Below, in pieces: positions 1 through 64,000 of a stretch of 64,000 bases of DNA. The stretch is taken from assembly GCA_014237925.1 (NCBI GenBank), contig JABACB010000001.1, forward strand, positions 101,459-165,458, written 5' to 3'. The notes under the pieces are model-generated. The model was not told where the DNA came from and did no database searches. It saw only the letters and a program-made list of their open reading frames with translations. The position numbers and the translations under genes were made by a program. How positions within the stretch are numbered: the first letter of the stretch is position 1; each line of letters begins with the position of its first letter. This DNA is from Alphaproteobacteria bacterium (GTDB lineage: Bacteria > Pseudomonadota > Alphaproteobacteria > JABAAW01).

Positions 1-1563
1 GTCCGAGGCTGCGACGCATCCCTCCAAGTCGTGTCCTTCGCGGCGCGCCTTGTAGAGCGCAACCTCGACGGCATCGATACGGCTCGTCTGTCCGCAACCC
101 AGTCCCAGAGTGGCTTGAGCCCTCGCCTGCGCGAGGGAAGAAGAGGTGTCTCGGTTGACGATGGCAACCGCGTTGGAGCTGATCAAGGAGGCGGACTCGA
201 AGGCAAACAGCAAGGCTGCTCTCTGCGCCTTCGTAGGCTCTTTCGTGCCCTTGTGCGCGATGTCGTCGAGCATGAGCTTCTTGTCGTTCGGCGTTTGCAA
301 GATGCGCAAGTGCTTGCCGAGCGAGCGCACCTCGAAGCTTCCGCCGATGTTGTAGGCGAGGCGAGGGTAGGGTAGCAGCAAGGGGGGGGTGGCTTTCTCC
401 GACATCGTCTCCAAGGCGCCCTCCACGAACGAGGGAGCTGCGACAAGGGTGAAAAATTGCTTTCTCAACGCCTCCAGCAACGCCTTGTCGCAATGGCGGT
501 TGACGGCGACGATCCCGCCGTAAGTGGAGAGACTGTCGCCCTTGTAGGCGAGCATGAAGGCTTGCACAAGGTCGCCCGCGTACGCAAAGCCGCAGAGATT
601 GCCGTGTTTGACGATCGCGCAGGCGGGATCGTCTTGGCGCACGACCGCGCGCGTCGCTTTGTAGGCATCGATCAGGTTGTTGTAGCTGGGGGAGCGACCG
701 CTGAGCGTCGGCGAGGAGGGCTGAAGGTGCGAAGGCGACGCATAGCTTTGCTTGACCTCAAACAGAGCCGCTGCCTGATGAGGATTCTCCCCGTAGCGCA
801 GCTGCAAGGCTTGGTCGGCAAAACTGTTGCGATGGGCTGGAAGGGGGTTGTTCGACACCACCATACCCAGCCAGTCTCCGATCATCATGTCGTTGAGCGC
901 GGTCATATGAAAGACCTTGCTCGCCAGCATTCTCAGCAGCTCTTCGTCCATGCGCTCTTTCATACAGCTCTTGCCGCGGTCGTTCTCGGCAGTGACGATG
1001 GCAGCCACCGTGTCGCAGTCTTGCCGATCGAAGAGCGCGCAGACATGACGATAGTTCTTCGCCGCCGCGCGCAGAAGCGCGATTCCGCCGATGTCGATGT
1101 ACTCGTGCAGCTTGTCGACATCGACAGGAGAGACCGCATCGTCCGAAAGGCTTCGAGACTTGTCGCCGAACGGATAGGGTTGCACAACGACATAGTCGAT
1201 CGGAAAGATCGGATTGCCGTCGGGCAAGCACTCCACCTCCCCGCCGCGTGCGCACAAGATGCCGCCGAGAATGCGCGGGTGTAGCGTCTTCACTTGTCCT
1301 TGCGCGATTTCTCCTACGCCCGTATACTCTGATACCGAGATCGTTTCGATGCCGTGATGTGCTAGCTTCTCTTGCGTGCCTCGTGTCGCCAAAATTCCGA
1401 CACCCTTCTTCTGCAAGGCGCGAGCCAGCACCAAGGACGACTCCGCCTCTTGGAGAGAAAACAACGCGAAGGTTTTGTGTTGTTGGAAGTGTTGCCCTTG
1501 CTTGCGCCGTGTTTTGTCCTTCATTGAAGACACCTCGTCGTGCGTGGCATCTTGCATGGTCAT
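1..1563 (-). CDS. purH: Bifunctional AICAR transformylase / IMP cyclohydrolase PurH; the 3' end runs off the window
   Basis: Absent from the ORF track because there is no stop codon inside the window. My own minus-strand translation from the ATG at ~1563 (preceded by GGAGGAGGG) is open all the way to position 1. It shows an N-terminal MGS-like part (GILATRGT, VKTLHPRILGGIL) and AICARFT motifs (LRYGENPHQ, IVKHGNLCGFA, YGGIVAVN). Confidence 0.85.
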   Translation of the reverse strand, partial: MTMQDATHDEVSSMKDKTRRKQGQHFQQHKTFALFSLQEAESSLVLARALQKKGVGILATRGTQEKLAHHGIETISVSEYTGVGEIAQGQVKTLHPRILGGILCARGGEVECLPDGNPIFPIDYVVVQPYPFGDKSRSLSDDAVSPVDVDKLHEYIDIGGIALLRAAAKNYRHVCALFDRQDCDTVAAIVTAENDRGKSCMKERMDEELLRMLASKVFHMTALNDMMIGDWLGMVVSNNPLPAHRNSFADQALQLRYGENPHQAAALFEVKQSYASPSHLQPSSPTLSGRSPSYNNLIDAYKATRAVVRQDDPACAIVKHGNLCGFAYAGDLVQAFMLAYKGDSLSTYGGIVAVNRHCDKALLEALRKQFFTLVAAPSFVEGALETMSEKATPPLLLPYPRLAYNIGGSFEVRSLGKHLRILQTPNDKKLMLDDIAHKGTKEPTKAQRAALLFAFESASLISSNAVAIVNRDTSSSLAQARAQATLGLGCGQTSRIDAVEVALYKARREGHDLEGCVAASD

Positions 1564-1609
1564 CCCTCCTCCCATTGTTTTTCAACAAGAATTCTTCCCC
1601 AAGCAACCC

Positions 1610-1615
1610 TATAAT
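1610..1615 (+). promoter_or_regulatory. Candidate -10 element (TATAAT) upstream of rpoH
   Basis: Perfect TATAAT about 54 nt upstream of the rpoH ATG, in the purH/rpoH divergent spacer. No convincing -35 was seen. Confidence 0.25.
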
Positions 1616-1668
1616 GACACAGAGTGATGGTTGTGTAAAGCTTTGCGGCTTGGCAGAGAGGTTTTTTT

Positions 1669-2655
1669 ATGTCGAAGACGGGTGCCGTCGTTGCGCGTAG
1701 CCCCTCTTCGCTGAGCGTCAGCGAGGAGGGACTGGAGCATTACCTTGCGGAGGTGCGCAAAGTGCCTCTGCTCGCGCACGAGGAGGAGTACATGCTCGCG
1801 CGACGGTGGATCGATCACAAGGATGTCGAAGCGGCGCATCGCTTGGTGCTGAGCCACCTGCGTCTTGTAGCGAAGATCGCCGCCGGCTATCGCGGCTACG
1901 GCTTGCCTTACGCCGACCTGGTGTCGGAAGGCAATATCGGACTGTTGCAGGCGGTACGGCGTTTCGACCCGGAACGCGGGTTCAGACTGGCGACTTACGC
2001 CATGTGGTGGATCCGAGCCGCCGTGCAGGACTATGTGCTGCGTTCGTGGTCGCTGGTCAAGATCGGAACGACGGCTGCGCAGAAAAAACTCTTTTTCAAC
2101 TTGCGCAAGCTGCGCCAGCAAATGCGCGCCATCGACAGTCAGCAGATCAGTCCCGAAGAGGTTGAAAAAATCGCCGCCGCGCTCGATGTCGACACGCGTG
2201 AAGTCGAGATGATGCACGCAAGACTGTCGTCGCGCGACTTCTCGTTGCAGACGCCGATCGGCGACGACGGCGACGCATGGCAGGAATGGATCGAAGACGA
2301 AAGCGCCGACCACGAGAGCGCTTTCCTCGACGAAGACGAAAAGCGCTACCGCCGTTCGATCTTGGACGAGGCGTTGCAAACGCTGAAGCCGCGCGAGCGC
2401 GACATCTTGTGCGCACGACGTTTGCAAGATCCCGCATCCACTCTGGACGACTTGGGTCGGCGCTATCGCGTCAGCCGCGAGCGCATTCGGCAAATTGAAT
2501 CGTCCGCCTTCGAAAAGCTACGCCTCGCGGTGGCGCAAAAAGAACAGGCGCTTTTGCCGAAGGCCTCTGTTTCTGCTACCTCTGTTTCTGCCACCTCTGT
2601 TTCTGCTGCCCCCGCTCTCCCTTCGACGGAGTGCGGTGAGTCTAGCGTCTCCTGA
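1669..2655 (+). CDS. rpoH: RNA polymerase sigma-32 (heat-shock) factor RpoH
   Basis: Sigma-70 family regions 2-4 (LVSEGNIGLLQAVRRFDPERGFRLATYAMWWIRA). Carries the RpoH box QKKLFFNLRKL. The C-terminal SVSAT x3 comes from a 15-nt array at 2566-2610. Confidence 0.9.
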   Translation: MSKTGAVVARSPSSLSVSEEGLEHYLAEVRKVPLLAHEEEYMLARRWIDHKDVEAAHRLVLSHLRLVAKIAAGYRGYGLPYADLVSEGNIGLLQAVRRFDPERGFRLATYAMWWIRAAVQDYVLRSWSLVKIGTTAAQKKLFFNLRKLRQQMRAIDSQQISPEEVEKIAAALDVDTREVEMMHARLSSRDFSLQTPIGDDGDAWQEWIEDESADHESAFLDEDEKRYRRSILDEALQTLKPRERDILCARRLQDPASTLDDLGRRYRVSRERIRQIESSAFEKLRLAVAQKEQALLPKASVSATSVSATSVSAAPALPSTECGESSVS

Positions 2656-2675
2656 CGCGGCGGCTAGAATTTAGC

Positions 2676-2835
2676 GACTCTTTCAGTGACTCTTTCAGTG
2701 ACTCTTTCAGTAACTCTTGCTCACTCTCTCTTGCTCGCTCTTTCTCGCTTTTTCTCACTCTTTCTCACCCTTCTCTTTTTCGCTCTTGCTCGCTCTTTCT
2801 CACTCTTTCTCACCCTTCTCTTTTTCGCTCTTGTC
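2676..2835. repeat. Composite tandem repeats: 12-nt unit gactctttcagt x3 (2676-2711), then a ~45-54-nt CT-rich unit x2 (~2737-2835)
   Basis: Read directly in the sequence. Lies between the rpoH stop and the 3' end of the convergent ORF 2800-3351. Confidence 0.85.
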
Positions 2836-3351
2836 GTCGTCCCGCTCGTCCTGCTTGGGGGGTGCGGTCGTCTTTTGCCCGAGCTGCGTTCCCCAAACCT
2901 TGAGTAGTATCTTTTGTTGATCTTTCAAACGTCGCTCCTTGTGTTGAAGGGTGATCTCCATCACGGCGGCGAAAACAATGGGAAATGCCATGAAAAACAA
3001 CACCCCCAGCCATGCCGAGCCGAAAGGCAAGACCCAATTGACCCAATCTTGAAACAGCATGCCGGGGCGGGGAGAAGATCCGTAGGTATTGTAGCTGTGC
3101 TGCAAAGCCAGCAGCAAGCCCATGATATTCAGACCCGTGACAGAAAAGCTCAAGAAATGATTTTCGCTCTTGTCGACCATGCGAACGAGCAGGCTGGGCA
3201 ACAGGGCGAACGAGACGAGCAGAATCCATGGTGAATAGATCCCGGCGAGGATGACAAGACATGTCAGCAGAATCGAAACGACGGGCTTGGAACGCGACTC
3301 TTGCAACGCTTGCGATGCTTGTGGTTTCTTCTCGTTCGACGCTGTCGGCAT
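2800..3351 (-). CDS. Hypothetical polytopic membrane protein, translationally adjacent to the upstream pseudokinase gene
   Basis: About 4 hydrophobic segments (VVSILLTCLVILAGIY, WILLVSFALLPSLL, LNIMGLLLALQ, FGSAWLGVLFFMAFPIVFAAV). Its start sits 1-2 nt after the stop of ORF 3353-5377. The charged KE-rich tail is encoded by a repeat. Confidence 0.5.
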   Translation of the reverse strand: MPTASNEKKPQASQALQESRSKPVVSILLTCLVILAGIYSPWILLVSFALLPSLLVRMVDKSENHFLSFSVTGLNIMGLLLALQHSYNTYGSSPRPGMLFQDWVNWVLPFGSAWLGVLFFMAFPIVFAAVMEITLQHKERRLKDQQKILLKVWGTQLGQKTTAPPKQDERDDDKSEKEKGEKE

Positions 3352-3352
3352 G

Positions 3353-5377
3353 CTAGATGAGCCTCAGGAGCATGGCGAGAAATCCTACCACGATGAGACC
3401 GGAGCTGGTGGTCATGGCAGCGGTGTGCGCGGTGCGATGAATTTGCTCGGGCATGCCCTGGTGCGCGTGAGCGATGCGCATCAGTTCGTGGTGGTTGCTT
3501 TTGTAGCGCTTTTGCGCCTCGAAGTAGGACTTGGCATCTTGGGCAAGCAGCGAAGGGTTGTCTGCAATCGATAGCATGGGCTCGATCCAGCCGTCTTTGA
3601 CACATGTCTGCAGGCGTCGTTTCAAATCCTGCCGTTTCTCGATGTTGCGGATGCGCTCCAAGGCGGGCTCGAGCAAGGGCAACAGCGCACGACAGAGACG
3701 GTAAGCCGGCACGCGGTTGTAGCGTCGCTGGACAATGTTGAGCAAGCGTACTTGCGCCAGCCCGCTCTGGACAGGGTCGCCTTGCTGTAAGGCGGTCGTC
3801 AGCGCGTCGGAGCCCGCGGCATTGTGGTAGGCGGTGATGTAGGCGAGAAGGTGCGAGTCCAGCCGCAGGCGACCCCCTTCCTCCTGCGCCTCCATCCTTT
3901 CTTCCAAACGTTCCAACAGCGAGTTCAAGCCGTAGACATAGTCTCGGGCAAACAGAGACGACATGCAAGGCGCGTCGGCGTTGAGCATGTAGAAGAAGCG
4001 CAAGACGGCGAAATCGCTCTCGCCGTGCAGCACGCGCTGGACAAGGGTGGTGATCGTCTTGACAGTCGCGATGTAGGTAGGCGCGCTGTAGATGTGGTGG
4101 CGCATCCAAAAATCGTGCGTTCCCTGTCGCAAGAGGTGAAGCAAGGTTGCAATCTTGCCGGGCTGGGCGTAGTACTTGGCAAGCATGTTGCCGATGCCGG
4201 TGACCGTAAACCCCGAATCGCGCCACAGGATGGGAGCCAGCGGGTTCAGCAAGATGAGCGTTCGGGTCAAGCTGTCGGTAAGGTCGGTCTTTTGGGCGTC
4301 CGAGCCTGCCCTTTCGTCTTGCAACTGCAGGATGGCGCGTGCGTCGGCATCGTCGGCAAACGAGCGGCGGATCCAGTGTCCAAGATCCGAGTGTTTGCTC
4401 ATATCGATCGCCTCCCTCCAGTTTCGATGCAGCATGTAGGACATCTCTTGGCGAGTCGTGACCGCATGCTCGCGCAGGTAGTACGGCACTTTCGCGCGCG
4501 GCGGCGTGAAGTGGTTCTCCGCCGAGCGGCGATAGCCGCCCATCCACGCCACCACCTCATCGTGTCCCCAGCGTGTACCGGGGTTGTCGTCCAATAGTCC
4601 GCGCAAAAGCTCGGCGCTTTCCGCCTCCAACTGCGCATGCTCCAGCAGCGCGCGGTACGAGCCCAGCCGCGCCTTCTGCAAGAGCACAGCCTCTTCCGAG
4701 ACCATGCGCAAAGGTACATGCCCCCGCAACAGCGTAAACATCATCACGCCCAGCGCGTAATAGTCGTTGGCAGCGATTTCGCTCCCTCGTCCTTGCGGCT
4801 CCGCCATCGCGCAGGTCGGCGTTTCGAAAAGGCGCGGCTGCAAAGTGCCTGCAGGATCGCTCAGACATTGTCCTAAGACGAACGAACTCATCTCCGTGCC
4901 TTGAACAAAAAGGTTCGTAGGCGAGAAGGCGCGATAGGTCAATCCTGACGCATGGATTGCGTGCAACGAATTCAGGACGGGTTTGAGAAACCTTTTCACG
5001 CACTCTTGCAGGTTCAGCGGCGAAGTCGTCTCTTCTAGAGAGTCCAAATACAGACGTTTGTTCGGATGCCTGTAGATAAGAACAACGCGCTCCACGCCTT
5101 CCTTGTCGCGTTGCAGATGCCATTCTTGAAACTGCACCAGCGCGCTGTGACGCAGGCGCACGAAAATGTCGCAGGCGCTCAGACGAGGAAAGAAACGGCG
5201 GTCGCACACATAGGCAAGAAACCCTTCTTCGCCGCTGATGCGTTGCGCCTGATACGCACGCGCATGCACCGTATCCAGCGATGTCAGGGGTTGTGAGAAG
5301 AGAACGCGAAAGCGACAGCCCTCGACAGGCTTCGAAGAGGGATTCGCAACAACCGAAGGGGAGGGGCTTTCTGCCAT
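3353..5377 (-). CDS. Tail-anchored protein with a degenerate Ser/Thr-kinase-like (pseudokinase) N-domain
   Basis: Kinase-fold landmarks are present but the catalytic residues are replaced. HASGLTYRAFSPTNLFV stands where H..G..HRDLKP.NILV is expected. VLGQC replaces the DFG segment. LAYVCD replaces VAIK. The APE-like CAMAEPQ...NDYYALGVMMFTLLRG is retained. There is a C-terminal TM (GLIVVGFLAMLLRLI). Confidence 0.55.
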   Translation of the reverse strand: MAESPSPSVVANPSSKPVEGCRFRVLFSQPLTSLDTVHARAYQAQRISGEEGFLAYVCDRRFFPRLSACDIFVRLRHSALVQFQEWHLQRDKEGVERVVLIYRHPNKRLYLDSLEETTSPLNLQECVKRFLKPVLNSLHAIHASGLTYRAFSPTNLFVQGTEMSSFVLGQCLSDPAGTLQPRLFETPTCAMAEPQGRGSEIAANDYYALGVMMFTLLRGHVPLRMVSEEAVLLQKARLGSYRALLEHAQLEAESAELLRGLLDDNPGTRWGHDEVVAWMGGYRRSAENHFTPPRAKVPYYLREHAVTTRQEMSYMLHRNWREAIDMSKHSDLGHWIRRSFADDADARAILQLQDERAGSDAQKTDLTDSLTRTLILLNPLAPILWRDSGFTVTGIGNMLAKYYAQPGKIATLLHLLRQGTHDFWMRHHIYSAPTYIATVKTITTLVQRVLHGESDFAVLRFFYMLNADAPCMSSLFARDYVYGLNSLLERLEERMEAQEEGGRLRLDSHLLAYITAYHNAAGSDALTTALQQGDPVQSGLAQVRLLNIVQRRYNRVPAYRLCRALLPLLEPALERIRNIEKRQDLKRRLQTCVKDGWIEPMLSIADNPSLLAQDAKSYFEAQKRYKSNHHELMRIAHAHQGMPEQIHRTAHTAAMTTSSGLIVVGFLAMLLRLI

Positions 5378-5449
5378 AGGGGGGTTCTCCGCGGAAATAG
5401 GCGCAAGGGGGGAGGCAAGAAGGGTTTGTCGCTACTTGTGCCTCGTGTA

Positions 5450-6985
5450 TCAGACGGGGTTGCGCAGGAACGCCGGCAAGGCTTCCAGCCGCTCCTTGTT
5501 ATTCGAGGGGTTATTCGAGGGGTTGTGCGAGGGGTTATTCGAGGGGTTATTCGAGGGGTTGTGCGAGGGGTTGTTTGAGGGATTGTGCGAGGGGTTGTGC
5601 GAGGGGTTGTTTGAGGGATTGTGCGAGGGATTGTGCGAGGAATTGTGCGGAGACGGCGTGGCAGACGACGCGAGCGACGATGGCGCGGGGGAAGAGCTTG
5701 GAGTTCCACTTCTGCCTCTGCTTCTTCCTCGATCTCTCTGTCTTCCGTCCTCCCTTCCGTTCTCCCTTCTGTCCTCCCTTCTGTCCTCCCTTCTGTCCTC
5801 CCTTCTGTCCTCCCTTCTGTCCTCCTTTGCGTCCTCCCTTCCGTTCTCCCTTCTGTCCTCCTTTGCGTTCGCGCCTTCGGAGGCGACGCCTTCGATACGA
5901 TCCAGCATGCCGATGCGTTCCAGCAACACTCTGTCCTCTTCGCTGACATAGGTGAGCGCGATGCCGCGCAGTCCTGCGCGTCCCGTGCGTCCGATGCGGT
6001 GGACATAGTTGTCGCGCGTCAGGGGCACATCGAAGTTGACGACGCAGTCGACGGCTTCGATATCCAAGCCGCGCGCAGCCACATCGGAGCAGACGAGCGT
6101 GCGCAGCGCACCGCTGCGAAAACGTTCCAGCTCTGCAATGCGCAAGGGTTGCGGCATGTCGCCGTGCAGCTGTCCTACGGCTTGGACACGCTGTTGCGAA
6201 AGCCATCGGGCAACTTCGCGCACGCGCAGACGGCGATTGCAAAACACCAGCACGGAGCTGTGCTTCGAAAGCTCTTTTTGCAACAATGCCATCTTTGCTT
6301 TTTCGCCGACGACCGTCAAAAAGCTTTCTTCGACCGTATCGGCGCTGCGGCGTTGCGGAGAGAGATCGATATGCTTCGCTGCCGTCGTGAAGCGTTTGAC
6401 CAGGCGCGCGACCGCATCGTCCAAGGTGGCGCTCATCAGGATCGTTTGGCGGCGAGGGGGCAGCAACGCGCAGATCCGCTCGACATCGGGGATGAAGCCC
6501 ATATCCAGCATGCGATCCGCCTCGTCGATCACCAACACCGTGATGGCGTTGAAAAGAAGCTTGCCGCGTTCGTGCAAGTCCAGCAGCCTGCCGGGCGTTG
6601 CGATCACGACATCGGGGGCACGCGAAAGCGCACGAATCTGCTCTCCCATCGTCATGCCGCCGATCAGCAGCGTGTGGCGGATCCCCAAGTCCGCCGAGAA
6701 GGTTTCGGTCACTTTCGCCGTTTGCATCGCAAGCTCGCGCGTCGGATTCAGCACCAGCGCACGCGGAAGCGCCGCGCGCTGTCTGCCGTGTGTAAGAATG
6801 TCGAGCAGGGGCAAAACGAAGGCGGCGGTCTTGCCTGTCCCCGTTTGCGCGATCCCGACCACGTCGCGGTTCATCAGCACATTCGGAATCGCTTGCTCCT
6901 GAATCGGGGTCGGGTGAGAAAATCCTGCCTGCACAACCTGTTGCAGAAGCTTTTCGCTCAAGCCGAGCGCGGAAAAATCATTCAT
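5450..6985 (-). CDS. DEAD-box ATP-dependent RNA helicase (RhlE-like) with a long repeat-encoded C-terminal tail
   Basis: Q-motif/motif I (FSHPTPIQEQAIP, AQTGTGKTAAF), VIDEADRMLDMGF, SAT, and HRIGRTGRAG. The start was chosen at MNDFSALGL; the track ORF extends to 7033 from a GTG. Confidence 0.9.
   Translation of the reverse strand: MNDFSALGLSEKLLQQVVQAGFSHPTPIQEQAIPNVLMNRDVVGIAQTGTGKTAAFVLPLLDILTHGRQRAALPRALVLNPTRELAMQTAKVTETFSADLGIRHTLLIGGMTMGEQIRALSRAPDVVIATPGRLLDLHERGKLLFNAITVLVIDEADRMLDMGFIPDVERICALLPPRRQTILMSATLDDAVARLVKRFTTAAKHIDLSPQRRSADTVEESFLTVVGEKAKMALLQKELSKHSSVLVFCNRRLRVREVARWLSQQRVQAVGQLHGDMPQPLRIAELERFRSGALRTLVCSDVAARGLDIEAVDCVVNFDVPLTRDNYVHRIGRTGRAGLRGIALTYVSEEDRVLLERIGMLDRIEGVASEGANAKEDRRENGREDAKEDRREDRREDRREDRREDRRENGREDGRQRDRGRSRGRSGTPSSSPAPSSLASSATPSPHNSSHNPSHNPSNNPSHNPSHNPSNNPSHNPSNNPSNNPSHNPSNNPSNNKERLEALPAFLRNPV
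5498..5866. repeat. In-frame arrays in the helicase tail: 12-nt unit (H/N)NPS x~12 (5498-5647) and 15-nt unit EDRRE x~6 (5741-5866)
   Basis: Coordinates derived from the track protein. The DNA shows ggggtt(a/g)t(t/g)cga and tcctcccttctgtcc units. Confidence 0.85.
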
Positions 6986-7214
6986 AACGCATTGTTGTCC
7001 TCTACCGTCACCGTGCCTCACCTGTGTCTTCACTCTGCTCCATGTCCTGCTTCACCGTCCTGCTTCACCTTCCCCCCATTCTACGCGTTGTTGCTGGCGG
7101 CTGTCAAGGGGACGGCGAATTTCTTGCGGACAGGGGACTTGCTTTTTCCTTGCGTGAGCCCTAGGGTGGAGAGCGACCCTTGCACAAGCCCACCGATGTC
7201 GAGGACAGAGCCTT

Positions 7215-8480
7215 ATGGAGAAACCGACCAGCAAGCAACAGAGCGACAAGCAGAAGGCGCTCGCCTCCGCGTTGGACGAGATCGAGCGCAGCTTCGGTAA
7301 GGGTTCGATCATGCGTTTGGGACATCAGGAGGTCGAGGGTATCGAATCCATCTCGACAGGATCGCTCGGCTTGGACATCGCCTTGGGCGTAGGCGGCTTG
7401 CCGCGCGGACGCATCATCGAGATCTACGGACCAGAATCCTCAGGAAAAACAACCCTTGCCCTCCAAGTCATCGCCGAGGCGCAGCGAAAGGGGGGGCAGT
7501 GCGCCTTCTTGGATGCCGAGCATGCACTCGATCCGTCCTATGCCAAGAAGCTCGGCATCAACCTCGACGCGCTGCTCATCTCGCAGCCAGACGCAGGAGA
7601 GCAGGCGTTGGAAATCGCCGACACCCTCGTGCGTTCCAGCGCGATCGATGTACTCGTCGTCGATTCGGTCGCAGCTCTCGTGCCGCGCGCAGAACTCGAA
7701 GGCGACATGGGAGACACCCATGTAGGCTTGCACGCAAGACTCATGAGCCAAGCGCTCCGAAAACTCACAGGATCGGTTGCACGCTCGCGCACGATGGTCG
7801 TCTTCATCAACCAGATCCGCATGAAGATCGGCGTCATGTTCGGTAATCCGGAGACGACAACAGGAGGAAACGCTTTGAAATTCTATTCGAGCGTGCGCCT
7901 CGATATTCGACGCATCGGCGCGGTCAAGGACAAGGATGTCATCGTCGGAAATCAGACGCGAGTCAAGGTTGTCAAGAACAAGGTGGCACCACCGTTTCGA
8001 GTCGTCGAGTTCGACATCATGTACGACGAAGGAATTTCTAAGAGCGGTGAAATCCTCGACCTCGGCGTCAGCGCAGGAATCATCGAAAAATCAGGCGCAT
8101 GGTATGCATACGACAAGCAACGCATCGCGCAGGGACGCGAGAACGCGCGTACGTGGTTGCGTGCCAATGCGGCGAGCGCGCGTGCCATCGAAAACAAAAT
8201 CCGCGAAAAAGAGGGGCTGCTTTCGGAGGTCATGCTGGAGGCTCCTTCGCCGCCTCCCGTCGCGGTAGAAGATGTCGCGCCTGCTGCTCCTGCTCCTCTC
8301 GCTTCGCCTCCCTCTGCACCTCCTCCCTCTGCTCCTCCTCCCTCTGCCCCTCCTCCCTCTGCTCCTCCTCCCTCTGCTCCTCCTCCCTCTGCACCTCCTC
8401 CCTCTGCTCCTCCTCCTGCACGCGCTGTCCGGCCTGCTGCTGCGCCGCCGCCCATCCCGCCCGTTCGTTCTGCTTATTAG
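7215..8480 (+). CDS. recA: Recombinase RecA with a ~70-aa proline-rich C-terminal extension
   Basis: [18 protein letters not shown], Walker [13 protein letters not shown], and the canonical L1/L2 region ([28 protein letters not shown]). The tail is PPPSA x7. Confidence 0.97.
8307..8417. repeat. 15-nt in-frame array (PPPSA x7) inside the recA 3' end
   Basis: Coordinates computed from the protein position (aa 365-401). Confidence 0.9.
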
Positions 8481-8600
8481 CTTGTCGTGATTAGCTTGTC
8501 GTGATTAGCTTGTCGTGATTAGCTTGTCTCTAGATTCTTTTGTTCGATTTTTCTTGCTTTACTTTTCTTGCTTTATTTTTCTTGCTTTATTTTTCTTGCG
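8477..8600. repeat. Intergenic arrays: 14-nt unit ttagcttgtcgtga x3.5 (8477-8530) and ~15-nt unit ttttcttgctttat x3.5 (~8546-8600)
   Basis: Read directly in the sequence. The first array starts inside the recA stop codon, and each unit carries TAG and TGA. Confidence 0.85.
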
Positions 8601-9324
8601 CCCTGAGTCGGTCGCGCTCAAGAGCCAGCAAACGCAGGAATTGTCCCACACCCTGCTTGCTGACGATGTCCGTCATCTCACGCCGCTTGCCTGCGATCAC
8701 GCTCACATTGCGAAAGATCACATCGATGATTCCCATGCGGGTCGTCCCCCCTCCGTTGTCAAAACAACGCACGCGCCAAACGACGGGCAGAGCCTCATTC
8801 TCGTCCTCGACGCTCACCGCAATGCTGACCGCGAAATCTTTGCCCAGCCGCGACACTTTCGACAATTCGTAGTCGACAACAGAAAGGTTGTAGATAGCGT
8901 TGCTGACCGTGCTTTCCAAAATCGAAGAGATGAGCAGAGCGTATTCCTCGCGTTGTGAAGGCGACATCTTGCGCCAGTAAGGCCCAATCAAGCTGCGCGC
9001 CACGGTATCGTAGGCGAAGGTTTGACGCAGGATCTCCTTGTAGGCTTGCAGCTGCGTTTTCCTCGATGCTTTCTCTGCCGTCGCTTTTTGCTGTTGCTGG
9101 ATTTCTTTCAACAAGGCGCGCGCCTTGTCGTCGGTGAAGACGCGTGCCTGCACAATGCTGCAGGCATCGCTGCGCTTGAGCCCCTTGCCGCCGCTCTGGC
9201 TCTGCGCTGCGGGTGCGAGCGCAAGCGCGAAGCAGAAAGCAACGACAGCACCGGCTCCCGCCCTCACGCTGCCGTCGGCGAGAAGCCGAAAGCGAGCGGA
9301 CACCCTTGTCTTTGTCCGTCGCAT
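8587..9324 (-). CDS. MlaC/Ttg2D-family periplasmic lipid-binding protein (paralog 1)
   Basis: Signal peptide, then the family core: FAYDTVARSLIGPYWRKMSPSQREEY ... VVWRVR ... IIDVIFRNVSVIAGKRREM. Confidence 0.7.
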   Translation of the reverse strand: MRRTKTRVSARFRLLADGSVRAGAGAVVAFCFALALAPAAQSQSGGKGLKRSDACSIVQARVFTDDKARALLKEIQQQQKATAEKASRKTQLQAYKEILRQTFAYDTVARSLIGPYWRKMSPSQREEYALLISSILESTVSNAIYNLSVVDYELSKVSRLGKDFAVSIAVSVEDENEALPVVWRVRCFDNGGGTTRMGIIDVIFRNVSVIAGKRREMTDIVSKQGVGQFLRLLALERDRLRAQEK

Positions 9325-9329
9325 TTTCG

Positions 9330-10016
9330 TCAGTTCTTGTCGAATTCCCGTTTGATTTTTTCCAGCCGTTCGTCGAGCCTGTCGAGAAAGATAGGAATAC
9401 CCTGCTCTGTCAGCACGGCGGTAACCTCGCTGCGTTGCGCGCCAATCATACTAAGCCCGCGGAAATGCATGTCGATCAGGGCGGGGCTGTCGTCGGAGCG
9501 GAAGCGCACGCGCCAATGCATCGTCAACGAATCAGAGCTGCGTGCGGCTTGCGTCTGCGTTTCTACCAGCACATCCTTGCCGAGCAACCTTGCCGAGAGC
9601 ACATCGAACTTCGAAAGGTTAAAAGTGCTCAGAATGTTCGCCGAATACAGCACCACCCATTGCATCGATGCCTTCTGATAACGCTCGCGTTGCGGCTCGT
9701 TCATCTTGCGCCAGTAAGGTCCCACGATGGCGCGCATCATGGTTGTGAGGTCGAAATGCTCTTCCACGATGGCTTTCAGCTTGAGCCGCTTTTCTCGTTT
9801 CGGCATGCTGTCGTTCGCCATGATCGCTGCCATCGCCGTGCCGTTTCGCGTGATGAATTGTAGCGCACGCTCCGTCTTTTGCGCCTCGTTGAGCGCCGCC
9901 GCCGCCTCGCCTCGCGTGCTTGCTAGGGGAAGCAAGAGGAGGCTCACCAGCGCTATGCTTGCAAGCACAAAGCCTCTTTTCGTATTCGGCTTCGTATTGG
10001 CTGAGGTCATCGTCAT
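9330..10016 (-). CDS. MlaC/Ttg2D-family periplasmic lipid-binding protein (paralog 2)
   Basis: Signal peptide, then the same core pattern: FDLTTMMRAIVGPYWRKMNEPQRERY ... MHWRVRF ... LIDMHFRGLSMIGAQRSEV. Confidence 0.7.
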   Translation of the reverse strand: MTMTSANTKPNTKRGFVLASIALVSLLLLPLASTRGEAAAALNEAQKTERALQFITRNGTAMAAIMANDSMPKREKRLKLKAIVEEHFDLTTMMRAIVGPYWRKMNEPQRERYQKASMQWVVLYSANILSTFNLSKFDVLSARLLGKDVLVETQTQAARSSDSLTMHWRVRFRSDDSPALIDMHFRGLSMIGAQRSEVTAVLTEQGIPIFLDRLDERLEKIKREFDKN

Positions 10017-10031
10017 GTTATCGCCTCCTCC

Positions 10032-10451
10032 TTAGTTGATGAGAATCCTTGTTTTGTCCTTGTTTTGGTTTTGTCCTCGTTCGAAGGTTGTCTCTATGCC
10101 GACGCTTTCGGCATGCGCGACAGCTTCGGGCTTCGTCAGACGCAACCACACAGAAACAGCTTGCGGACGAGCGAAGCACAAGGTTGCGATCATCTCTGCC
10201 AAATCTTCCAGCAGGTCGATGTGTCCTCGTGAAACCAAGTCTGCAACCTCTAGCGTAAGCTCTTTGTAGCACACGAAGGACTGCCGTTCAACCGAAGCAG
10301 GAGCTTGTCGCGCCGTCACCGCGAGCGAAATGCACAAGGGTTGCGCCCTCGTGCGTTCTTCGGGGAGGATGCCGATACAAGCTTGCAGAGTCAGGTTTTC
10401 GACAAGGACGCGGTAGCTTGTGTTATGGAAGGCTTGTTTCGCCGCGTTCAT
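10032..10451 (-). CDS. folB: Dihydroneopterin aldolase FolB
   Basis: Size and pattern fit the family (VLVENLTLQACIGILPEERTRAQPLCISLAV ... DYKELT-like segment ... LLEDLAEMIA). It is adjacent to folP. Confidence 0.7.
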   Translation of the reverse strand: MNAAKQAFHNTSYRVLVENLTLQACIGILPEERTRAQPLCISLAVTARQAPASVERQSFVCYKELTLEVADLVSRGHIDLLEDLAEMIATLCFARPQAVSVWLRLTKPEAVAHAESVGIETTFERGQNQNKDKTRILIN

Positions 10452-11478
10452 GGGAGTGCATGCTATGGGCTCTCGCTTGCCGAGTCAAGTTTCCGCCTCG
10501 ACACCGTCGGCGCGCAAGAACGGCGCGAGATGTCGTGCCAATCTTGAGCGGTGCTCTCTGCTGCGGCGCGATCTTCCGCCTGCGGTCATGGCGATCGTGA
10601 ATCTCACCCCCGATTCCTTTTCGGGAGACGGCTTGCTGTCTGCAGGCGAGGGGGACGGCAAGGCACGCCTGTTGCGCGCTGCCGAGCGCGCCTTGCGCGC
10701 GGGTGCGGATTGGCTGGATGTGGGCGCGCAAAGCACGCGCCCGGGTGCAGTCCCTCTTTCAAGGGAGGAAGAACGCGCGCGTCTGTTGCCTTCGCTGGAG
10801 GATTTGTTGCGCGTATTTCCCGAAGCCTTAGTTTCGGTCGACACGAGCAAGGCGGACTTGGCTCTCGAAGCCGTTCGTTTGGGCGCGCATATGATCAACG
10901 ATGTCTCAGGCGAAGAACGCCCCGCCTTGTGGCGCGAGCTTGGCGAACAAGAAGGTGCTGAGGACGAAGAGCGGGGGTGGGTGGTGTTGATGCATCATGC
11001 GAGCAGCCGTCTGCATCGCGGATCGCTGCGCGAAGGCGGCCATTCGTGGCAGCCGCAAGAAGAGGCTGCATCCGACTTGCCTGTCGTTCTTGCGCGCTTG
11101 AGCGCGCTCGCGCAAGCTTGCGTGGAGGCAGGCGTGCGGCGTGAAAAAATCGTGCTGGACCCGGGCTTGGGATTCGGCAAGACTTTGGAACAAAACCTCA
11201 CCCTGTTGCGCTCGTGGTCTACCATCGACGCGCTCGGGTTTCCTACGATGTTGGGCGCGTCGCGCAAGTCTTTCTTGGGCAAGCTGCTTGCGCGAGGCGA
11301 CGAGGTTTGCGCCCCGTCCGAGCGTTTGGAGGGCAGCTTGGCCGCCGCCGCCGCCGCCATGACAGGAGGCGTACGCATCTTGCGCGTACACGATGTTGCC
11401 GAGACCGTACGCTTCGTACGCGCCTTCTATCCTATCTCTTGTGAAGACCGCACGGGCTGTCTGACGGGCTGTCCGTAG
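10420..11478 (+). CDS. folP: Dihydropteroate synthase FolP (the true start is probably the Met at 10450 or 10465)
   Basis: AIVNLTPDSFSGDG, DVGAQSTRPGA, MINDVSG, DPGLGFGKT and GASRKSFLG. Has a small acidic insertion (GEQEGAEDEERG). Confidence 0.88.
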   Translation: MLWKACFAAFMGVHAMGSRLPSQVSASTPSARKNGARCRANLERCSLLRRDLPPAVMAIVNLTPDSFSGDGLLSAGEGDGKARLLRAAERALRAGADWLDVGAQSTRPGAVPLSREEERARLLPSLEDLLRVFPEALVSVDTSKADLALEAVRLGAHMINDVSGEERPALWRELGEQEGAEDEERGWVVLMHHASSRLHRGSLREGGHSWQPQEEAASDLPVVLARLSALAQACVEAGVRREKIVLDPGLGFGKTLEQNLTLLRSWSTIDALGFPTMLGASRKSFLGKLLARGDEVCAPSERLEGSLAAAAAAMTGGVRILRVHDVAETVRFVRAFYPISCEDRTGCLTGCP

Positions 11479-12626
11479 GCGTCTTTCGTGGGAAGCTCTG
11501 TTTTCTTTTCGGCGCGCCAAATCGATCGCAACGCTTCTCTCAAGTCTTGCAGAGGCACGCGCACAGATTTTTTCTCCTCGTTCTGAGGACGATACCAGTA
11601 GGTCCACCCGTTGCAGCTTGTGCGTCCCTCAAGCTCGGCCGCCCATTGGTGGATGGAGGCGCGGCGTTGCTCGCGGGAAAGCAGTCCCTCGGAGGTGACG
11701 AGCGCTTGATAGCGACGGCACGCGCTTTCCAGCTTTTCGCCGGGCGCAAGAAGTCCGTTTTCCAGCAAGGCGGCGAAGGGAACATCGCGTGCTTGCTCGC
11801 GCGGCTCGGGCAGCAGAAGGCACTCCTGTTCTGGAGAAGGGGGGGGAATGCGTTTCAGTCGTTGCTTGGCGGCGCGCACATAGCGCGCCTCGCGCTCGAT
11901 GCCGATATAGCGACGTCCCAAACGGCGGCAGGCGGCGGGCGTTGTGCCGCTGCCGCAAAAAGGATCCAGCACGACATCGCCTGCGCGCGTGCTGGAGAGC
12001 AAGACGCGGTAGAGCAGGGAGAGGGGCTTTTGAGTCGGATGAACCTTCAGCCCGTCCTTGTCGCGCAGACGCTCCTTGCCGTTGCAGACGGGCAAGTGCC
12101 AGTCGCTGCGCATTTGTTTCTCGCCGTTCAGTTGTTTCAGCGCGCGATAGTTGAAGCGATAGCGTGCGCCGCGTTCTTTCGCGCACCACAACAATGTCTC
12201 GTGCGCGTTCGTAAACCTTCTGCCGTGGAAGTTTGGCATCGGGTTTGTTTTGATCCACAGCACGTCGTTGAGGATCCAAAAGCCCAAGTCTTGCAACAGC
12301 GCGCCCAAGCGATAGATGTTGTGATACGACCCCATGATCCATAGCGTGCCGTCGTCTTTCAGGAGACGACGCGCTTGCGTCAGCCATGCGCGGTTGAAGG
12401 CGTCGTAGTCTTGGAAGCTGGCAAAGCGATCCCAGGGTTCGTCCACGCCACAGACCTTCGATTCGTTGGGGCGATGCAGGGGTTTTTCGAGTTGCAGGAA
12501 GTAGGGGGGGTCGGCGAAGAGAACATCGACGCTTTGTTCGGGAAGGCGTGCCATCGTCGTGATGCAGTTGCCGTGCAGGATGCGGTCGAGGGCTTGCGCG
12601 AGCGCGAGGGGGGAGGGGGATGGCAT
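11427..12626 (-). CDS. ccrM: CcrM-type N6-adenine DNA methyltransferase (GANTC-specific family)
   Basis: Beta-class order with DPPY first (VDVLFADPPYFLQL) and FxGxG later (VLDPFCGSGTT). TNPMPNFHGRRFTNAHETLLW and HPTQKPLSLL are present, plus the C-terminal non-catalytic domain typical of CcrM. Confidence 0.9.
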   Translation of the reverse strand: MPSPSPLALAQALDRILHGNCITTMARLPEQSVDVLFADPPYFLQLEKPLHRPNESKVCGVDEPWDRFASFQDYDAFNRAWLTQARRLLKDDGTLWIMGSYHNIYRLGALLQDLGFWILNDVLWIKTNPMPNFHGRRFTNAHETLLWCAKERGARYRFNYRALKQLNGEKQMRSDWHLPVCNGKERLRDKDGLKVHPTQKPLSLLYRVLLSSTRAGDVVLDPFCGSGTTPAACRRLGRRYIGIEREARYVRAAKQRLKRIPPPSPEQECLLLPEPREQARDVPFAALLENGLLAPGEKLESACRRYQALVTSEGLLSREQRRASIHQWAAELEGRTSCNGWTYWYRPQNEEKKSVRVPLQDLREALRSIWRAEKKTELPTKDAYGQPVRQPVRSSQEIG

Positions 12627-12717
12627 GCGGCGGCGAAGGACTACGAAGAAGGACTACGAGAAGGGATGCAAGAAGGACTACGAGAAGGACTAGGAAGCGG
12701 TGTCGTTTCTTGCTCCC

Positions 12718-12747
12718 ATCATAACAGACAATAGTATGCAGCGTCAA
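12718..12747 (-). promoter_or_regulatory. Candidate sigma-70-type promoter for ccrM (TTGACG-N18-TATGAT)
   Basis: Read on the minus strand in an A/T-richer patch about 92 nt upstream of the ccrM ATG. The putative leader contains gtagtccttct repeats. Confidence 0.3.
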
Positions 12748-12835
12748 GATCCTTTTGCAGAGAAGCTTTTTAATCTTGGTTTGTTCGCTTAGCTCACTTG
12801 TTGTGAAGAAGGACACCTTTGTATCCTTAAAAGTC

Positions 12836-13621
12836 TTACTCCTTGTTGCTCCCCTTGTTGGCAGCCAAGCAAGATAGGCACGGCGCGAAAGTCTTGCGAT
12901 GATGCGGCGAAAGTCCCACTTCCGCCAAAGCCTCCAAATGCCGCGCCACAGGATACCCCTTGTTGTCACACCATGCGTAACGCGGATAGCGCGCATGCAG
13001 TTTTTGCATCAAACGATCTCGCGCTACCTTGGCAACAATCGACGCACAGGCGATCGTCAAAGATTGCGCGTCGCCACGCACAATAGGCGTAGTTACAGCA
13101 GGAGCGGGAACGAGACGCGGAATGTGGTTGCCGTCTACGATGCAAGCATCCACGATGCAAGCATCCACGATGCAAGCATCCACGCTCCGTCCTCGCGCAC
13201 GCTCCAATGTTGCGCACAGGCGGGCATAGGCGTGTTGCATGGCTTGCAAGCTCGCTTGCAAGATGTTGTGCTGTTCGATTCTTGCAACAGAAGCGGCGCC
13301 CAGCGCAACGAAGGCTTGAGCGCGTATTGCACAGGCTAGGGTCTCTCGTTTGGACGCGGTCAGTTTTTTGCTGTCGTTGACCTGTTCCAAAAAGCGCGGT
13401 GCAGCGTCGATCACGGAGGGAGGAAAGACGACCGCCGCGGCGACCACGGGTCCTGCTATCGGACCGCGTCCGACCTCGTCGATTCCTGCAACCCAGCGCC
13501 CCTCTTGCAAGCCGTGCTGTATCTCCCAGCGGAAATTCAAGCGCGTGTTCAATTTGTCTCCCAGCGTTTTCTCTTCCCCTCCCTTTTTATGGGCTGTTGT
13601 CTTTCCTGCGATTTTCTCCAC
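12836..13621 (-). CDS. rnhB: Ribonuclease HII (N-terminal boundary uncertain)
   Basis: AGIDEVGRGPIAGPVVAAAVV, NDSKKL, the IVDG catalytic strand, and ASIVAKVARDRLM. Contains a VDACI x3 triplication. Confidence 0.9.
   Translation of the reverse strand: MEKIAGKTTAHKKGGEEKTLGDKLNTRLNFRWEIQHGLQEGRWVAGIDEVGRGPIAGPVVAAAVVFPPSVIDAAPRFLEQVNDSKKLTASKRETLACAIRAQAFVALGAASVARIEQHNILQASLQAMQHAYARLCATLERARGRSVDACIVDACIVDACIVDGNHIPRLVPAPAVTTPIVRGDAQSLTIACASIVAKVARDRLMQKLHARYPRYAWCDNKGYPVARHLEALAEVGLSPHHRKTFAPCLSCLAANKGSNKE
13130..13183. repeat. Perfect 15-nt x3 array (gatgcaagcatccac) inside rnhB
   Basis: Three identical copies were read in the DNA. They encode (VDACI)x3 immediately before DG. Confidence 0.9.
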
Positions 13622-14904
13622 TCGTTGTGCAGGCGTTGCCTCTCGCGCTTGGAGAGACGGCGTTGCGAAAAGGGAGAGAGGGAGACGAGAACGGTCGTCA
13701 AGACGGTGAGCAGTCCGATGTCGCTGCTCTTCTCCAGCATGAGGGTGTGCAGGCGGCGCGAGACGGCGACATAGAAGGGAGAGGTGATCAGCGACAGAAC
13801 GGTGATGCTAATCAGGTAGTTCAGCAAGGTTTGATCGATCAAGGCGACGCTGACGGCGACCGCTCCCATGACGAAAGAGAACTCTCCCATCTGTCCGAGC
13901 AGAAGGCTTGCCAGGAAGGCTTCGTCCCACCGCCTTCCCAGCAGGCGTAGCGCGAGAATGTTGAGAAGCGTCTTGAACAAAGTCGCGCCGGCAAGGATCG
14001 CTACGATGGCGAGGAAGTTGCCGAACAAAAACTCCAAGTCGATGAGCAGTCCGATCGACAGAAAGAAGACCATCAGCAACACAACCTTGATCGGCTCGGC
14101 GTTCTTGTGCGCAACATGGCTCTGTGCGCTGTTGCCGATCGTCAATCCGGCGAGGAAAGCGCCGAAGGCGGGCGAAAGTCCCAGCACGCCGCTGACCAGC
14201 GCGAAGGCGAAGCACCACGCCAGCACGGCGAGCGGCGTCAGGTCGCGCTTCGTCATGATCAGATCGGCAAACGGCATGTTGAAGGATTTCTTCCTCGTCA
14301 GCAGCACGATGACCGCGACCAGCACCGCGATGGAGATGGATACCTCCAAGGCGATCTTCGTCAAGCTGCCCGCATCGGGCATGCCGCCGTTGCCGAAACC
14401 CGCGATGATCAGCAGCATCGGCGCGATCGCCAAGTCTTGAGCGATCAGAATGCCGATCACCAGCTGTCCGGTGCGCGTGCTGCTCTCCCCGATGCTTTGG
14501 ACAACCGTGACCGAGACGGCGGTCGAAGAAACGGCAAGGCAGAAGGCGAACAGAAGAACCTGTCCCAGCGAGAGCCCGAAGCGCGGTCCCAGCCAAAGGA
14601 CGAGCAGTAGACTGACGACGATTTGCAACGCGGTCGCTCCGACGGCGGTCTTCCAAATCTGTCGAAAGCTCTGCAACGAAAGCTCGATGCCGATGAAGTA
14701 CAGCAGCATGATGACACCGATCTCGGCGAGCGTCTCGATGCTGTCGCGGTTCTGCACAAGCCCCAAGGCGCTGGGGCCCAACAGGATGCCGGAGAGGATG
14801 TAGCCAATGATCGGCGGCTGGCGAAACTGCACCATCGCCATGCCGCACAAGGTTGCTGTGACAGCGACTACCGCGATACCGAGAAGTGCCGAAAGTCCGT
14901 GCAT
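13549..14904 (-). CDS. Cation:proton antiporter (CPA2 / Kef-type membrane domain)
   Basis: About 12 TM segments with family signatures: PPIIGYILSGILLGPSALGL, LAEIGVIMLLYFIGIELS, SSTAV, and IGILIAQDLAIAP. Confidence 0.8.
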   Translation of the reverse strand: MHGLSALLGIAVVAVTATLCGMAMVQFRQPPIIGYILSGILLGPSALGLVQNRDSIETLAEIGVIMLLYFIGIELSLQSFRQIWKTAVGATALQIVVSLLLVLWLGPRFGLSLGQVLLFAFCLAVSSTAVSVTVVQSIGESSTRTGQLVIGILIAQDLAIAPMLLIIAGFGNGGMPDAGSLTKIALEVSISIAVLVAVIVLLTRKKSFNMPFADLIMTKRDLTPLAVLAWCFAFALVSGVLGLSPAFGAFLAGLTIGNSAQSHVAHKNAEPIKVVLLMVFFLSIGLLIDLEFLFGNFLAIVAILAGATLFKTLLNILALRLLGRRWDEAFLASLLLGQMGEFSFVMGAVAVSVALIDQTLLNYLISITVLSLITSPFYVAVSRRLHTLMLEKSSDIGLLTVLTTVLVSLSPFSQRRLSKRERQRLHNEWRKSQERQQPIKREGKRKRWETN

Positions 14905-15054
14905 GATGGCTCCATTCTAGCAAAGGGCGGTGAAACAGGCTAGAACAAGACCTTAGACCCCGTTAGATTTTTTTTTGCAAATTTTCTTGCCGATCTTTTG
15001 TGGAGAAGAAGTTTCGAGGAAAAGTTTTGAGGCGAAATTTCGAGGAGAAGTTCG

Positions 15055-16278
15055 TTGGCGGATTCTTTCGTGTCGGATCCTTCCGTGTCGGATCGTTGGG
15101 GGAAGCGTCTTGTCGCCGCTCCGATGATGGGGCGCACCGATGCGACGGGTTGCGCCTATTTGCGACAAGTCTTGCCGCAGGCATTGTTGTTTACCGAGAT
15201 GATTCCCGCCGCAGCGCTTGTCCATGGCGGCGCGCGCGCGCACGCGCGTCTGCAAGAATACTTCGATTGGCAGGAAGCCTTGCCGAGCAAGGAAGGGGCG
15301 GCAGAATCTGCCACAAGCTCTGCCACAAGCTCTGCGCAGGAGGCGCAAGAGGCGAGACAAGCTAATGAGGCGCGAGAAACCATAGAGGCGCGAGACGGAG
15401 GGCTGGTGTTGCAGCTGGGCGGAGCGGACCCCGCCTTGCTCGGCGAGGCGAGCGCGCTTGCGAGCGCCTATCCTTTCTGCGAGCTCAATCTGAACTTGGG
15501 GTGTCCCTCTCCTCGCGTGACGAAGGGGGGCTTCGGGGCGTGCCTGATAGAGAAGCCCGCCTTGGCAGCCCGCCTTGTGGCTGCGATGAAAGAGGGGGCA
15601 GGGGGGGTGCCTGTGAGCGTCAAGACGCGCATCGGACTGAAATCCGAACAACAAGCAGACGAGAACGACGAGGAGCGTCTGCACGCCTTCGTCGATGCCT
15701 TGTGTGCGGCGGGCTGCGATACGCTCTATTTGCACGCGCGCAAGGCGTGGCTGAAAGGGGTGAGCGCGAAAGAGAACCGCAGCTTGCCACCCTTGAAGCC
15801 TGAGGTTGTGCGTCGTCTTCAAGCGGCGCGTCCTTCGCTGCCCGTCGTCTATAACGGCGGCGTTCAAAATATCGACGAAGCCGAGACCTTTCTCGCCTCC
15901 TTTGCCGGCGTGATGGTCGGGCGCGCCTTGTGGCGCTCGCCGTGCGGGTTTGCGGGCAAGAGGGAGGCGGAGCGTCCGCGTTGGCGCAACGAGATCGCAG
16001 AAAAACTGCTGTCTGCGATCGACAGGGCTTTGTCCCGCTCTTTATCCCGTTCTTCGTCTCGTTCTTCGTCTTGTTTTTGTGGATCTTCTCGGTTGTTGTC
16101 GCCTCGTCTCTCTCGTCGTCTCGTCTTCAGAGGTGCCGCTCGCCTGTCGCGGCGTGCCATGAGCCTGTATCACGGCGAGCCCGATGCGGGCGAGTGGCGG
16201 CGCAAGCTGCAGCGTGCTTTCGAAAGCTTGAAGGTGGCAGAGAAGACAAGGCTTGATTCTTTGCCGCGAAAGGAGTAG
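15055..16278 (+). CDS. dusA: tRNA-dihydrouridine synthase A with low-complexity insertions
   Basis: LVAAPMMGRTD, LLFTEMI, LQLGGADP, ELNLNLGCPSPRV, VSVKTRIG and HARKAWL. Has inserted SATSSATSS/EARQANEAR and SRS-rich segments. Confidence 0.85.
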   Translation: MADSFVSDPSVSDRWGKRLVAAPMMGRTDATGCAYLRQVLPQALLFTEMIPAAALVHGGARAHARLQEYFDWQEALPSKEGAAESATSSATSSAQEAQEARQANEARETIEARDGGLVLQLGGADPALLGEASALASAYPFCELNLNLGCPSPRVTKGGFGACLIEKPALAARLVAAMKEGAGGVPVSVKTRIGLKSEQQADENDEERLHAFVDALCAAGCDTLYLHARKAWLKGVSAKENRSLPPLKPEVVRRLQAARPSLPVVYNGGVQNIDEAETFLASFAGVMVGRALWRSPCGFAGKREAERPRWRNEIAEKLLSAIDRALSRSLSRSSSRSSSCFCGSSRLLSPRLSRRLVFRGAARLSRRAMSLYHGEPDAGEWRRKLQRAFESLKVAEKTRLDSLPRKE

Positions 16279-16301
16279 AAGAAAGGGCGGGGGTCGTTGT
16301 T

Positions 16302-16583
16302 TTGGCAGTCTTGTGTAGTGAGGCGAGAATGGTTTTCGGACAAGAAGAGCTGGCGCTGACGCGCGTTCCGTTGGAGATTTGGGCGGAGATCGGTGCAACC
16401 GAGCTGCGCGTCGGCAACCTTCTGCAAATCGGTCGTGGTGCGATCATCTCGCTCGACAAGAGCCTAGAGGGCGAGGTGGACTTGAAAATTGGCAAGCACC
16501 TTGTTGCTCGTGGCAACTTGCTTGCCGACCGCGAGCATTTTTCGGTGCGCATCACCAAGACTTCCAAGGACATTCACGAATAG
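16302..16583 (+). CDS. Stand-alone SpoA-domain protein (FliN / SctQ C-terminal family)
   Basis: VPLEIWAEIGATELRVGNLLQIGRGAIISLDKSLEGEVDLKIGKHLVARGNLLADREHFSVRITK matches the FliN/YscQ SpoA pattern. No other flagellar or T3SS gene is nearby. Confidence 0.7.
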   Translation: MAVLCSEARMVFGQEELALTRVPLEIWAEIGATELRVGNLLQIGRGAIISLDKSLEGEVDLKIGKHLVARGNLLADREHFSVRITKTSKDIHE

Positions 16584-16885
16584 GGACACGACACGAGAGA
16601 CACGACACGAGGGACATGACAAAAGGGGCATGACAAAAGGGGCATGACAAAAGGGGCATGACAAAAACGCGACACCTCGCCTCGTGTCAAGCCGCGATAA
16701 GCTGCCAAGCCAAGAGAGGCAAGCTAGTAGAGGGCAAGCCAAGATGGCAAAGCCCAAGCGGGTAAGCTAATAGCGGGCAGTCTAATAGAGGGCAAGCTAG
16801 TAGAGGGCAAACTAATAGAGAACAAGCCAAGATGGCAAAGCCCAAGCGGGCAAGCCAAGAGAGGGCAAGCTAATAGCGGGCAAGC
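16584..16885. repeat. Non-coding repeat field: 14-nt unit (g)gggcatgacaaaa x~5 (16584-16668), then ~15-nt units gggcaagc(t/c)a(a/g)tag(a/c)g with a ~96-nt higher-order repeat (16703-16885)
   Basis: Read directly in the sequence. The units carry in-line TAATAG/TAGTAG double stops. Confidence 0.85.
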
Positions 16886-16925
16886 CATTCGTTATAAGCA
16901 AGCTATAGCGTTTCAGTGCATCCCC

Positions 16926-17921
<996 letters not shown>

Positions 17922-17985
17922 CGTCCTCAACCCCTGTTTTATGTTCGTCTGAGCTTGGGTAAGCTGCTGCAGCCCAAGCTTTTGC

Positions 17986-20046
17986 TTGTTCCAAGCGCTT
18001 GTTGTCATTGGCTCTCTGATAGTGCGAGAAAAGATGCCCCTATGTCAAAGGCTTGCTTGCCCCAAGCCTTTGCTTGCCCCAAGCCTTTGCTTGCCCCGCG
18101 ACAGTGTAGCTTGTAGATTGTCGGGAGTATTTGTGTTGAGAGACGGATTGTTTTTTGTGCTCGATCGTTTGGTTCTTCTCCCTAGTCTTCTCCCTAGCCT
18201 TGTCCCTAGCCTTGTCCCGCAGTTGCAGACGTTCTCGGTCTTTGCGCTGATCGTCGCAGGACTGTATTTTTACGCGAGCGAACGTCTGTCGATGGAGGTG
18301 ACGGCGTTGCTCTTGCTTTGCAGCCTTTTGATGCTGTTCGTGGTGTTGCCGCCTTTCTTCTCGACGGCTCACAGGCTGAACTCGACAACCTTGCTCTCAG
18401 GCTTCGCCTCCCCCGCCTTGCTGACGGTGTTGGGACTGCTGGTGATCGGCGAAGCCCTGGCGAGCACGGGAGCCCTGGCGCTGGTGTCGCGCTGGCTCTC
18501 GCGTCTGCCCTCCTACAGCTTGGCGATGCTGCTGTTGTTGCTGGCAGCCGTTCTGTTGAGCGCCTTCCTGAACAACATTCCCGTTGTCGTGTTGTTCATT
18601 CCTGTTTTGCGCACTCTGATGGAGCGGAAGTCCCGCGAGGCGCGGTGGTCGATGATGGGCATGAGCTTCGCCTCGGTGCTGGGCGGCATGACGACTCTGA
18701 TCGGCTCCTCGACGAACCTGCTAGTTGCAGGCGCGCTCGTCGATATGGAGCGCGAAAGTCTGGGGTTCTTCTCCATCACCCTGCCCGGACTTTGCCTTGC
18801 CGGCGTGGGCATGCTCTACATCCTTTTCGTGCTGCCCTACTTGCTTTCCAACCCTCGCGAAGGGTGGCGGCAGCGCAAGCTGAAGAGCGCGCGCAAGGGT
18901 AAGAGCTTTGTCGCGCAGTTTACGATCACGGGCGACTCGCCTTTCGTCGGCAAAACGGCGAGCGTGCGTCTGTTCTCTGCAATCGAGCGCGCAACAGTGG
19001 TGTTGGTGCAGCGCGGCGAAGTGTCGTTCTCGCCGCCGAAACGTTCTTTTCATCTGCGGGCGGGCGATGTGTTGCTGATCTCCGCTTCGCGCCGTCGTAT
19101 CGACGAGCTCGTGGGATCGGAAGAGCACGGCCTCTTGGCGCCGCAACTGAGCGGCTCGGTCTCCGCGCGCGCGCACGGCGCGGAAGAAGAGACAGTCCTG
19201 GCAGAGTTCTTCGTGCCGCCGCACTCTTCGTTCGTCGGACGCAGCTTGCAAGAGTTGCACTTTCGCTTTCGCTACCACTGCGTCGTCTTGGGGCTGGAGC
19301 GCAGTGCACGGCGCATGCTGCGCAACCTTACCTCGACGAAGCTTCGCGCCGGCGACATCGCATTGGTGCAGGGTCGAACTAGCGATGTGCGCGCGCTGGG
19401 ACATGTTCGTGACTTAGTTGCGGTAGAGGATTCGATCCACAAGCTGCCCGATGCCGAGCGCGCCAGCGTGGCTGCCGGCATCTTCACCTTGTGCATTCTC
19501 GCCTCTGCGACGGGCATGGCGCCGATCGCCTTTTGCGCCATCTTCGGCGCAACGCTGATGATCGCGCTCGACGTGCTGTCGCTGGAAGACGCGGTGCGCG
19601 CGCTCGATCGCAAGATCGTCCTCGTCATCGCGTCTGCCATCGCGCTCGCCGCAACTCTGCAGACGACGGGCGGAGACAGCCTGCTCGCCAAGGTCTTCCT
19701 GTCCGCCATGCAAGAAACCGCCTCCCCTCAGTTCGTCCTCTCGAGCTTCTTCCTCTTCGTCGCCCTGCTCTCGAATGTCATCTCGACCAAGGCGGCGGCA
19801 GTGTTGTTCACGCCGGTCGCCGTTGCCATTGCCGATCGGCTCGGCGTCTCCCACATACCCTTTGCAATCGCCGTCCTGTTCGCGGCAAACTGCGCCTTTG
19901 CAACGCCCGTGGGCTATCAGACAAACCTACTCGTCATGAACGCAGGTCAGTACCGCTTCGGCGATTTTTTTCGCGCAGGCTTGCCCCTCATCTTCGTGTG
20001 CTGGGGTTGCTTCACCGTCTTGAGCTATGTCTACTTCTTCTCCTGA
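17986..20046 (+). CDS. SLC13/DASS-type anion permease with two central TrkA-C (RCK_C) domains; the true start is probably downstream (~18133 GTG)
   Basis: Two membrane halves with the family pattern ([44 protein letters not shown]). They flank two TrkA-C-like segments (GKTASVRLF...[30 protein letters not shown]). The track start overlaps the divergent zinc-ribbon gene. Confidence 0.8.
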
Positions 20047-21880
20047 TAACCCTTACCGCACGCAACGTTGCGACGCTCTGCGGTTGACCCAAACGGGCGC
20101 GAAGGTTCGACTGGCGGGCTGGATTGCACGCAAGCGCGACCACGGCAACCTTCTGTTCGTCGATTTGCGCGACCATTGGGGCGTCACCCAGTGCGTCTGG
20201 GAGCGACCCGATCCGACGGGAGGCTCCGATCCGACGGGAGGCTCTGATGCCAACCGCCAACGCCACGCCGAGCTTTTCGCCGAGATCGAAGGGCTGTCCC
20301 TAGAGAGCGTCGTCAGCCTTGCGGGTAGCGTGCGTGCGCGCTCGCCCGAGACCGTCAATCCGCGCAACCCGACAGGAGAGGTTGAGCTCGAAGTCGAGAA
20401 GTTAACCCTGCTCTCCCGTGCAGCCCCCCTGCCCATGCCTGTGCATCGTGATGCCGATTATCCCGAAGATCTTCGGCTGCAGTATCGTTTTCTCGATCTG
20501 CGTCGCGAGAGCATGCGTCGCAACATTCTGTTGCGTTCGCAAGTGATCGCCTCGCTACGCCGTCGCATGACGGAGGCGGACTTTGTCGAGTTCCAAACGC
20601 CGATTCTCACTGCGTCCTCGCCTGAGGGCGCGCGCGACTTTCTCGTCCCCTCGCGGCTCCATCCGCAGCAGTTCTACGCTCTGCCGCAAGCGCCGCAGCA
20701 GTTCAAGCAGTTGCTGATGATCGCGGGCTTCGAGCGCTATTTTCAGATCGCTCCCTGCTTTCGCGACGAGGACGCGCGTGCCGACCGCTCGCCCGGAGAG
20801 TTCTACCAGCTAGACTTTGAAATGGCGTTTGCAACCCAAGACGAGATCATGCAAACGATCGAACCCGTGCTGGCAGGCGTCTTCGAAGAGTTCGCCGAGG
20901 GCGCGCGCGTCACACCGACGCCTTTCCCTCGTCTGAGCTACGAGGAGGCGCTGCTGCGCTACGGCAGCGACAAGCCCGATCTGCGCAACCCGATAGAGAT
21001 CGTCGAGGTGGGAGACCTGTTCGCCAACTCTGATTTCGCTCTGTTCGCCAAGGCTGTCGCGGGCGGAGCGTGCGTGCGTGCCTTGCGCGCGCCCGCCGCC
21101 GCGCACCAGCCGCGCAGCTTCTTCGACAAGCTCAACGCATGGGCGCGCGAACAAGGACAAGGCGGCTTGGGATACATCGCCTATCCCACCCTCGACAACC
21201 CGCAAGGACCGATCGCTCGCAACATCTCGAAGGACTTGGCGCGAGGACTGCGGGAACGTTTGGCGGAAAAGCAGAACTTGGCAGACGGCGATGCGCTGTT
21301 CTTCGTCTGCGCCGAGAAGAAATCTGCCGCTCTGTTTGCCGGAAAGGTGCGCGAAAGGCTTGCCGACCTCTGCGGCTGCCGCGAAGAGAACAGGTTCGCC
21401 TTCTGCTGGATCGTGGACTTCCCCTTCTACGAACGCGACCCTGAGACGCAACGGATCGTCTTCAGCCACAATCCTTTCTCGATGCCGCAAGGGGGGCTGG
21501 ACGCTTTGGAGCGTTTGGATCCGCTATCGATCACAGCCAGCCAGTACGACATCGTTTGCAACGGAGTCGAGCTTTCGTCGGGAGCTCTGCGCAACTTTGA
21601 GCTGGCGACTCTGGAGCGCGCCTTTGCTATTGCGGGCTACACGAAGGAGGAGCTGGCGACTCGATTCCCAGGGATGCTTTCGGCATTGCGTTTCGGCGTA
21701 CCGCCGCACGGAGGGGCTGCGCCGGGCATCGAACGAATGGTGATGCTGCTCGCGCGCGAGAGCAACATCCGCGAGGTGACATGCTTTCCGCTCAATCAAA
21801 CGGGACAGGATAGCCTGATGGGCGCTCCCGCCGCCGTGTCGCCGCAACAGCTCAAGGACTTGGGGCTGCGGTTGGCTTGA
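20027..21880 (+). CDS. aspS: Aspartyl-tRNA synthetase
   Basis: [29 protein letters not shown] (OB fold), class II motifs ([30 protein letters not shown]-like, [16 protein letters not shown]). Contains a DPTGGS x2 duplication at 20210-20245. Confidence 0.96.
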
Positions 21881-21916
21881 GAGGGAGGGGCTTGATGATG
21901 ATGGGGGGAGAGGGGG

Positions 21917-24900
21917 CTATCGCAAGAATCGCTGCTGGTAGAGATCGAGGAAGCCGAGGTTGGTGTCCTCGCCTTCTTGCAGTCGTTCGAGCAATGTTGC
22001 AACGGAGACGGGCTGTCGGGGGTCGTTGAGCTGTGTGAGGAAGTTGAAGACTTCGAGCAGGGGGGAGCCCTCGATCGTTTCGCCGTAGTCGCGCGCGATT
22101 CCGTCGAGCGCGTTCGTCTCGTCGGCGAGGTAGAGGGAGGCGGCAAGGTAGAGGAGGAAGCTGGCTTTGCGTTGCGAGAGCTTGACCCCTTCTTGTCGCG
22201 GCGGCGGTCCGAGCAGTCGTTGCAAGGCGGAGGCGGCTTTTCCCCACTCGGCGTTGGTGCGGTGGATCAGGAAGCGTAGCAGGTCGGCAGATTCGGAGAT
22301 GTCGCCCGCCAGCAACTCGATCGCGTAGTCCTGCTGCCCCAGCGCGACGAGCGCACGCGCACGCAGCCTGCGCGCGTCGTCGCGGTACGGCGAGCCCTCG
22401 TTCGGGATGTTGCGGTTGAGAATGGACAAGGCTTCCTGCGCCTGTTCTGCCAAGAGTAGCAAGAGCCCTGTCTTGACGACGAGCCTGTCCTTGTCGCTAG
22501 AGGGGTCGCTAGAGGCGTTGTTTTCGACGAAGGCTTTTTTTGCGATGTCGGCGGCGATCTTGTAGAAGCTACCCTGACTGATGCGCCCGACCGCGCTTTC
22601 GCTCAACAACAATCCCAGCTCTCCGGGCGGGATCAGCTCCTTGAAGTCCTCGTGAAGAAGGTAGGCTTCGACGGGTGAAAGCGTCGCCGCCTCGCGCAAC
22701 AAGAAGAGATCTTGGAACAAATCGACCATCTGTTGCGAAAGCTCTGTCGTATCGGGCAGAAGAGGATGACGGGTGATCGCTTCGCGGTAGGCGCGCAGCT
22801 GCTGGTAGTAGAGCCCGTTGTATCCGTAGGTGTTGCCGAGCTCGCGGCGCACGCGAAAGGCGAGCGCATCGCCGCGCCATGCGTTGCTAAGGCGTTCGAG
22901 CTGTTCGAGAATCGCTTCGTTCGCCAGAAGCTCGTTCGTTCGAGCGAGAACGAGAGCATCGAGGGCGGCGCGTACTTGCCAGTAGCCGCGCTGCCGCGCG
23001 TTTTGCATGTCTTGCCAAATCGCCAAGGCACGGCGATCGTTGCCTCTCAATTGTGCCAACCAGCCGCGCAGGTATTCGAAGGCATGAAGGTCGGCGCGTC
23101 GGAGCTCTTGGAGCGGCAAGCGTTCGGCACGGCGTAGCCACGCGCCGGCAATCGAGCTGTCGTCGCTGTTCAGGGCGCTGAGAACTCTCCAGACGCTGAC
23201 AAAGGCTTTGATGCTAGGCGGGTAGAGGTCGTAGAAGTTGCCGGCTTGTGCAAAATAGCTTTCGGCTAGCGACCACTGTTGCTTTTGCGCCGCCGCCACA
23301 CCGCGCCAAAGGTAGGCTTCTTGAAGCCTGTCGAAGACGGGGGCACGCAGGAGCTCGATCGCTTCGTCCGTCCTCTCGGAGAGCAGCAGCGCGAGCGCAC
23401 GCATCAAACGCGGCGTCAAGTTGTTCGAAGGAAAGGATTGCTCGTACAGGTTCAGCAGCCCGATCGCTTCTTGTCCCAGTCCGTGGCTCAGATAGTATCC
23501 GGCGAGGGTCAGGTTGAAGCCGCGACGGCTTGCAGACTGGTCGCGCAGGTAGCGCGCGTTGAACTTTTTGCGCACAGAATCGTACGGAATGTCTCGGCGC
23601 TCCCAAAGGCTGAAGTTCAACACCGGCAGACGGAGAAGCTCGGTCGACGCACGTTCGGCAACCGCGCGGTCTACATCCAATGTCTCCAGCCTCAGCCCTT
23701 GAGGCGCCGTGACGGTGACATGTCCGTCCTTGGGTTGCACCAGCAGATCGCTTGCCAAAGGTACTAGGGCGATACCTTGTGCGCTCTCCAAAATCTGAAA
23801 TTCGGGATAGGCGCGCGCTCGCGCCATGCCGAGGCTGGGGGTCGGCACGGGAATGACATGGAAGATATCGCCGATCTCCGGATCTTCGATCAACGCGATC
23901 TTGCCGTAGCGGTTCAGAAGGAAGTTGAACTCGGCTTGCGCTTGGGCATCTTGAGTGATGGCGGTATCGATGGCGAAGTAGGGGGGGACGGGCTGGTCGT
24001 GGAACTCCAGCCACCATCCTAGTCCGACGCGTCTGAGCGCGGGGTAGAGAAGTTGCGTCGAGGAGAAGCGCAAGACCGTGAAGCCTTCCACCTCGAACTG
24101 CTCGATGTCGCCGAGCGCGTTTTGAGCATTTTGCGGGGCGTTTTGCGGAATGCTTTGCGGAATGTCTCGCGGAATATCTTGCGGAATGTCTTGCGGAATA
24201 TTTTGCGGAATATTTTGCGGAATGCTTTGCGTCTTTTGCTGAAGGTCGAAGGAGAAGGCTTTGTCGGCGACAAACCATATGTATCCCGCGCGTTGGAAGA
24301 AGGCGGTGGCGATGCCCTCAGGCAGGAGGAGTTGGAACTGATAGACGGGAATAGGTCTTGTGGCTGCAATCTGTGCGGGGCTAGGCTGCATCTCGCCGGG
24401 CGCAGCACCTGAGGGCGCGAAGATGCGCGGCGGCGGCAAAGGGGCTGTCGTCAGTCGCAACGCTGACGAGACGCCGATGATGTCGGGCAAGGGCGGCACT
24501 TCAATATCGATGACATGGAAGACATCCAACACGACCCGCGTTCCCGATACGAAGTGTCGATAGCGGTTGTCTTGGCGCAGAGGAATCGAAAACAACGCCC
24601 GATCGGCGAAACGTTGCGTGCGCGCGGGCGAGAAGATGCCGCGTTGTGCGAGTCCGAGCGTGCGTAAGTCGAGAGGGTTCGAGCGGTTGAAGGTTGCAAC
24701 GAGCCGTTGCCCTTGTTTCTCGATGAGGTAGTTCGTAGGCTTTTCGTAGTCGAAGATGAAACGCGTGTAGTCGCCGTGGCGCCCCGCGCGCACGCTGACG
24801 GCGGGCAGGCTGGGGGTTGCAGGAGCGTCCGTGGGCGTTGTTGCTGCGTCGCGTTGCGCAAGGCTGCCGTCGCGCGCGAAAAGATCGATCACAACGCGGT

Positions 24901-25714
24901 TGCCGTAGGCGAAATCGCGCATCGAGAGCTTGCGTTTGAGCGGAAAACGCACTTCGAGCCCGTCGCGCACGAAGACGGGTGCACCCAGCGATCGCGCGAT
25001 CGGTCTCAGGCGCGCCGCCGCGTTGGCGACGACGAAAGGTTTGTTGAACTCGACGACGAGAAGGTCGCGCTCTTCTCCGTCTTCTTCGCTTTTCGGCTCG
25101 GCGATGATGCGCGCGCGAAACAGCACATCGCTCGGCCAAGCGAAGGAGAGACGGTCGTAGCCCGCGCGGCGTTCGCCGTTCAAGGCGACGCGAAAAGGGG
25201 TTGCTTGTCGCTCGTCGCCTTCAGAGAAAGCCCTCTGCGGAATGTTGTCGGTGCGCTCGACATTGACGCTTTGTCCAGGAATCGCGTTCGTATCGGGGTC
25301 GCTTTGGAAATAGACAACGATGTTTTCCTTCGTGCGCCGCGTCGAGACGAGCACATTGGGTTTCAAGGCAAGGACGATGCGCCTTGTATCGAGCGCACGC
25401 AAGCTCACGATGTAGCGTGAAAGCTTCTGTTGTGCCGTCCCGAACTCGAAACGTCGCGCCGCTTGGCTGAAGGTGAGGCGAAGGTTCTGCTGCTCGTCGA
25501 TTTGGCTCGAGAAGCTCGGCACTTCCTGCCAGCGGAAAATGAGATAGCCCGCGTCGCGTGCAAGTCCGCTTTCCACTTCGACGACGCGTTGCGCGTGCGC
25601 CGCTTGGATGCTGCTCTGCCCCCAAGCCCCCAAGCAGAGGCAACACAAAAGCATCGCCGCGCGATCCCTGAGACAGGCGAGGCTTCGGCGCTTGGGCTCG
25701 TTGTTCGTCGTCAC
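21917..25714 (-). CDS. Giant (1265 aa) secreted protein: three N-terminal beta-rich AMIN-like repeats plus a long TPR/helical-repeat C-terminal half; last gene of the cheY operon
   Basis: Signal peptide (MLLCCLCLGAWGQSSIQAAHA). Repeated modules are seeded by GYLIFRW / GYDRLSFAW / GDYTRFIFDY. The C-terminal ~600 aa is helical-repeat-like (LAGYYLSHGLGQEAIGLL, EAYLWRGVAAAQ, ARALVALGQQDYAIELL). Its start overlaps the upstream gene by 4 nt. Confidence 0.55.
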   Translation of the reverse strand: MTTNNEPKRRSLACLRDRAAMLLCCLCLGAWGQSSIQAAHAQRVVEVESGLARDAGYLIFRWQEVPSFSSQIDEQQNLRLTFSQAARRFEFGTAQQKLSRYIVSLRALDTRRIVLALKPNVLVSTRRTKENIVVYFQSDPDTNAIPGQSVNVERTDNIPQRAFSEGDERQATPFRVALNGERRAGYDRLSFAWPSDVLFRARIIAEPKSEEDGEERDLLVVEFNKPFVVANAAARLRPIARSLGAPVFVRDGLEVRFPLKRKLSMRDFAYGNRVVIDLFARDGSLAQRDAATTPTDAPATPSLPAVSVRAGRHGDYTRFIFDYEKPTNYLIEKQGQRLVATFNRSNPLDLRTLGLAQRGIFSPARTQRFADRALFSIPLRQDNRYRHFVSGTRVVLDVFHVIDIEVPPLPDIIGVSSALRLTTAPLPPPRIFAPSGAAPGEMQPSPAQIAATRPIPVYQFQLLLPEGIATAFFQRAGYIWFVADKAFSFDLQQKTQSIPQNIPQNIPQDIPQDIPRDIPQSIPQNAPQNAQNALGDIEQFEVEGFTVLRFSSTQLLYPALRRVGLGWWLEFHDQPVPPYFAIDTAITQDAQAQAEFNFLLNRYGKIALIEDPEIGDIFHVIPVPTPSLGMARARAYPEFQILESAQGIALVPLASDLLVQPKDGHVTVTAPQGLRLETLDVDRAVAERASTELLRLPVLNFSLWERRDIPYDSVRKKFNARYLRDQSASRRGFNLTLAGYYLSHGLGQEAIGLLNLYEQSFPSNNLTPRLMRALALLLSERTDEAIELLRAPVFDRLQEAYLWRGVAAAQKQQWSLAESYFAQAGNFYDLYPPSIKAFVSVWRVLSALNSDDSSIAGAWLRRAERLPLQELRRADLHAFEYLRGWLAQLRGNDRRALAIWQDMQNARQRGYWQVRAALDALVLARTNELLANEAILEQLERLSNAWRGDALAFRVRRELGNTYGYNGLYYQQLRAYREAITRHPLLPDTTELSQQMVDLFQDLFLLREAATLSPVEAYLLHEDFKELIPPGELGLLLSESAVGRISQGSFYKIAADIAKKAFVENNASSDPSSDKDRLVVKTGLLLLLAEQAQEALSILNRNIPNEGSPYRDDARRLRARALVALGQQDYAIELLAGDISESADLLRFLIHRTNAEWGKAASALQRLLGPPPRQEGVKLSQRKASFLLYLAASLYLADETNALDGIARDYGETIEGSPLLEVFNFLTQLNDPRQPVSVATLLERLQEGEDTNLGFLDLYQQRFLR

Positions 25715-26490
25715 CTTTTCTCGTCGTAGATGACGATATCGACACGGCGCGCAAGCCTGTTGCGCACCTCCGGGCTGAGCGAGCGAGAGATGTTGCTATC
25801 GAAGGAGGTGCTGGAGCGTCCCATCGCCGTGATCGGCACCCGCACTCCGTTCGTCTGCAGGACGCGCAAAACCTCCAGCGCGCGCGCGAGCGAAAGGTGC
25901 CAGTTGCTAGGAAAGCGGCGCGGCGCATTGACGAAGTTGTCGGGGGTCGAATGACCGATCACCTCGATGCGGTTCGCCGTGTTCTTCAGAAGATCGGCGA
26001 GAGAGAAAAGAGTCATCTTCGCGTCCTCGTCGAGCCTGCTGTCGCCTTGTTCAAAAAAAACGCTTGATGGAAAACTCATCATCACCCACCCAGGACCCTG
26101 CGTAAGAAACGAACGCTGCATCATCGGATCGCTTTCGAACTGGCGCTCCAGAATGCGATGAAGGTATTGGGCAGAAAGAGAAAGCGGCGTTTTGCGCACA
26201 TCCGTACTGTAGATATAGTCCGATTTGCCGAAACGCAGATCCTTGCGTTCGCTGATAATGCGTTTCTCGATCCTGATCTCGTCGACATTCAGAAAAACGC
26301 TTTGCGCAAAAAGAAAAACGAAAAAGGTCAGCATCAAAGTGACCATGTCCGTCATGCTCAGAAGCCATTGCGTGTTCTTTCCACTTTCCTGTTCCTTCTC
26401 CTCCTCCTCCTCTACCAACTCCGATTCATCTTCTCCTTCGGCGAGGTCGTCGAAGGGATTGGCATCGAACGGGGAGGTGTTGGCGCTCAC
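25711..26490 (-). CDS. MotB-like protein (N-terminal TM with conserved Asp plus an OmpA-type peptidoglycan-binding domain)
   Basis: WLLSMTDMVTLMLTFFVFLF aligns with MotB (AYADFMTAMMAFF), including the Asp. The OmpA-like C-domain is FFEQGDSRLDEDAKMTLFSLADLL...IEVIGHSTPD...SNWHLSLARALEVLRVL. Confidence 0.7.
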   Translation of the reverse strand: MSANTSPFDANPFDDLAEGEDESELVEEEEEKEQESGKNTQWLLSMTDMVTLMLTFFVFLFAQSVFLNVDEIRIEKRIISERKDLRFGKSDYIYSTDVRKTPLSLSAQYLHRILERQFESDPMMQRSFLTQGPGWVMMSFPSSVFFEQGDSRLDEDAKMTLFSLADLLKNTANRIEVIGHSTPDNFVNAPRRFPSNWHLSLARALEVLRVLQTNGVRVPITAMGRSSTSFDSNISRSLSPEVRNRLARRVDIVIYDEKR

Positions 26491-27383
26491 GGTTGCGTTT
26501 GTTGCGACGGCGTTTGTTGCGACGGCGTTTGCTGCGACGGCGTTTGCTGCGACGGCGTTTGCTGCGACGGCGTTTGTTGCGACGGCGTTTGTTGCGACGG
26601 CGTTTGTTGCGACGGCGTTTGTTGCTGTCCTCCCGTTTCTACTTGCACTCCGTTATCAGGGGATGTTTCTGTCAAGGCTTCGGGGTGGTCTTCGATGTTG
26701 GGAAGGTAGAGGACATTGGGAAAGCTCTCCTCGCCGATTTGGAACTGGAAGACGGTTTCTCCTTTCAGGGTCGTGTCGAGCCCTGATTGTACGCGATCGG
26801 GACTGATCCCTTCTTGCAAGGCGAGTCTTCCGAGCTCGCCCGCGCGGCGCACGCTGAGGGGGGGGCTGAAGATATAGGTGTCGCGCGTGTCGTAGCCTGT
26901 CACGAAGGAGGTGTAGATGGGCTGCGCGCTGTTGGCGATCGTCGACGAGATGCGTTGCAGCAAGATCAGCATTTCGGGCTTGATCTCGGCGCTATCCGAT
27001 TGAAAGAGTGCCTTGTTGAGCACTCTCACTTCCAGCGATCCGTCGCGGTCGTTGCGTTTCGTGCGCGCCACATGGATTCCTGTGTCGACGAGCAGTTCGA
27101 TCTCTTCGAGGATGAAGTCTTTGGTGAACCCTGCGGAGCGTCGTTTCAAGGGGTTGAAAATCTCCTTGCTCTTGATGGTCGAAGGCGAGAACACTTTGGC
27201 GACCGAAGAGAGGGCTTGCTCGACGCGCTCTTCCACCACCTCGGAGAGGACGGTGAGCACGACAAAGAACGACAGGACGAGCAGGAAGAGGCTTAGGAAG
27301 GTGTAGGCGATGGCGAAATCGCTCTCCTCGTCGTTGCCCGAAGATTTTCCGGAGGCGCTGTGTTCTCGGTGGTGGCTGAGCAT
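26487..27383 (-). CDS. Divergent MotB/OmpA-like membrane protein (no Asp at the MotB proton-binding position in my alignment by eye), with a TPSQQ x8 tail
   Basis: N-terminal TM FAIAYTFLSLFLLVLSFFVVL. Degenerate OmpA-like segment LFQSDSAEIKPEMLILLQRIS...FVTGYDTRD...LSVRRAGELGRLAL. Has 4-nt overlaps with both neighbours. Confidence 0.45.
   Translation of the reverse strand: MLSHHREHSASGKSSGNDEESDFAIAYTFLSLFLLVLSFFVVLTVLSEVVEERVEQALSSVAKVFSPSTIKSKEIFNPLKRRSAGFTKDFILEEIELLVDTGIHVARTKRNDRDGSLEVRVLNKALFQSDSAEIKPEMLILLQRISSTIANSAQPIYTSFVTGYDTRDTYIFSPPLSVRRAGELGRLALQEGISPDRVQSGLDTTLKGETVFQFQIGEESFPNVLYLPNIEDHPEALTETSPDNGVQVETGGQQQTPSQQTPSQQTPSQQTPSQQTPSQQTPSQQTPSQQTPSQQTQP
26499..26618. repeat. 15-nt in-frame array (TPSQQ x8) at the 3' end of the MotB-like gene
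   Basis: cgacggcgtttg(t/c)tg units were read in the DNA. Coordinates come from the protein. Confidence 0.9.
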
Positions 27384-27420
27384 GGCGTCAAGGGGCTGCG
27401 GTCGTTTTCAAGGGCTGCGC

Positions 27421-28047
27421 TCAGGCGTCGAAGATGTTGTCGATTTCCGCTTGTTTGTCCTTGACGATGATGTTTTGCGGACCGCTGAGCGTCTTCTTGC
27501 CGGAGGTCTTTTCTTTCGTGCGCCGTGCGGCGATCTCCTTGTAGCGACGCTGGGCGTTCTTGTCGCCCATCGCTGATAGGATGCCATCGACGGCGAATTC
27601 GATCGCTTCCACCGAATCGACGATGCGCGTCATCTGCTGTCCGGTCAGGTCTTGGAAGGCGCACGCCTGTACGATCAAGGTGAGCTCTTTGCGGATGAGT
27701 TGTTCCATCTTTTCGTCCAGCATGCCGAGCAATCCTTGAATGTTTTCGGTCGCGTTCATGATCGCGTGCGTCGCCGATTCTGCCGTCGAGCGGATCGAAC
27801 TGAGGTTTTGTACGATCGTAGGCAAGTGTTTCTCGCTGATGTCGCGGGGTTGCTCGGCTGTCATGGCGGCGGCGAGGTCTTCGTTGTGCCCTTCCTGCTG
27901 CTCGCGCAGGCTTTTCAGCGTGTGTCCTCCGTATTGTCCGGGGAGGTCGCTCTCCAAGATGTCTTTCAGAACGGATTCGATCAGAGAGCGTTGCTCCTTC
28001 TCCAAGCCTGGAGGGGGAGCCATGCCGCTGGGGAGTTTCTTGGTCAT
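27421..28047 (-). CDS. cheZ: CheZ-family CheY-P phosphatase
   Basis: Active-site helix ACAFQDLTGQQMTRIV (compare the E. coli QDLTGQ with its catalytic Gln). The C-terminal amphipathic peptide AEIDNIFDA resembles the CheY-binding tail. The start abuts the cheY stop. Confidence 0.75.
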   Translation of the reverse strand: MTKKLPSGMAPPPGLEKEQRSLIESVLKDILESDLPGQYGGHTLKSLREQQEGHNEDLAAAMTAEQPRDISEKHLPTIVQNLSSIRSTAESATHAIMNATENIQGLLGMLDEKMEQLIRKELTLIVQACAFQDLTGQQMTRIVDSVEAIEFAVDGILSAMGDKNAQRRYKEIAARRTKEKTSGKKTLSGPQNIIVKDKQAEIDNIFDA

Positions 28048-28425
28048 CTAGCCCAACACGCTGCCGAGCTTCGAGCGCAGCGTGTCCGCGCTGAAAGGCT
28101 TGACGATGTAGTTGGTGACGCCCGCCTCCTTCGCGGCTTGGACGCTCGATTGCTTGCTTTCCGCGGTCACCATGATGAACGGAACATGAGTGTTCGCCGT
28201 ACTGCCGGAGCGAACGGCTTTCAGGAAATCCAATCCGTTCATGGGCTCCATGTTCCAATCCGAGATCACAAGTCCGTAGCGCTTCGAGGACATGCGCTCC
28301 AAGGCTTCGCTACCGTCGCCTGCGTCGTCGACATCGTCGAACCCCAGCTGCGCCAAAAGGTTGCGGATGATCCGCACCATCGTCCTGTAGTCGTCTACGA
28401 CGAGAATCGGAGTCTTCGTGTCCAT
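28048..28425 (-). CDS. cheY: Single-domain response regulator CheY
   Basis: ILVVDD, LVISDWNMPxMxG (ISDWNMEPMNG), MVTAE, and KPF at the end. The start was chosen at MDTKTPILVVDD, because the track ORF's 27-aa SL-rich extension comes from an upstream repeat. Confidence 0.92.
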   Translation of the reverse strand: MDTKTPILVVDDYRTMVRIIRNLLAQLGFDDVDDAGDGSEALERMSSKRYGLVISDWNMEPMNGLDFLKAVRSGSTANTHVPFIMVTAESKQSSVQAAKEAGVTNYIVKPFSADTLRSKLGSVLG

Positions 28426-28430
28426 GAATA

Positions 28431-28601
28431 AAGAGGATAAGGACAAAGAGGATAAGGACAAGGAGGATAAGGACGAAGAGGATAAGGACAAAGAGAACAA
28501 AAACAAGGCGGCACTAGCGTAAGGAACACTTCGTTTCTATCCGCTTCGTTTCTATTCGTTTCGTTTCTATCCGCTTCGTTTCTATCCGCTTCGTTTCTAT
28601 C
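28431..28601. repeat. Two 15-nt arrays in the cheY leader/promoter region: aagaggataaggaca x4.3 (28431-28495) and cttcgtttctatccg x5 (28529-28601)
   Basis: Read directly in the sequence, immediately upstream (minus-strand sense) of the cheY start. Confidence 0.9.
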
Positions 28602-28750
28602 AAGGTTGCTTCTCTCCCGATTCACCGAGCCCCCAACATACCATATTCTGTCATTCGTGTCATCCTCTTTTGTCAAGCGACTCTTGTCAAGGGGGTTTTT
28701 GGAGGGAGATAAGCAGAGGGAGCCAAGTAGAGAGAGATAAGCAGAGGGAG

Positions 28751-29977
28751 CTAATCAAGGGATCCGTTCGTCGTCAGCTCCGCAACAGCTCCCGCAACCG
28801 ACAAGGCGAGCGAACGGAGGGTTGCTCTGATCTCTTCTGCTTGCAAAGATTGTGCCTCTTGTAGCACAGAGAGCGCTTTTCTGTCGCGGCGAGTTGCAGG
28901 CGCAGGCGCAGGAGCAAGAGGAAGACTCATGAGAGGCGTAGCCTTGTCGCCGCTTTCTTGCAACTGTTGCGACAGGGGCAAGCGTCCGAGGAGCGGAATG
29001 TTGTTTTGCCGCGCCATGTCTTTCGCTCCGCCTTGTCCGAAGATAGGGCTTTCGTGCCCGCATTGCGGGCATCGGAAGCAGCTCATGTTTTCGACGATCC
29101 CCACGACGCCGATGCGCAGCTTGACGAACATAGCGAGACTTTTTTGAACATCGTAGAGCGCAACCCGTTGCGGGGTTGTCACCAGCAGGACACAATCGAG
29201 GTGCGCGCTTTGCGCGAGGCTGAGCGGCAGGTCTCCTGTGCCTGGTGGCATGTCGAGCAGCAACAGGTCGAGTTCTCCCCAGTCGGAGCCGTCGAGCATC
29301 TGCTTCAAGGCGCGGGCGACCAGGGGTCCGCGCCAAACGAGCGCCTGCTTCGGATCGAGCATCGCTCCCATCGAGAGGGTTTTGATTCCGAAGCGTTGTT
29401 CGGGGATCAGCAAGCCTTCCTTGTTGCGGCGCGGCGGGGCGTCGAGCGCGAGCATCGGCACCAGCGAGGGACCGTAGAGATCGGCATCCAGCAGTCCGAT
29501 GCGCCAATGCCGCTCGGCTTGCTCGCCCTCGATGTTGTGCCGCGTCTGCGCGAGCGCGATGGCGAGGTTGACCGCGAGCGTCGATTTGCCGACCCCCCCC
29601 TTGCCGCTGGCAACGCCGAGCACGACCTTCACCCCCGCCATGCCGCCCTGCCGACGAGGCTTGCGGGAAGAAGACGCGGCATCAGGGGGAGGAGAGGTGT
29701 CTTTGTTGCTCGTCAGCACGAGCGCGAGCGCGCGTCCCTCCAAATGCGGCTCCAAGGTCGCGCGCAAGCGCGTCTCCAGCGCAGCGGCAAAGCGCGAGAG
29801 CGACGGCGGCAGCGAAAGCACCAGCGAGAGACGATCCTCAGACAAACGCAAGGCACCGACAGCGTCTTCACCCAAGTCTCCGACAACCTTGCCCGCCTCC
29901 CACTCGTCGAAGGGACAGGCGCACAACAAACGGCGCAGCAAGCGTTCCAAGCTGGCGGAGGCAGGCCCTTTGGGCAT
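28751..29977 (-). CDS. mrp: Mrp/ApbC (NBP35-family) Fe-S cluster carrier ATPase
   Basis: Deviant Walker A VASGKGGVGKSTLAVNLA, LLDADLYGPS, the CxxC (FRCPQCGHE), and an N-terminal DUF59/MIP18-like domain. Confidence 0.9.
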   Translation of the reverse strand: MPKGPASASLERLLRRLLCACPFDEWEAGKVVGDLGEDAVGALRLSEDRLSLVLSLPPSLSRFAAALETRLRATLEPHLEGRALALVLTSNKDTSPPPDAASSSRKPRRQGGMAGVKVVLGVASGKGGVGKSTLAVNLAIALAQTRHNIEGEQAERHWRIGLLDADLYGPSLVPMLALDAPPRRNKEGLLIPEQRFGIKTLSMGAMLDPKQALVWRGPLVARALKQMLDGSDWGELDLLLLDMPPGTGDLPLSLAQSAHLDCVLLVTTPQRVALYDVQKSLAMFVKLRIGVVGIVENMSCFRCPQCGHESPIFGQGGAKDMARQNNIPLLGRLPLSQQLQESGDKATPLMSLPLAPAPAPATRRDRKALSVLQEAQSLQAEEIRATLRSLALSVAGAVAELTTNGSLD

Positions 29978-30108
29978 CGCAAGTAAGATTAAATCACAGT
30001 AAAATTAAAAAAGACGCTTTTTAAAAAAGACGCTTGACGAACAGAGACAATTGTAGCCTCATGCAAGAGGTTTGTAAAACGGATGCGCGAAACAATAGGA
30101 CAAAAAAC

Positions 30109-31245
30109 ATGACTTGGTCGCAAAACGGAGGCGAAAACCCCTGGGGGACAGCGCGTCGAACGCGCGCTAGCAATAGTGGCGGTAGCGGTAGCGGCAGCGG
30201 GGGAGGCGGCGCGCCTTCGTTCGACGATATCGTCGGGCGTTTGCAGAAAGCGCTGAGCGGCTTTTTCGATCCGCAAGGCGAGCATATCGTGCGCCGCGTC
30301 TTTCTCCTCTTGTGCGGCGTGCTGCTGCTGTGGTCTGCAAGCGGGCTCTATCGTGTCGATCAAGGCGAGGTGGGTGTTCCGCTCATCTTCGGCAAGTTCT
30401 ACGGTCCGCCGAAGCCGCCGGGGCTGAACTACAACTTTCCCGCTCCCATCGGACGCGTCTTCACCCCGCAGGTCGAGCGTGCGCGCAGGCTCGATATCGG
30501 CTTTCGCTCGGCGCGCGGCAGCAACGACAAGGGGGCGCCGACAGACGCACGCGATGTGGAGGAAGAAAGCCTGATCTTGACCGAAGACCAAAACATCGTC
30601 GATATCGACTTCACCGTCTTTTGGAAGATCAGCGATCCCATCGCCTACCTCTTCAACATTCGAGACCCTGAGTCGACGATCAAGATCGCCTCCGAGAGCG
30701 CGATGCGCGAGATCATCGGACAGACCTCCTTCGACGACGCCGTCACCGTCGGGCGCGCCGAGATCGAAACGAAGACGCTGTCCCTTCTGCAACGCATCCT
30801 CGATACCTACTCTTCGGGCATCTTGGTCGAGAAGATCGATCTACAGAAGTCGTCGCCGCCGCCGCAAGTGATCGACGCCTTCAACGACGTGCAACGCGCA
30901 CGCCAAGACCTCGACCGCTTGCGCAATCAGGCGGAAGCTTACGCAAACTCCGTCGTCCCTGAGGCACGCGGAGAGGCGGAGCAGATGCTGCGACAAGCCG
31001 AAGCCTACAGCGAACGTCTGACCATCGAGGCGGAGGGCGAAGCCGCCCGATTCTTGGCGGTCTGGCGCGCCTATCGATCCGCTCCCTCCATCACAAGACG
31101 CAGGATGTACCTCGAAACCTTGGGGGGGGTCTTCGAAAAATCCAACATCGTCATCGTCGACCGCAACGCCAGCGGAGTCATTCCCTTCCTGCCGCTGCCG
31201 GAAGTGCAAAAACGCTTGCGCAACAGCGCGCCGCCCTCGCCGTAA
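30109..31245 (+). CDS. hflK: FtsH protease modulator HflK
   Basis: MTWSQNGGENPWG start typical of HflK, one TM, and an SPFH domain (VDQGEVGVPLIFGKF ... TEDQNIVDIDFTVFWKI). The start was chosen at M26 of the track ORF. Confidence 0.9.
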   Translation: MTWSQNGGENPWGTARRTRASNSGGSGSGSGGGGAPSFDDIVGRLQKALSGFFDPQGEHIVRRVFLLLCGVLLLWSASGLYRVDQGEVGVPLIFGKFYGPPKPPGLNYNFPAPIGRVFTPQVERARRLDIGFRSARGSNDKGAPTDARDVEEESLILTEDQNIVDIDFTVFWKISDPIAYLFNIRDPESTIKIASESAMREIIGQTSFDDAVTVGRAEIETKTLSLLQRILDTYSSGILVEKIDLQKSSPPPQVIDAFNDVQRARQDLDRLRNQAEAYANSVVPEARGEAEQMLRQAEAYSERLTIEAEGEAARFLAVWRAYRSAPSITRRRMYLETLGGVFEKSNIVIVDRNASGVIPFLPLPEVQKRLRNSAPPSP

Positions 31246-31326
31246 CGATGACAGCTTTTTCATACCCCTTCGTACCCCACCCCCTTCTCGTCCCCCTCTT
31301 CGCCGCACCCCTCCAGGAGACTTCTC

Positions 31327-32271
31327 ATGACCACTAGCGACAGAACAGCGTCCAGATCCGCCACCGCGGAGAAAGGAGGTGGCAAGGGCAAGGGGCGCAA
31401 AGGCAGAGCGCTTTTCGTCTTCTTGTTGCTATTCGCAGGGCTTGTGTTGCTCTCGGCGATCGGCGCTTTGCTCACGCTGTTTACCGTCCAGCAGACGGAG
31501 CAAGTGCTCATCGTGCGCTTCGGGGAAGTGCAACGCGAGGTTTTCACTCCCGGTCTGCGCGCGAAAATGCCTCTGATCGACAATGTCGTCACTTACGACA
31601 AGCGCACGCTCGATCTCGATCCCCCTCCCTTCGAAGTGTTGCTGACCGACAAGAAACGCATCGCCGTCGACGCTTTCGCGCGCTATCGAATCGTGCATCC
31701 TAAGGTCTACTACCAGCGTATTCGCAACGAGACTCGCCTGCGCGATCGCTTCGGCAAGAACATCAACGCCGCCTTGCAGCGTGTCATCGCGACGGTGTCG
31801 CTGGATACCTTGCTCTCCAGCCAGCGCGAGGCGATCATGGTTGAAATCCGCGAGGAGGTGCGCAAGAGCGCCGAGAGCTTCGGTGTCGAGGTGATCGATG
31901 TGCGCATCGGGCGCACCGACCTGCCTGATGACACGAGCCAAGCCGTCTTCGAGCGCATGCGCACCGAACGCGAGCGCGAGGCACGCGAGCTGCGTGCGCA
32001 GGGCAACGAATCCGCACGAAAAATTCGCGCGCAAGCCGACAAGGAGAAAGAGATCATCTTGGCGGATGCCACCCGTCAAAGCGACATCCTGCGCGGCAAG
32101 GGCGAAGCGGCGCGCAACCGCTTGCTGGGACGCGCCTTTTCGCGTGATCCCTCCTTCTTCGAGTTCAACAAGTCGCTCGAGGTCTACAAAAAGAGCATCG
32201 AAGGCGGCGAGACGACCATCATCCTCTCGCCCGACAACGAGTTCTTCCGCTACTTCAATCGCAGCCGCTGA
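31327..32271 (+). CDS. hflC: FtsH protease modulator HflC
   Basis: TM plus SPFH domain (FTVQQTEQVLIVRFGEV, LTDKKRIAVDAFARYRI, IDVRIGRTDLP). Lies directly after hflK. Confidence 0.9.
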   Translation: MTTSDRTASRSATAEKGGGKGKGRKGRALFVFLLLFAGLVLLSAIGALLTLFTVQQTEQVLIVRFGEVQREVFTPGLRAKMPLIDNVVTYDKRTLDLDPPPFEVLLTDKKRIAVDAFARYRIVHPKVYYQRIRNETRLRDRFGKNINAALQRVIATVSLDTLLSSQREAIMVEIREEVRKSAESFGVEVIDVRIGRTDLPDDTSQAVFERMRTEREREARELRAQGNESARKIRAQADKEKEIILADATRQSDILRGKGEAARNRLLGRAFSRDPSFFEFNKSLEVYKKSIEGGETTIILSPDNEFFRYFNRSR

Positions 32272-32306
32272 GCGAAAACCCTCATCCACGCTGCCTCGCG
32301 CGCTTC

Positions 32307-32747
32307 ATGCTTGCAAGATCGTTTCCTCGCATCGAGAGATGGGTGCGGGGCGAGTTGCGATTCTTCCTGCCCTTCCTCTGCGTCGGAACGGGAGGGTTTG
32401 TCATCGACGCAAGCTCTCTCACGCTGCTGGTGATGCTTTTCGCACCACAGACGGTTTTGCATACTCTGTTGTTGCGTTGCGTCGGCTTTTCCTGCGGCGT
32501 GCTGTTTACATGGTTTTTCAACAAGAACTGGACATTTCGAGAGCGACCTGACGGGGGCTCCTTGCTCTTCTACTATCCGTTGATGGTTGCAGGCGCGCTC
32601 GTCAACTTGGGCGTCTTTACAGCGTGCCTTGTGTGGCTGCCGTTGGCGGCGCGCTATCCTGTCGTCGGCGTGGTCGTCGGCACGGGCGCGGCGCTGTTCG
32701 TCAATTTCGCCTCCATGCGCTGGATCATCTTTACGAAGCGATCGTGA
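32307..32747 (+). CDS. GtrA-family membrane protein
   Basis: Four TM segments, FLCVGTGGFVIDA, and FNKNWTFRE (the GtrA signature NxxWxF). Confidence 0.7.
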   Translation: MLARSFPRIERWVRGELRFFLPFLCVGTGGFVIDASSLTLLVMLFAPQTVLHTLLLRCVGFSCGVLFTWFFNKNWTFRERPDGGSLLFYYPLMVAGALVNLGVFTACLVWLPLAARYPVVGVVVGTGAALFVNFASMRWIIFTKRS

Positions 32748-32763
32748 GCGAGACCGCGCGTTG

Positions 32764-33567
32764 TCATTTCCTGAGCTTGTAGCCAATGGCGAAAAGCCGC
32801 CACAATCCAAAGTAGCATAGCGCGGTCGTGGTAAAAAGAATGAAGGAGCTGACGAGAATGTTGCTTTCTGCGACCCCTGTGAAGCCGTAGCGCAATCCGT
32901 CGACGAGGTAGAAGAGGGGATCCAATTTGGCGAACATCTGAAAAATCTCGGGCAGACTGTCGATGCGGTAGAAGGTGCCGGACAGGAAAGAAAGAGGGAC
33001 GACCACAAAACTGGTGAGCGCGGCGACATGCTCGAACTTCTCCGCCCACAAGCCCACGAAAGCGCCGAAGACGGACAGCAGAACAGCAGCGCACAGCGCG
33101 TTGTACAGGATGACGAAAGGGTGAAGAAAGGAGAACTCGACGAAAGGCAACAAGGCCAGCACGACGAGGAACCCTACGAGCAATCCTCGCGTCACTCCGC
33201 CCAAGACGATCCCCAGCGTCAGCTCGCTCGCGCTCAGCGGAGCGAGCAGCAAATCGGCGATGTTGCCTTGCAACTTGCTCACCAGCAGCGAGGAGGAGGT
33301 GTTGGCGAACGCCCCTTGAATGATGCTCATCATCACAAGCCCCGGCAGGATGAAGGTTGCAAACGGCAGCCCTGAAACTCGAATCTCCGTGCGTTCGAAG
33401 GCGAGCGAGAAGATGGCGAGAAAGATGAGCGCCGTGATCGCAGGCGTCGCCACAGTCTGCACCCACACGACAAGAAAACGACGCACCTCGCGCTGGTAGA
33501 GCGACCACAAGCCGCGCAAATTCAGACGGCGGTAGTACAAAAGGCGCGGGCTCAGATCGTTCGTCAC
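32764..33567 (-). CDS. ABC-2 type transporter permease (YadH-like); no ATPase partner adjacent
   Basis: Six TM segments with the ABC-2 pattern (LYQREVRRFLVVWVQT, MMSIIQGAFANTSSSLLVSKLQGNI, PLSFLSGTFY). Confidence 0.75.
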   Translation of the reverse strand: MTNDLSPRLLYYRRLNLRGLWSLYQREVRRFLVVWVQTVATPAITALIFLAIFSLAFERTEIRVSGLPFATFILPGLVMMSIIQGAFANTSSSLLVSKLQGNIADLLLAPLSASELTLGIVLGGVTRGLLVGFLVVLALLPFVEFSFLHPFVILYNALCAAVLLSVFGAFVGLWAEKFEHVAALTSFVVVPLSFLSGTFYRIDSLPEIFQMFAKLDPLFYLVDGLRYGFTGVAESNILVSSFILFTTTALCYFGLWRLFAIGYKLRK

Positions 33568-34091
33568 GACGTTGCGCGCAAAGTTTTTCCTTCGGAATCT
33601 GCTTTCTTTCGTAGCGCAACCGCAACGCAGGGCGGAACAAAGCTGGCGATGTCGCCGCCCATCAGCGCGATCTCGCGCACGAAGCGCGACGACAGGAAAT
33701 GATACTTCTCCGATGCCGTCAAGAAGACGGTCTCGATATCGGGGGCAAGCGCGCGATTCATGCCGGCGAGCTGGAACTCGAACTCGAAATCCGAGACCGC
33801 TCGCATGCCGCGCACGATCACGCGCGCCTCGTGCTGGCGCATGCTTTCGATCAACAGCGATTCGAAGCCCACGACGCGCAGGCGCGAGCCCGCTTTCGGA
33901 AAAGATTGCGAAACGGCATGCTCCACCTGCGCAACACGCTCCGTTTGCGAAAACAGCGTGTTCTTGTTTTGACTGGTCGCAACCCCGACGATCAGCCGTT
34001 CAAACAGGCGCAGCGCGCGTTCGGCGATATCCAAATGCCCGCAGGTGATCGGGTCGAACGACCCAGGATAAAAGGCGACGCGAGAGATCAT
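33564..34091 (-). CDS. coaD: Pantetheine-phosphate adenylyltransferase
   Basis: [30 protein letters not shown], and SSRFVREI. Confidence 0.93.
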
Positions 34092-36763
34092 GTCTCGCTT
34101 GCCTCGCTTGCTCCGCTTGTCTCGCTTGCTTCGTCCCCCCCGTTGCCTCCGTTGTCTCCGTTGTCGTGCGCCTCGCTGCTATCGGGCAGAATTTTTCCTA
34201 CTGCGACCAGCCGTTCGTCTTTTTTCAGATCGAACAGGCGTACGCCGCGTGTCGCGCGTCCGAACAGGCTCACGTTCTCGGCGTTGATGCGCGAGAACTG
34301 ACCTTGGTTGGAATAGAGGTTGAGCTGGTCGTCCGCTTGGACAGGAAGGCTGGCGACCACCTCGTCGTCCTTGCTCAGCAGGGTGTTCTTCACCCCCTTG
34401 CCGCCACGTGCTGTGCAACGATATTCCTCGACAAGCGTGCGTTTTCCGTAGCCCGAGGCGAGCGCGGTGAAGATCGCCGTCTTCTCGCCGCTATTGGTGG
34501 AAATGGAGGCGATCGAGACCAGAGTGTCGTCCTTGGCGAGATTAATGCCGCGCACCCCGCTGCTTTCGCGCGACGAGAAGACGCGCAGCGCCGAAAGAGG
34601 AAAACGAACCGCTTGCGCATCACGACTGGCGAGGAAGAGATCGTCTCCTTCGTCGCACACGACCGCTCCTACGAGCGCGTCGCCGTCAGGGATTTTCATG
34701 GCGATGATGCCGTTGCGCATGATACGGGTGAAATTTTCCAGCGCGTTGCGCCGCACATTGCCCGAAGCGGTGGCGAAGACGAGACTTTTGTTTTTCAGCT
34801 CTTGCGTGCGATGCGGCAACGGGGTGATGTTGGTGACGCGCTCGCCCTCGGTCAGCTCCAGCAGGTTGGCGACATTCCTGCCGCCCCCTTGCGGCTTGCC
34901 CTCAGGCAGGTCGGACGCCGAAAGCGCATAGACCCTGCCGCGGCTGGTGAAGAAGAGCAGTTGCGTCTTGGTGCTGACGAAGCATGTTTGCATCAGGTCG
35001 TCTGCCTCGCCGATCTTCATGCCGGCGCGCCCCTTGCCGCCGCGATTCTGACTGCGATAGGTTTTGCTCGCCACGCGCTTCACATAACCCTGCCGCGTGA
35101 TCGTCACCACGACTTCCTCGTGCTGAACAAAGCTTTCTGCGTCCTCCTCCAAGGCGACCTCCTGCTCGACGATGTCGGTGCGTCGCTCGGTTGCAAACAG
35201 CCGTTCCACCTCGCGCAGATCCTCCTCGATGCGTTGCGCACGGCGCTCCTTCGAGGCGAGCAGCAGCCGACATTCGACGATCCGCGCCAAGTTCTCGCGC
35301 GCTTCTGCCAACAGTTTTTCTTTCTCCAAACCGACGAGGCGTTGCAAGCGCAGCTCCAAGATCGCCTGGCATTGCGCACGGCTGAGACGGCACTTGCCGC
35401 CTGCGCGCAAATCGAGCGATGCCATCCTTGCCACCGCTTCGCTTGTGAGTGCCGTGTCGGTCGTCGTGCCGACATCGAGACCGTTGGTCTCGCTTCGTTC
35501 CAGCAAGGCGGTCAAGGCGCGCGCACTCCAAGTCTCCGCCATGAGCGCTTGCCTCGCCTGCTCGGCATCGACGGCGGCGCGAACGATGGCGACGACGCGC
35601 TCGATCTCGTCGGTTGCAACCAACAAACCACACAAGCTGTGCAGCCGTCGCTGCGCTTTCCTCAGCAGGAACGCGGTGCGGCGACGCAGCACCTCGTCGC
35701 GGAAATCGAGAAAGACCGTCAGCAGTTTTTTCAGGTTCATCAAACGCGGCTGCCCGCGATCCAACGCCAGCAGCTGGACGCTGTAGCTCGTCTGCAAGGC
35801 GGTGTGCTTGAACAGAAGCGCGCGCACCTGTTCGGCATGCGCGCTCGCCTTCACCTCGACGGCGATGCGTAAGCCCTCGCGGTCGGATTCGTCGCGCAGG
35901 TCCGAGATGCCGACGACCTTCTTCTCGCGCACCAACTCGGCGATGCGCTCGATGATGCGCGCCTTGTTCGTCTGATAGGGGATCTCGGTAAACAACAGCA
36001 GATTCCTTCCTCCCTTCAGGGGCTCGATGGCGCTGCGCGCGCGCACGACGATCGCACCGCGTCCTTTCCGATAGCACTCCTTGACGGCATCGCGTCCGAG
36101 AATGAGCGCACCCGTCGGAAAATCGGGTCCTGGCAGCCTTTCGATGAGTTCTTCGAGCGTGAGATCGGGCTTTTTGAGCAGCGCACGACACAGCGCGCAC
36201 ACCTCCGCGAGATTGTGCGGCGGAATGTTCGTCGCCATGCCGACGGCGATGCCGCCGCCGCCATTGACGAGCAAGTTCGGAAGGCGCGCGGGTAGAACGC
36301 GCGGCTCGACCAGCGTACCGTCGTAGTTGGGAAGGAAGTCTACGGTGTTCTTGTCGATGTCTTGCAACAGCGCCTCGCCCGCTCGCTCCAGTCGCGCCTC
36401 GGTGTAGCGCATTGCGGCGGCGCGGTCGCCGTCGATCGAGCCGAAGTTGCCTTGCGAGTCGATCAACGCCAGGCGCATCGAGAAATGTTGCGCCATGCGC
36501 ACCATCGCGTCGTAGACGGGCACATCGCCGTGCGGGTGATACTTTCCCATCACCTCGCCTACGATACGCGCAGACTTGCGATAGGCGTTCGATGCCGTGT
36601 AGCCCCCTTCTTGCATGGCGTACAAGATGCGGCGATGCACGGGCTTCAAGCCGTCGCGCGCATCGGGAAGCGCACGCGCGACGATCACGCTCATCGCGTA
36701 ATCGAGGTAGGAGCGTTCCATCTCCTCTTCGATGGTAATGTTCTCGGTGTTGCCTCTGACCAT
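34088..36763 (-). CDS. gyrA: DNA gyrase subunit A
   Basis: [38 protein letters not shown], the QRDR ([17 protein letters not shown]), the active-site [10 protein letters not shown], and beta-pinwheel repeats. Has a DNG/ASE-rich repeat tail. Confidence 0.98.
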
Positions 36764-36793
36764 GCTCTTCGTTCGTTTTTTGTCTGCCTTGCG

Positions 36794-37831
36794 TTACAAC
36801 CCTTCGTTGATCCATTCGGCTGCACGCGGCGCGTAGTAGGTGATGACAGCGCTCGCGCCCGCGCGTTTGCAGCAGAGAAGCTGTTCGAGCAGGCAAGCGC
36901 GCTCGTCGAGGATGCCCGCCGCCGCCGCCGCCGCAAGAGCCGCATACTCGCCCGACACATGGTAGCACAAGAGCGGGGCTGCGAAGGCTTCCTTCGCGCG
37001 GCGGACGATGTCGAGATAGGGCAGCGCGGGCTTGACGATCACCATGTCGGCGCCTTCTTGCAAGTCGAGCGCGATCTCCCACAAGGCTTCGTCGCCGTTG
37101 GCGCAACCGAGCTGGTAGCCGCGCTTGTCGCGTGGTGCACCTTCGGCGCGCGTGGCGGAGGCGCGTCCTTCGGGGGCGATCTTCAGCGCTTCTCGAAAGG
37201 GAGCGTAGAAATGGGAAGCGAACTTCGCCGCGTAGCTGACAAGAGGAAGCGTTTCAAACCCTTGCGCGTCCAGCAACTCGCGCAAGCTTGCGATGCGACC
37301 GTCCATCATGTCGGAGGGGGCAAGAAGATCGGCACCGCCGTCTGCAAGCGCGAGCGCCTGCTTGCCGAGCGCGACCAGCGAAGCCTCGTTGTCGACGCGC
37401 CCTCCGTTGACGATGCCGTCGTGACCGTGCGTCGTGTAGGGGTCGAGCGCGACATCGGCGAGGACGGCGACCCCGCATCCCTGCAGTGCCTCCAAGGCGC
37501 AGCTCATGAGATTGCCCTTGCGCCACGCCTCGCGTGCGTCCGCGCTCTTGCTCTCCTGCGCAACTACGGGAAACAGCGCGAGCGCAGGAATGCCGAGCTG
37601 CAAGGCTTGTTCGGCGCACGCCGGCAGAAGGTCGGTCGTCAGACGCTCGATGCCGCGCATGGCGACGACGGGCTCGCGGCGGTTGTGTCCCTCGCAGACG
37701 AAAATAGGCCAGACCAAGTCGGCGGCGGAAAGACGATGCTCTGCGCACAGCCGCAACAAGGCATCACTGCTTCGCAGACGGCGCAAGCGCGTCTTCGGAT
37801 AGGCTCGCGTTGCCGAGGCGATGAAAGTCAC
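36794..37831 (-). CDS. hemB: Porphobilinogen synthase (ALA dehydratase)
   Basis: RLRRLR, LVWPIFVCEG, DVALDPYTTHGHDG, MVKPALPYLDI, AYHVSGEYA, and ITYYA. Confidence 0.95.
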   Translation of the reverse strand: MTFIASATRAYPKTRLRRLRSSDALLRLCAEHRLSAADLVWPIFVCEGHNRREPVVAMRGIERLTTDLLPACAEQALQLGIPALALFPVVAQESKSADAREAWRKGNLMSCALEALQGCGVAVLADVALDPYTTHGHDGIVNGGRVDNEASLVALGKQALALADGGADLLAPSDMMDGRIASLRELLDAQGFETLPLVSYAAKFASHFYAPFREALKIAPEGRASATRAEGAPRDKRGYQLGCANGDEALWEIALDLQEGADMVIVKPALPYLDIVRRAKEAFAAPLLCYHVSGEYAALAAAAAAGILDERACLLEQLLCCKRAGASAVITYYAPRAAEWINEGL

Positions 37832-37838
37832 GGCATCT

Positions 37839-38366
37839 TCACTGCGCAGACCCTATGCCCACCTGTTTGATGTTGCCGAAGATGTCCTGAAGAAGGTTGC
37901 GCTTGGCGGAACGCAGTCCGCGCGTCTTGTCGGCGTCGGTGCGCACGAAGCGCACCTTGTCGATATTGCGCAACTCGAGCGCTTCCAGCACGCCGCCGTC
38001 GCGCGCGAAAAGCAGAATCAACACTTGGCGATCGCTCAACGCAGGCGAAATCTGTCCCACCTGCTTCGTGCGCGCTCCGTAGTAGTAGTAGATGTGCGGA
38101 CGATAGGGATTGACGAGATTGGGCGGACCCAAAAGGGCGACCACCTCCTTTTGTTTTTGCTCGCCAACCTTCAGCTGCGCGATTTGACTTTGTGAAAACC
38201 ACACGCCTTGCACGCCTTTTTGCGCGCAAGCGAGCGTCCCCAGCAACAAGACGAGCGCGCTTGCCAAAGAGATGACAAGGGGGACGACAGGCGGGACGAC
38301 AAGAGGGGTGGATGAGCGCGACGAGCGCAAGGTGCTGCGAAAAAAATGCTGAAGCGAAAAGTTCAT
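37839..38366 (-). CDS. bamE: Outer-membrane assembly lipoprotein BamE (SmpA/OmlA family)
   Basis: Lipobox LLGTLAC, and IAQLKVGEQKQKEVVALLGPP...YYYY. Sits in the typical alphaproteobacterial position, divergent from the cytochrome-c-chaperone gene. Confidence 0.65.
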   Translation of the reverse strand: MNFSLQHFFRSTLRSSRSSTPLVVPPVVPLVISLASALVLLLGTLACAQKGVQGVWFSQSQIAQLKVGEQKQKEVVALLGPPNLVNPYRPHIYYYYGARTKQVGQISPALSDRQVLILLFARDGGVLEALELRNIDKVRFVRTDADKTRGLRSAKRNLLQDIFGNIKQVGIGSAQ

Positions 38367-38397
38367 AGTTCCTCTATCATAAGCCGATTGTCCTAAC

Positions 38398-38958
38398 TTG
38401 TGCGCAAAATATGAGGCGAGTATGAGACGACGCGTGTTGTCCTTGTGGCGCTACCCCTTGTGGCGTTATCTTCGGTTTCGTTTTTTGCGTGCGCGTGTTG
38501 AGCGTCTGTACGGAGCGAGACTTTACGCCTGTGCGCTCGGCGATTCGCGTGCGCGCGTCTTGTTCGAGGACGGCATCGTCGCCGACACCTCGGACGGACG
38601 CTTGGATTGTTTGACGCTACACTTGCACCTCTACACCCAACGTTTCAAAGCGCGTAGCGCGGCGGTCGTACGCGCGATGATGGAAGCCTTTGTGCGCGAT
38701 TTGGATCGTTCGTTGCGCGAGATGGGAACGAGCGACTTGGGCGTAGGGAAGAAGGTGAAAAAAATTCTCTCCCGAGTCTATGGCGCTTTCGACGCCTATC
38801 GCCTCGCGCACGCGAGCGAGCAGTGGCACGCAGCCCTTGCGCGCAACATGCTCGGCGCAGATTGTCGCAGGCTGTTGGCGCACGCTCGAAAGGTCGAGAG
38901 ACGCTTGGCGCGCTCGTCCCTGCGCGATTGTCTCAGACAGACGCAGGGCAAGCCGTGA
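38398..38958 (+). CDS. Ubiquinol-cytochrome c chaperone (Cbp3-like) family protein
   Basis: HLHLYTQRF ... FVRDLDRSLREMGTSDLGVGKKVKKI ... YGAFDAYR matches the family core. Confidence 0.65.
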   Translation: MCAKYEASMRRRVLSLWRYPLWRYLRFRFLRARVERLYGARLYACALGDSRARVLFEDGIVADTSDGRLDCLTLHLHLYTQRFKARSAAVVRAMMEAFVRDLDRSLREMGTSDLGVGKKVKKILSRVYGAFDAYRLAHASEQWHAALARNMLGADCRRLLAHARKVERRLARSSLRDCLRQTQGKP

Positions 38959-39039
38959 GGACGGCATGAGGGAAGGAAGCGCAGAGGAAGCGGAGAAGAG
39001 GCGGAGAAGAGGAGGCGGAGAAGAGGGGGCGGAGAGGGC

Positions 39040-39067
39040 TTGCTTTTTCGTCCGCTAGAGGTAGACT
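39040..39067 (+). promoter_or_regulatory. Candidate promoter for rpmF-plsX-fabH (TTGCTT-N16-TAGACT)
   Basis: Read directly in the sequence about 40 nt upstream of the rpmF ATG. It follows a ggcggagaagag repeat. Confidence 0.3.
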
Positions 39068-39105
39068 GGGAGTTTGTCTCAATCTGAGCTCGGAGCATCT
39101 TTTTT

Positions 39106-39288
39106 ATGGCAGTTCCTAAACGCAAGGTCTCGCGCATGCGTCGCGGCAAACGTCGTGCGCACGATGCCATCGATGTCGTGCGTTCGCGCGAGTGTCCGAA
39201 TTGCGGCGAACCTTGTCTTCCGCATCGTTTGTGCGTTGCGTGCGGCGTGTATCGTTCGCGCGAGGTTGTCCCCCTCCACGATTCCTGA
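39106..39288 (+). CDS. rpmF: 50S ribosomal protein L32
   Basis: [19 protein letters not shown] and CPNCGE..PHRLCxxCG. Confidence 0.96.
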
Positions 39289-39294
39289 GTTGCG

Positions 39295-40425
39295 GTGATG
39301 GCGAACGGCAACGGTTTGAGCGTTGATGCTGCCTCAGCTCTTTCGCCGCGTTTGGCACCACGTTTGGCACTGGATGCCATGGGCGGCGACAAGGCGCCGG
39401 GGATGGTGGTAGACGGCGCACGCCGCGCCGCCGAGCGCAACCCCGACAGTCGCTTTCTCTTCTTCGGCAGAAAGGAGCAACTGGACCCCTTGCTCAAGGC
39501 GTCGCCCTTCCTCTGCGAACGCAGCGAAGTTCGGCACACGGAAGATGTCATCAAGTCCGACCTCCCCCCTGCCCAAGCGTTGCGCCACGGAAGAGAATCG
39601 AGCTTGGGGCGCGCCATCCGCGCCGTCGCCGATGGCGAAGCCGATTGTATCGTCTCGGCAGGAAACACGGGCGCGCTCATGGCGCTCGCCAAGTTCCGCT
39701 TGCGCATGCTGACGGGCATCCTGCGCCCTGCCATCTGTTGCTATTTCATCAATCGCAACGCAGAGACCGTGTTGCTCGACTCAGGCGCCAATGTCGATTC
39801 CAGCACAGAAATGCTCGTACAATTCGCGCTGATGGGCGACGCCTTCGCTCGCACAGGGCTCGGCGTTGCCAATCCGCGCGTAGGGCTGCTGAATATCGGC
39901 GCTGAGGCTATCAAGGGACGTTTGGAGGTTCGACAAGCCGCCAAGTTCTTCGAAGAAAATTCCGAACTGCTCTCCTACTGCGGCTTCGTCGAAGGCGACG
40001 ACCTCCTGTCGGGAAGAGTCGATGTCGTCGTCGCCGACGGTTTCAGCGGCAACATCGCGCTCAAGGCCATGGAGGGCACTGCCAATGCCATGCTGCTCTT
40101 CTTGCAAGAAATGTTTCGCTCCTCCCTGTTTGCAAGACTCGGATACCTCTTCGCCCGTAGCGCTCTGCGCCGCTTGCAAAGGCGCGTCGATCCCCGAAAC
40201 TACAACGGTGCCGTCTTGCTGGGGCTCGACGGGCTCGTCATCAAGAGCCACGGTGGAACCGACGCGCTCGGCTTTGCAAACGCAGCCTCGCTCGGCATCA
40301 ATGTCGTCAGAAGAGGATTCATGGCGCGCATCAAGGAGCAACTGCGACAAACCCAACGACAAAAGCAAAACGACCGCCGCTCTGCATCCTCGACTTCTCA
40401 AGCCGCGCCGCACAATGCGCCTTGA
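39295..40425 (+). CDS. plsX: Phosphate acyltransferase PlsX
   Basis: LALDAMGGDKAP, VSAGNTGALMA, GLLNIGAE, DVVVADGFSGNIALK, and LLGLDGLVIKSHG. Confidence 0.92.
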   Translation: MMANGNGLSVDAASALSPRLAPRLALDAMGGDKAPGMVVDGARRAAERNPDSRFLFFGRKEQLDPLLKASPFLCERSEVRHTEDVIKSDLPPAQALRHGRESSLGRAIRAVADGEADCIVSAGNTGALMALAKFRLRMLTGILRPAICCYFINRNAETVLLDSGANVDSSTEMLVQFALMGDAFARTGLGVANPRVGLLNIGAEAIKGRLEVRQAAKFFEENSELLSYCGFVEGDDLLSGRVDVVVADGFSGNIALKAMEGTANAMLLFLQEMFRSSLFARLGYLFARSALRRLQRRVDPRNYNGAVLLGLDGLVIKSHGGTDALGFANAASLGINVVRRGFMARIKEQLRQTQRQKQNDRRSASSTSQAAPHNAP

Positions 40426-40458
40426 CAACACGGCGAAGCACTGGCTGCGACGCGCGTC

Positions 40459-41490
40459 GTGAACGAACAGCCTCGTGCCACTTCTGTCGTGGTCGCCGGT
40501 GTCGGTGCCTACCTGCCGCAACGCATCTTGACGAACAAAGAGCTCGCGCAAGACTTGGAGACCGACGACGCGTGGATCCGTACGCGCACAGGAATTCGAC
40601 AGCGACACATCGCAGACCCAGAAGAGAGCACTTCCGATTTGGCGCTCAAAGCCTCAGAGAGGGCTTTGACTGCTGCACGATGCAGCGCGCAGCAGATCGA
40701 TGCAATCGTCTTGGCGACGACGACGCCCGAAAACACTTTCCCCGCAACCGCCGCGCGGCTCCAACAGAAGCTGGGCGTGGGCAAACCCGTTCCCGCATAC
40801 GATGTACAGGCGGTCTGCGCAGGCTTCGTCTTTGCGCTGCATAGCGCGTGGAACATGATACGGCTGCAACAGGCGCGGCGTGTGCTGGTCGTAGGGGCGG
40901 AGATCTACTCGCGCAGCATCATCGACTGGACAGACCGCAGCACTTGCGTCCTGTTCGGAGACGGCGCAGGAGCCTTCGTCTTGGAGGCGCAAGAAAAAAC
41001 AAAAGAAAAGACGCAAGAAAAGACGCAAGAAAAGACGACGAGCGCAACGCAACGCGGAATCCTCGATATCATGCTGGCGACCGACGGCGGATTCTACGAG
41101 CAGCTCTATGTCGACGGCGGAGCGGGTTCGAGCGACAGAGTCGGACATTTGAAAATGCAGGGCAATGTCGTCTTCCGAGAGGCGATCGACAAGATGTCGC
41201 AAAGCGTCGCACTGCTGCTCGCGCGCAACGGCTTGAGCGTGCAAGACATCGCCTGGCTGGTGCCGCATCAGGCGAACAGTCGCATCATGAGCGGGGTTGC
41301 ACGCAAGCTGGGAATCGAGGAGGCGCGCGTCGTCTCGACGGTCGAAGACCATGGAAACATCTCTGCTGCAACAATTCCCGCAGCGCTCGATCACGCCTGC
41401 AAGCAAGGAAGCGTCAAAAAGGGAGACCTGGTCGCTCTCACCGCCATGGGCGGAGGATTCGCATGGGGCGGCGCATTGATCAGGTGGTAG
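40459..41490 (+). CDS. fabH: 3-oxoacyl-ACP synthase III (FabH) with a QEKT-repeat insertion
   Basis: GVGAYLPQRILTNKEL, the active-site AVCAGFVFAL, VPHQANSRI, and GNISAATIP. The insertion at 40990-41043 comes from a 12-nt array. Confidence 0.94.
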   Translation: MNEQPRATSVVVAGVGAYLPQRILTNKELAQDLETDDAWIRTRTGIRQRHIADPEESTSDLALKASERALTAARCSAQQIDAIVLATTTPENTFPATAARLQQKLGVGKPVPAYDVQAVCAGFVFALHSAWNMIRLQQARRVLVVGAEIYSRSIIDWTDRSTCVLFGDGAGAFVLEAQEKTKEKTQEKTQEKTTSATQRGILDIMLATDGGFYEQLYVDGGAGSSDRVGHLKMQGNVVFREAIDKMSQSVALLLARNGLSVQDIAWLVPHQANSRIMSGVARKLGIEEARVVSTVEDHGNISAATIPAALDHACKQGSVKKGDLVALTAMGGGFAWGGALIRW

Positions 41491-41607
41491 AGAGCGTAGA
41501 AAAAAGGGGAAAACTTCCGACAGCAACGCCTCTCAAGCCTTTCGCGCTGGAAGAAAGACCGACAATCCTGTAGAATCAACGCTCGCGGCAGACGAGGAGA
41601 CGACCCC

Positions 41608-42300
41608 ATGCGCTTCAACATTTCAACTCCAAAGAAGAAGGCACTCGTAAGGACGGGGCTGGGGGGGGTGGTGCTCCTGATGCTGATCGCGGGAGTAGGC
41701 TTCGTCGCCTTCGGAGGCACAAACGAGCAAGCGCCAGGGCAAGCTTCAGGGCAAGCTTTAGGGCAAGCTTCAGGGCAAACCGCGACGCAAAGCTCAAAGC
41801 AAAACTCAAGGGTTGTCGTCGAAGAATACTTGTCGCTCACATGCCCGCATTGCGTAGTCTTTCACCGAGAGATCTATCCGAAATTGGCGGAGGGATCGTT
41901 GCAACACGAGCGTGTCGACTTCGTCTATCGTGACTTTCCCTTGGACCGCTTGGCGTTGCAAGCAGCGGTGTTGGCGCGTTGCGGCGGCGAAACGCTACGC
42001 GACAAACTCATTGGCGCGATGCTGGAAAGGCAGCACAAGTGGATGAGAAGCGAGCAGCCGCAGGAGGGGTTGTTTGCTGTCGTCGCGTTGGTCGGAATCG
42101 ATCGTGCGCGTGCGCAGGCTTGTCTCGAAGACGAGGCTTTGGAACGCGCCGTCCTCGAAGAGCAGCTGGCGGGACAAAAACGCTACAAAATTTCTTCGAC
42201 GCCTTCGATCGTCGTTGCGGGCAAAAATCTGTCGGGAGCGTTGAATCAGAAAAACATCGAACGTGCCATCGAAAAGAGCTTGAACGCAGAGGGCTTGTAG
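41608..42300 (+). CDS. DsbA-family thiol:disulfide oxidoreductase
   Basis: Signal/TM anchor, a thioredoxin-fold CPHC active site (LSLTCPHCVVFH), and the cis-Pro region SSTPSIVV. Has a GQAS x3 linker repeat. Confidence 0.8.
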   Translation: MRFNISTPKKKALVRTGLGGVVLLMLIAGVGFVAFGGTNEQAPGQASGQALGQASGQTATQSSKQNSRVVVEEYLSLTCPHCVVFHREIYPKLAEGSLQHERVDFVYRDFPLDRLALQAAVLARCGGETLRDKLIGAMLERQHKWMRSEQPQEGLFAVVALVGIDRARAQACLEDEALERAVLEEQLAGQKRYKISSTPSIVVAGKNLSGALNQKNIERAIEKSLNAEGL

Positions 42301-42326
42301 TGCCGCGCGTTCGGCTCGTCAAAACC

Positions 42327-42434
42327 TGGAAACAAGCAGAAGCCTGGAGGCAGGCGGAAGCCTGGAAGCAGGCGGAAGCCTGGAAGCAGGCGGAAGCCTG
42401 GAGGCAGGCGGAAGCCTGGAGGCAGGCGGAAGCG
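42327..42434. repeat. 18-nt x6 intergenic array (gcaggcggaagcctggag) ending at the smc ribosome-binding site
   Basis: Coordinates derived from the shadow ORF 41979-42467, which reads (WK/RQAEA)x6. The last, degenerate unit supplies GGAGG just upstream of the smc start. Confidence 0.9.
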
Positions 42435-42439
42435 GAGGT

Positions 42440-45400
42440 TTGGGGATCGTGTATCCTGTCTCCTTGAAACTGTCGGGGTTCAAGTCCTTTGCCGAGCCTA
42501 CGGAGATCGCCTTCACGCAAGGCATAAGCGCCATCGTCGGACCGAACGGCTGCGGCAAGTCGAATATCGTCGAAGCCTTGCGATGGGTCATGGGCGAAAG
42601 CTCGGCGCGCCAGCTGCGCGGTGCCGAGATGGACGAGATGATCTTCAGCGGAAGCAGCGAGCGTCCTCCTTTCTCGCGCGCAGAGGTGACCTTGACGATC
42701 GAAAATCCGAACCCAAATTCAAGCTCAAGTTCAAGCTCAAGCTCAAGTTCAAGTTCAAGTTCAACTCCGACGGCGGAAGCGGTATCGAACAGCAATCCCA
42801 ACAGCAGTTCCAATAGCAATCCCAACAGCGGTTCTTTGGCGCGCTTGCAGCGCGAGCGCACCATCGCCTTCTCGCGACGCATCGAGACGGGCGGCGGCTC
42901 GACCTACCGCATCAACGGCAAGGAAGTCCTAGCGCGCGAGGTGCAGACGCTGTGCGCCGATATCGGACTGGGGGCGAACGCCTCGGCGATCATCGCTCAA
43001 GGAAGGGTCGCGGCACTGGTCGAAGCGAAGCCCGCCGAACGCCGTCAGTTGATCGAAGAGGCGGCAGGCGTACGAGGAATGTACGCGCGGCGCAGCGAAG
43101 CGCTGGCTTCCATGGACAACACGCAGACGATCTTGGCGCGGGTCGAAGACCGCTTGCAAGAGATCGCCAAACGTCTGCAAACCTTGAGCGCCGACGAGGC
43201 ACGCGCCGAGCGCTATCGAACCTTCTCGCAACAGATCAAACGCTGGCAAGCCGCCGACTTGGCGCGCGAAGAAGAAGCCCTGGAGAAAACGGCACGATCG
43301 CTCGAAAGCCTGCAGAAAACGCACGAGCAGCAGAGCCTACAAGGGCGTGCTGCGCTTGCCAAGATCGAGGCAGAGATGCTGGAGGGACAAGAGCAGCAGA
43401 GCGCAGCAGAAAAGTGCGAGATGGAAAGTGCCGCGCGATGCCAAAGACTCGCTCAGGATATGGTGCTCTTGGAACGATCGCAGCGAGAAAACGAGCAGCG
43501 CAAAAAAGATTTGAAACAGCGACAGCGCGACCAGTCGCGCGTGCGCGACGAACAGCAGCGCGCCCTCGAAGAGATCGAAGGGCTGTGGCACGAGGCGCAA
43601 CAACAATTGCAGAAAGAGGGGATGAGCGAGGCGGAGAAAAATCGCCCGCAAGAAAAAAACGACCCTGACTCCTCGCGCACGCGGAAGAAAGGCTTGAGCA
43701 AAATCACCCAGGAGCTTGTCGTCATCGAGCGGCGGCTGAAACAGCTCGCATCCGCGTTAAGCGACTTCGACAGGCGGGGCGCCATCTTCTCGGAACGCCT
43801 TGCCGCGTCGCGCTCGCAGAAGCAGCAGCTGGAGAAAGAACTCGCAAAACTTACCGAAAAAATTGGCAAAAAAACACGGACGCAGGAATCTGAAAATGCA
43901 TCCGAAAACGCATCCGAAGATGCATCCGAAGGCGCATCCGAAAATGCATTCGAAGACAGCGCACACCCAGACCCAATCGAAGACTTGCAATCTCTCACAG
44001 AAGAGGTGCGACAAGCCGAGGCGCACGCGCAAGAGACGCAGAGCAAAACGCTGCCGCGCCTGCGCAGCGAAGAAGAGGCATTGTCGCAAGAGCGCGAGCA
44101 GCTGGAGGCACGCCATCGCGCGCATCACCTTGCGCTCATGGCACAACGCGACAGAAACCGCGACCTGTACCGTGAGGCATCCTCGTCCTTTGCCCAAACA
44201 GATACCCAAACAGATACCCAGACAGATTCGGAGACGAAGACGGATACAGAAGGCAGCCCCCTCGTCGCAGATTTGAACATTCCCGAAGGGCTCGAACTCG
44301 CTCTGTTCGGCGCGCTCGGCGAAGACCTGTTCGCAAGCTTGGAAGAACAAGCGGAAGAAAAGCAGATAGAAAACAAGCAGCAGAAAGTCGTCAAACTTTG
44401 GCGCGCGTGGAAAAACCTTCCGCCTCCCGAAGCCCCCCCCCCCGCCTTGCCTGCGGGTGTCGTCAGTCTGGAAGAGCTTTTTGTGGGAACAAGCCTTGTT
44501 CCTGCGCCGCTGCGGGAACGTTTGGCGTGCATCGGGCTTGTTGGATCGACGCGCGAAGGGGAGGTCTTGCAGAAGGCTCTGTCGCGCGGACAGCGTCTTG
44601 TCGCGCGCGACGGCTCGTGCTGGCGTTGGGACGGACTTGCCACTAGCGCCGAGCTGGCAGCGGCGTCGGAGCAACGCTTTCGTGCCTTTTTGCAAAAAGA
44701 GAAACGCAAGGAGGACTTGACGAAAAGCGAGGCGGACTTGGCGCAAGCCGTACGCAAGCACGAGGAGCAGGCAGCGAACACGGCAAGCAGGCTTGCGGAG
44801 ACGCGCGAGCGCATGCGCACGACATTGGACGAGCAGGCTCGGCAAGGGAAAGCCTTGCAGGAGCTGCGCCGATGCCTGCGTCGCGCAGAGGCGCGTGCGC
44901 AGGAGCAGGAGCGCTATCACGCGCACCAGCAGCAGCTTTCGTTCGGCTTGGAGGATGCACGCACAAAAGAACGCTCGGCAGAGCAGGGCTTGCAGGAGAT
45001 GTGTCAGCGCGAGCGTTTTGCAGACGAGCAGGCGCATCTGACCTCGAAGCGCGAGAGCCTGTTGGAGGAGCAGGGCAGGCTGCTTGCAGAACAGCAGCGC
45101 GAGCAAGCCTCGCAGGCACGCGCGCGCGACGAGCAACGAGCGCGCGTCTCGAACGAGCAACGTCTGCGTGCCTTGAAAGAACGGCATCACCAGATTTTGC
45201 AGCGCAGCGTCGAAAGCCTGCATGCGATCGAAAGCGAGGCGATCAGGATCGAAGAGCCTCCGTTGCAAGAACAGAAGACGCTGTCCGAACAACGCACGCT
45301 CCACCGCCGTGCCGAAGGCTTGCTTCGAGAGCGAAAGAATGACTCGGAGATTGCAAGCGGTAAGGTCGCGCGGCTACGCGAGCAGCATCGGTTGTGCTGC

Positions 45401-46252
45401 GTGAAAAACGCAGAGGCGGAAAAGGAGGCGGTGCGCTTGATGACACAAGCCGAGCCCTTGCCGCTCGCACGCCAAAGGCTGGCGCTTCGTGCGCAGGAAG
45501 AGATGGATTGTTCGCTGTCCGAGCTGCGGCAACGCTACGATATCGATGCCTCCTTCCTCTCCGAGAGCGTTGAGGTGCAGAAAGCCGCGCGACGCTCCAC
45601 CCAAGACAAACGCGCGCGCTTGGGCGCAATCAACTTCACGGCGAAGCAGGCGTTGAAAAGCCTAGGCGAAGAGCACGAGCAGACCGAGCGGCAGCACGCC
45701 GATGTTGCAGAGGCTTTGGAGAAGCTGCGCCTGTCGGTGCGGAAGCTGGAGGAGGAGGCGTCTGGAAAATTGGTGCGCGTACAGCGGGAGGCAGAGCTAC
45801 GCTTCGCAGCGCTCATCGAACGACTCTTCGGCGGAGGTGAGGCGAAGCTCTTCTTTTCCGACCCCGAAGACCCCATCACATCGGGGCTGGAAATACAAAT
45901 AGCGCTGCCAGGAAAACGACTCAAATCCCTCAGCGTGCTTTCGGGCGGAGAGAAGTCCCTCATCGCCATCGCGCTCGTCTTGGCGGTCTTCTCCGTCGCA
46001 GGAGGAGGATTCTGCATCCTCGACGAGGTCGACGCCGCGCTCGACGACACCAATGTCGCGCGATTCTGCGACCTGATCGAAGACATCGCGCGACAACACG
46101 AAACGCGATTCCTCGTCATCACGCACCACCGCCACACCATGAGCCGCGCCTTGCAACTCTACGGCGTCGCCATGCCAGAGCCAGGGTGCAGCAAAATCGT
46201 CTCCGTCGCCTTGGAAGAGGCAGTCCAGCAGGCGCGACCCGCAGCAGAATGA
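42440..46252 (+). CDS. smc: Chromosome segregation protein SMC (alternative GTG start at 42449)
   Basis: LKLSGFKSFAEPTEI.F..GISAIVGPNGCGKSNIVEALRWVMGE, long coiled coils, a hinge, and the C-terminal LSGGEKSLIAIALVLAVF...FCILDEVDAALD. Several in-frame arrays are present (poly-S/NPNS ~42700-42835; ENAS ~43880-43950). Confidence 0.94.
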   Translation: MGIVYPVSLKLSGFKSFAEPTEIAFTQGISAIVGPNGCGKSNIVEALRWVMGESSARQLRGAEMDEMIFSGSSERPPFSRAEVTLTIENPNPNSSSSSSSSSSSSSSSTPTAEAVSNSNPNSSSNSNPNSGSLARLQRERTIAFSRRIETGGGSTYRINGKEVLAREVQTLCADIGLGANASAIIAQGRVAALVEAKPAERRQLIEEAAGVRGMYARRSEALASMDNTQTILARVEDRLQEIAKRLQTLSADEARAERYRTFSQQIKRWQAADLAREEEALEKTARSLESLQKTHEQQSLQGRAALAKIEAEMLEGQEQQSAAEKCEMESAARCQRLAQDMVLLERSQRENEQRKKDLKQRQRDQSRVRDEQQRALEEIEGLWHEAQQQLQKEGMSEAEKNRPQEKNDPDSSRTRKKGLSKITQELVVIERRLKQLASALSDFDRRGAIFSERLAASRSQKQQLEKELAKLTEKIGKKTRTQESENASENASEDASEGASENAFEDSAHPDPIEDLQSLTEEVRQAEAHAQETQSKTLPRLRSEEEALSQEREQLEARHRAHHLALMAQRDRNRDLYREASSSFAQTDTQTDTQTDSETKTDTEGSPLVADLNIPEGLELALFGALGEDLFASLEEQAEEKQIENKQQKVVKLWRAWKNLPPPEAPPPALPAGVVSLEELFVGTSLVPAPLRERLACIGLVGSTREGEVLQKALSRGQRLVARDGSCWRWDGLATSAELAAASEQRFRAFLQKEKRKEDLTKSEADLAQAVRKHEEQAANTASRLAETRERMRTTLDEQARQGKALQELRRCLRRAEARAQEQERYHAHQQQLSFGLEDARTKERSAEQGLQEMCQRERFADEQAHLTSKRESLLEEQGRLLAEQQREQASQARARDEQRARVSNEQRLRALKERHHQILQRSVESLHAIESEAIRIEEPPLQEQKTLSEQRTLHRRAEGLLRERKNDSEIASGKVARLREQHRLCCVKNAEAEKEAVRLMTQAEPLPLARQRLALRAQEEMDCSLSELRQRYDIDASFLSESVEVQKAARRSTQDKRARLGAINFTAKQALKSLGEEHEQTERQHADVAEALEKLRLSVRKLEEEASGKLVRVQREAELRFAALIERLFGGGEAKLFFSDPEDPITSGLEIQIALPGKRLKSLSVLSGGEKSLIAIALVLAVFSVAGGGFCILDEVDAALDDTNVARFCDLIEDIARQHETRFLVITHHRHTMSRALQLYGVAMPEPGCSKIVSVALEEAVQQARPAAE

Positions 46253-46336
46253 CAACAGCGAACAGCAATATTGTGCTAGACTGCAAAATATGCAGAACAT
46301 AGTACGAGAAGGAGGCAGCGCAAGCGTGGACTCGCG

Positions 46337-49024
46337 ATGGAAAAAATCCTGAAACCCTTGACAGCCACCCTGACAGCCATAGCGTCGTTTTGCAAAAAGA
46401 CGCTCGTCTTTCCCTTTGCGGTTCTCCGTGGGAGCGGCGTAGCGAGAGAGGATGCAAGACAAAAGGATGCAAGACAAAAGGATGCAAGACAAAAGGATGC
46501 AAGACAAGGGGATGCGAGACAAATCGTCGCCGTCGAACACAGACCGAGACAACAAACAAGCGTACAACTCCACCAAAGCACGCGGCAACATACGCGACAA
46601 GCCGCGCCGCAAGACGCTTCGTCAGGATGGCGCAAAGCCTACAAGGTTTTGCGCACGCCGTGGATCATCGGCAGCCTGCTGGTGATAGGGATCGTGATCT
46701 TTTGCGTCGTCGGCGGCTTGCAGTTCTTCCGACAATTCGCGCAAGAGAGCAGCACGCGAACACAGCGAATTTTAGGCAAGGAAGAGGACAGGCAATTCCG
46801 TATGTTGGTAGAACTCTCCGAAAGGCAAGTCGCATCCAATCTCGACAATTGGGGAGCAAATTTGCGCGCGCTGGCGACAGCACCGCGTCTGCGCGCTTAT
46901 GTCGAGGCTCTGGCGAACGCAGAAAAACAAGCGCAAGGAGAGCAAGCGCAAGGAGAGCAAGCGCAAGGAGAGCAAGCGCAAGAGATTGCTACCGACCTGT
47001 TGTCGTCTGAAGAGGCGGCAAAAGAGTTCTTGCGCGCAAACTTCCTCCAAGAGATGTTGATCGTGAATGTCGAGGGCAAGGTGGTCTTCGTCGCCAGCGG
47101 CAACGAGGCGCTTGTGGGGGTCGACTTTCGAGAAGGTGGCGAGGACAGCGAAGGAGACGAGAGTAGCCAGGGCAACGAGAGTAGCGAGGGCAACGAGGGC
47201 AACGAGGGCAACGAAGTAGACGGGGGTAGCGAGGCGGAGGAAGCAGTTTCCTTCGAGAGCGAACCCTCCCTGTCCTTGCGCCAAGTGGTCGGCGACGCGA
47301 CGGGCGACCTGTTGGAAGGTCTCTATCGCCGCGCCGTCCTGTTTGCCGTCGAGCAAGGCTCGCCGCTCTTGCCGGGCGAAGCGGCGGCTAAGATCGACAG
47401 CGGCACGCAACTCTTCTTTGCAAGCCATACGCGCTCCTCCACCACTATCGAACCTGATACACCCTTTGCCTTCTACGCGCTACCGATGCTGAGCGCCGAG
47501 CGTACCTTGACGGGAACCTTGTTGTTGTTTCAGTCGCGCGAGCAGATGTTCGAAAAACTCCTGTTGCGTTCGGGCTATGTCGGCGAGTTGCATCGCAAGC
47601 AGCTGTTTTTCATCGATCCCAGAGGCACGATACAGCTCTTGGGCGAAGGGAAAAAATTCACCGAAATTCGCGCATGGCTGCGGCAAGCCTTCGTCCGCTC
47701 CCAGTCCTTGGGCGCAACGGCGATCGAAGGCGAGCAGGGTAGCGAGCAACACAGGTTCATCTACTTCCGCTCGTTCAACCTGCTCGACGAACAATGGATA
47801 CTCGTCGTCGCCGAAGCAGAGCATATCTCGGTCGGCAAGGGGGAAGCGCAAGCTGAGCCCGCCGCGCCGCCGGACCTGCCGCCGCAGGCAACCTTTCTGT
47901 CGCGCTTGGCGATCGCTGTCGTGCTTGCCTTCTCGCTGTTGTGCCTGTTTGCAGGGCAGCTGCTGGTCACCAAGCAGGACGGGAGACGACGCGGCTTCGG
48001 ACTCTTGCTCGCAAGCCTCATCCCCTTTCAGCGCGGAGAGCGCAACCTGCCCTACCTGGAGCGCGACGACCACTTGGGCGAGTATGCTCGAATGCTGAAG
48101 GGGTTGGTCGAACGCGCGCGCGGCGCGCGCGGCTTGAGCGAGGCACGCAGCGACACAAGGCGCATGGACGAAGAGAGAAGTCGCAGACTGGAAGGACTGG
48201 TCATCGACTTCCAAGAGAAAGTGCAAGGCGCGACAGGAGGGCTGGCGGGCGCGACAGGAAACCTGGTGCAGACATCCGACGAGATGCGACGACAAGCAGG
48301 ACAGGCGCGCGAGGCAACGCAAGAGATGCTGCCGCGCGTCGCCAACACCACTCAGCGCGTGCGCGGTGCGGCAGAAGAGATCGCGCGGCTCACGCAAGCG
48401 CTCGATACGATCAACCGTCGTGCGCAGGAATCGACGCTCGTCATTCGCCAAAGCGTCACCAGTACCGAGAAAGCCGACCGCTCCGCCAAACTTCTCGCTT
48501 CCGCATCCGATTCGATCGGCTCGGTCGTACAGCTCATTCAGGATATCGCAGGGCAGGTCAACCTTCTCTCGCTCAACGCCACCATCGAATCGGCGCGTGC
48601 AGGCGAGGCGGGGAAGGGATTTGCCGTCGTCGCCGCAGAGGTCAAAAATCTCGCCGATCAGACGACGAAAGCGACAGAGCGAATCTCAGGGTTGATCGAA
48701 AACCTGCAGACAAGCTCTGCCGAGGTGTTGCAGGTGTTGGACGAGATCCGTACGACGGTACGCAACGCCGAGACCGTCGTCGCAGGAATCTCCGAGACCA
48801 TGCAGCAGCAGCGCCAAACGGGCGAGGCGGTGGCAAGGAGCATGCTGGAGGCGGCGAACAATGTGGCGACGATCCAAACCAGCTTCACCACCGTCGATAC
48901 GGCATCGGCGGGCGCGGACAAGTCCGCCATAGAGCTCTCTCAGAGCGTCGACCACTTGCGATCGCAAGCGAGCGCGTTGGAACAGCACATCCGAGTCTTC
49001 ATGGGCGATATCCAAAAGGCTTGA
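46337..49024 (+). CDS. Methyl-accepting chemotaxis protein with a large periplasmic sensor domain (start uncertain)
   Basis: TM1 ([17 protein letters not shown]), a ~390-aa periplasmic region, TM2, HAMP, and the highly conserved signalling hairpin ([40 protein letters not shown]). Confidence 0.88.
46448..46522. repeat. 15-nt x5 array (ggatgcaagacaaaa; encodes DARQK) in the MCP 5' region
   Basis: Coordinates taken from the protein (aa 38-62). A second 15-nt array (QAQGE x4) lies at ~46925-46985. Confidence 0.9.
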
Positions 49025-49183
49025 GCAAGCAAAAGTCTCGCGCAAGTGCGTGTCAGCGAAAAGGCACAAGCGCCCCGCGTAAGCGCGTGCTAGCGAAAAG
49101 GCACAAGCGCGAGCTGCAACAGATGTTCGTTACAACAACAGATGTTCGTCACGAAAGGCGTTCGTTTTTTCACTTCTCTTTTT

Positions 49184-50275
49184 TCACTTCTTTTGCTTGA
49201 ACTCGAGAGCTGCGAAGCACTCGGCAGCCAGCTCTGCGGGTAGAAGCCCGTCGTTTTCCAAAGCGTTCTCTGCGTTTCCCAACCCGTCGAGGATCTCGCA
49301 GAACGCCTTCCGCCGCACCGCGCTGCGAAGCGCGTCGTCGACAGATTCTTCCGCAAAGGCGCGCAAGAAGAGGTTTTTTCGCTGCAAACAACGGCGTTCT
49401 TGCAAGGCTTGCGCAGAATGTTCGTTGAAGAAAGCGTCGATCTGAGCGCACAAAGCCTCTACTTGCACGCCGTCCTCCGCCGAGCAGACGAGGTATCGTG
49501 TCGTGCGCGCATCGTGCGCGGAGACAACGTTGCGATAGTCCTCAAGGGTTTTGTGCGCCTGCGCCGCAAGCGCGCCGCAGGCTTTGGTGACGACAAGAAT
49601 ATCGACAAGTTCCATAAGCCCCCGTTTCATGCCTTGCAAGCCGTCGCCGCTGCCGGGGGCAAGCAGTAGTAGCAGACAATCGACATAGTCGTCGATGGCG
49701 GTCTCGGCTTGTCCTGTGCCGACCGATTCGACAAGCAAGGTGTGATAGCCGCAAGTCTCGCACAGCAGCAGACTTTCCAGCAAACCCCTCGTCAGCGAAC
49801 GTTCCGCGCTTGCGGGCGAGGGGCGGATGAAAACTCGTTGCTCGGCGACGAGCGCTCCCATACGAGTCTTGTCGGCGAGCACCGCGCCGCCGCCTGCAAC
49901 CGCCGACGGATCGGAGGCGAGAACGGCAAGCGAGCCTTCCTGTCGTTGCAACAGATGTCGACAGAGTGCGGCGATCAGCGTCGACTTGCCCGCGCCAGGC
50001 GCGCCGGTGATACCGATGCGACGCGTCGACTGAGTTGCCGTTTGATCTGCCGTTTGAGTTGCCGTTTGGGTTGCCGTCGCACTTGTCCGCGCTCGGAGCG
50101 CGCGCAACAGCCTTCGCGCACGCGCGCGCAGATCCGCGCGTTGCGATTCACTCAGCGTGATCGCCTGCGCAAGCGCGCGCCTGGATCCTTGCAACAGCGC
50201 TTCGAACAGAGGATCGTCCAAAGGATCGGCGCTGGAAGCGTCGCGGGCTGCGAGGGGTTGCCTTTTGTTCTTCAT
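49184..50275 (-). CDS. meaB: MeaB/ArgK-family G3E GTPase (methylmalonyl-CoA mutase-associated type)
   Basis: IGITGAPGAGKSTLIAAL, ASDPSA..GGAVLADKTRM, FIRPSPA, VESVGTGQAE, and GDGLQGMKRGLMELVDILVVTKA. Confidence 0.82.
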   Translation of the reverse strand: MKNKRQPLAARDASSADPLDDPLFEALLQGSRRALAQAITLSESQRADLRARARRLLRALRARTSATATQTATQTADQTATQSTRRIGITGAPGAGKSTLIAALCRHLLQRQEGSLAVLASDPSAVAGGGAVLADKTRMGALVAEQRVFIRPSPASAERSLTRGLLESLLLCETCGYHTLLVESVGTGQAETAIDDYVDCLLLLLAPGSGDGLQGMKRGLMELVDILVVTKACGALAAQAHKTLEDYRNVVSAHDARTTRYLVCSAEDGVQVEALCAQIDAFFNEHSAQALQERRCLQRKNLFLRAFAEESVDDALRSAVRRKAFCEILDGLGNAENALENDGLLPAELAAECFAALEFKQKK

Positions 50276-50382
50276 AGGGGCTATTATAACTCAGTTTGCA
50301 TCACTCGATTTGCATACCCAGTATTGCGTACCCAATTGGCATACCTCGATTTCCATACCTCGATTTTCGCAAGCTCGCGAGG

Positions 50383-50727
50383 ATGAGAGGGATGACCGAA
50401 AAGCGAGCTGCGACCACTAGCACGGTGACGCGAGATTCTTTGACGACAGTCGCGCAGGAGAAGCTTGGGTTCTCTCGCCGCGAGAGCAAGGTCTTGATCG
50501 ACGACATGCTCGACATCCTATCGAACTTTCTCGCAGCTCAGGGCGAGGCGAAGCTCTCCTCCTTCGGAAGGTTCCAAGTGCGTCACAAACGCGCGCGCGA
50601 GGGACGCAATCCGAAGACGGGCGAAAGCGTGCCGATCGCGCCGCGCAAGGTCGTCTCCTTTCGTCCCAGCCCCTCGTTACGCGCCAGAATCAGAGCTGCT
50701 ACGACCGACGCGATGCGCTCGCCGTAG
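50383..50727 (+). CDS. ihfA: Integration host factor subunit alpha
   Basis: VTRDSLTTVAQEKLGFSRRESKVLIDDMLD...LSSFGRFQVRHKRAREGRNPKTGESVPIAPRKVVSFRPS. The start was chosen at M30 (or M33, 50392) of the track ORF. Confidence 0.88.
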   Translation: MRGMTEKRAATTSTVTRDSLTTVAQEKLGFSRRESKVLIDDMLDILSNFLAAQGEAKLSSFGRFQVRHKRAREGRNPKTGESVPIAPRKVVSFRPSPSLRARIRAATTDAMRSP

Positions 50728-50754
50728 AAGCGACATTTCCCGAAGGAATATCGA

Positions 50755-51387
50755 ATGAAGACCGCCATGCACGAAAGCGACCCTCCCACAGAAGGCAGCA
50801 TCTATCGACCGATCGGCGAGGTTGCAGCCTTGTTGTGCTTAAAAACCCATGTGCTCCGCTTTTGGGAAACGAAGTTCAAGCAGATCGCTCCCCTCAAGCG
50901 CAGCGGCGGCAGACGCTACTATCGACGCGAGGACGTACGCCTGCTCTTCCAAATCCGAGACCTGCTCTATGTCGAAGGCTACACCCTTCGAGGCGCGCAA
51001 AAAGTGTTGCGCGCGCGAGCGCGACCACCAAACGCAGACAAAAAAACCGAGCAGCCCCAAAAGAACAATCAAGAGGAAAACCAAGGGGGAGACCAAGGGG
51101 GAGACCAAGGAAAAGACCAAGGGAGAGACGAAGAGAAAAACACTCCAACCGCGCAATTACAACCCATCAGCGATGCCGTGCGCGCCGATCTGCGACGCAT
51201 CACACAGAGACTGGAACAAACTCTGGCTACCTGCTCTCGAAAGGACGCCGAAGGAAAAACTCTCGACGAACACGAACAGGAAAACGAACAAGATGCCAGC
51301 GAACAAGAGGCAAGCGAACAAGCGACGGACAGAGAAACGACGCACGAACAAGCGACGGACAAAGACGCGAGCTCAGGAGAGCAGTAG
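50755..51387 (+). CDS. MerR-family regulator (the ihfA-linked alphaproteobacterial type) with a ~130-aa low-complexity tail
   Basis: HTH core [69 protein letters not shown]. The tail contains NQGGDQG and EQATD repeats. Confidence 0.8.
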
Positions 51388-52209
51388 CACATCCCCCTCT
51401 CTAAGCGCGCGAAACTCTTCGACGCTGATACTGGTTGCGCCGCCGTCCAGCTTCCAAGTCGTGTAGAGATTGGGCGGATACCTTCTCCGTAGCCGCTTGA
51501 CGCGCAAAGCTCGACCGAAGGCTCGACCGAAAGCCTCCAAATCGCTCGCAGCCAAAAAGACATGCAGAAATACGGGCGCGCACGAAGGATCCTCCGCGCC
51601 TTCTTGCGCGACAGGCGTCGCCTCGATACGAAAGGCGACCTCGTCCTTGGCGCAGGTTTTCTTCTCTACACCCAGCCCACGCCCAACAAGGTTATGCTCG
51701 ACGAGCCGACACTCCACGAGAAAAAGCTCCTGCAACACAGGAGACAGCGCAAGCGAGAGCAACCCTAAAGCGACGGAGGCGGGCAGCTCTTCCAAACGGT
51801 AAGGCTCGCTCATCGTCTCCAGCTCGGCGCGCACGCTCGACGGCAGCTCGGTGCGACACAAGCAGGAAACGCCGCCAAGCGAGAGCAGCAGCGACCAACG
51901 ATATTGAGCGAGCGTGCGCTCGTCGCTATTGGCGACACTCTTGACACTACTATTGGTTGTATTTTTGGCAGTACTTTGGGCTGCAGGAAGGAGCTGTTGC
52001 GCACGGCAACGCCACGACCTTCCTGCTATCGTCACCTCCGCGCCGTTTGCAAGCGCGAGCAGACGAGAAACTTCCGCCGCCGCGACCGCTTGGGGAAGGG
52101 AGGGGGGCTGGTGTTGCTGCCACGCGCGACCGTTCGCAACGATGCGGGCATCGATGCCTGCGACCTCTTTAATTGTCTCCTGTTTGACGCGGGTCGTTTT
52201 CTTCGCCAT
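51373..52209 (-). CDS. sctQ: SctQ-like N-terminal part (HrcQa-like); ends just as a SpoA-like segment begins
   Basis: Sits directly after sctP, as in yscP-yscQ order. Has [29 protein letters not shown] (the SctQ N-terminal pattern). The C-terminus [19 protein letters not shown] resembles the first strand of a SpoA domain and is then followed by a stop. The start was chosen at M40 of the track ORF. Confidence 0.45.
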
Positions 52210-52225
52210 GCGTTGCTTGCGTCTC

Positions 52226-53068
52226 TTAGAGAGACCCTTCTGACGGCGACCCTTCTTGCTGCTGGTCGGGCGCAGACTGGTCTTCGGTTGCAACAACGAT
52301 ATCGACACCGCTATGCCGCCGCACATGCGAGGTTAGCCCCGCTTCGTGCTCGCGCACTTTGGCGAGGCTCTTCTTGTTGTTGCCGGAGAAGGTGACATGC
52401 AACGCGCCTGCGACCATCGAGAAGGTGACCGAAGTGCCGGGCAACACATTGCCGCTGAGCTGCAAGCGCACGCTGCCGCCTTGTTGCAGGCTTTGGCTTG
52501 TGTGCATGACTCTGTCTGCAACGGTTTGAAACTCCTCCAGCAAACGGTTGGAGGAGTCTACGGGTGCGCTCGCTTGTTGCGTCTGTTGTGCTGCGGGGCT
52601 TGTTGTCGATTGGGGTTGCAGGCCTTGCAGGATGGCATCGGCTTTGTCTGAGGATGCCTTGCTTTGCTCTTCCGAAGAATGCTTTGCAACCTCCTCGTCA
52701 AGACTTTGCGAGGGCGGGTGATCGCTTGCTTTCTGCGCCTTCTCGGCGGCTTGTCGCACGATGTTGCTGAGATGTTGCTGCTTCTCATCTGCTTTGGCGG
52801 ATGCTTTGGCGGATGCCTCGGTCGATTCCTTGCTTGATGCCCTAGATGATTCCTTGGATAATTCCTTGGACGATTCCTTGGACGCTTCCTTGGACGATTC
52901 CTTGGCAGAAGATTTTTCGTCGCGCTCTTTCTTCAGCTTTTGCGCAAAACGCCGTTGCGCCTCTTGTGGAGCTTCTTGTGGAGCCTTTTGGGAAGATTGT
53001 TCTTGCGACACGGATTGTTCTTGTTGCGTCTGTTGCGATGCTGCTGGCGTGCGTGAAATGTCGCTCAT
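52226..53068 (-). CDS. sctP: SctP-like needle-length / substrate-switch protein (T3S4-type C-domain)
   Basis: Disordered Q/S/K/E-rich N-terminal 180 aa, then GGSVRLQLSGNVLPGTSVTFSMVAGALHVTFSG..., which resembles the FliK/YscP T3S4 domain. Its position between sctD and sctQ also fits. Confidence 0.45.
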   Translation of the reverse strand: MSDISRTPAASQQTQQEQSVSQEQSSQKAPQEAPQEAQRRFAQKLKKERDEKSSAKESSKEASKESSKELSKESSRASSKESTEASAKASAKADEKQQHLSNIVRQAAEKAQKASDHPPSQSLDEEVAKHSSEEQSKASSDKADAILQGLQPQSTTSPAAQQTQQASAPVDSSNRLLEEFQTVADRVMHTSQSLQQGGSVRLQLSGNVLPGTSVTFSMVAGALHVTFSGNNKKSLAKVREHEAGLTSHVRRHSGVDIVVATEDQSAPDQQQEGSPSEGSL

Positions 53069-54777
53069 GGCACTTCCTCTTGGTCGGTCTTGTTCTGGTC
53101 GGTCTTGTTCTGGTCGGTCTTGTTCTGGTCGGTTTTGTTCTTGTCGTTTGGCTTCTCGGCATTCTTGCTATCGACGCTCTCGCTTTTTTCCGCCTTCGCC
53201 GTTTCTGTTGCATCCTGTTCAAGCGCAGGCAGCGCGGGGGTTGCTATCGGCAGCCCTACGGTTTGATCTGCATAGGAGAGGAGGATGCCGTTGTGGGCAA
53301 TCGCGACGATCGTCTTGTCGTCGTCGATTCTCTCGCCGATGCGGTAGCGCTTGGACCTGCCCTCCTTGCTTAACCTGAGATCGACGGCGCGCTGCCTGCC
53401 CAAAAGCAGGGCGGTGATCGAGGCTTGCAGGGGGGGAACAAGCGTCAGGCGATCTGTGGTGAGCGGGTGGTATGGCAACGAGCGGTAGTGATGCTCCAAC
53501 AGCGTGCGCAACTCGTCGTGGAAGCTGGCGAAAACAGCCCCTTGCAACAACAGCCGTCCCTCTTCCAGCTCCAGCGCCACGCCGCCGAACGCGGCGTTGT
53601 GCGCAAGAAGACGGCGCAGACCGGACAAGATCGCCGTGCTGGTCGTGATGTCCGTCTCGATCTCCGTGATGTAGGGCAGGTCGCTGGCGAGCGCGTCTCG
53701 AAACTCCTCCAGCTGACGTTCACGATCGATGAAGCCCTCCAGACGCAAGCGAAAGAGCTGCGTCCAAGGATATTTCGTAGGATATTTCGCAGAATCTTTC
53801 GCAGAATCTTTTGTAGATTCTTGTGAGGTAGCCAACGCCTTGCCCTTCTCGCCCTCGTCCTTTTTGGCATTGTCCCCCTCGATTGCAAACAGGTGGAACT
53901 TGGCGAAAAGCCCGTATTGTCGCGCGATCACCTCCAAAGCTGCGCGCAGCTGTTCTTTGCTGACAACGCGGATTTGCAACCCCGATTCGAAGGCGATCCC
54001 TCGCAGTCGCACCAGTTCTTTTTCCGTCTCCACATAGCCCGTCAGCACGATCTCGCCTTCCTGTCCTTGAGTGATGCGGACGGTGCGTTCGCCGACCGGC
54101 TTGGCTTCGAGCTCTTTTTCCAAGCTCGCCTCTACCCGTTGCATGCGCTCGGCTTGGCGGCGCGCGGGATCGAGCCATAGCAATGTTGCGACGACGACGG
54201 CGATCGAGACACTTGCCACAGCTCCGAGCGCGAGCGAGCTCCGCACCAGTATCTTTCTTTTCTTCGGACTGAGCCTGGAAAGCGCGCCGAGTTTTTTCTT
54301 CGCCTGTCGAACCTTCGGATCGACGCTTCCGCTCCCTGCCGACAGCAACGCTACGATGCGTTCGCGCTCGGGCCAGGAACGCAGCGCGGGCAGATTGCTG
54401 TCGCTCGATTTTTCGGCGGCTGCGTCCGCGACGCTTGCCTCCGCGACGCTTGCGTCCGAGACGCTTGCGTCCGCGCCGTAGGCGAGGCTGATGTTGTCTT
54501 CCTCGTCCGAACCCGCGAGCGTCATGATTTGGAACGGAGCGACATCGATAGGGAAGGTATCGACCACTTTGCCGTCGATGCGCAACCCTCCCGGGGCTTG
54601 CAAGACCGAGAGCTCGCCGTCGGCGAAGAAGAAGGAGAGGTGATGCTCGGCGATCGCATCGTCGGAGAGGATGAGCGCGTTGTCCTCGCTGCTGCCGAGC
54701 GAGTAGCGGCGTGGTGTTAGCGGCAGCTCGGCACCCTCGTGCCTGCCGCTGAGAATGCGCAGGCGGTAAGCCGTCAT
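53065..54777 (-). CDS. sctD: SctD inner-membrane ring protein (YscD/EscD-type, with a cytoplasmic FHA-like domain)
   Basis: The N-terminus LRILSGRHEGAELPL..RRYSLGSSEDNALILSDDAIAEHHLSF parallels the YscD FHA-like domain. It has a single TM (LALGAVASVSIAVVVATLLWL) and a ~330-aa periplasmic part. The NKTDQ x4 tail comes from a 15-nt array at 53080-53139. Confidence 0.65.
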   Translation of the reverse strand: MTAYRLRILSGRHEGAELPLTPRRYSLGSSEDNALILSDDAIAEHHLSFFFADGELSVLQAPGGLRIDGKVVDTFPIDVAPFQIMTLAGSDEEDNISLAYGADASVSDASVAEASVADAAAEKSSDSNLPALRSWPERERIVALLSAGSGSVDPKVRQAKKKLGALSRLSPKKRKILVRSSLALGAVASVSIAVVVATLLWLDPARRQAERMQRVEASLEKELEAKPVGERTVRITQGQEGEIVLTGYVETEKELVRLRGIAFESGLQIRVVSKEQLRAALEVIARQYGLFAKFHLFAIEGDNAKKDEGEKGKALATSQESTKDSAKDSAKYPTKYPWTQLFRLRLEGFIDRERQLEEFRDALASDLPYITEIETDITTSTAILSGLRRLLAHNAAFGGVALELEEGRLLLQGAVFASFHDELRTLLEHHYRSLPYHPLTTDRLTLVPPLQASITALLLGRQRAVDLRLSKEGRSKRYRIGERIDDDKTIVAIAHNGILLSYADQTVGLPIATPALPALEQDATETAKAEKSESVDSKNAEKPNDKNKTDQNKTDQNKTDQNKTDQEEVP

Positions 54778-55241
54778 CTTGTCGCCTCGACGCCGAGCGG
54801 ATTGTCCGCGAGGAACCTGTCGAGCGCCGCCACTGCTTCAAGGGTTTCGTCGAAAGGCGAGCAAGCGCAGAAGTTGACAACAAGCCTGCCGTTCGGCGTC
54901 GCAGAAGCGTAGAGCGGCAACGACAAACCCTCCTCTCCCCCCTCTCTATTGGATTTGCGGGCGCGGACGTACTCGTCCAGCTTTCGCGCTTGCATCAACA
55001 GCTCCGCCGTATCGCGTGTAGCCTCCTCGCAAACCAGGCGCATCAGGGTTGCCTCGCCCCCTTCCCCCGCCCCGCGCCCCGCCTCGCGCCCCGCCCCGCG
55101 CCCCCCCATCGCCTCGCCTCTTGCCTCCTCCTCGTGCAAGACGAGGCTGCCGTGCGGCGGAAGATGAAATCCCATAGCACCCTCCGTATCCTCGGTGGGG
55201 CTTCCCTTCAACGCCTCCAGCCATCGTTCCCTGTCGATCAC
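54774..55241 (-). CDS. Acidic hypothetical protein embedded in the T3SS operon (possibly a gatekeeper chaperone or TyeA-like partner; unassigned)
   Basis: Has 4-nt ATGA overlaps with both sctW and sctD. No motif was recognised. Confidence 0.35.
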   Translation of the reverse strand: MIDRERWLEALKGSPTEDTEGAMGFHLPPHGSLVLHEEEARGEAMGGRGAGREAGRGAGEGGEATLMRLVCEEATRDTAELLMQARKLDEYVRARKSNREGGEEGLSLPLYASATPNGRLVVNFCACSPFDETLEAVAALDRFLADNPLGVEATR

Positions 55242-56467
55242 AGCACAGCCTCCCTTTCTTGCGCCACCAGACGATCGAGGCGTGTCTCCAACGGCAAGAG
55301 CGCGCGTTGCTTCTCGGTGCGACCGACAAAGGCATAGTCCGGCAAACCCTTGAAAATCTTGTGCAAACCTTGAAAATGTCGCACAAGCCCTGAGGGCTGC
55401 TCGCTGTAAGCACGGCTTGCCGGCGCGTCGAGACGCTCGGCAAAACGTTGCGGCGCCACCGCGCTGTGAAAAACCCCCTTCACCAAAGACTCGTCGCTCA
55501 GGGTTGCAATCCCTGAACGCGGCGGAGCGGGCTTTGTCGCTGTCTTCTCCGCAACCCTTGTTGCGGTCTTCTCTTGTGTCCCCTGTTCCTGCGTCGCCTT
55601 TTCCTCCCCCTTCTCTATCTGTTCGCTCCGCGCCATCGCTTCGCGGTGAAGGGCTACCTGCTCTTTGACGGTGGCGAGAACCTGCAAGCCCTTCAGCTCC
55701 GCCAAGACATGCAACAGCTGCTCGGGCGAGACCGAAGGCTCCAGCAAGGCGATCTCTTTGCCCGCGCTTTGACGAATGAACGCTGCACCCGCTTCGCTCT
55801 TCTCCAGTCCCAGCGTCTCGGTCAGTCCGAGCGCGGCGGGCAGAATACCGCTGTAGTCGGCGACATTGGAACGGTAAGTCTCTAGCACTTTCTCGGCTTG
55901 CACATCGTGCTCTGCGGCGAAAGCCCGTATCTCCGCGCCAAGGTTGATCGCAACGCGGATGTGCGACGAGAAGGCGAGCGCACAGCGTTCCGCCATCGCG
56001 GCGTAGCGTTCTGCCGATACCTTGTCACCGCGCACCGCGCTTTTTTGACGCAAGCCCTCCAAAGCTGCAAGAAGCGCAGCCTTGTCGCCCGCGAGCTCTC
56101 TCAGCTGCTGCCATGCAAACTCGCTGTCCTCGTGCTTCGAGAGCGACGGCATCTTCTGTTCGATCTTGTGCTCTAGCGGTTCGCGTATCTTGTCGTCGAC
56201 GACATGTCCCTTTTGAATTTTCTCCACAAATTCTTTCAACAACTTTTTGCTACGCTCCTGCGCCTTTTCTTGCTCGGCGTTGCGCTTCTCCAGCCGCTCG
56301 CCGAAGGCAAACGATATCTCCTCTTGCATGTCCTGCAGTGCTGCGTTCGGATGCGCAAGCACGGCGATCCTGTTCGTCTGCGCGCTCGCGCGTACAGCCT
56401 CGTGCCTTGCCACCTGCGCAGGGGGAAGGAGGGAAGAGCGTGTGATCGAAGTTTCGCTCATGCTCAC
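55238..56467 (-). CDS. sctW: SctW gatekeeper (YopN/InvE/MxiC/HrpJ family)
   Basis: QEEISFAFGERLEKRNAEQEK parallels the conserved AEELTFVFSERKE segment of YopN/InvE. Size (~400 aa) and adjacency to sctV fit the family. Confidence 0.6.
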   Translation of the reverse strand: MSMSETSITRSSLLPPAQVARHEAVRASAQTNRIAVLAHPNAALQDMQEEISFAFGERLEKRNAEQEKAQERSKKLLKEFVEKIQKGHVVDDKIREPLEHKIEQKMPSLSKHEDSEFAWQQLRELAGDKAALLAALEGLRQKSAVRGDKVSAERYAAMAERCALAFSSHIRVAINLGAEIRAFAAEHDVQAEKVLETYRSNVADYSGILPAALGLTETLGLEKSEAGAAFIRQSAGKEIALLEPSVSPEQLLHVLAELKGLQVLATVKEQVALHREAMARSEQIEKGEEKATQEQGTQEKTATRVAEKTATKPAPPRSGIATLSDESLVKGVFHSAVAPQRFAERLDAPASRAYSEQPSGLVRHFQGLHKIFKGLPDYAFVGRTEKQRALLPLETRLDRLVAQEREAVL

Positions 56468-58584
56468 ATGCCGATGCGTCCCAAGGGCTGTAGCGCGATC
56501 TCAGGCACGATCTCCTGATACGACAGCACGGGCAACTCGGGCAGCTCCGATTCGATCAGACGGCGCACATAGCGTCGAATGTCGAGCGCGGTCACCAAAA
56601 CGGGATTCGTTTCAACTTCGCCTTCCTGCTGCGTGCGCTCGCGGATGTTGCTGACGATGCGTTTCGCCGCCTCGGGCTCGAGCGAGATGTAGCTTGCAAC
56701 CGAGGTTTGGCGGATGGCGTTGCGAATCTTGTCTTCAACCTCGTTGGCGAGCAGGAAGGCGGGCAACAGGTTGAAGCCGCCTGAATACTGAAAGCTGATT
56801 TGACGCGACAAGCTCGAGCGAATCTGCTCGACAAGCATAACAGGATCCTTCTCCTTGCTTCCCCACTCGACGATCGCAGAGAGGACGGCGCGCAAGTCGC
56901 GGATCGAAACATATTCCTGCACAAGCCTGCGCAGCACCTCCGTCATCGTTTGAATCGGCAAGACGCGCTGAACCTCCTTGACGAGATCGGGAAAACTCTC
57001 CTCCATGTGCGCGAGCATGTGTCGCACCTCCTGAATGCCGACGAATTGTCCAATGTAGCGCGACACAACCGCTTCGCAGTGGTAGGCAACGGCGGAGACG
57101 GGTTTCTTGTAGGGAATGTTCGCTTCCGAAAGCCGTCGCTCGTGCTCTTGCGCCACCCACAGCGTTTCTTGGCGCGGGATGAAATCGGGACCCCTCTCGT
57201 ACGGTACGGCGAAAGTCGAGAGCGTCTCACCGCTCGTGAAGGCAAACAGGCTGCTGCCGTTCAGTTTGCCTTCGCTCGTAGGAATCTCGCCTACGAAGAG
57301 ACGATAGCGTTCTTCCGCAAGAACGCTGTTGATACGCACCGCCACCTCAGGCAACGCGACGCCCAGCCGATAGTAGAGCGAGAGGCGCAAGCCGTTGACG
57401 GTGTTCTCGATGGCGGGAAGCTCGTCGAGCTCCAACACCTGCGGCGGCAGCTCCAGCAACAAAGGCACGGTCGGATAGAAGATGTCGCGCGCGCGTTTCG
57501 CCACAGCCTCTGCATCGCCGCCGTTTGCCGTCGCTTCGGCGGGGGTTGTCAGATGCGTCGTTGTCTGTGCCACGCTCTTGTGCGACCGCTTGCGCATCGC
57601 GTAGAGCATCGCAAAGGCGGGCGAGGTCAGGATGAGCGCCATCGTCAAAAAAACCGCCCACGGGAAGCCCGGAATCAACGCAAAAACAAAAAGCATGCTG
57701 CCCGCGATAATCAGCGCTTTCGGCTGTCTGCCGATTTGCTCTCCGATATCGCGTCCCAAGTTCGCTTTTTGGCTGTCGTCGGTGACCCGCGTGACCATGA
57801 TGCCGGCGGTGATCGAGATGAACAGGGCGGGGATCTGTCCGATCAATCCGTCGCCGATCGTCAGAATCGAGTAGAGATGAATCGCCTCTGAGAAAGACAG
57901 CCCGCGCTGAAGCGTGCCGATCGCAAGCCCTCCCAGCAGGTTGACGAACACGATGATTAGCGAGGCGATCGCATCTCCCTTGACGAACTTCATTGCTCCG
58001 TCCATCGAGCCGTAGAGCTTGCTCTCGCGTTGAATGTTGTTGCGTTGCGTCTTCGCCTCCTCCACGCTCAGCGAACCTGCACGCACATCCGCATCGATGC
58101 TCAACTGCTTGCCGGGCATGGCGTCCAGCGAGAAACGTGCGCTCACCTCCGCCACGCGCTCCGCTCCTTTTGTGATGACGATGAACTGCACGACCGTCAG
58201 AATCAGAAAGATCACCAGCCCGACGACAAGATTGCCTCCGACCACAAATTGTCCGAAGGTTTGAATGATTTCACCCGCATCGGCTTGCAGCAGAATCAAC
58301 CTTGTCGTGCTAATCGAAAGGGCGAGGCGGAAAAGCGTTGTGATCAGCAGCACGGCGGGAAAGGCGGCGAAATCCAAGGGGGCCGCCAAATACACCGCGA
58401 CCATGAGCAAAATGACGGCGATCGAGATGTTGAGCGCGATCAGAATATCGATCACGAGCGTAGGCAGGGGAATCACCAGCATGAAGATCACCGAGACCAC
58501 GAACACCGCCAGGATGATGTCCTGTCGCCCGGAGAATATTGCTGAGATGCGATTCAAAAAGGACATGGTCGTCTTTTGCGTCAT
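56464..58584 (-). CDS. sctV: SctV export-gate protein (LcrD/InvA/HrcV family)
   Basis: TTRLILLQADAGEIIQTFGQFVVGGNLVVGLVIFLILTVVQFIVITKGAERVAEVSARFSLDAMPGKQLSIDADVRAG ... ESKLYGSMDGAMKFVKGDAIA, followed by a ~350-aa cytoplasmic domain. Confidence 0.93.
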   Translation of the reverse strand: MTQKTTMSFLNRISAIFSGRQDIILAVFVVSVIFMLVIPLPTLVIDILIALNISIAVILLMVAVYLAAPLDFAAFPAVLLITTLFRLALSISTTRLILLQADAGEIIQTFGQFVVGGNLVVGLVIFLILTVVQFIVITKGAERVAEVSARFSLDAMPGKQLSIDADVRAGSLSVEEAKTQRNNIQRESKLYGSMDGAMKFVKGDAIASLIIVFVNLLGGLAIGTLQRGLSFSEAIHLYSILTIGDGLIGQIPALFISITAGIMVTRVTDDSQKANLGRDIGEQIGRQPKALIIAGSMLFVFALIPGFPWAVFLTMALILTSPAFAMLYAMRKRSHKSVAQTTTHLTTPAEATANGGDAEAVAKRARDIFYPTVPLLLELPPQVLELDELPAIENTVNGLRLSLYYRLGVALPEVAVRINSVLAEERYRLFVGEIPTSEGKLNGSSLFAFTSGETLSTFAVPYERGPDFIPRQETLWVAQEHERRLSEANIPYKKPVSAVAYHCEAVVSRYIGQFVGIQEVRHMLAHMEESFPDLVKEVQRVLPIQTMTEVLRRLVQEYVSIRDLRAVLSAIVEWGSKEKDPVMLVEQIRSSLSRQISFQYSGGFNLLPAFLLANEVEDKIRNAIRQTSVASYISLEPEAAKRIVSNIRERTQQEGEVETNPVLVTALDIRRYVRRLIESELPELPVLSYQEIVPEIALQPLGRIGM

Positions 58585-58751
58585 CTCTTGCGTCGTCTTT
58601 TGCCGAAAGACTTGGCAAAAAAATAGTAGAATGTTATCTTGGTAATTCTTATGATTTTATAGATTAAATTATTGTTTTTCAACAAAAATTGACTAGACTC
58701 GTCAAGGCAGGTCATCGAGGCATGCGCAAACCCCTTTGAGAGCAATGTTCC
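58585..58751. promoter_or_regulatory. Divergent T3SS control region: strongly A/T-rich core plus the inverted repeat TTTTGCC-N9-GGCAAAA (58598-58620)
   Basis: Lies between the sctV start and the SpoA-sctR-sctS start. The ~85-nt A/T-rich stretch (aaaaaaatagtagaatgttatcttggtaattcttatgattttatagattaaattattgttttt) contrasts with the GC-rich flanks. Confidence 0.45.
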
Positions 58752-59195
58752 ATGAGCAACGAGACAGCCACCGAAACAGCATTGGACAGCGACGCGCCTG
58801 CCTTCGAGCCGACAGCCGAGCGACACTCCGAAGAAGACGACACCATCTCCGATGCACCAGAGGGAGCCGCGTCCGACGCCGCTTCTTTTGATACGGGGGT
58901 TGTCGCAAGAGCTGTTGCGCCGTCGCCCGATGCTGTGCCTGCAGCCTCCCCCCCTCTTTCGCCCGTCGAGAGCATGGAGGTTCGCATCGACTTCGAGGTC
59001 GGACGCGTGACGCTGCCCGTCTCGAAGCTTGCCAATGTGGCTACGGGCTCCGTGATCGAGATGCCCGGCGTGGCGCTCGACCGCGTGGTCGCCAAGAGCG
59101 GCGGACACGCCTTTGCTTTCGGAGAATTCGTCGAGCTGGGCGGTCGCGTTGGCTTCCGCATTTTGAAGCTCGCAGAGCCGAAGGAGAAGTGCTGA
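58752..59195 (+). CDS. sctQ: SpoA-domain protein (SctQ C-terminal / HrcQb-like) with a disordered acidic N-terminus
   Basis: MEVRIDFEVGRVTLPVSKLANVATGSVIEMPGVALDRVVAKSGGHAFAFGEFVELGGRVGFRILKL fits the SpoA pattern. It lies immediately upstream of sctR, as sctQ normally does. Confidence 0.7.
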   Translation: MSNETATETALDSDAPAFEPTAERHSEEDDTISDAPEGAASDAASFDTGVVARAVAPSPDAVPAASPPLSPVESMEVRIDFEVGRVTLPVSKLANVATGSVIEMPGVALDRVVAKSGGHAFAFGEFVELGGRVGFRILKLAEPKEKC

Positions 59196-59246
59196 CGCAA
59201 GCCTCACAGGCTTTCGTCCGTCAAGCAGGCGAAGCGCGTCCAGAGA

Positions 59247-64000: not shown

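Follow-up and report, generated by a model that had tools for sequence, protein, structure and literature searches.

Five chemotaxis and stator genes of an alphaproteobacterium as the probable distal half of a displaced fliL motor operon

Introduction

Periplasmic accessories stabilise the stators of Vibrio, where MotX/MotY and FlgT act in this way and MotY possesses an OmpA-like domain. In Caulobacter crescentus, deletion of fssB (CC_2058 / CCNA_02137) yielded a filament that was made but paralysed, and the gene is needed for stator activity (PMC7885107). FssB is a secreted protein that is AMIN-like at its N-terminus and contains a TPR region, and its gene adjoins the motE-like CC_2059 in the fliL region (PMC7885107, PMC10954123, PMC13023049). 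MotK of the Fla2 system of Cereibacter sphaeroides is periplasmic as well; its N-terminal domain is of the AMIN type, and the rest of the protein is helical and TPR-like. It interacts with both MotE and MotB2, and rotation requires it, the flagellum of the mutant being unable to turn; its gene comes last in the order fliL-pflI-motE-motA-motK, and a distant homology between CC_2058 and MotK was proposed (PMC10954123). The two were reported as not BLAST-similar even to each other. In Sinorhizobium meliloti motB is unlinked from motA and followed by the gene of a periplasmic, TPR-rich MotB partner, MotC, with which MotE acts (summarised in PMC10954123, PMC13023049). CC_2058, MotK and MotC have been placed in one class with PflA, whose members partner the E-ring (MotE/FlgY) (PMC13023049; bioRxiv 10.1101/2025.02.19.638559). 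Stator units are linked to the E-ring or collar (FlgY/FlbB, MotE family) by PflA-PflB in Campylobacter/Helicobacter and by FlcA/FlcB in Borrelia, which are periplasmic proteins of TPR or beta-sandwich-plus-TPR build (10.1101/2025.02.19.638559; PMC13023049).

Here, five genes within a 64-kb window, i.e., the whole stretch of alphaproteobacterial DNA analysed, were compared with these systems. A preliminary description had not recognised a described system in the last three of them; the slot and architecture of the giant protein nevertheless match FssB/CC_2058 and MotK as these are described, and the system is probably one already known.

Results

Arrangement and conservation of the locus

The five ORFs (Table 1) are tightly spaced: the TAG stop of cheY lies immediately 5' of the cheZ ATG, cheZ and motB' are 37 nt apart, and the 4-nt overlaps motB'/motB and motB/giant both read GTGA. 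The positions, abutment and gap given before were thereby confirmed, while the two overlaps had been misread as ATGA. With the start of the giant gene at Met21, its overlap with motB becomes a 57-nt gap. No sigma-70-like promoter match was found inside the block in a scan of 21.5-29 kb; the one match observed there lies upstream of cheY and, with 1.4 expected by chance, gives positional support only. Spacing and the lack of a predicted internal promoter suggest that the five genes are co-transcribed.

Table 1. Features of the five-gene block (21917-28425, all minus strand) and of its surroundings.
Feature	Position	Strand	Remarks
cheY, single-domain response regulator	28048..28425	-	125 aa
cheZ, CheY-P phosphatase	27421..28047	-	208 aa
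motB' (MotB-like-1), remote MotB paralogue by sequence	26487..27383	-	298 aa
QQTPS x9 repeat of motB'	26495-26625		C-terminal
motB (MotB-like-2), flagellar stator B subunit by sequence	25711..26490	-	259 aa
giant periplasmic protein, putative MotK/FssB/PflA-class stator scaffold	21917..25714	-	1265 aa from GTG
giant, alternative start Met21	25654	-	1245 aa, public annotation (P0001)
Sec signal peptide MLLCCLCLGAWGQSSIQAAHA/Q	~25580-25654	-	cleavage before Q; read from sequence
three AMIN-like beta modules	25304-25582, 24875-25186, 24518-24799 (span 24518..25582)	-	AlphaFold, Foldseek
central beta-rich domain	23705..24343	-	kept family-wide
C-terminal TPR-like alpha-superhelix	21920..23599	-	560 aa; AlphaFold, Foldseek
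sigma-70-like promoter match	28635..28663	-	upstream of cheY; sole match in 21.5-29 kb
lone FliN-type ORF	16302..16583	+	93 aa; 5.3 kb from giant gene
MCP gene	46337-49024		in 64-kb window

Purifying selection acts on each of the five genes (dN/dS 0.08-0.25 overall: cheY 0.08-0.21 against close relatives, cheZ ~0.18, motB' 0.16-0.25, motB 0.12-0.14, giant 0.15-0.20), as compared with 0.09-0.14 in aspS and 0.26-0.28 in mrp, the genes between which the unit is sited in the source lineage. Since the gene order is kept in eight loci of this lineage (down to ~60% amino-acid identity) and in four distant lineages, a chance arrangement is excluded.

CheY and CheZ

CheY matched Response_reg of Pfam (95 bits) and the CheY model of NCBIfam (133.5 bits, under the equivalog cut-off of 189). 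Its sequence contains VVDD as the acidic pair, a phosphorylation site within VISDWNM, a Thr within MVTAE and, within YIVKPF, both a Tyr and a Lys. CheZ exceeded the Pfam cut-off (37.3 versus 30.7 bits), matched NCBIfam CheZ weakly, and possesses the catalytic motif FQDLTGQ as well as an acidic or hydrophobic C-terminus, EIDNIFDA.

MotB and its aspartate-less copy

The 259-aa product was rightly described as a MotB-like protein with a transmembrane Asp, located within SMTDMVTLMLTFF, and an OmpA-type domain. It surpassed the Pfam cut-offs for OmpA (46.7 bits) and MotB_plug (39.3 bits), its profile matched full-length MotB in 6ysf, a solved MotAB stator (E 6e-15), and both the invariant T-D in TDMVTLMLTFF and the peptidoglycan-binding NWHLSLARA (pattern NWxLSxxRA of the OmpA domain) are present, so that by its sequence this is a full MotB with Asp, plug and NWxLSxxRA OmpA domain. 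The two MotB-like proteins are not equivalent, the other lacking the essential Asp. MotB' comprises one transmembrane helix, a degenerate OmpA-like core and the C-terminal repeat; its Pfam scores (OmpA 24.4, MotB_plug 18 bits) are both under the cut-offs, the best PDB matches of its profile were MotB chains (E ~1e-3), and alignment with the MotB profile covered 165 columns (hhalign, probability 68%, E 4.9e-5). In seven orthologues from five lineages LSL is aligned with the T-D-M/L of MotB, an invariant Ser taking the position of the proton-carrying Asp. Judged from these alignments, MotB' is a remote MotB paralogue in which Ser replaces Asp. We found no published study of an aspartate-less MotB copy, and this copy is the sole uncharacterised element of a mostly ordinary locus.

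The giant periplasmic protein

Three AMIN-like modules and a helical half, as described beforehand, were recovered in AlphaFold models and by Foldseek. The modules (pLDDT 70-90, model m321f98d120ee) resembled the AMIN region of PilQ (3jc8_Qa, E 7.5e-5) and the AMIN domain of AmiC (4bin, probability 1.00, rmsd 3.7 A, 109 columns); the first is missing in distant homologues, the source lineage having three and its relatives two. In the central domain, strands were modelled at residues 438-650 (numbered from Met21; pLDDT 70-87), and invariant or near-invariant positions occur in the motifs AAxFRR..W.VFD, DPxxGD and FxEFxxLxSxQG; Foldseek returned no specific PDB match to this domain. The superhelix (model me7b307b26c77, pLDDT 85.9, pTM 0.73, 31 helices) contains a family-invariant WRGD motif and matched generic long TPR proteins, the Campylobacter jejuni motor scaffold chain 9hmf_K ranking 27th (E 2.1e-4), which is no better than the similarity to unrelated TPR proteins.

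No NCBIfam model matched the giant protein, and its sole Pfam match was a weak TPR-type ANAPC3 (21.9 bits, under the 27.2 cut-off). The protein belongs to a large family: a word search retrieved 14 homologues, and a profile search 6608 matches, with 3103 cluster representatives at E<=1e-30, mostly full length. One homologue bears the name 'LapB' in one database.

Synteny in relatives

In every lineage examined outside the source lineage, the giant gene occupies the slot fliL-fliM-pflI(DUF6468)-motE-[cheY-[cheZ-[motB'-motB]]]-giant, and distant homologues always lie inside flagellar clusters. The preliminary proposal of a motility-linked scaffold or stator anchor with a logic like that of PflA/PflB is thus supported, as the homologues were found there and not mainly beside tol-pal or division genes. 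Directly 5' of the giant gene, fliL-fliM-DUF6468-motE-like was found in L004, L009 and 43 of the 55 informative metagenome loci. Four lineages outside the source lineage carry the identical cheY-cheZ-motB'-motB-giant unit in the fliL-fliM-pflI-motE slot (L005/L006; L092, Denitrobaculum tricleocarpae; L093, Pelagibius marinus; L095, Rhodovibrionaceae A322). The slot holds cheY-cheZ-giant in Novispirillum (L094) and L097, and cheY-giant in Defluviicoccus (L096). The motE-like genes of relatives matched the collar protein FlbB weakly. No motA lay within 10 kb of the giant gene in any relative examined, cultured genera included, and its absence from the locus is therefore normal and no anomaly.

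The window and its flanks

As stated before, a channel subunit is lacking, as none of the plausible ORFs across the 64-kb window matched MotA_ExbB (Pfam); the accompanying remark that the surrounding ~20 kb are free of fli genes is not entirely accurate, for the FliN-type ORF is close by. It scored 59.4 bits with FliMN_C of Pfam and 52.8 bits with NCBIfam fliN (cut-off 84), versus 35 bits with SctQ, and is found at the equivalent position in relatives of ~60% identity (L007, L008, L010, L011). The window also encodes an injectisome-type T3SS (SctV, 881 bits, over cut-off; SctD, SctW, SctU, SctT), a CesT-type chaperone and a eukaryote-like kinase. The FliN-type ORF is possibly another scattered flagellar gene, but could be part of the injectisome, a point against the reading of the block as a motor operon; with the MCP gene it forms the supporting motor context in the window. 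No further flagellar structural gene, motA, motE or pflI was detected in the window or the +-10 kb flanks of the eight lineage loci. As this search covered window and flanks of genomes of 1.7-1.9 Mb, flagellation of the source lineage is what we infer.

Discussion

Most probably, the block corresponds to the part of the alphaproteobacterial fliL motor operon (fliL-fliM-pflI-motE-cheY-cheZ-motB'-motB-scaffold) that lies farther from the promoter, its distal half, cut loose in a lineage with reduced genomes. What had been observed in the preliminary description is confirmed, and its interpretation partly supported. MotB and a MotA encoded elsewhere would form a proton-driven stator. The giant protein would be exported by Sec and attached to peptidoglycan via its AMIN modules, while its TPR superhelix may hold periplasmic MotB, and probably the MotE spokes of the E-ring too, whereby stator units would be recruited around the rotor and kept active; this scaffold role is modelled on proposals for FssB (Caulobacter), MotK (Cereibacter) and PflA (Campylobacter). 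MotB' should be unable to carry protons because Ser replaces the Asp of MotB, and is most likely a membrane-anchored structural accessory of stator or scaffold. CheY and CheZ, presumably made from the shared transcript, would deliver and end the chemotactic signal at the switch. Like this role of MotB', all of these protein contacts are proposed, not observed.

Alternatively, flagella might have been lost in genome reduction, and CheY, CheZ, MotB, MotB' and the scaffold re-used with an unlinked MotA-like channel, in surface or mechanical sensing, in anchoring the envelope at the host interface or in powering another envelope machine. The block does stand apart from all other flagellar genes in the eight lineage loci, the genomes are small (1.9 Mb chromosome, 1.73 Mb contig), injectisome, chaperone and kinase point to a host-associated lifestyle, and the source lineage has three AMIN modules, one more than its relatives. 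However, constraint on all five genes is as strong as on housekeeping genes, MotB has kept its Asp, plug and peptidoglycan-binding motif, the active-site and Tyr106-type residues of CheY are complete, CheZ retains its catalytic motif, and MCP and FliN-type genes are at hand. We know of no precedent for the re-use of such a flagellar block in a non-swimming task and hold this course of events to be unlikely.

It is likewise improbable that MotB' and MotB form a heteromeric B pair in one MotA pentamer, with a single proton-binding Asp and a giant protein specific to that stator instead of a general scaffold of FssB/MotK type. Such a pair would agree with the register of transmembrane helix, post-transmembrane helix and OmpA-like core between both proteins, with the position of motB' immediately upstream of motB, overlapping or abutting, in all five lineages possessing it, and with a tight translational coupling typical for subunits of one complex. 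Yet the similarity is weak (E ~1e-3 to 5e-5), and in most lineages the giant gene is accompanied by neither MotB' nor an adjoining MotB (present at 0 of 80 Xanthobacteraceae-type loci and absent from L094, L096 and L097), which makes the scaffold independent of MotB'.

That motB'-motB-giant encode a Tol-Pal-like or OmpA-type envelope or division complex merely adjoining cheY-cheZ is scarcely credible, for although OmpA-like, AMIN and TPR proteins are common in such systems (AmiC, PilQ, LapB) and the 'LapB' label would suit it, this is contradicted by the embedding of giant homologues in flagellar clusters, tolQ, tolR, tolA, tolB, pal and division genes were not found nearby in ~100 loci, and MotB-like-2 resembles MotB, not TolR or Pal, in profile matches.

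Considered as a displaced motor operon, the locus still differs from each described system. Compared with FssB, the giant protein has a third AMIN-like module, its gene stands apart from fliL-fliM-pflI-motE in the source lineage, and ahead of it lie cheY, cheZ and a pair of motB-type genes, which are unreported beside CC_2058 (PMC7885107, PMC10954123, PMC13023049). MotK, with 652 aa, has a single AMIN domain and lacks the large central beta domain, and motA takes the place of cheY-cheZ-motB'-motB between motE and motK. MotC is far smaller, an AMIN domain is unreported for it, as is MotB' in Sinorhizobium meliloti, and the giant protein matches no NCBIfam model. PflA-PflB and FlcA/FlcB follow the logic proposed for the giant protein but belong to distant phyla without detectable sequence similarity to it, and PflB, unlike the giant, is membrane-anchored. 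MotX/MotY/FlgT parallel the proposed role of MotB' as stator accessories; MotY, however, lacks a membrane helix and is no paralogue of MotB, and the three serve gammaproteobacterial sodium-driven motors and show no homology with the giant protein. The reported CC_2058-type genes, with 2-3 kb, are somewhat shorter than the giant gene, a point against the operon reading.

Results

Organisation of the five-gene block

The minus strand between 21917 and 28425 holds five closely packed ORFs, namely cheY, cheZ, motB' (MotB-like-1), motB (MotB-like-2) and the gene of a giant protein, here treated as a stator-scaffold candidate. The tight coupling asserted in the preliminary description was found in the packing, in the cheY TAG followed without spacer by the cheZ ATG and in the 37-nt gap behind cheZ; only the two 4-nt overlaps within the block had to be corrected, being GTGA and not ATGA. 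In the deposited annotation the giant starts at Met21 and has 1245 aa. The sole sigma-70-like promoter match in 21.5-29 kb, weak evidence in itself, lies upstream of cheY, and none was detected inside the block.

Both flanks consist of housekeeping genes, with aspS (convergent), a CitMHS transporter, a zinc-ribbon protein, dus and a Na/H exchanger on one side and mrp/apbC, hflK/C, gtrA and gyrA on the other. Among all plausible ORFs of the 64-kb window none encodes a MotA_ExbB domain, so that one part of the claim that neither MotA nor a fli gene lies within ~20 kb holds, while the other needs a correction: a FliN-type ORF is located 5.3 kb from the giant.

Values of dN/dS, computed against three relatives of ~80% identity, amounted to 0.08-0.21 for cheY, ~0.18 for cheZ, 0.16-0.25 for motB', 0.12-0.14 for motB and 0.15-0.20 for the giant. 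Because all five fall within the range of the housekeeping genes aspS (0.09-0.14) and mrp (0.26-0.28), the block is regarded as functional, and these values rule out pseudogenes. The CheY active site is complete as read from the sequence (acidic pair VVDD, SDWNM, VTAE and YIVKPF; phospho-Asp, Thr, Lys and signalling Tyr); the protein scores 95 bits with Response_reg, and its best model is NCBIfam CheY with 133.5 bits, below the cut-off of 189. The cheZ product reaches Pfam CheZ (37.3 bits, cut-off 30.7) and possesses the catalytic Asp/Gln motif FQDLTGQ, but since it stays below the NCBIfam equivalog cut-off (26.9 vs 257) it is considered a remote CheZ.

Features of the window with position, strand and size
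Feature	Position	Strand	Size	Remarks
cheY	28048-28425	-	125 aa	
cheZ	27421-28047	-	208 aa	
MotB-like-1 (motB')	26487-27383	-	298 aa	
MotB-like-2 (motB)	25711-26490	-	259 aa	
giant	21917-25714	-	1265 aa	
sigma-70-family factor, probably RpoH-like	1669-2655			adjoins kinase gene
eukaryote-type Ser/Thr protein kinase	3353-5377	-	674 aa	Pfam Pkinase 32.5 bits, just above cut-off
two adjacent MlaC paralogues	8587-10016	-		
CcrM-type DNA methyltransferase	11427-12626	-		N6_N4_Mtase and RAMA domain, typical of Alphaproteobacteria
FliN-type ORF	16302-16583	+	93 aa	between dus and zinc-ribbon gene
methyl-accepting chemotaxis protein (MCP)	46337-49024	+	895 aa	alone, after smc
non-flagellar type III secretion (injectisome) cluster	51373-63870	mostly -		continues past window end
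HpaP-like ORF	52226-53068			
SctD	53065-54777			
SctW gatekeeper	55238-56467			
SctV	56464-58584			TIGR01399, 881 bits, above cut-off
SctS/FliQ-type ORF	59941-60228	+		
SctU	61425-62468			
SctT	62476-63390			
CesT-type chaperone	63391-63870			
tandem-repeat arrays (examples)	2713-2833, 5498-5861, 8284-8599, 16582-16887, 24129-24231, 26495-26625, 28430-28601, 42325-42433, 46449-46982, 52812-53167			

Position of the giant gene in relatives

Within the lineage of the window (window, L001-L003, L007/8, L010 and L011), down to ~60% identity, the five genes always stand between mrp and aspS and apart from other flagellar genes. At more than 50 loci giant homologues follow motE within the fliL operon, an arrangement from which the window itself departs, its block being detached. 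In two distant loci (L004/L009, 22-23% identity over the aligned length) the order reads flgH-flgA-flgG-flgF <> fliL-fliM-DUF6468-(motE-like)-GIANT, with fliP, flgB/C, fliE, fliQ, fliR and flhB further on, and by position DUF6468 would correspond to pflI (gene order in PMC10954123). In L005/L006, Denitrobaculum tricleocarpae, Pelagibius marinus and Rhodovibrionaceae A322 the order is fliL-fliM-DUF6468-motE-cheY-cheZ-motB'-motB-GIANT, so that in those lineages the exact five genes of the window stand inside a flagellar cluster. Shorter versions, motE-cheY-cheZ-GIANT and motE-cheY-GIANT, occur in Novispirillum sp. DQ9 and a marine MAG (L097) and in Defluviicoccus, respectively. No motA was present within 10 kb of the giant in these related loci. 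The motE-like proteins of the relatives match the spirochaete collar protein FlbB weakly.

A further 80 metagenome loci belong to the same Xanthobacteraceae-type clade as L004/L009, and the census is biased towards this clade because the metagenome scan returned no other. A motE-like gene lies within 1.5 kb upstream of the giant in 38 of the 55 loci whose upstream sequence spans 1 kb or more, and further upstream in five more; FliM precedes the giant in 33 of the 40 that have 3.2 kb or more. In none of the 80 was MotB or CheZ found encoded within reach of the giant. Genes of the tolQ-tolR-tolA-tolB-pal group, whose proximity to homologues of the trio motB', motB and giant had been named beforehand as evidence against a role in motility, are absent from the window flanks and from every related locus.

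Upstream of the giant no flagellar gene was recognised in 12 of the 55 informative loci from metagenomes (L019, L020, L024, L032, L035, L038/L039, L045, L048, L056, L070, L072), several of which have fliP downstream. Behind the giant, nearly all loci of the Xanthobacteraceae-type clade have a conserved ORF of only ~78-110 aa that belongs to no Pfam family (e.g. L004 13588-13824), often with fliP beyond it; this ORF may be another unrecognised motor-associated gene.

Sequence and structure of the giant protein

With either start the N-terminus reads as Sec-type (MLLCCLCLGAWGQSSIQAAHA/Q, AXA site, no membrane anchor), and export to the periplasm is predicted. A word-index search had retrieved only 14 relatives, so that the giant looked rare. 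An exhaustive profile search of 1.84 billion cluster representatives yielded 6608 matches at E<=1e-3 and 3103 at E<=1e-30, the latter nearly all of 1050-1350 aa and aligned end-to-end, and by these counts the family is large. Members with a named source belong to Xanthobacteraceae, Hyphomicrobiales, Rhizomicrobium, Defluviicoccus, Novispirillum, Pelagibius, Denitrobaculum and Rhodovibrionaceae, and are deposited as 'tetratricopeptide repeat protein', 'hypothetical protein' and once, wrongly, as 'LapB'. Caulobacter or Cereibacter entries were not among the listed matches, the wide profile search listing soil MAG proteins only, and tblastn against 72,556 plasmids gave no match.

In Pfam and NCBIfam the giant matches TPR-type ANAPC3 of Pfam alone, weakly and below cut-off (21.9 bits), and AMIN-like PF24837 is recorded for members of the family. 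AlphaFold models of both halves, built from an alignment of eight sequences, display three beta modules and a further beta-rich domain in the N-terminal half (pLDDT 65 overall, 70-90 within domains) and a 560-aa TPR-like superhelix of 31 helices in the C-terminal half (pLDDT 85.9, pTM 0.73). In Foldseek the N-terminal modules matched the AMIN region of PilQ (3jc8_Qa, E 7.5e-5) and the AMIN domain of AmiC (4bin, probability 1.00, rmsd 3.7 A, 109 columns). The first AMIN module is restricted to the window lineage; distant relatives begin at the second. The C-terminal part is matched to TPR by sequence and by fold: its model retrieved long TPR proteins generally, with a motor scaffold chain of C. 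jejuni (9hmf_K) at rank 27, and the sequence profile retrieved only designed or generic TPR matches from the PDB. The secreted protein with three AMIN-like modules and a helical half that had been proposed from the sequence is thus corroborated by the Sec-type N-terminus and by the agreement of AlphaFold and Foldseek. Homology to PflA is not claimed from structure, since PflA/PflB do not stand out among the Foldseek matches of the TPR half. The giant also carries an in-frame repeat (IPQN/IPQD x8).

The two MotB-like proteins

MotB-like-2 has a single N-terminal TM helix with TDMVTLMLTFF, in which T-D is invariant in six orthologues of five lineages (family consensus TD(M/L)V.LMLTFF). The spacing to FF is the same as in the E. 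coli motif YADFMTAMMAFF, in which Asp32 is the proton-binding residue. Pfam MotB_plug (39.3 bits, cut-off 24) and OmpA (46.7 bits, cut-off 27.2) lie above cut-off, the OmpA-type peptidoglycan-binding motif NWxLSxxRA is present as NWHLSLARA, and the profile matches full-length MotB 6ysf with E 6e-15; the MotB-like protein with TM aspartate and OmpA-type domain was thus correctly recognised beforehand. None of the curated NCBIfam equivalog cut-offs for MotB, MotD and MotS was reached (best MotD, 89.6 bits vs 283). Judged by sequence, MotB-like-2 is a normal MotB, the flagellar stator B subunit, and a divergent member of the MotB family, equivalog of no curated subtype. The absence of a MotA partner nearby had been pointed out beforehand, but members of this clade regularly have motA unlinked: MotA_ExbB is missing within +-10 kb of the block in relatives as it is in the window, and motA is unlinked also in the genomes of Denitrobaculum, Pelagibius and Rhodovibrionaceae A322. 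The seemingly orphan MotB is therefore accounted for without any new system.

MotB' shares the layout of MotB, with one TM helix, a further helix and an OmpA-like core. The column of the aspartate is occupied by an invariant serine (LSL..L.L[S/A]FF) in each of the seven orthologues, which represent five lineages, and the peptidoglycan motif is degenerate (LSVRRAGEL). MotB and OmpA signals in Pfam and NCBIfam are sub-threshold only, and similarity to MotB is weak in the PDB profile search (E ~1e-3); hhalign against the MotB profile gave a probability of 68% and E 4.9e-5 over 165 columns in register. The preliminary description's divergent MotB/OmpA-like gene is recovered here below threshold and in MotB register. 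As the invariant serine replaces the aspartate and the Pfam scores are below cut-off, MotB' is not classed as MotB proper and is filed as a putative remote, non-conducting MotB paralogue. A literature search found no published work on an Asp-less MotB paralogue of this kind. The tail of the window's MotB' consists of QQTPS x9, derived from a 15-nt tandem repeat. In the 1.9-Mb chromosome OZ244186.1 (L003 8464-10001) the motB' frame continues into the MotB TM segment (…LLSMTDMVTLMLTFF) and the separate motB ORF is shortened accordingly, which represents either a frameshift or fusion where motB' meets motB or an assembly error.

Discussion

In Cereibacter sphaeroides motK ends the Fla2 operon fliL-pflI-motE-motA-motK. 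Its product is a periplasmic protein whose N-terminus, modelled on AmiC 4bin, is AMIN-like and whose remainder is TPR-like; MotK binds MotE and MotB2 and depends on MotA2 and MotB2 for its localisation, and loss of MotK leaves assembled flagella paralysed (PMC10954123). Paracoccaceae, Roseobacteraceae and Caulobacteraceae were also reported to carry, behind motA or motE, a large gene for a periplasmic protein, and Caulobacter CC_2058 was proposed as a distant homologue of MotK (PMC10954123). CC_2058 is FssB, a secreted TPR protein whose deletion paralyses the flagellum and which is 'required for proper stator activity' (PMC7885107). For the fssA mutant, suppressors have been found in the MotB plug. 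MotC, MotK, CC_2058, PflA and FlcB are regarded as TPR partners of the E-ring family MotE/CC_2059/FlgY/FlbB (10.1101/2025.02.19.638559, a 2025 preprint; PMC13023049, a 2026 review).

The giant shares with the MotK/FssB/PflA class the Sec signal, the AMIN-like N-terminus, the TPR C-terminus and, in its homologues, the slot after motE; 4bin, the template for MotK and CC_2058 (PMC10954123), is also the Foldseek match of its AMIN modules. Because position and architecture match, the giant is placed in this class of stator scaffolds, and we infer orthology to CC_2058 and MotK. The earlier guess of a motility-linked periplasmic scaffold or stator-anchoring complex was right in substance, given that giant homologues sit in flagellar clusters, whereas the opinion that the system is undescribed has to be abandoned, the class having been described since 2021-2024 (FssB, MotK).

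Most likely, MotB would form the stator with an unlinked, putative MotA. The giant would be fixed to peptidoglycan via its AMIN modules, and its TPR half would hold MotB and the E-ring spokes, by which stators would be recruited and activated; MotB' would serve as a non-conducting membrane-anchored accessory, and CheY and CheZ would act at the switch. That a symbiont without flagella has re-used the block, as might be thought from the injectisome encoded in the window and from genomes of only 1.7-1.9 Mb, appears unlikely in view of five genes with dN/dS in the housekeeping range, retained CheY active-site residues and an intact FQDLTGQ in CheZ.

As a tentative proposal beyond this flagellar reading, MotB' could be an unrecognised dedicated motor component of a group of Rhodospirillales-like Alphaproteobacteria, a MotB paralogue without proton-binding aspartate and canonical peptidoglycan motif and always translationally coupled to motB and an FssB/MotK-type scaffold gene; it would either join MotB within the MotA pentamer, making a heteromeric stator with one Asp, or anchor the giant to the inner membrane, the block of stator, scaffold and CheY/CheZ being kept as an independent operon in a symbiont-like lineage.

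The analysis gives a functional label to a family with thousands of members, which occupies the slot of fssB and motK, two genes whose genetic characterisation dates only from 2021-2024. The insertions after motE and before the scaffold gene are graded, first cheY, then cheZ, then motB'-motB, and through this series CheY/CheZ signalling and the stator are physically linked with the scaffold gene. What remains new is the graded series, the detachment of the block in the window lineage and the Asp-less MotB paralogue, which is flagged here and testable in cultured Pelagibius and Denitrobaculum.

Further features of the window

The injectisome cluster suggests a host-associated organism. The FliN-type ORF is kept at the same place in relatives of ~60% identity and scores higher with flagellar FliN (52.8 bits) than with SctQ (35 bits), below both cut-offs, and may belong to a flagellum or to the injectisome. 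A 97-aa ORF on the opposite strand (16464-16757) was rejected as FliN gene, having no Pfam match. Besides the MCP gene, the window contains no cheA, cheW, cheR or cheB.

About 28 short tandem-repeat arrays (periods 12-18 nt, 3-12 copies) are distributed over the 64 kb, both intergenic and in-frame within genes, the latter including Ser/Arg and Pro-rich runs in dus and the zinc-ribbon gene. The region upstream of cheY is filled by two 15-nt arrays and one 14-nt array; a regulatory function of the 15-nt repeats was dismissed, similar 12-18-nt arrays being scattered window-wide, and the short arrays appear to be a genome-wide trait.
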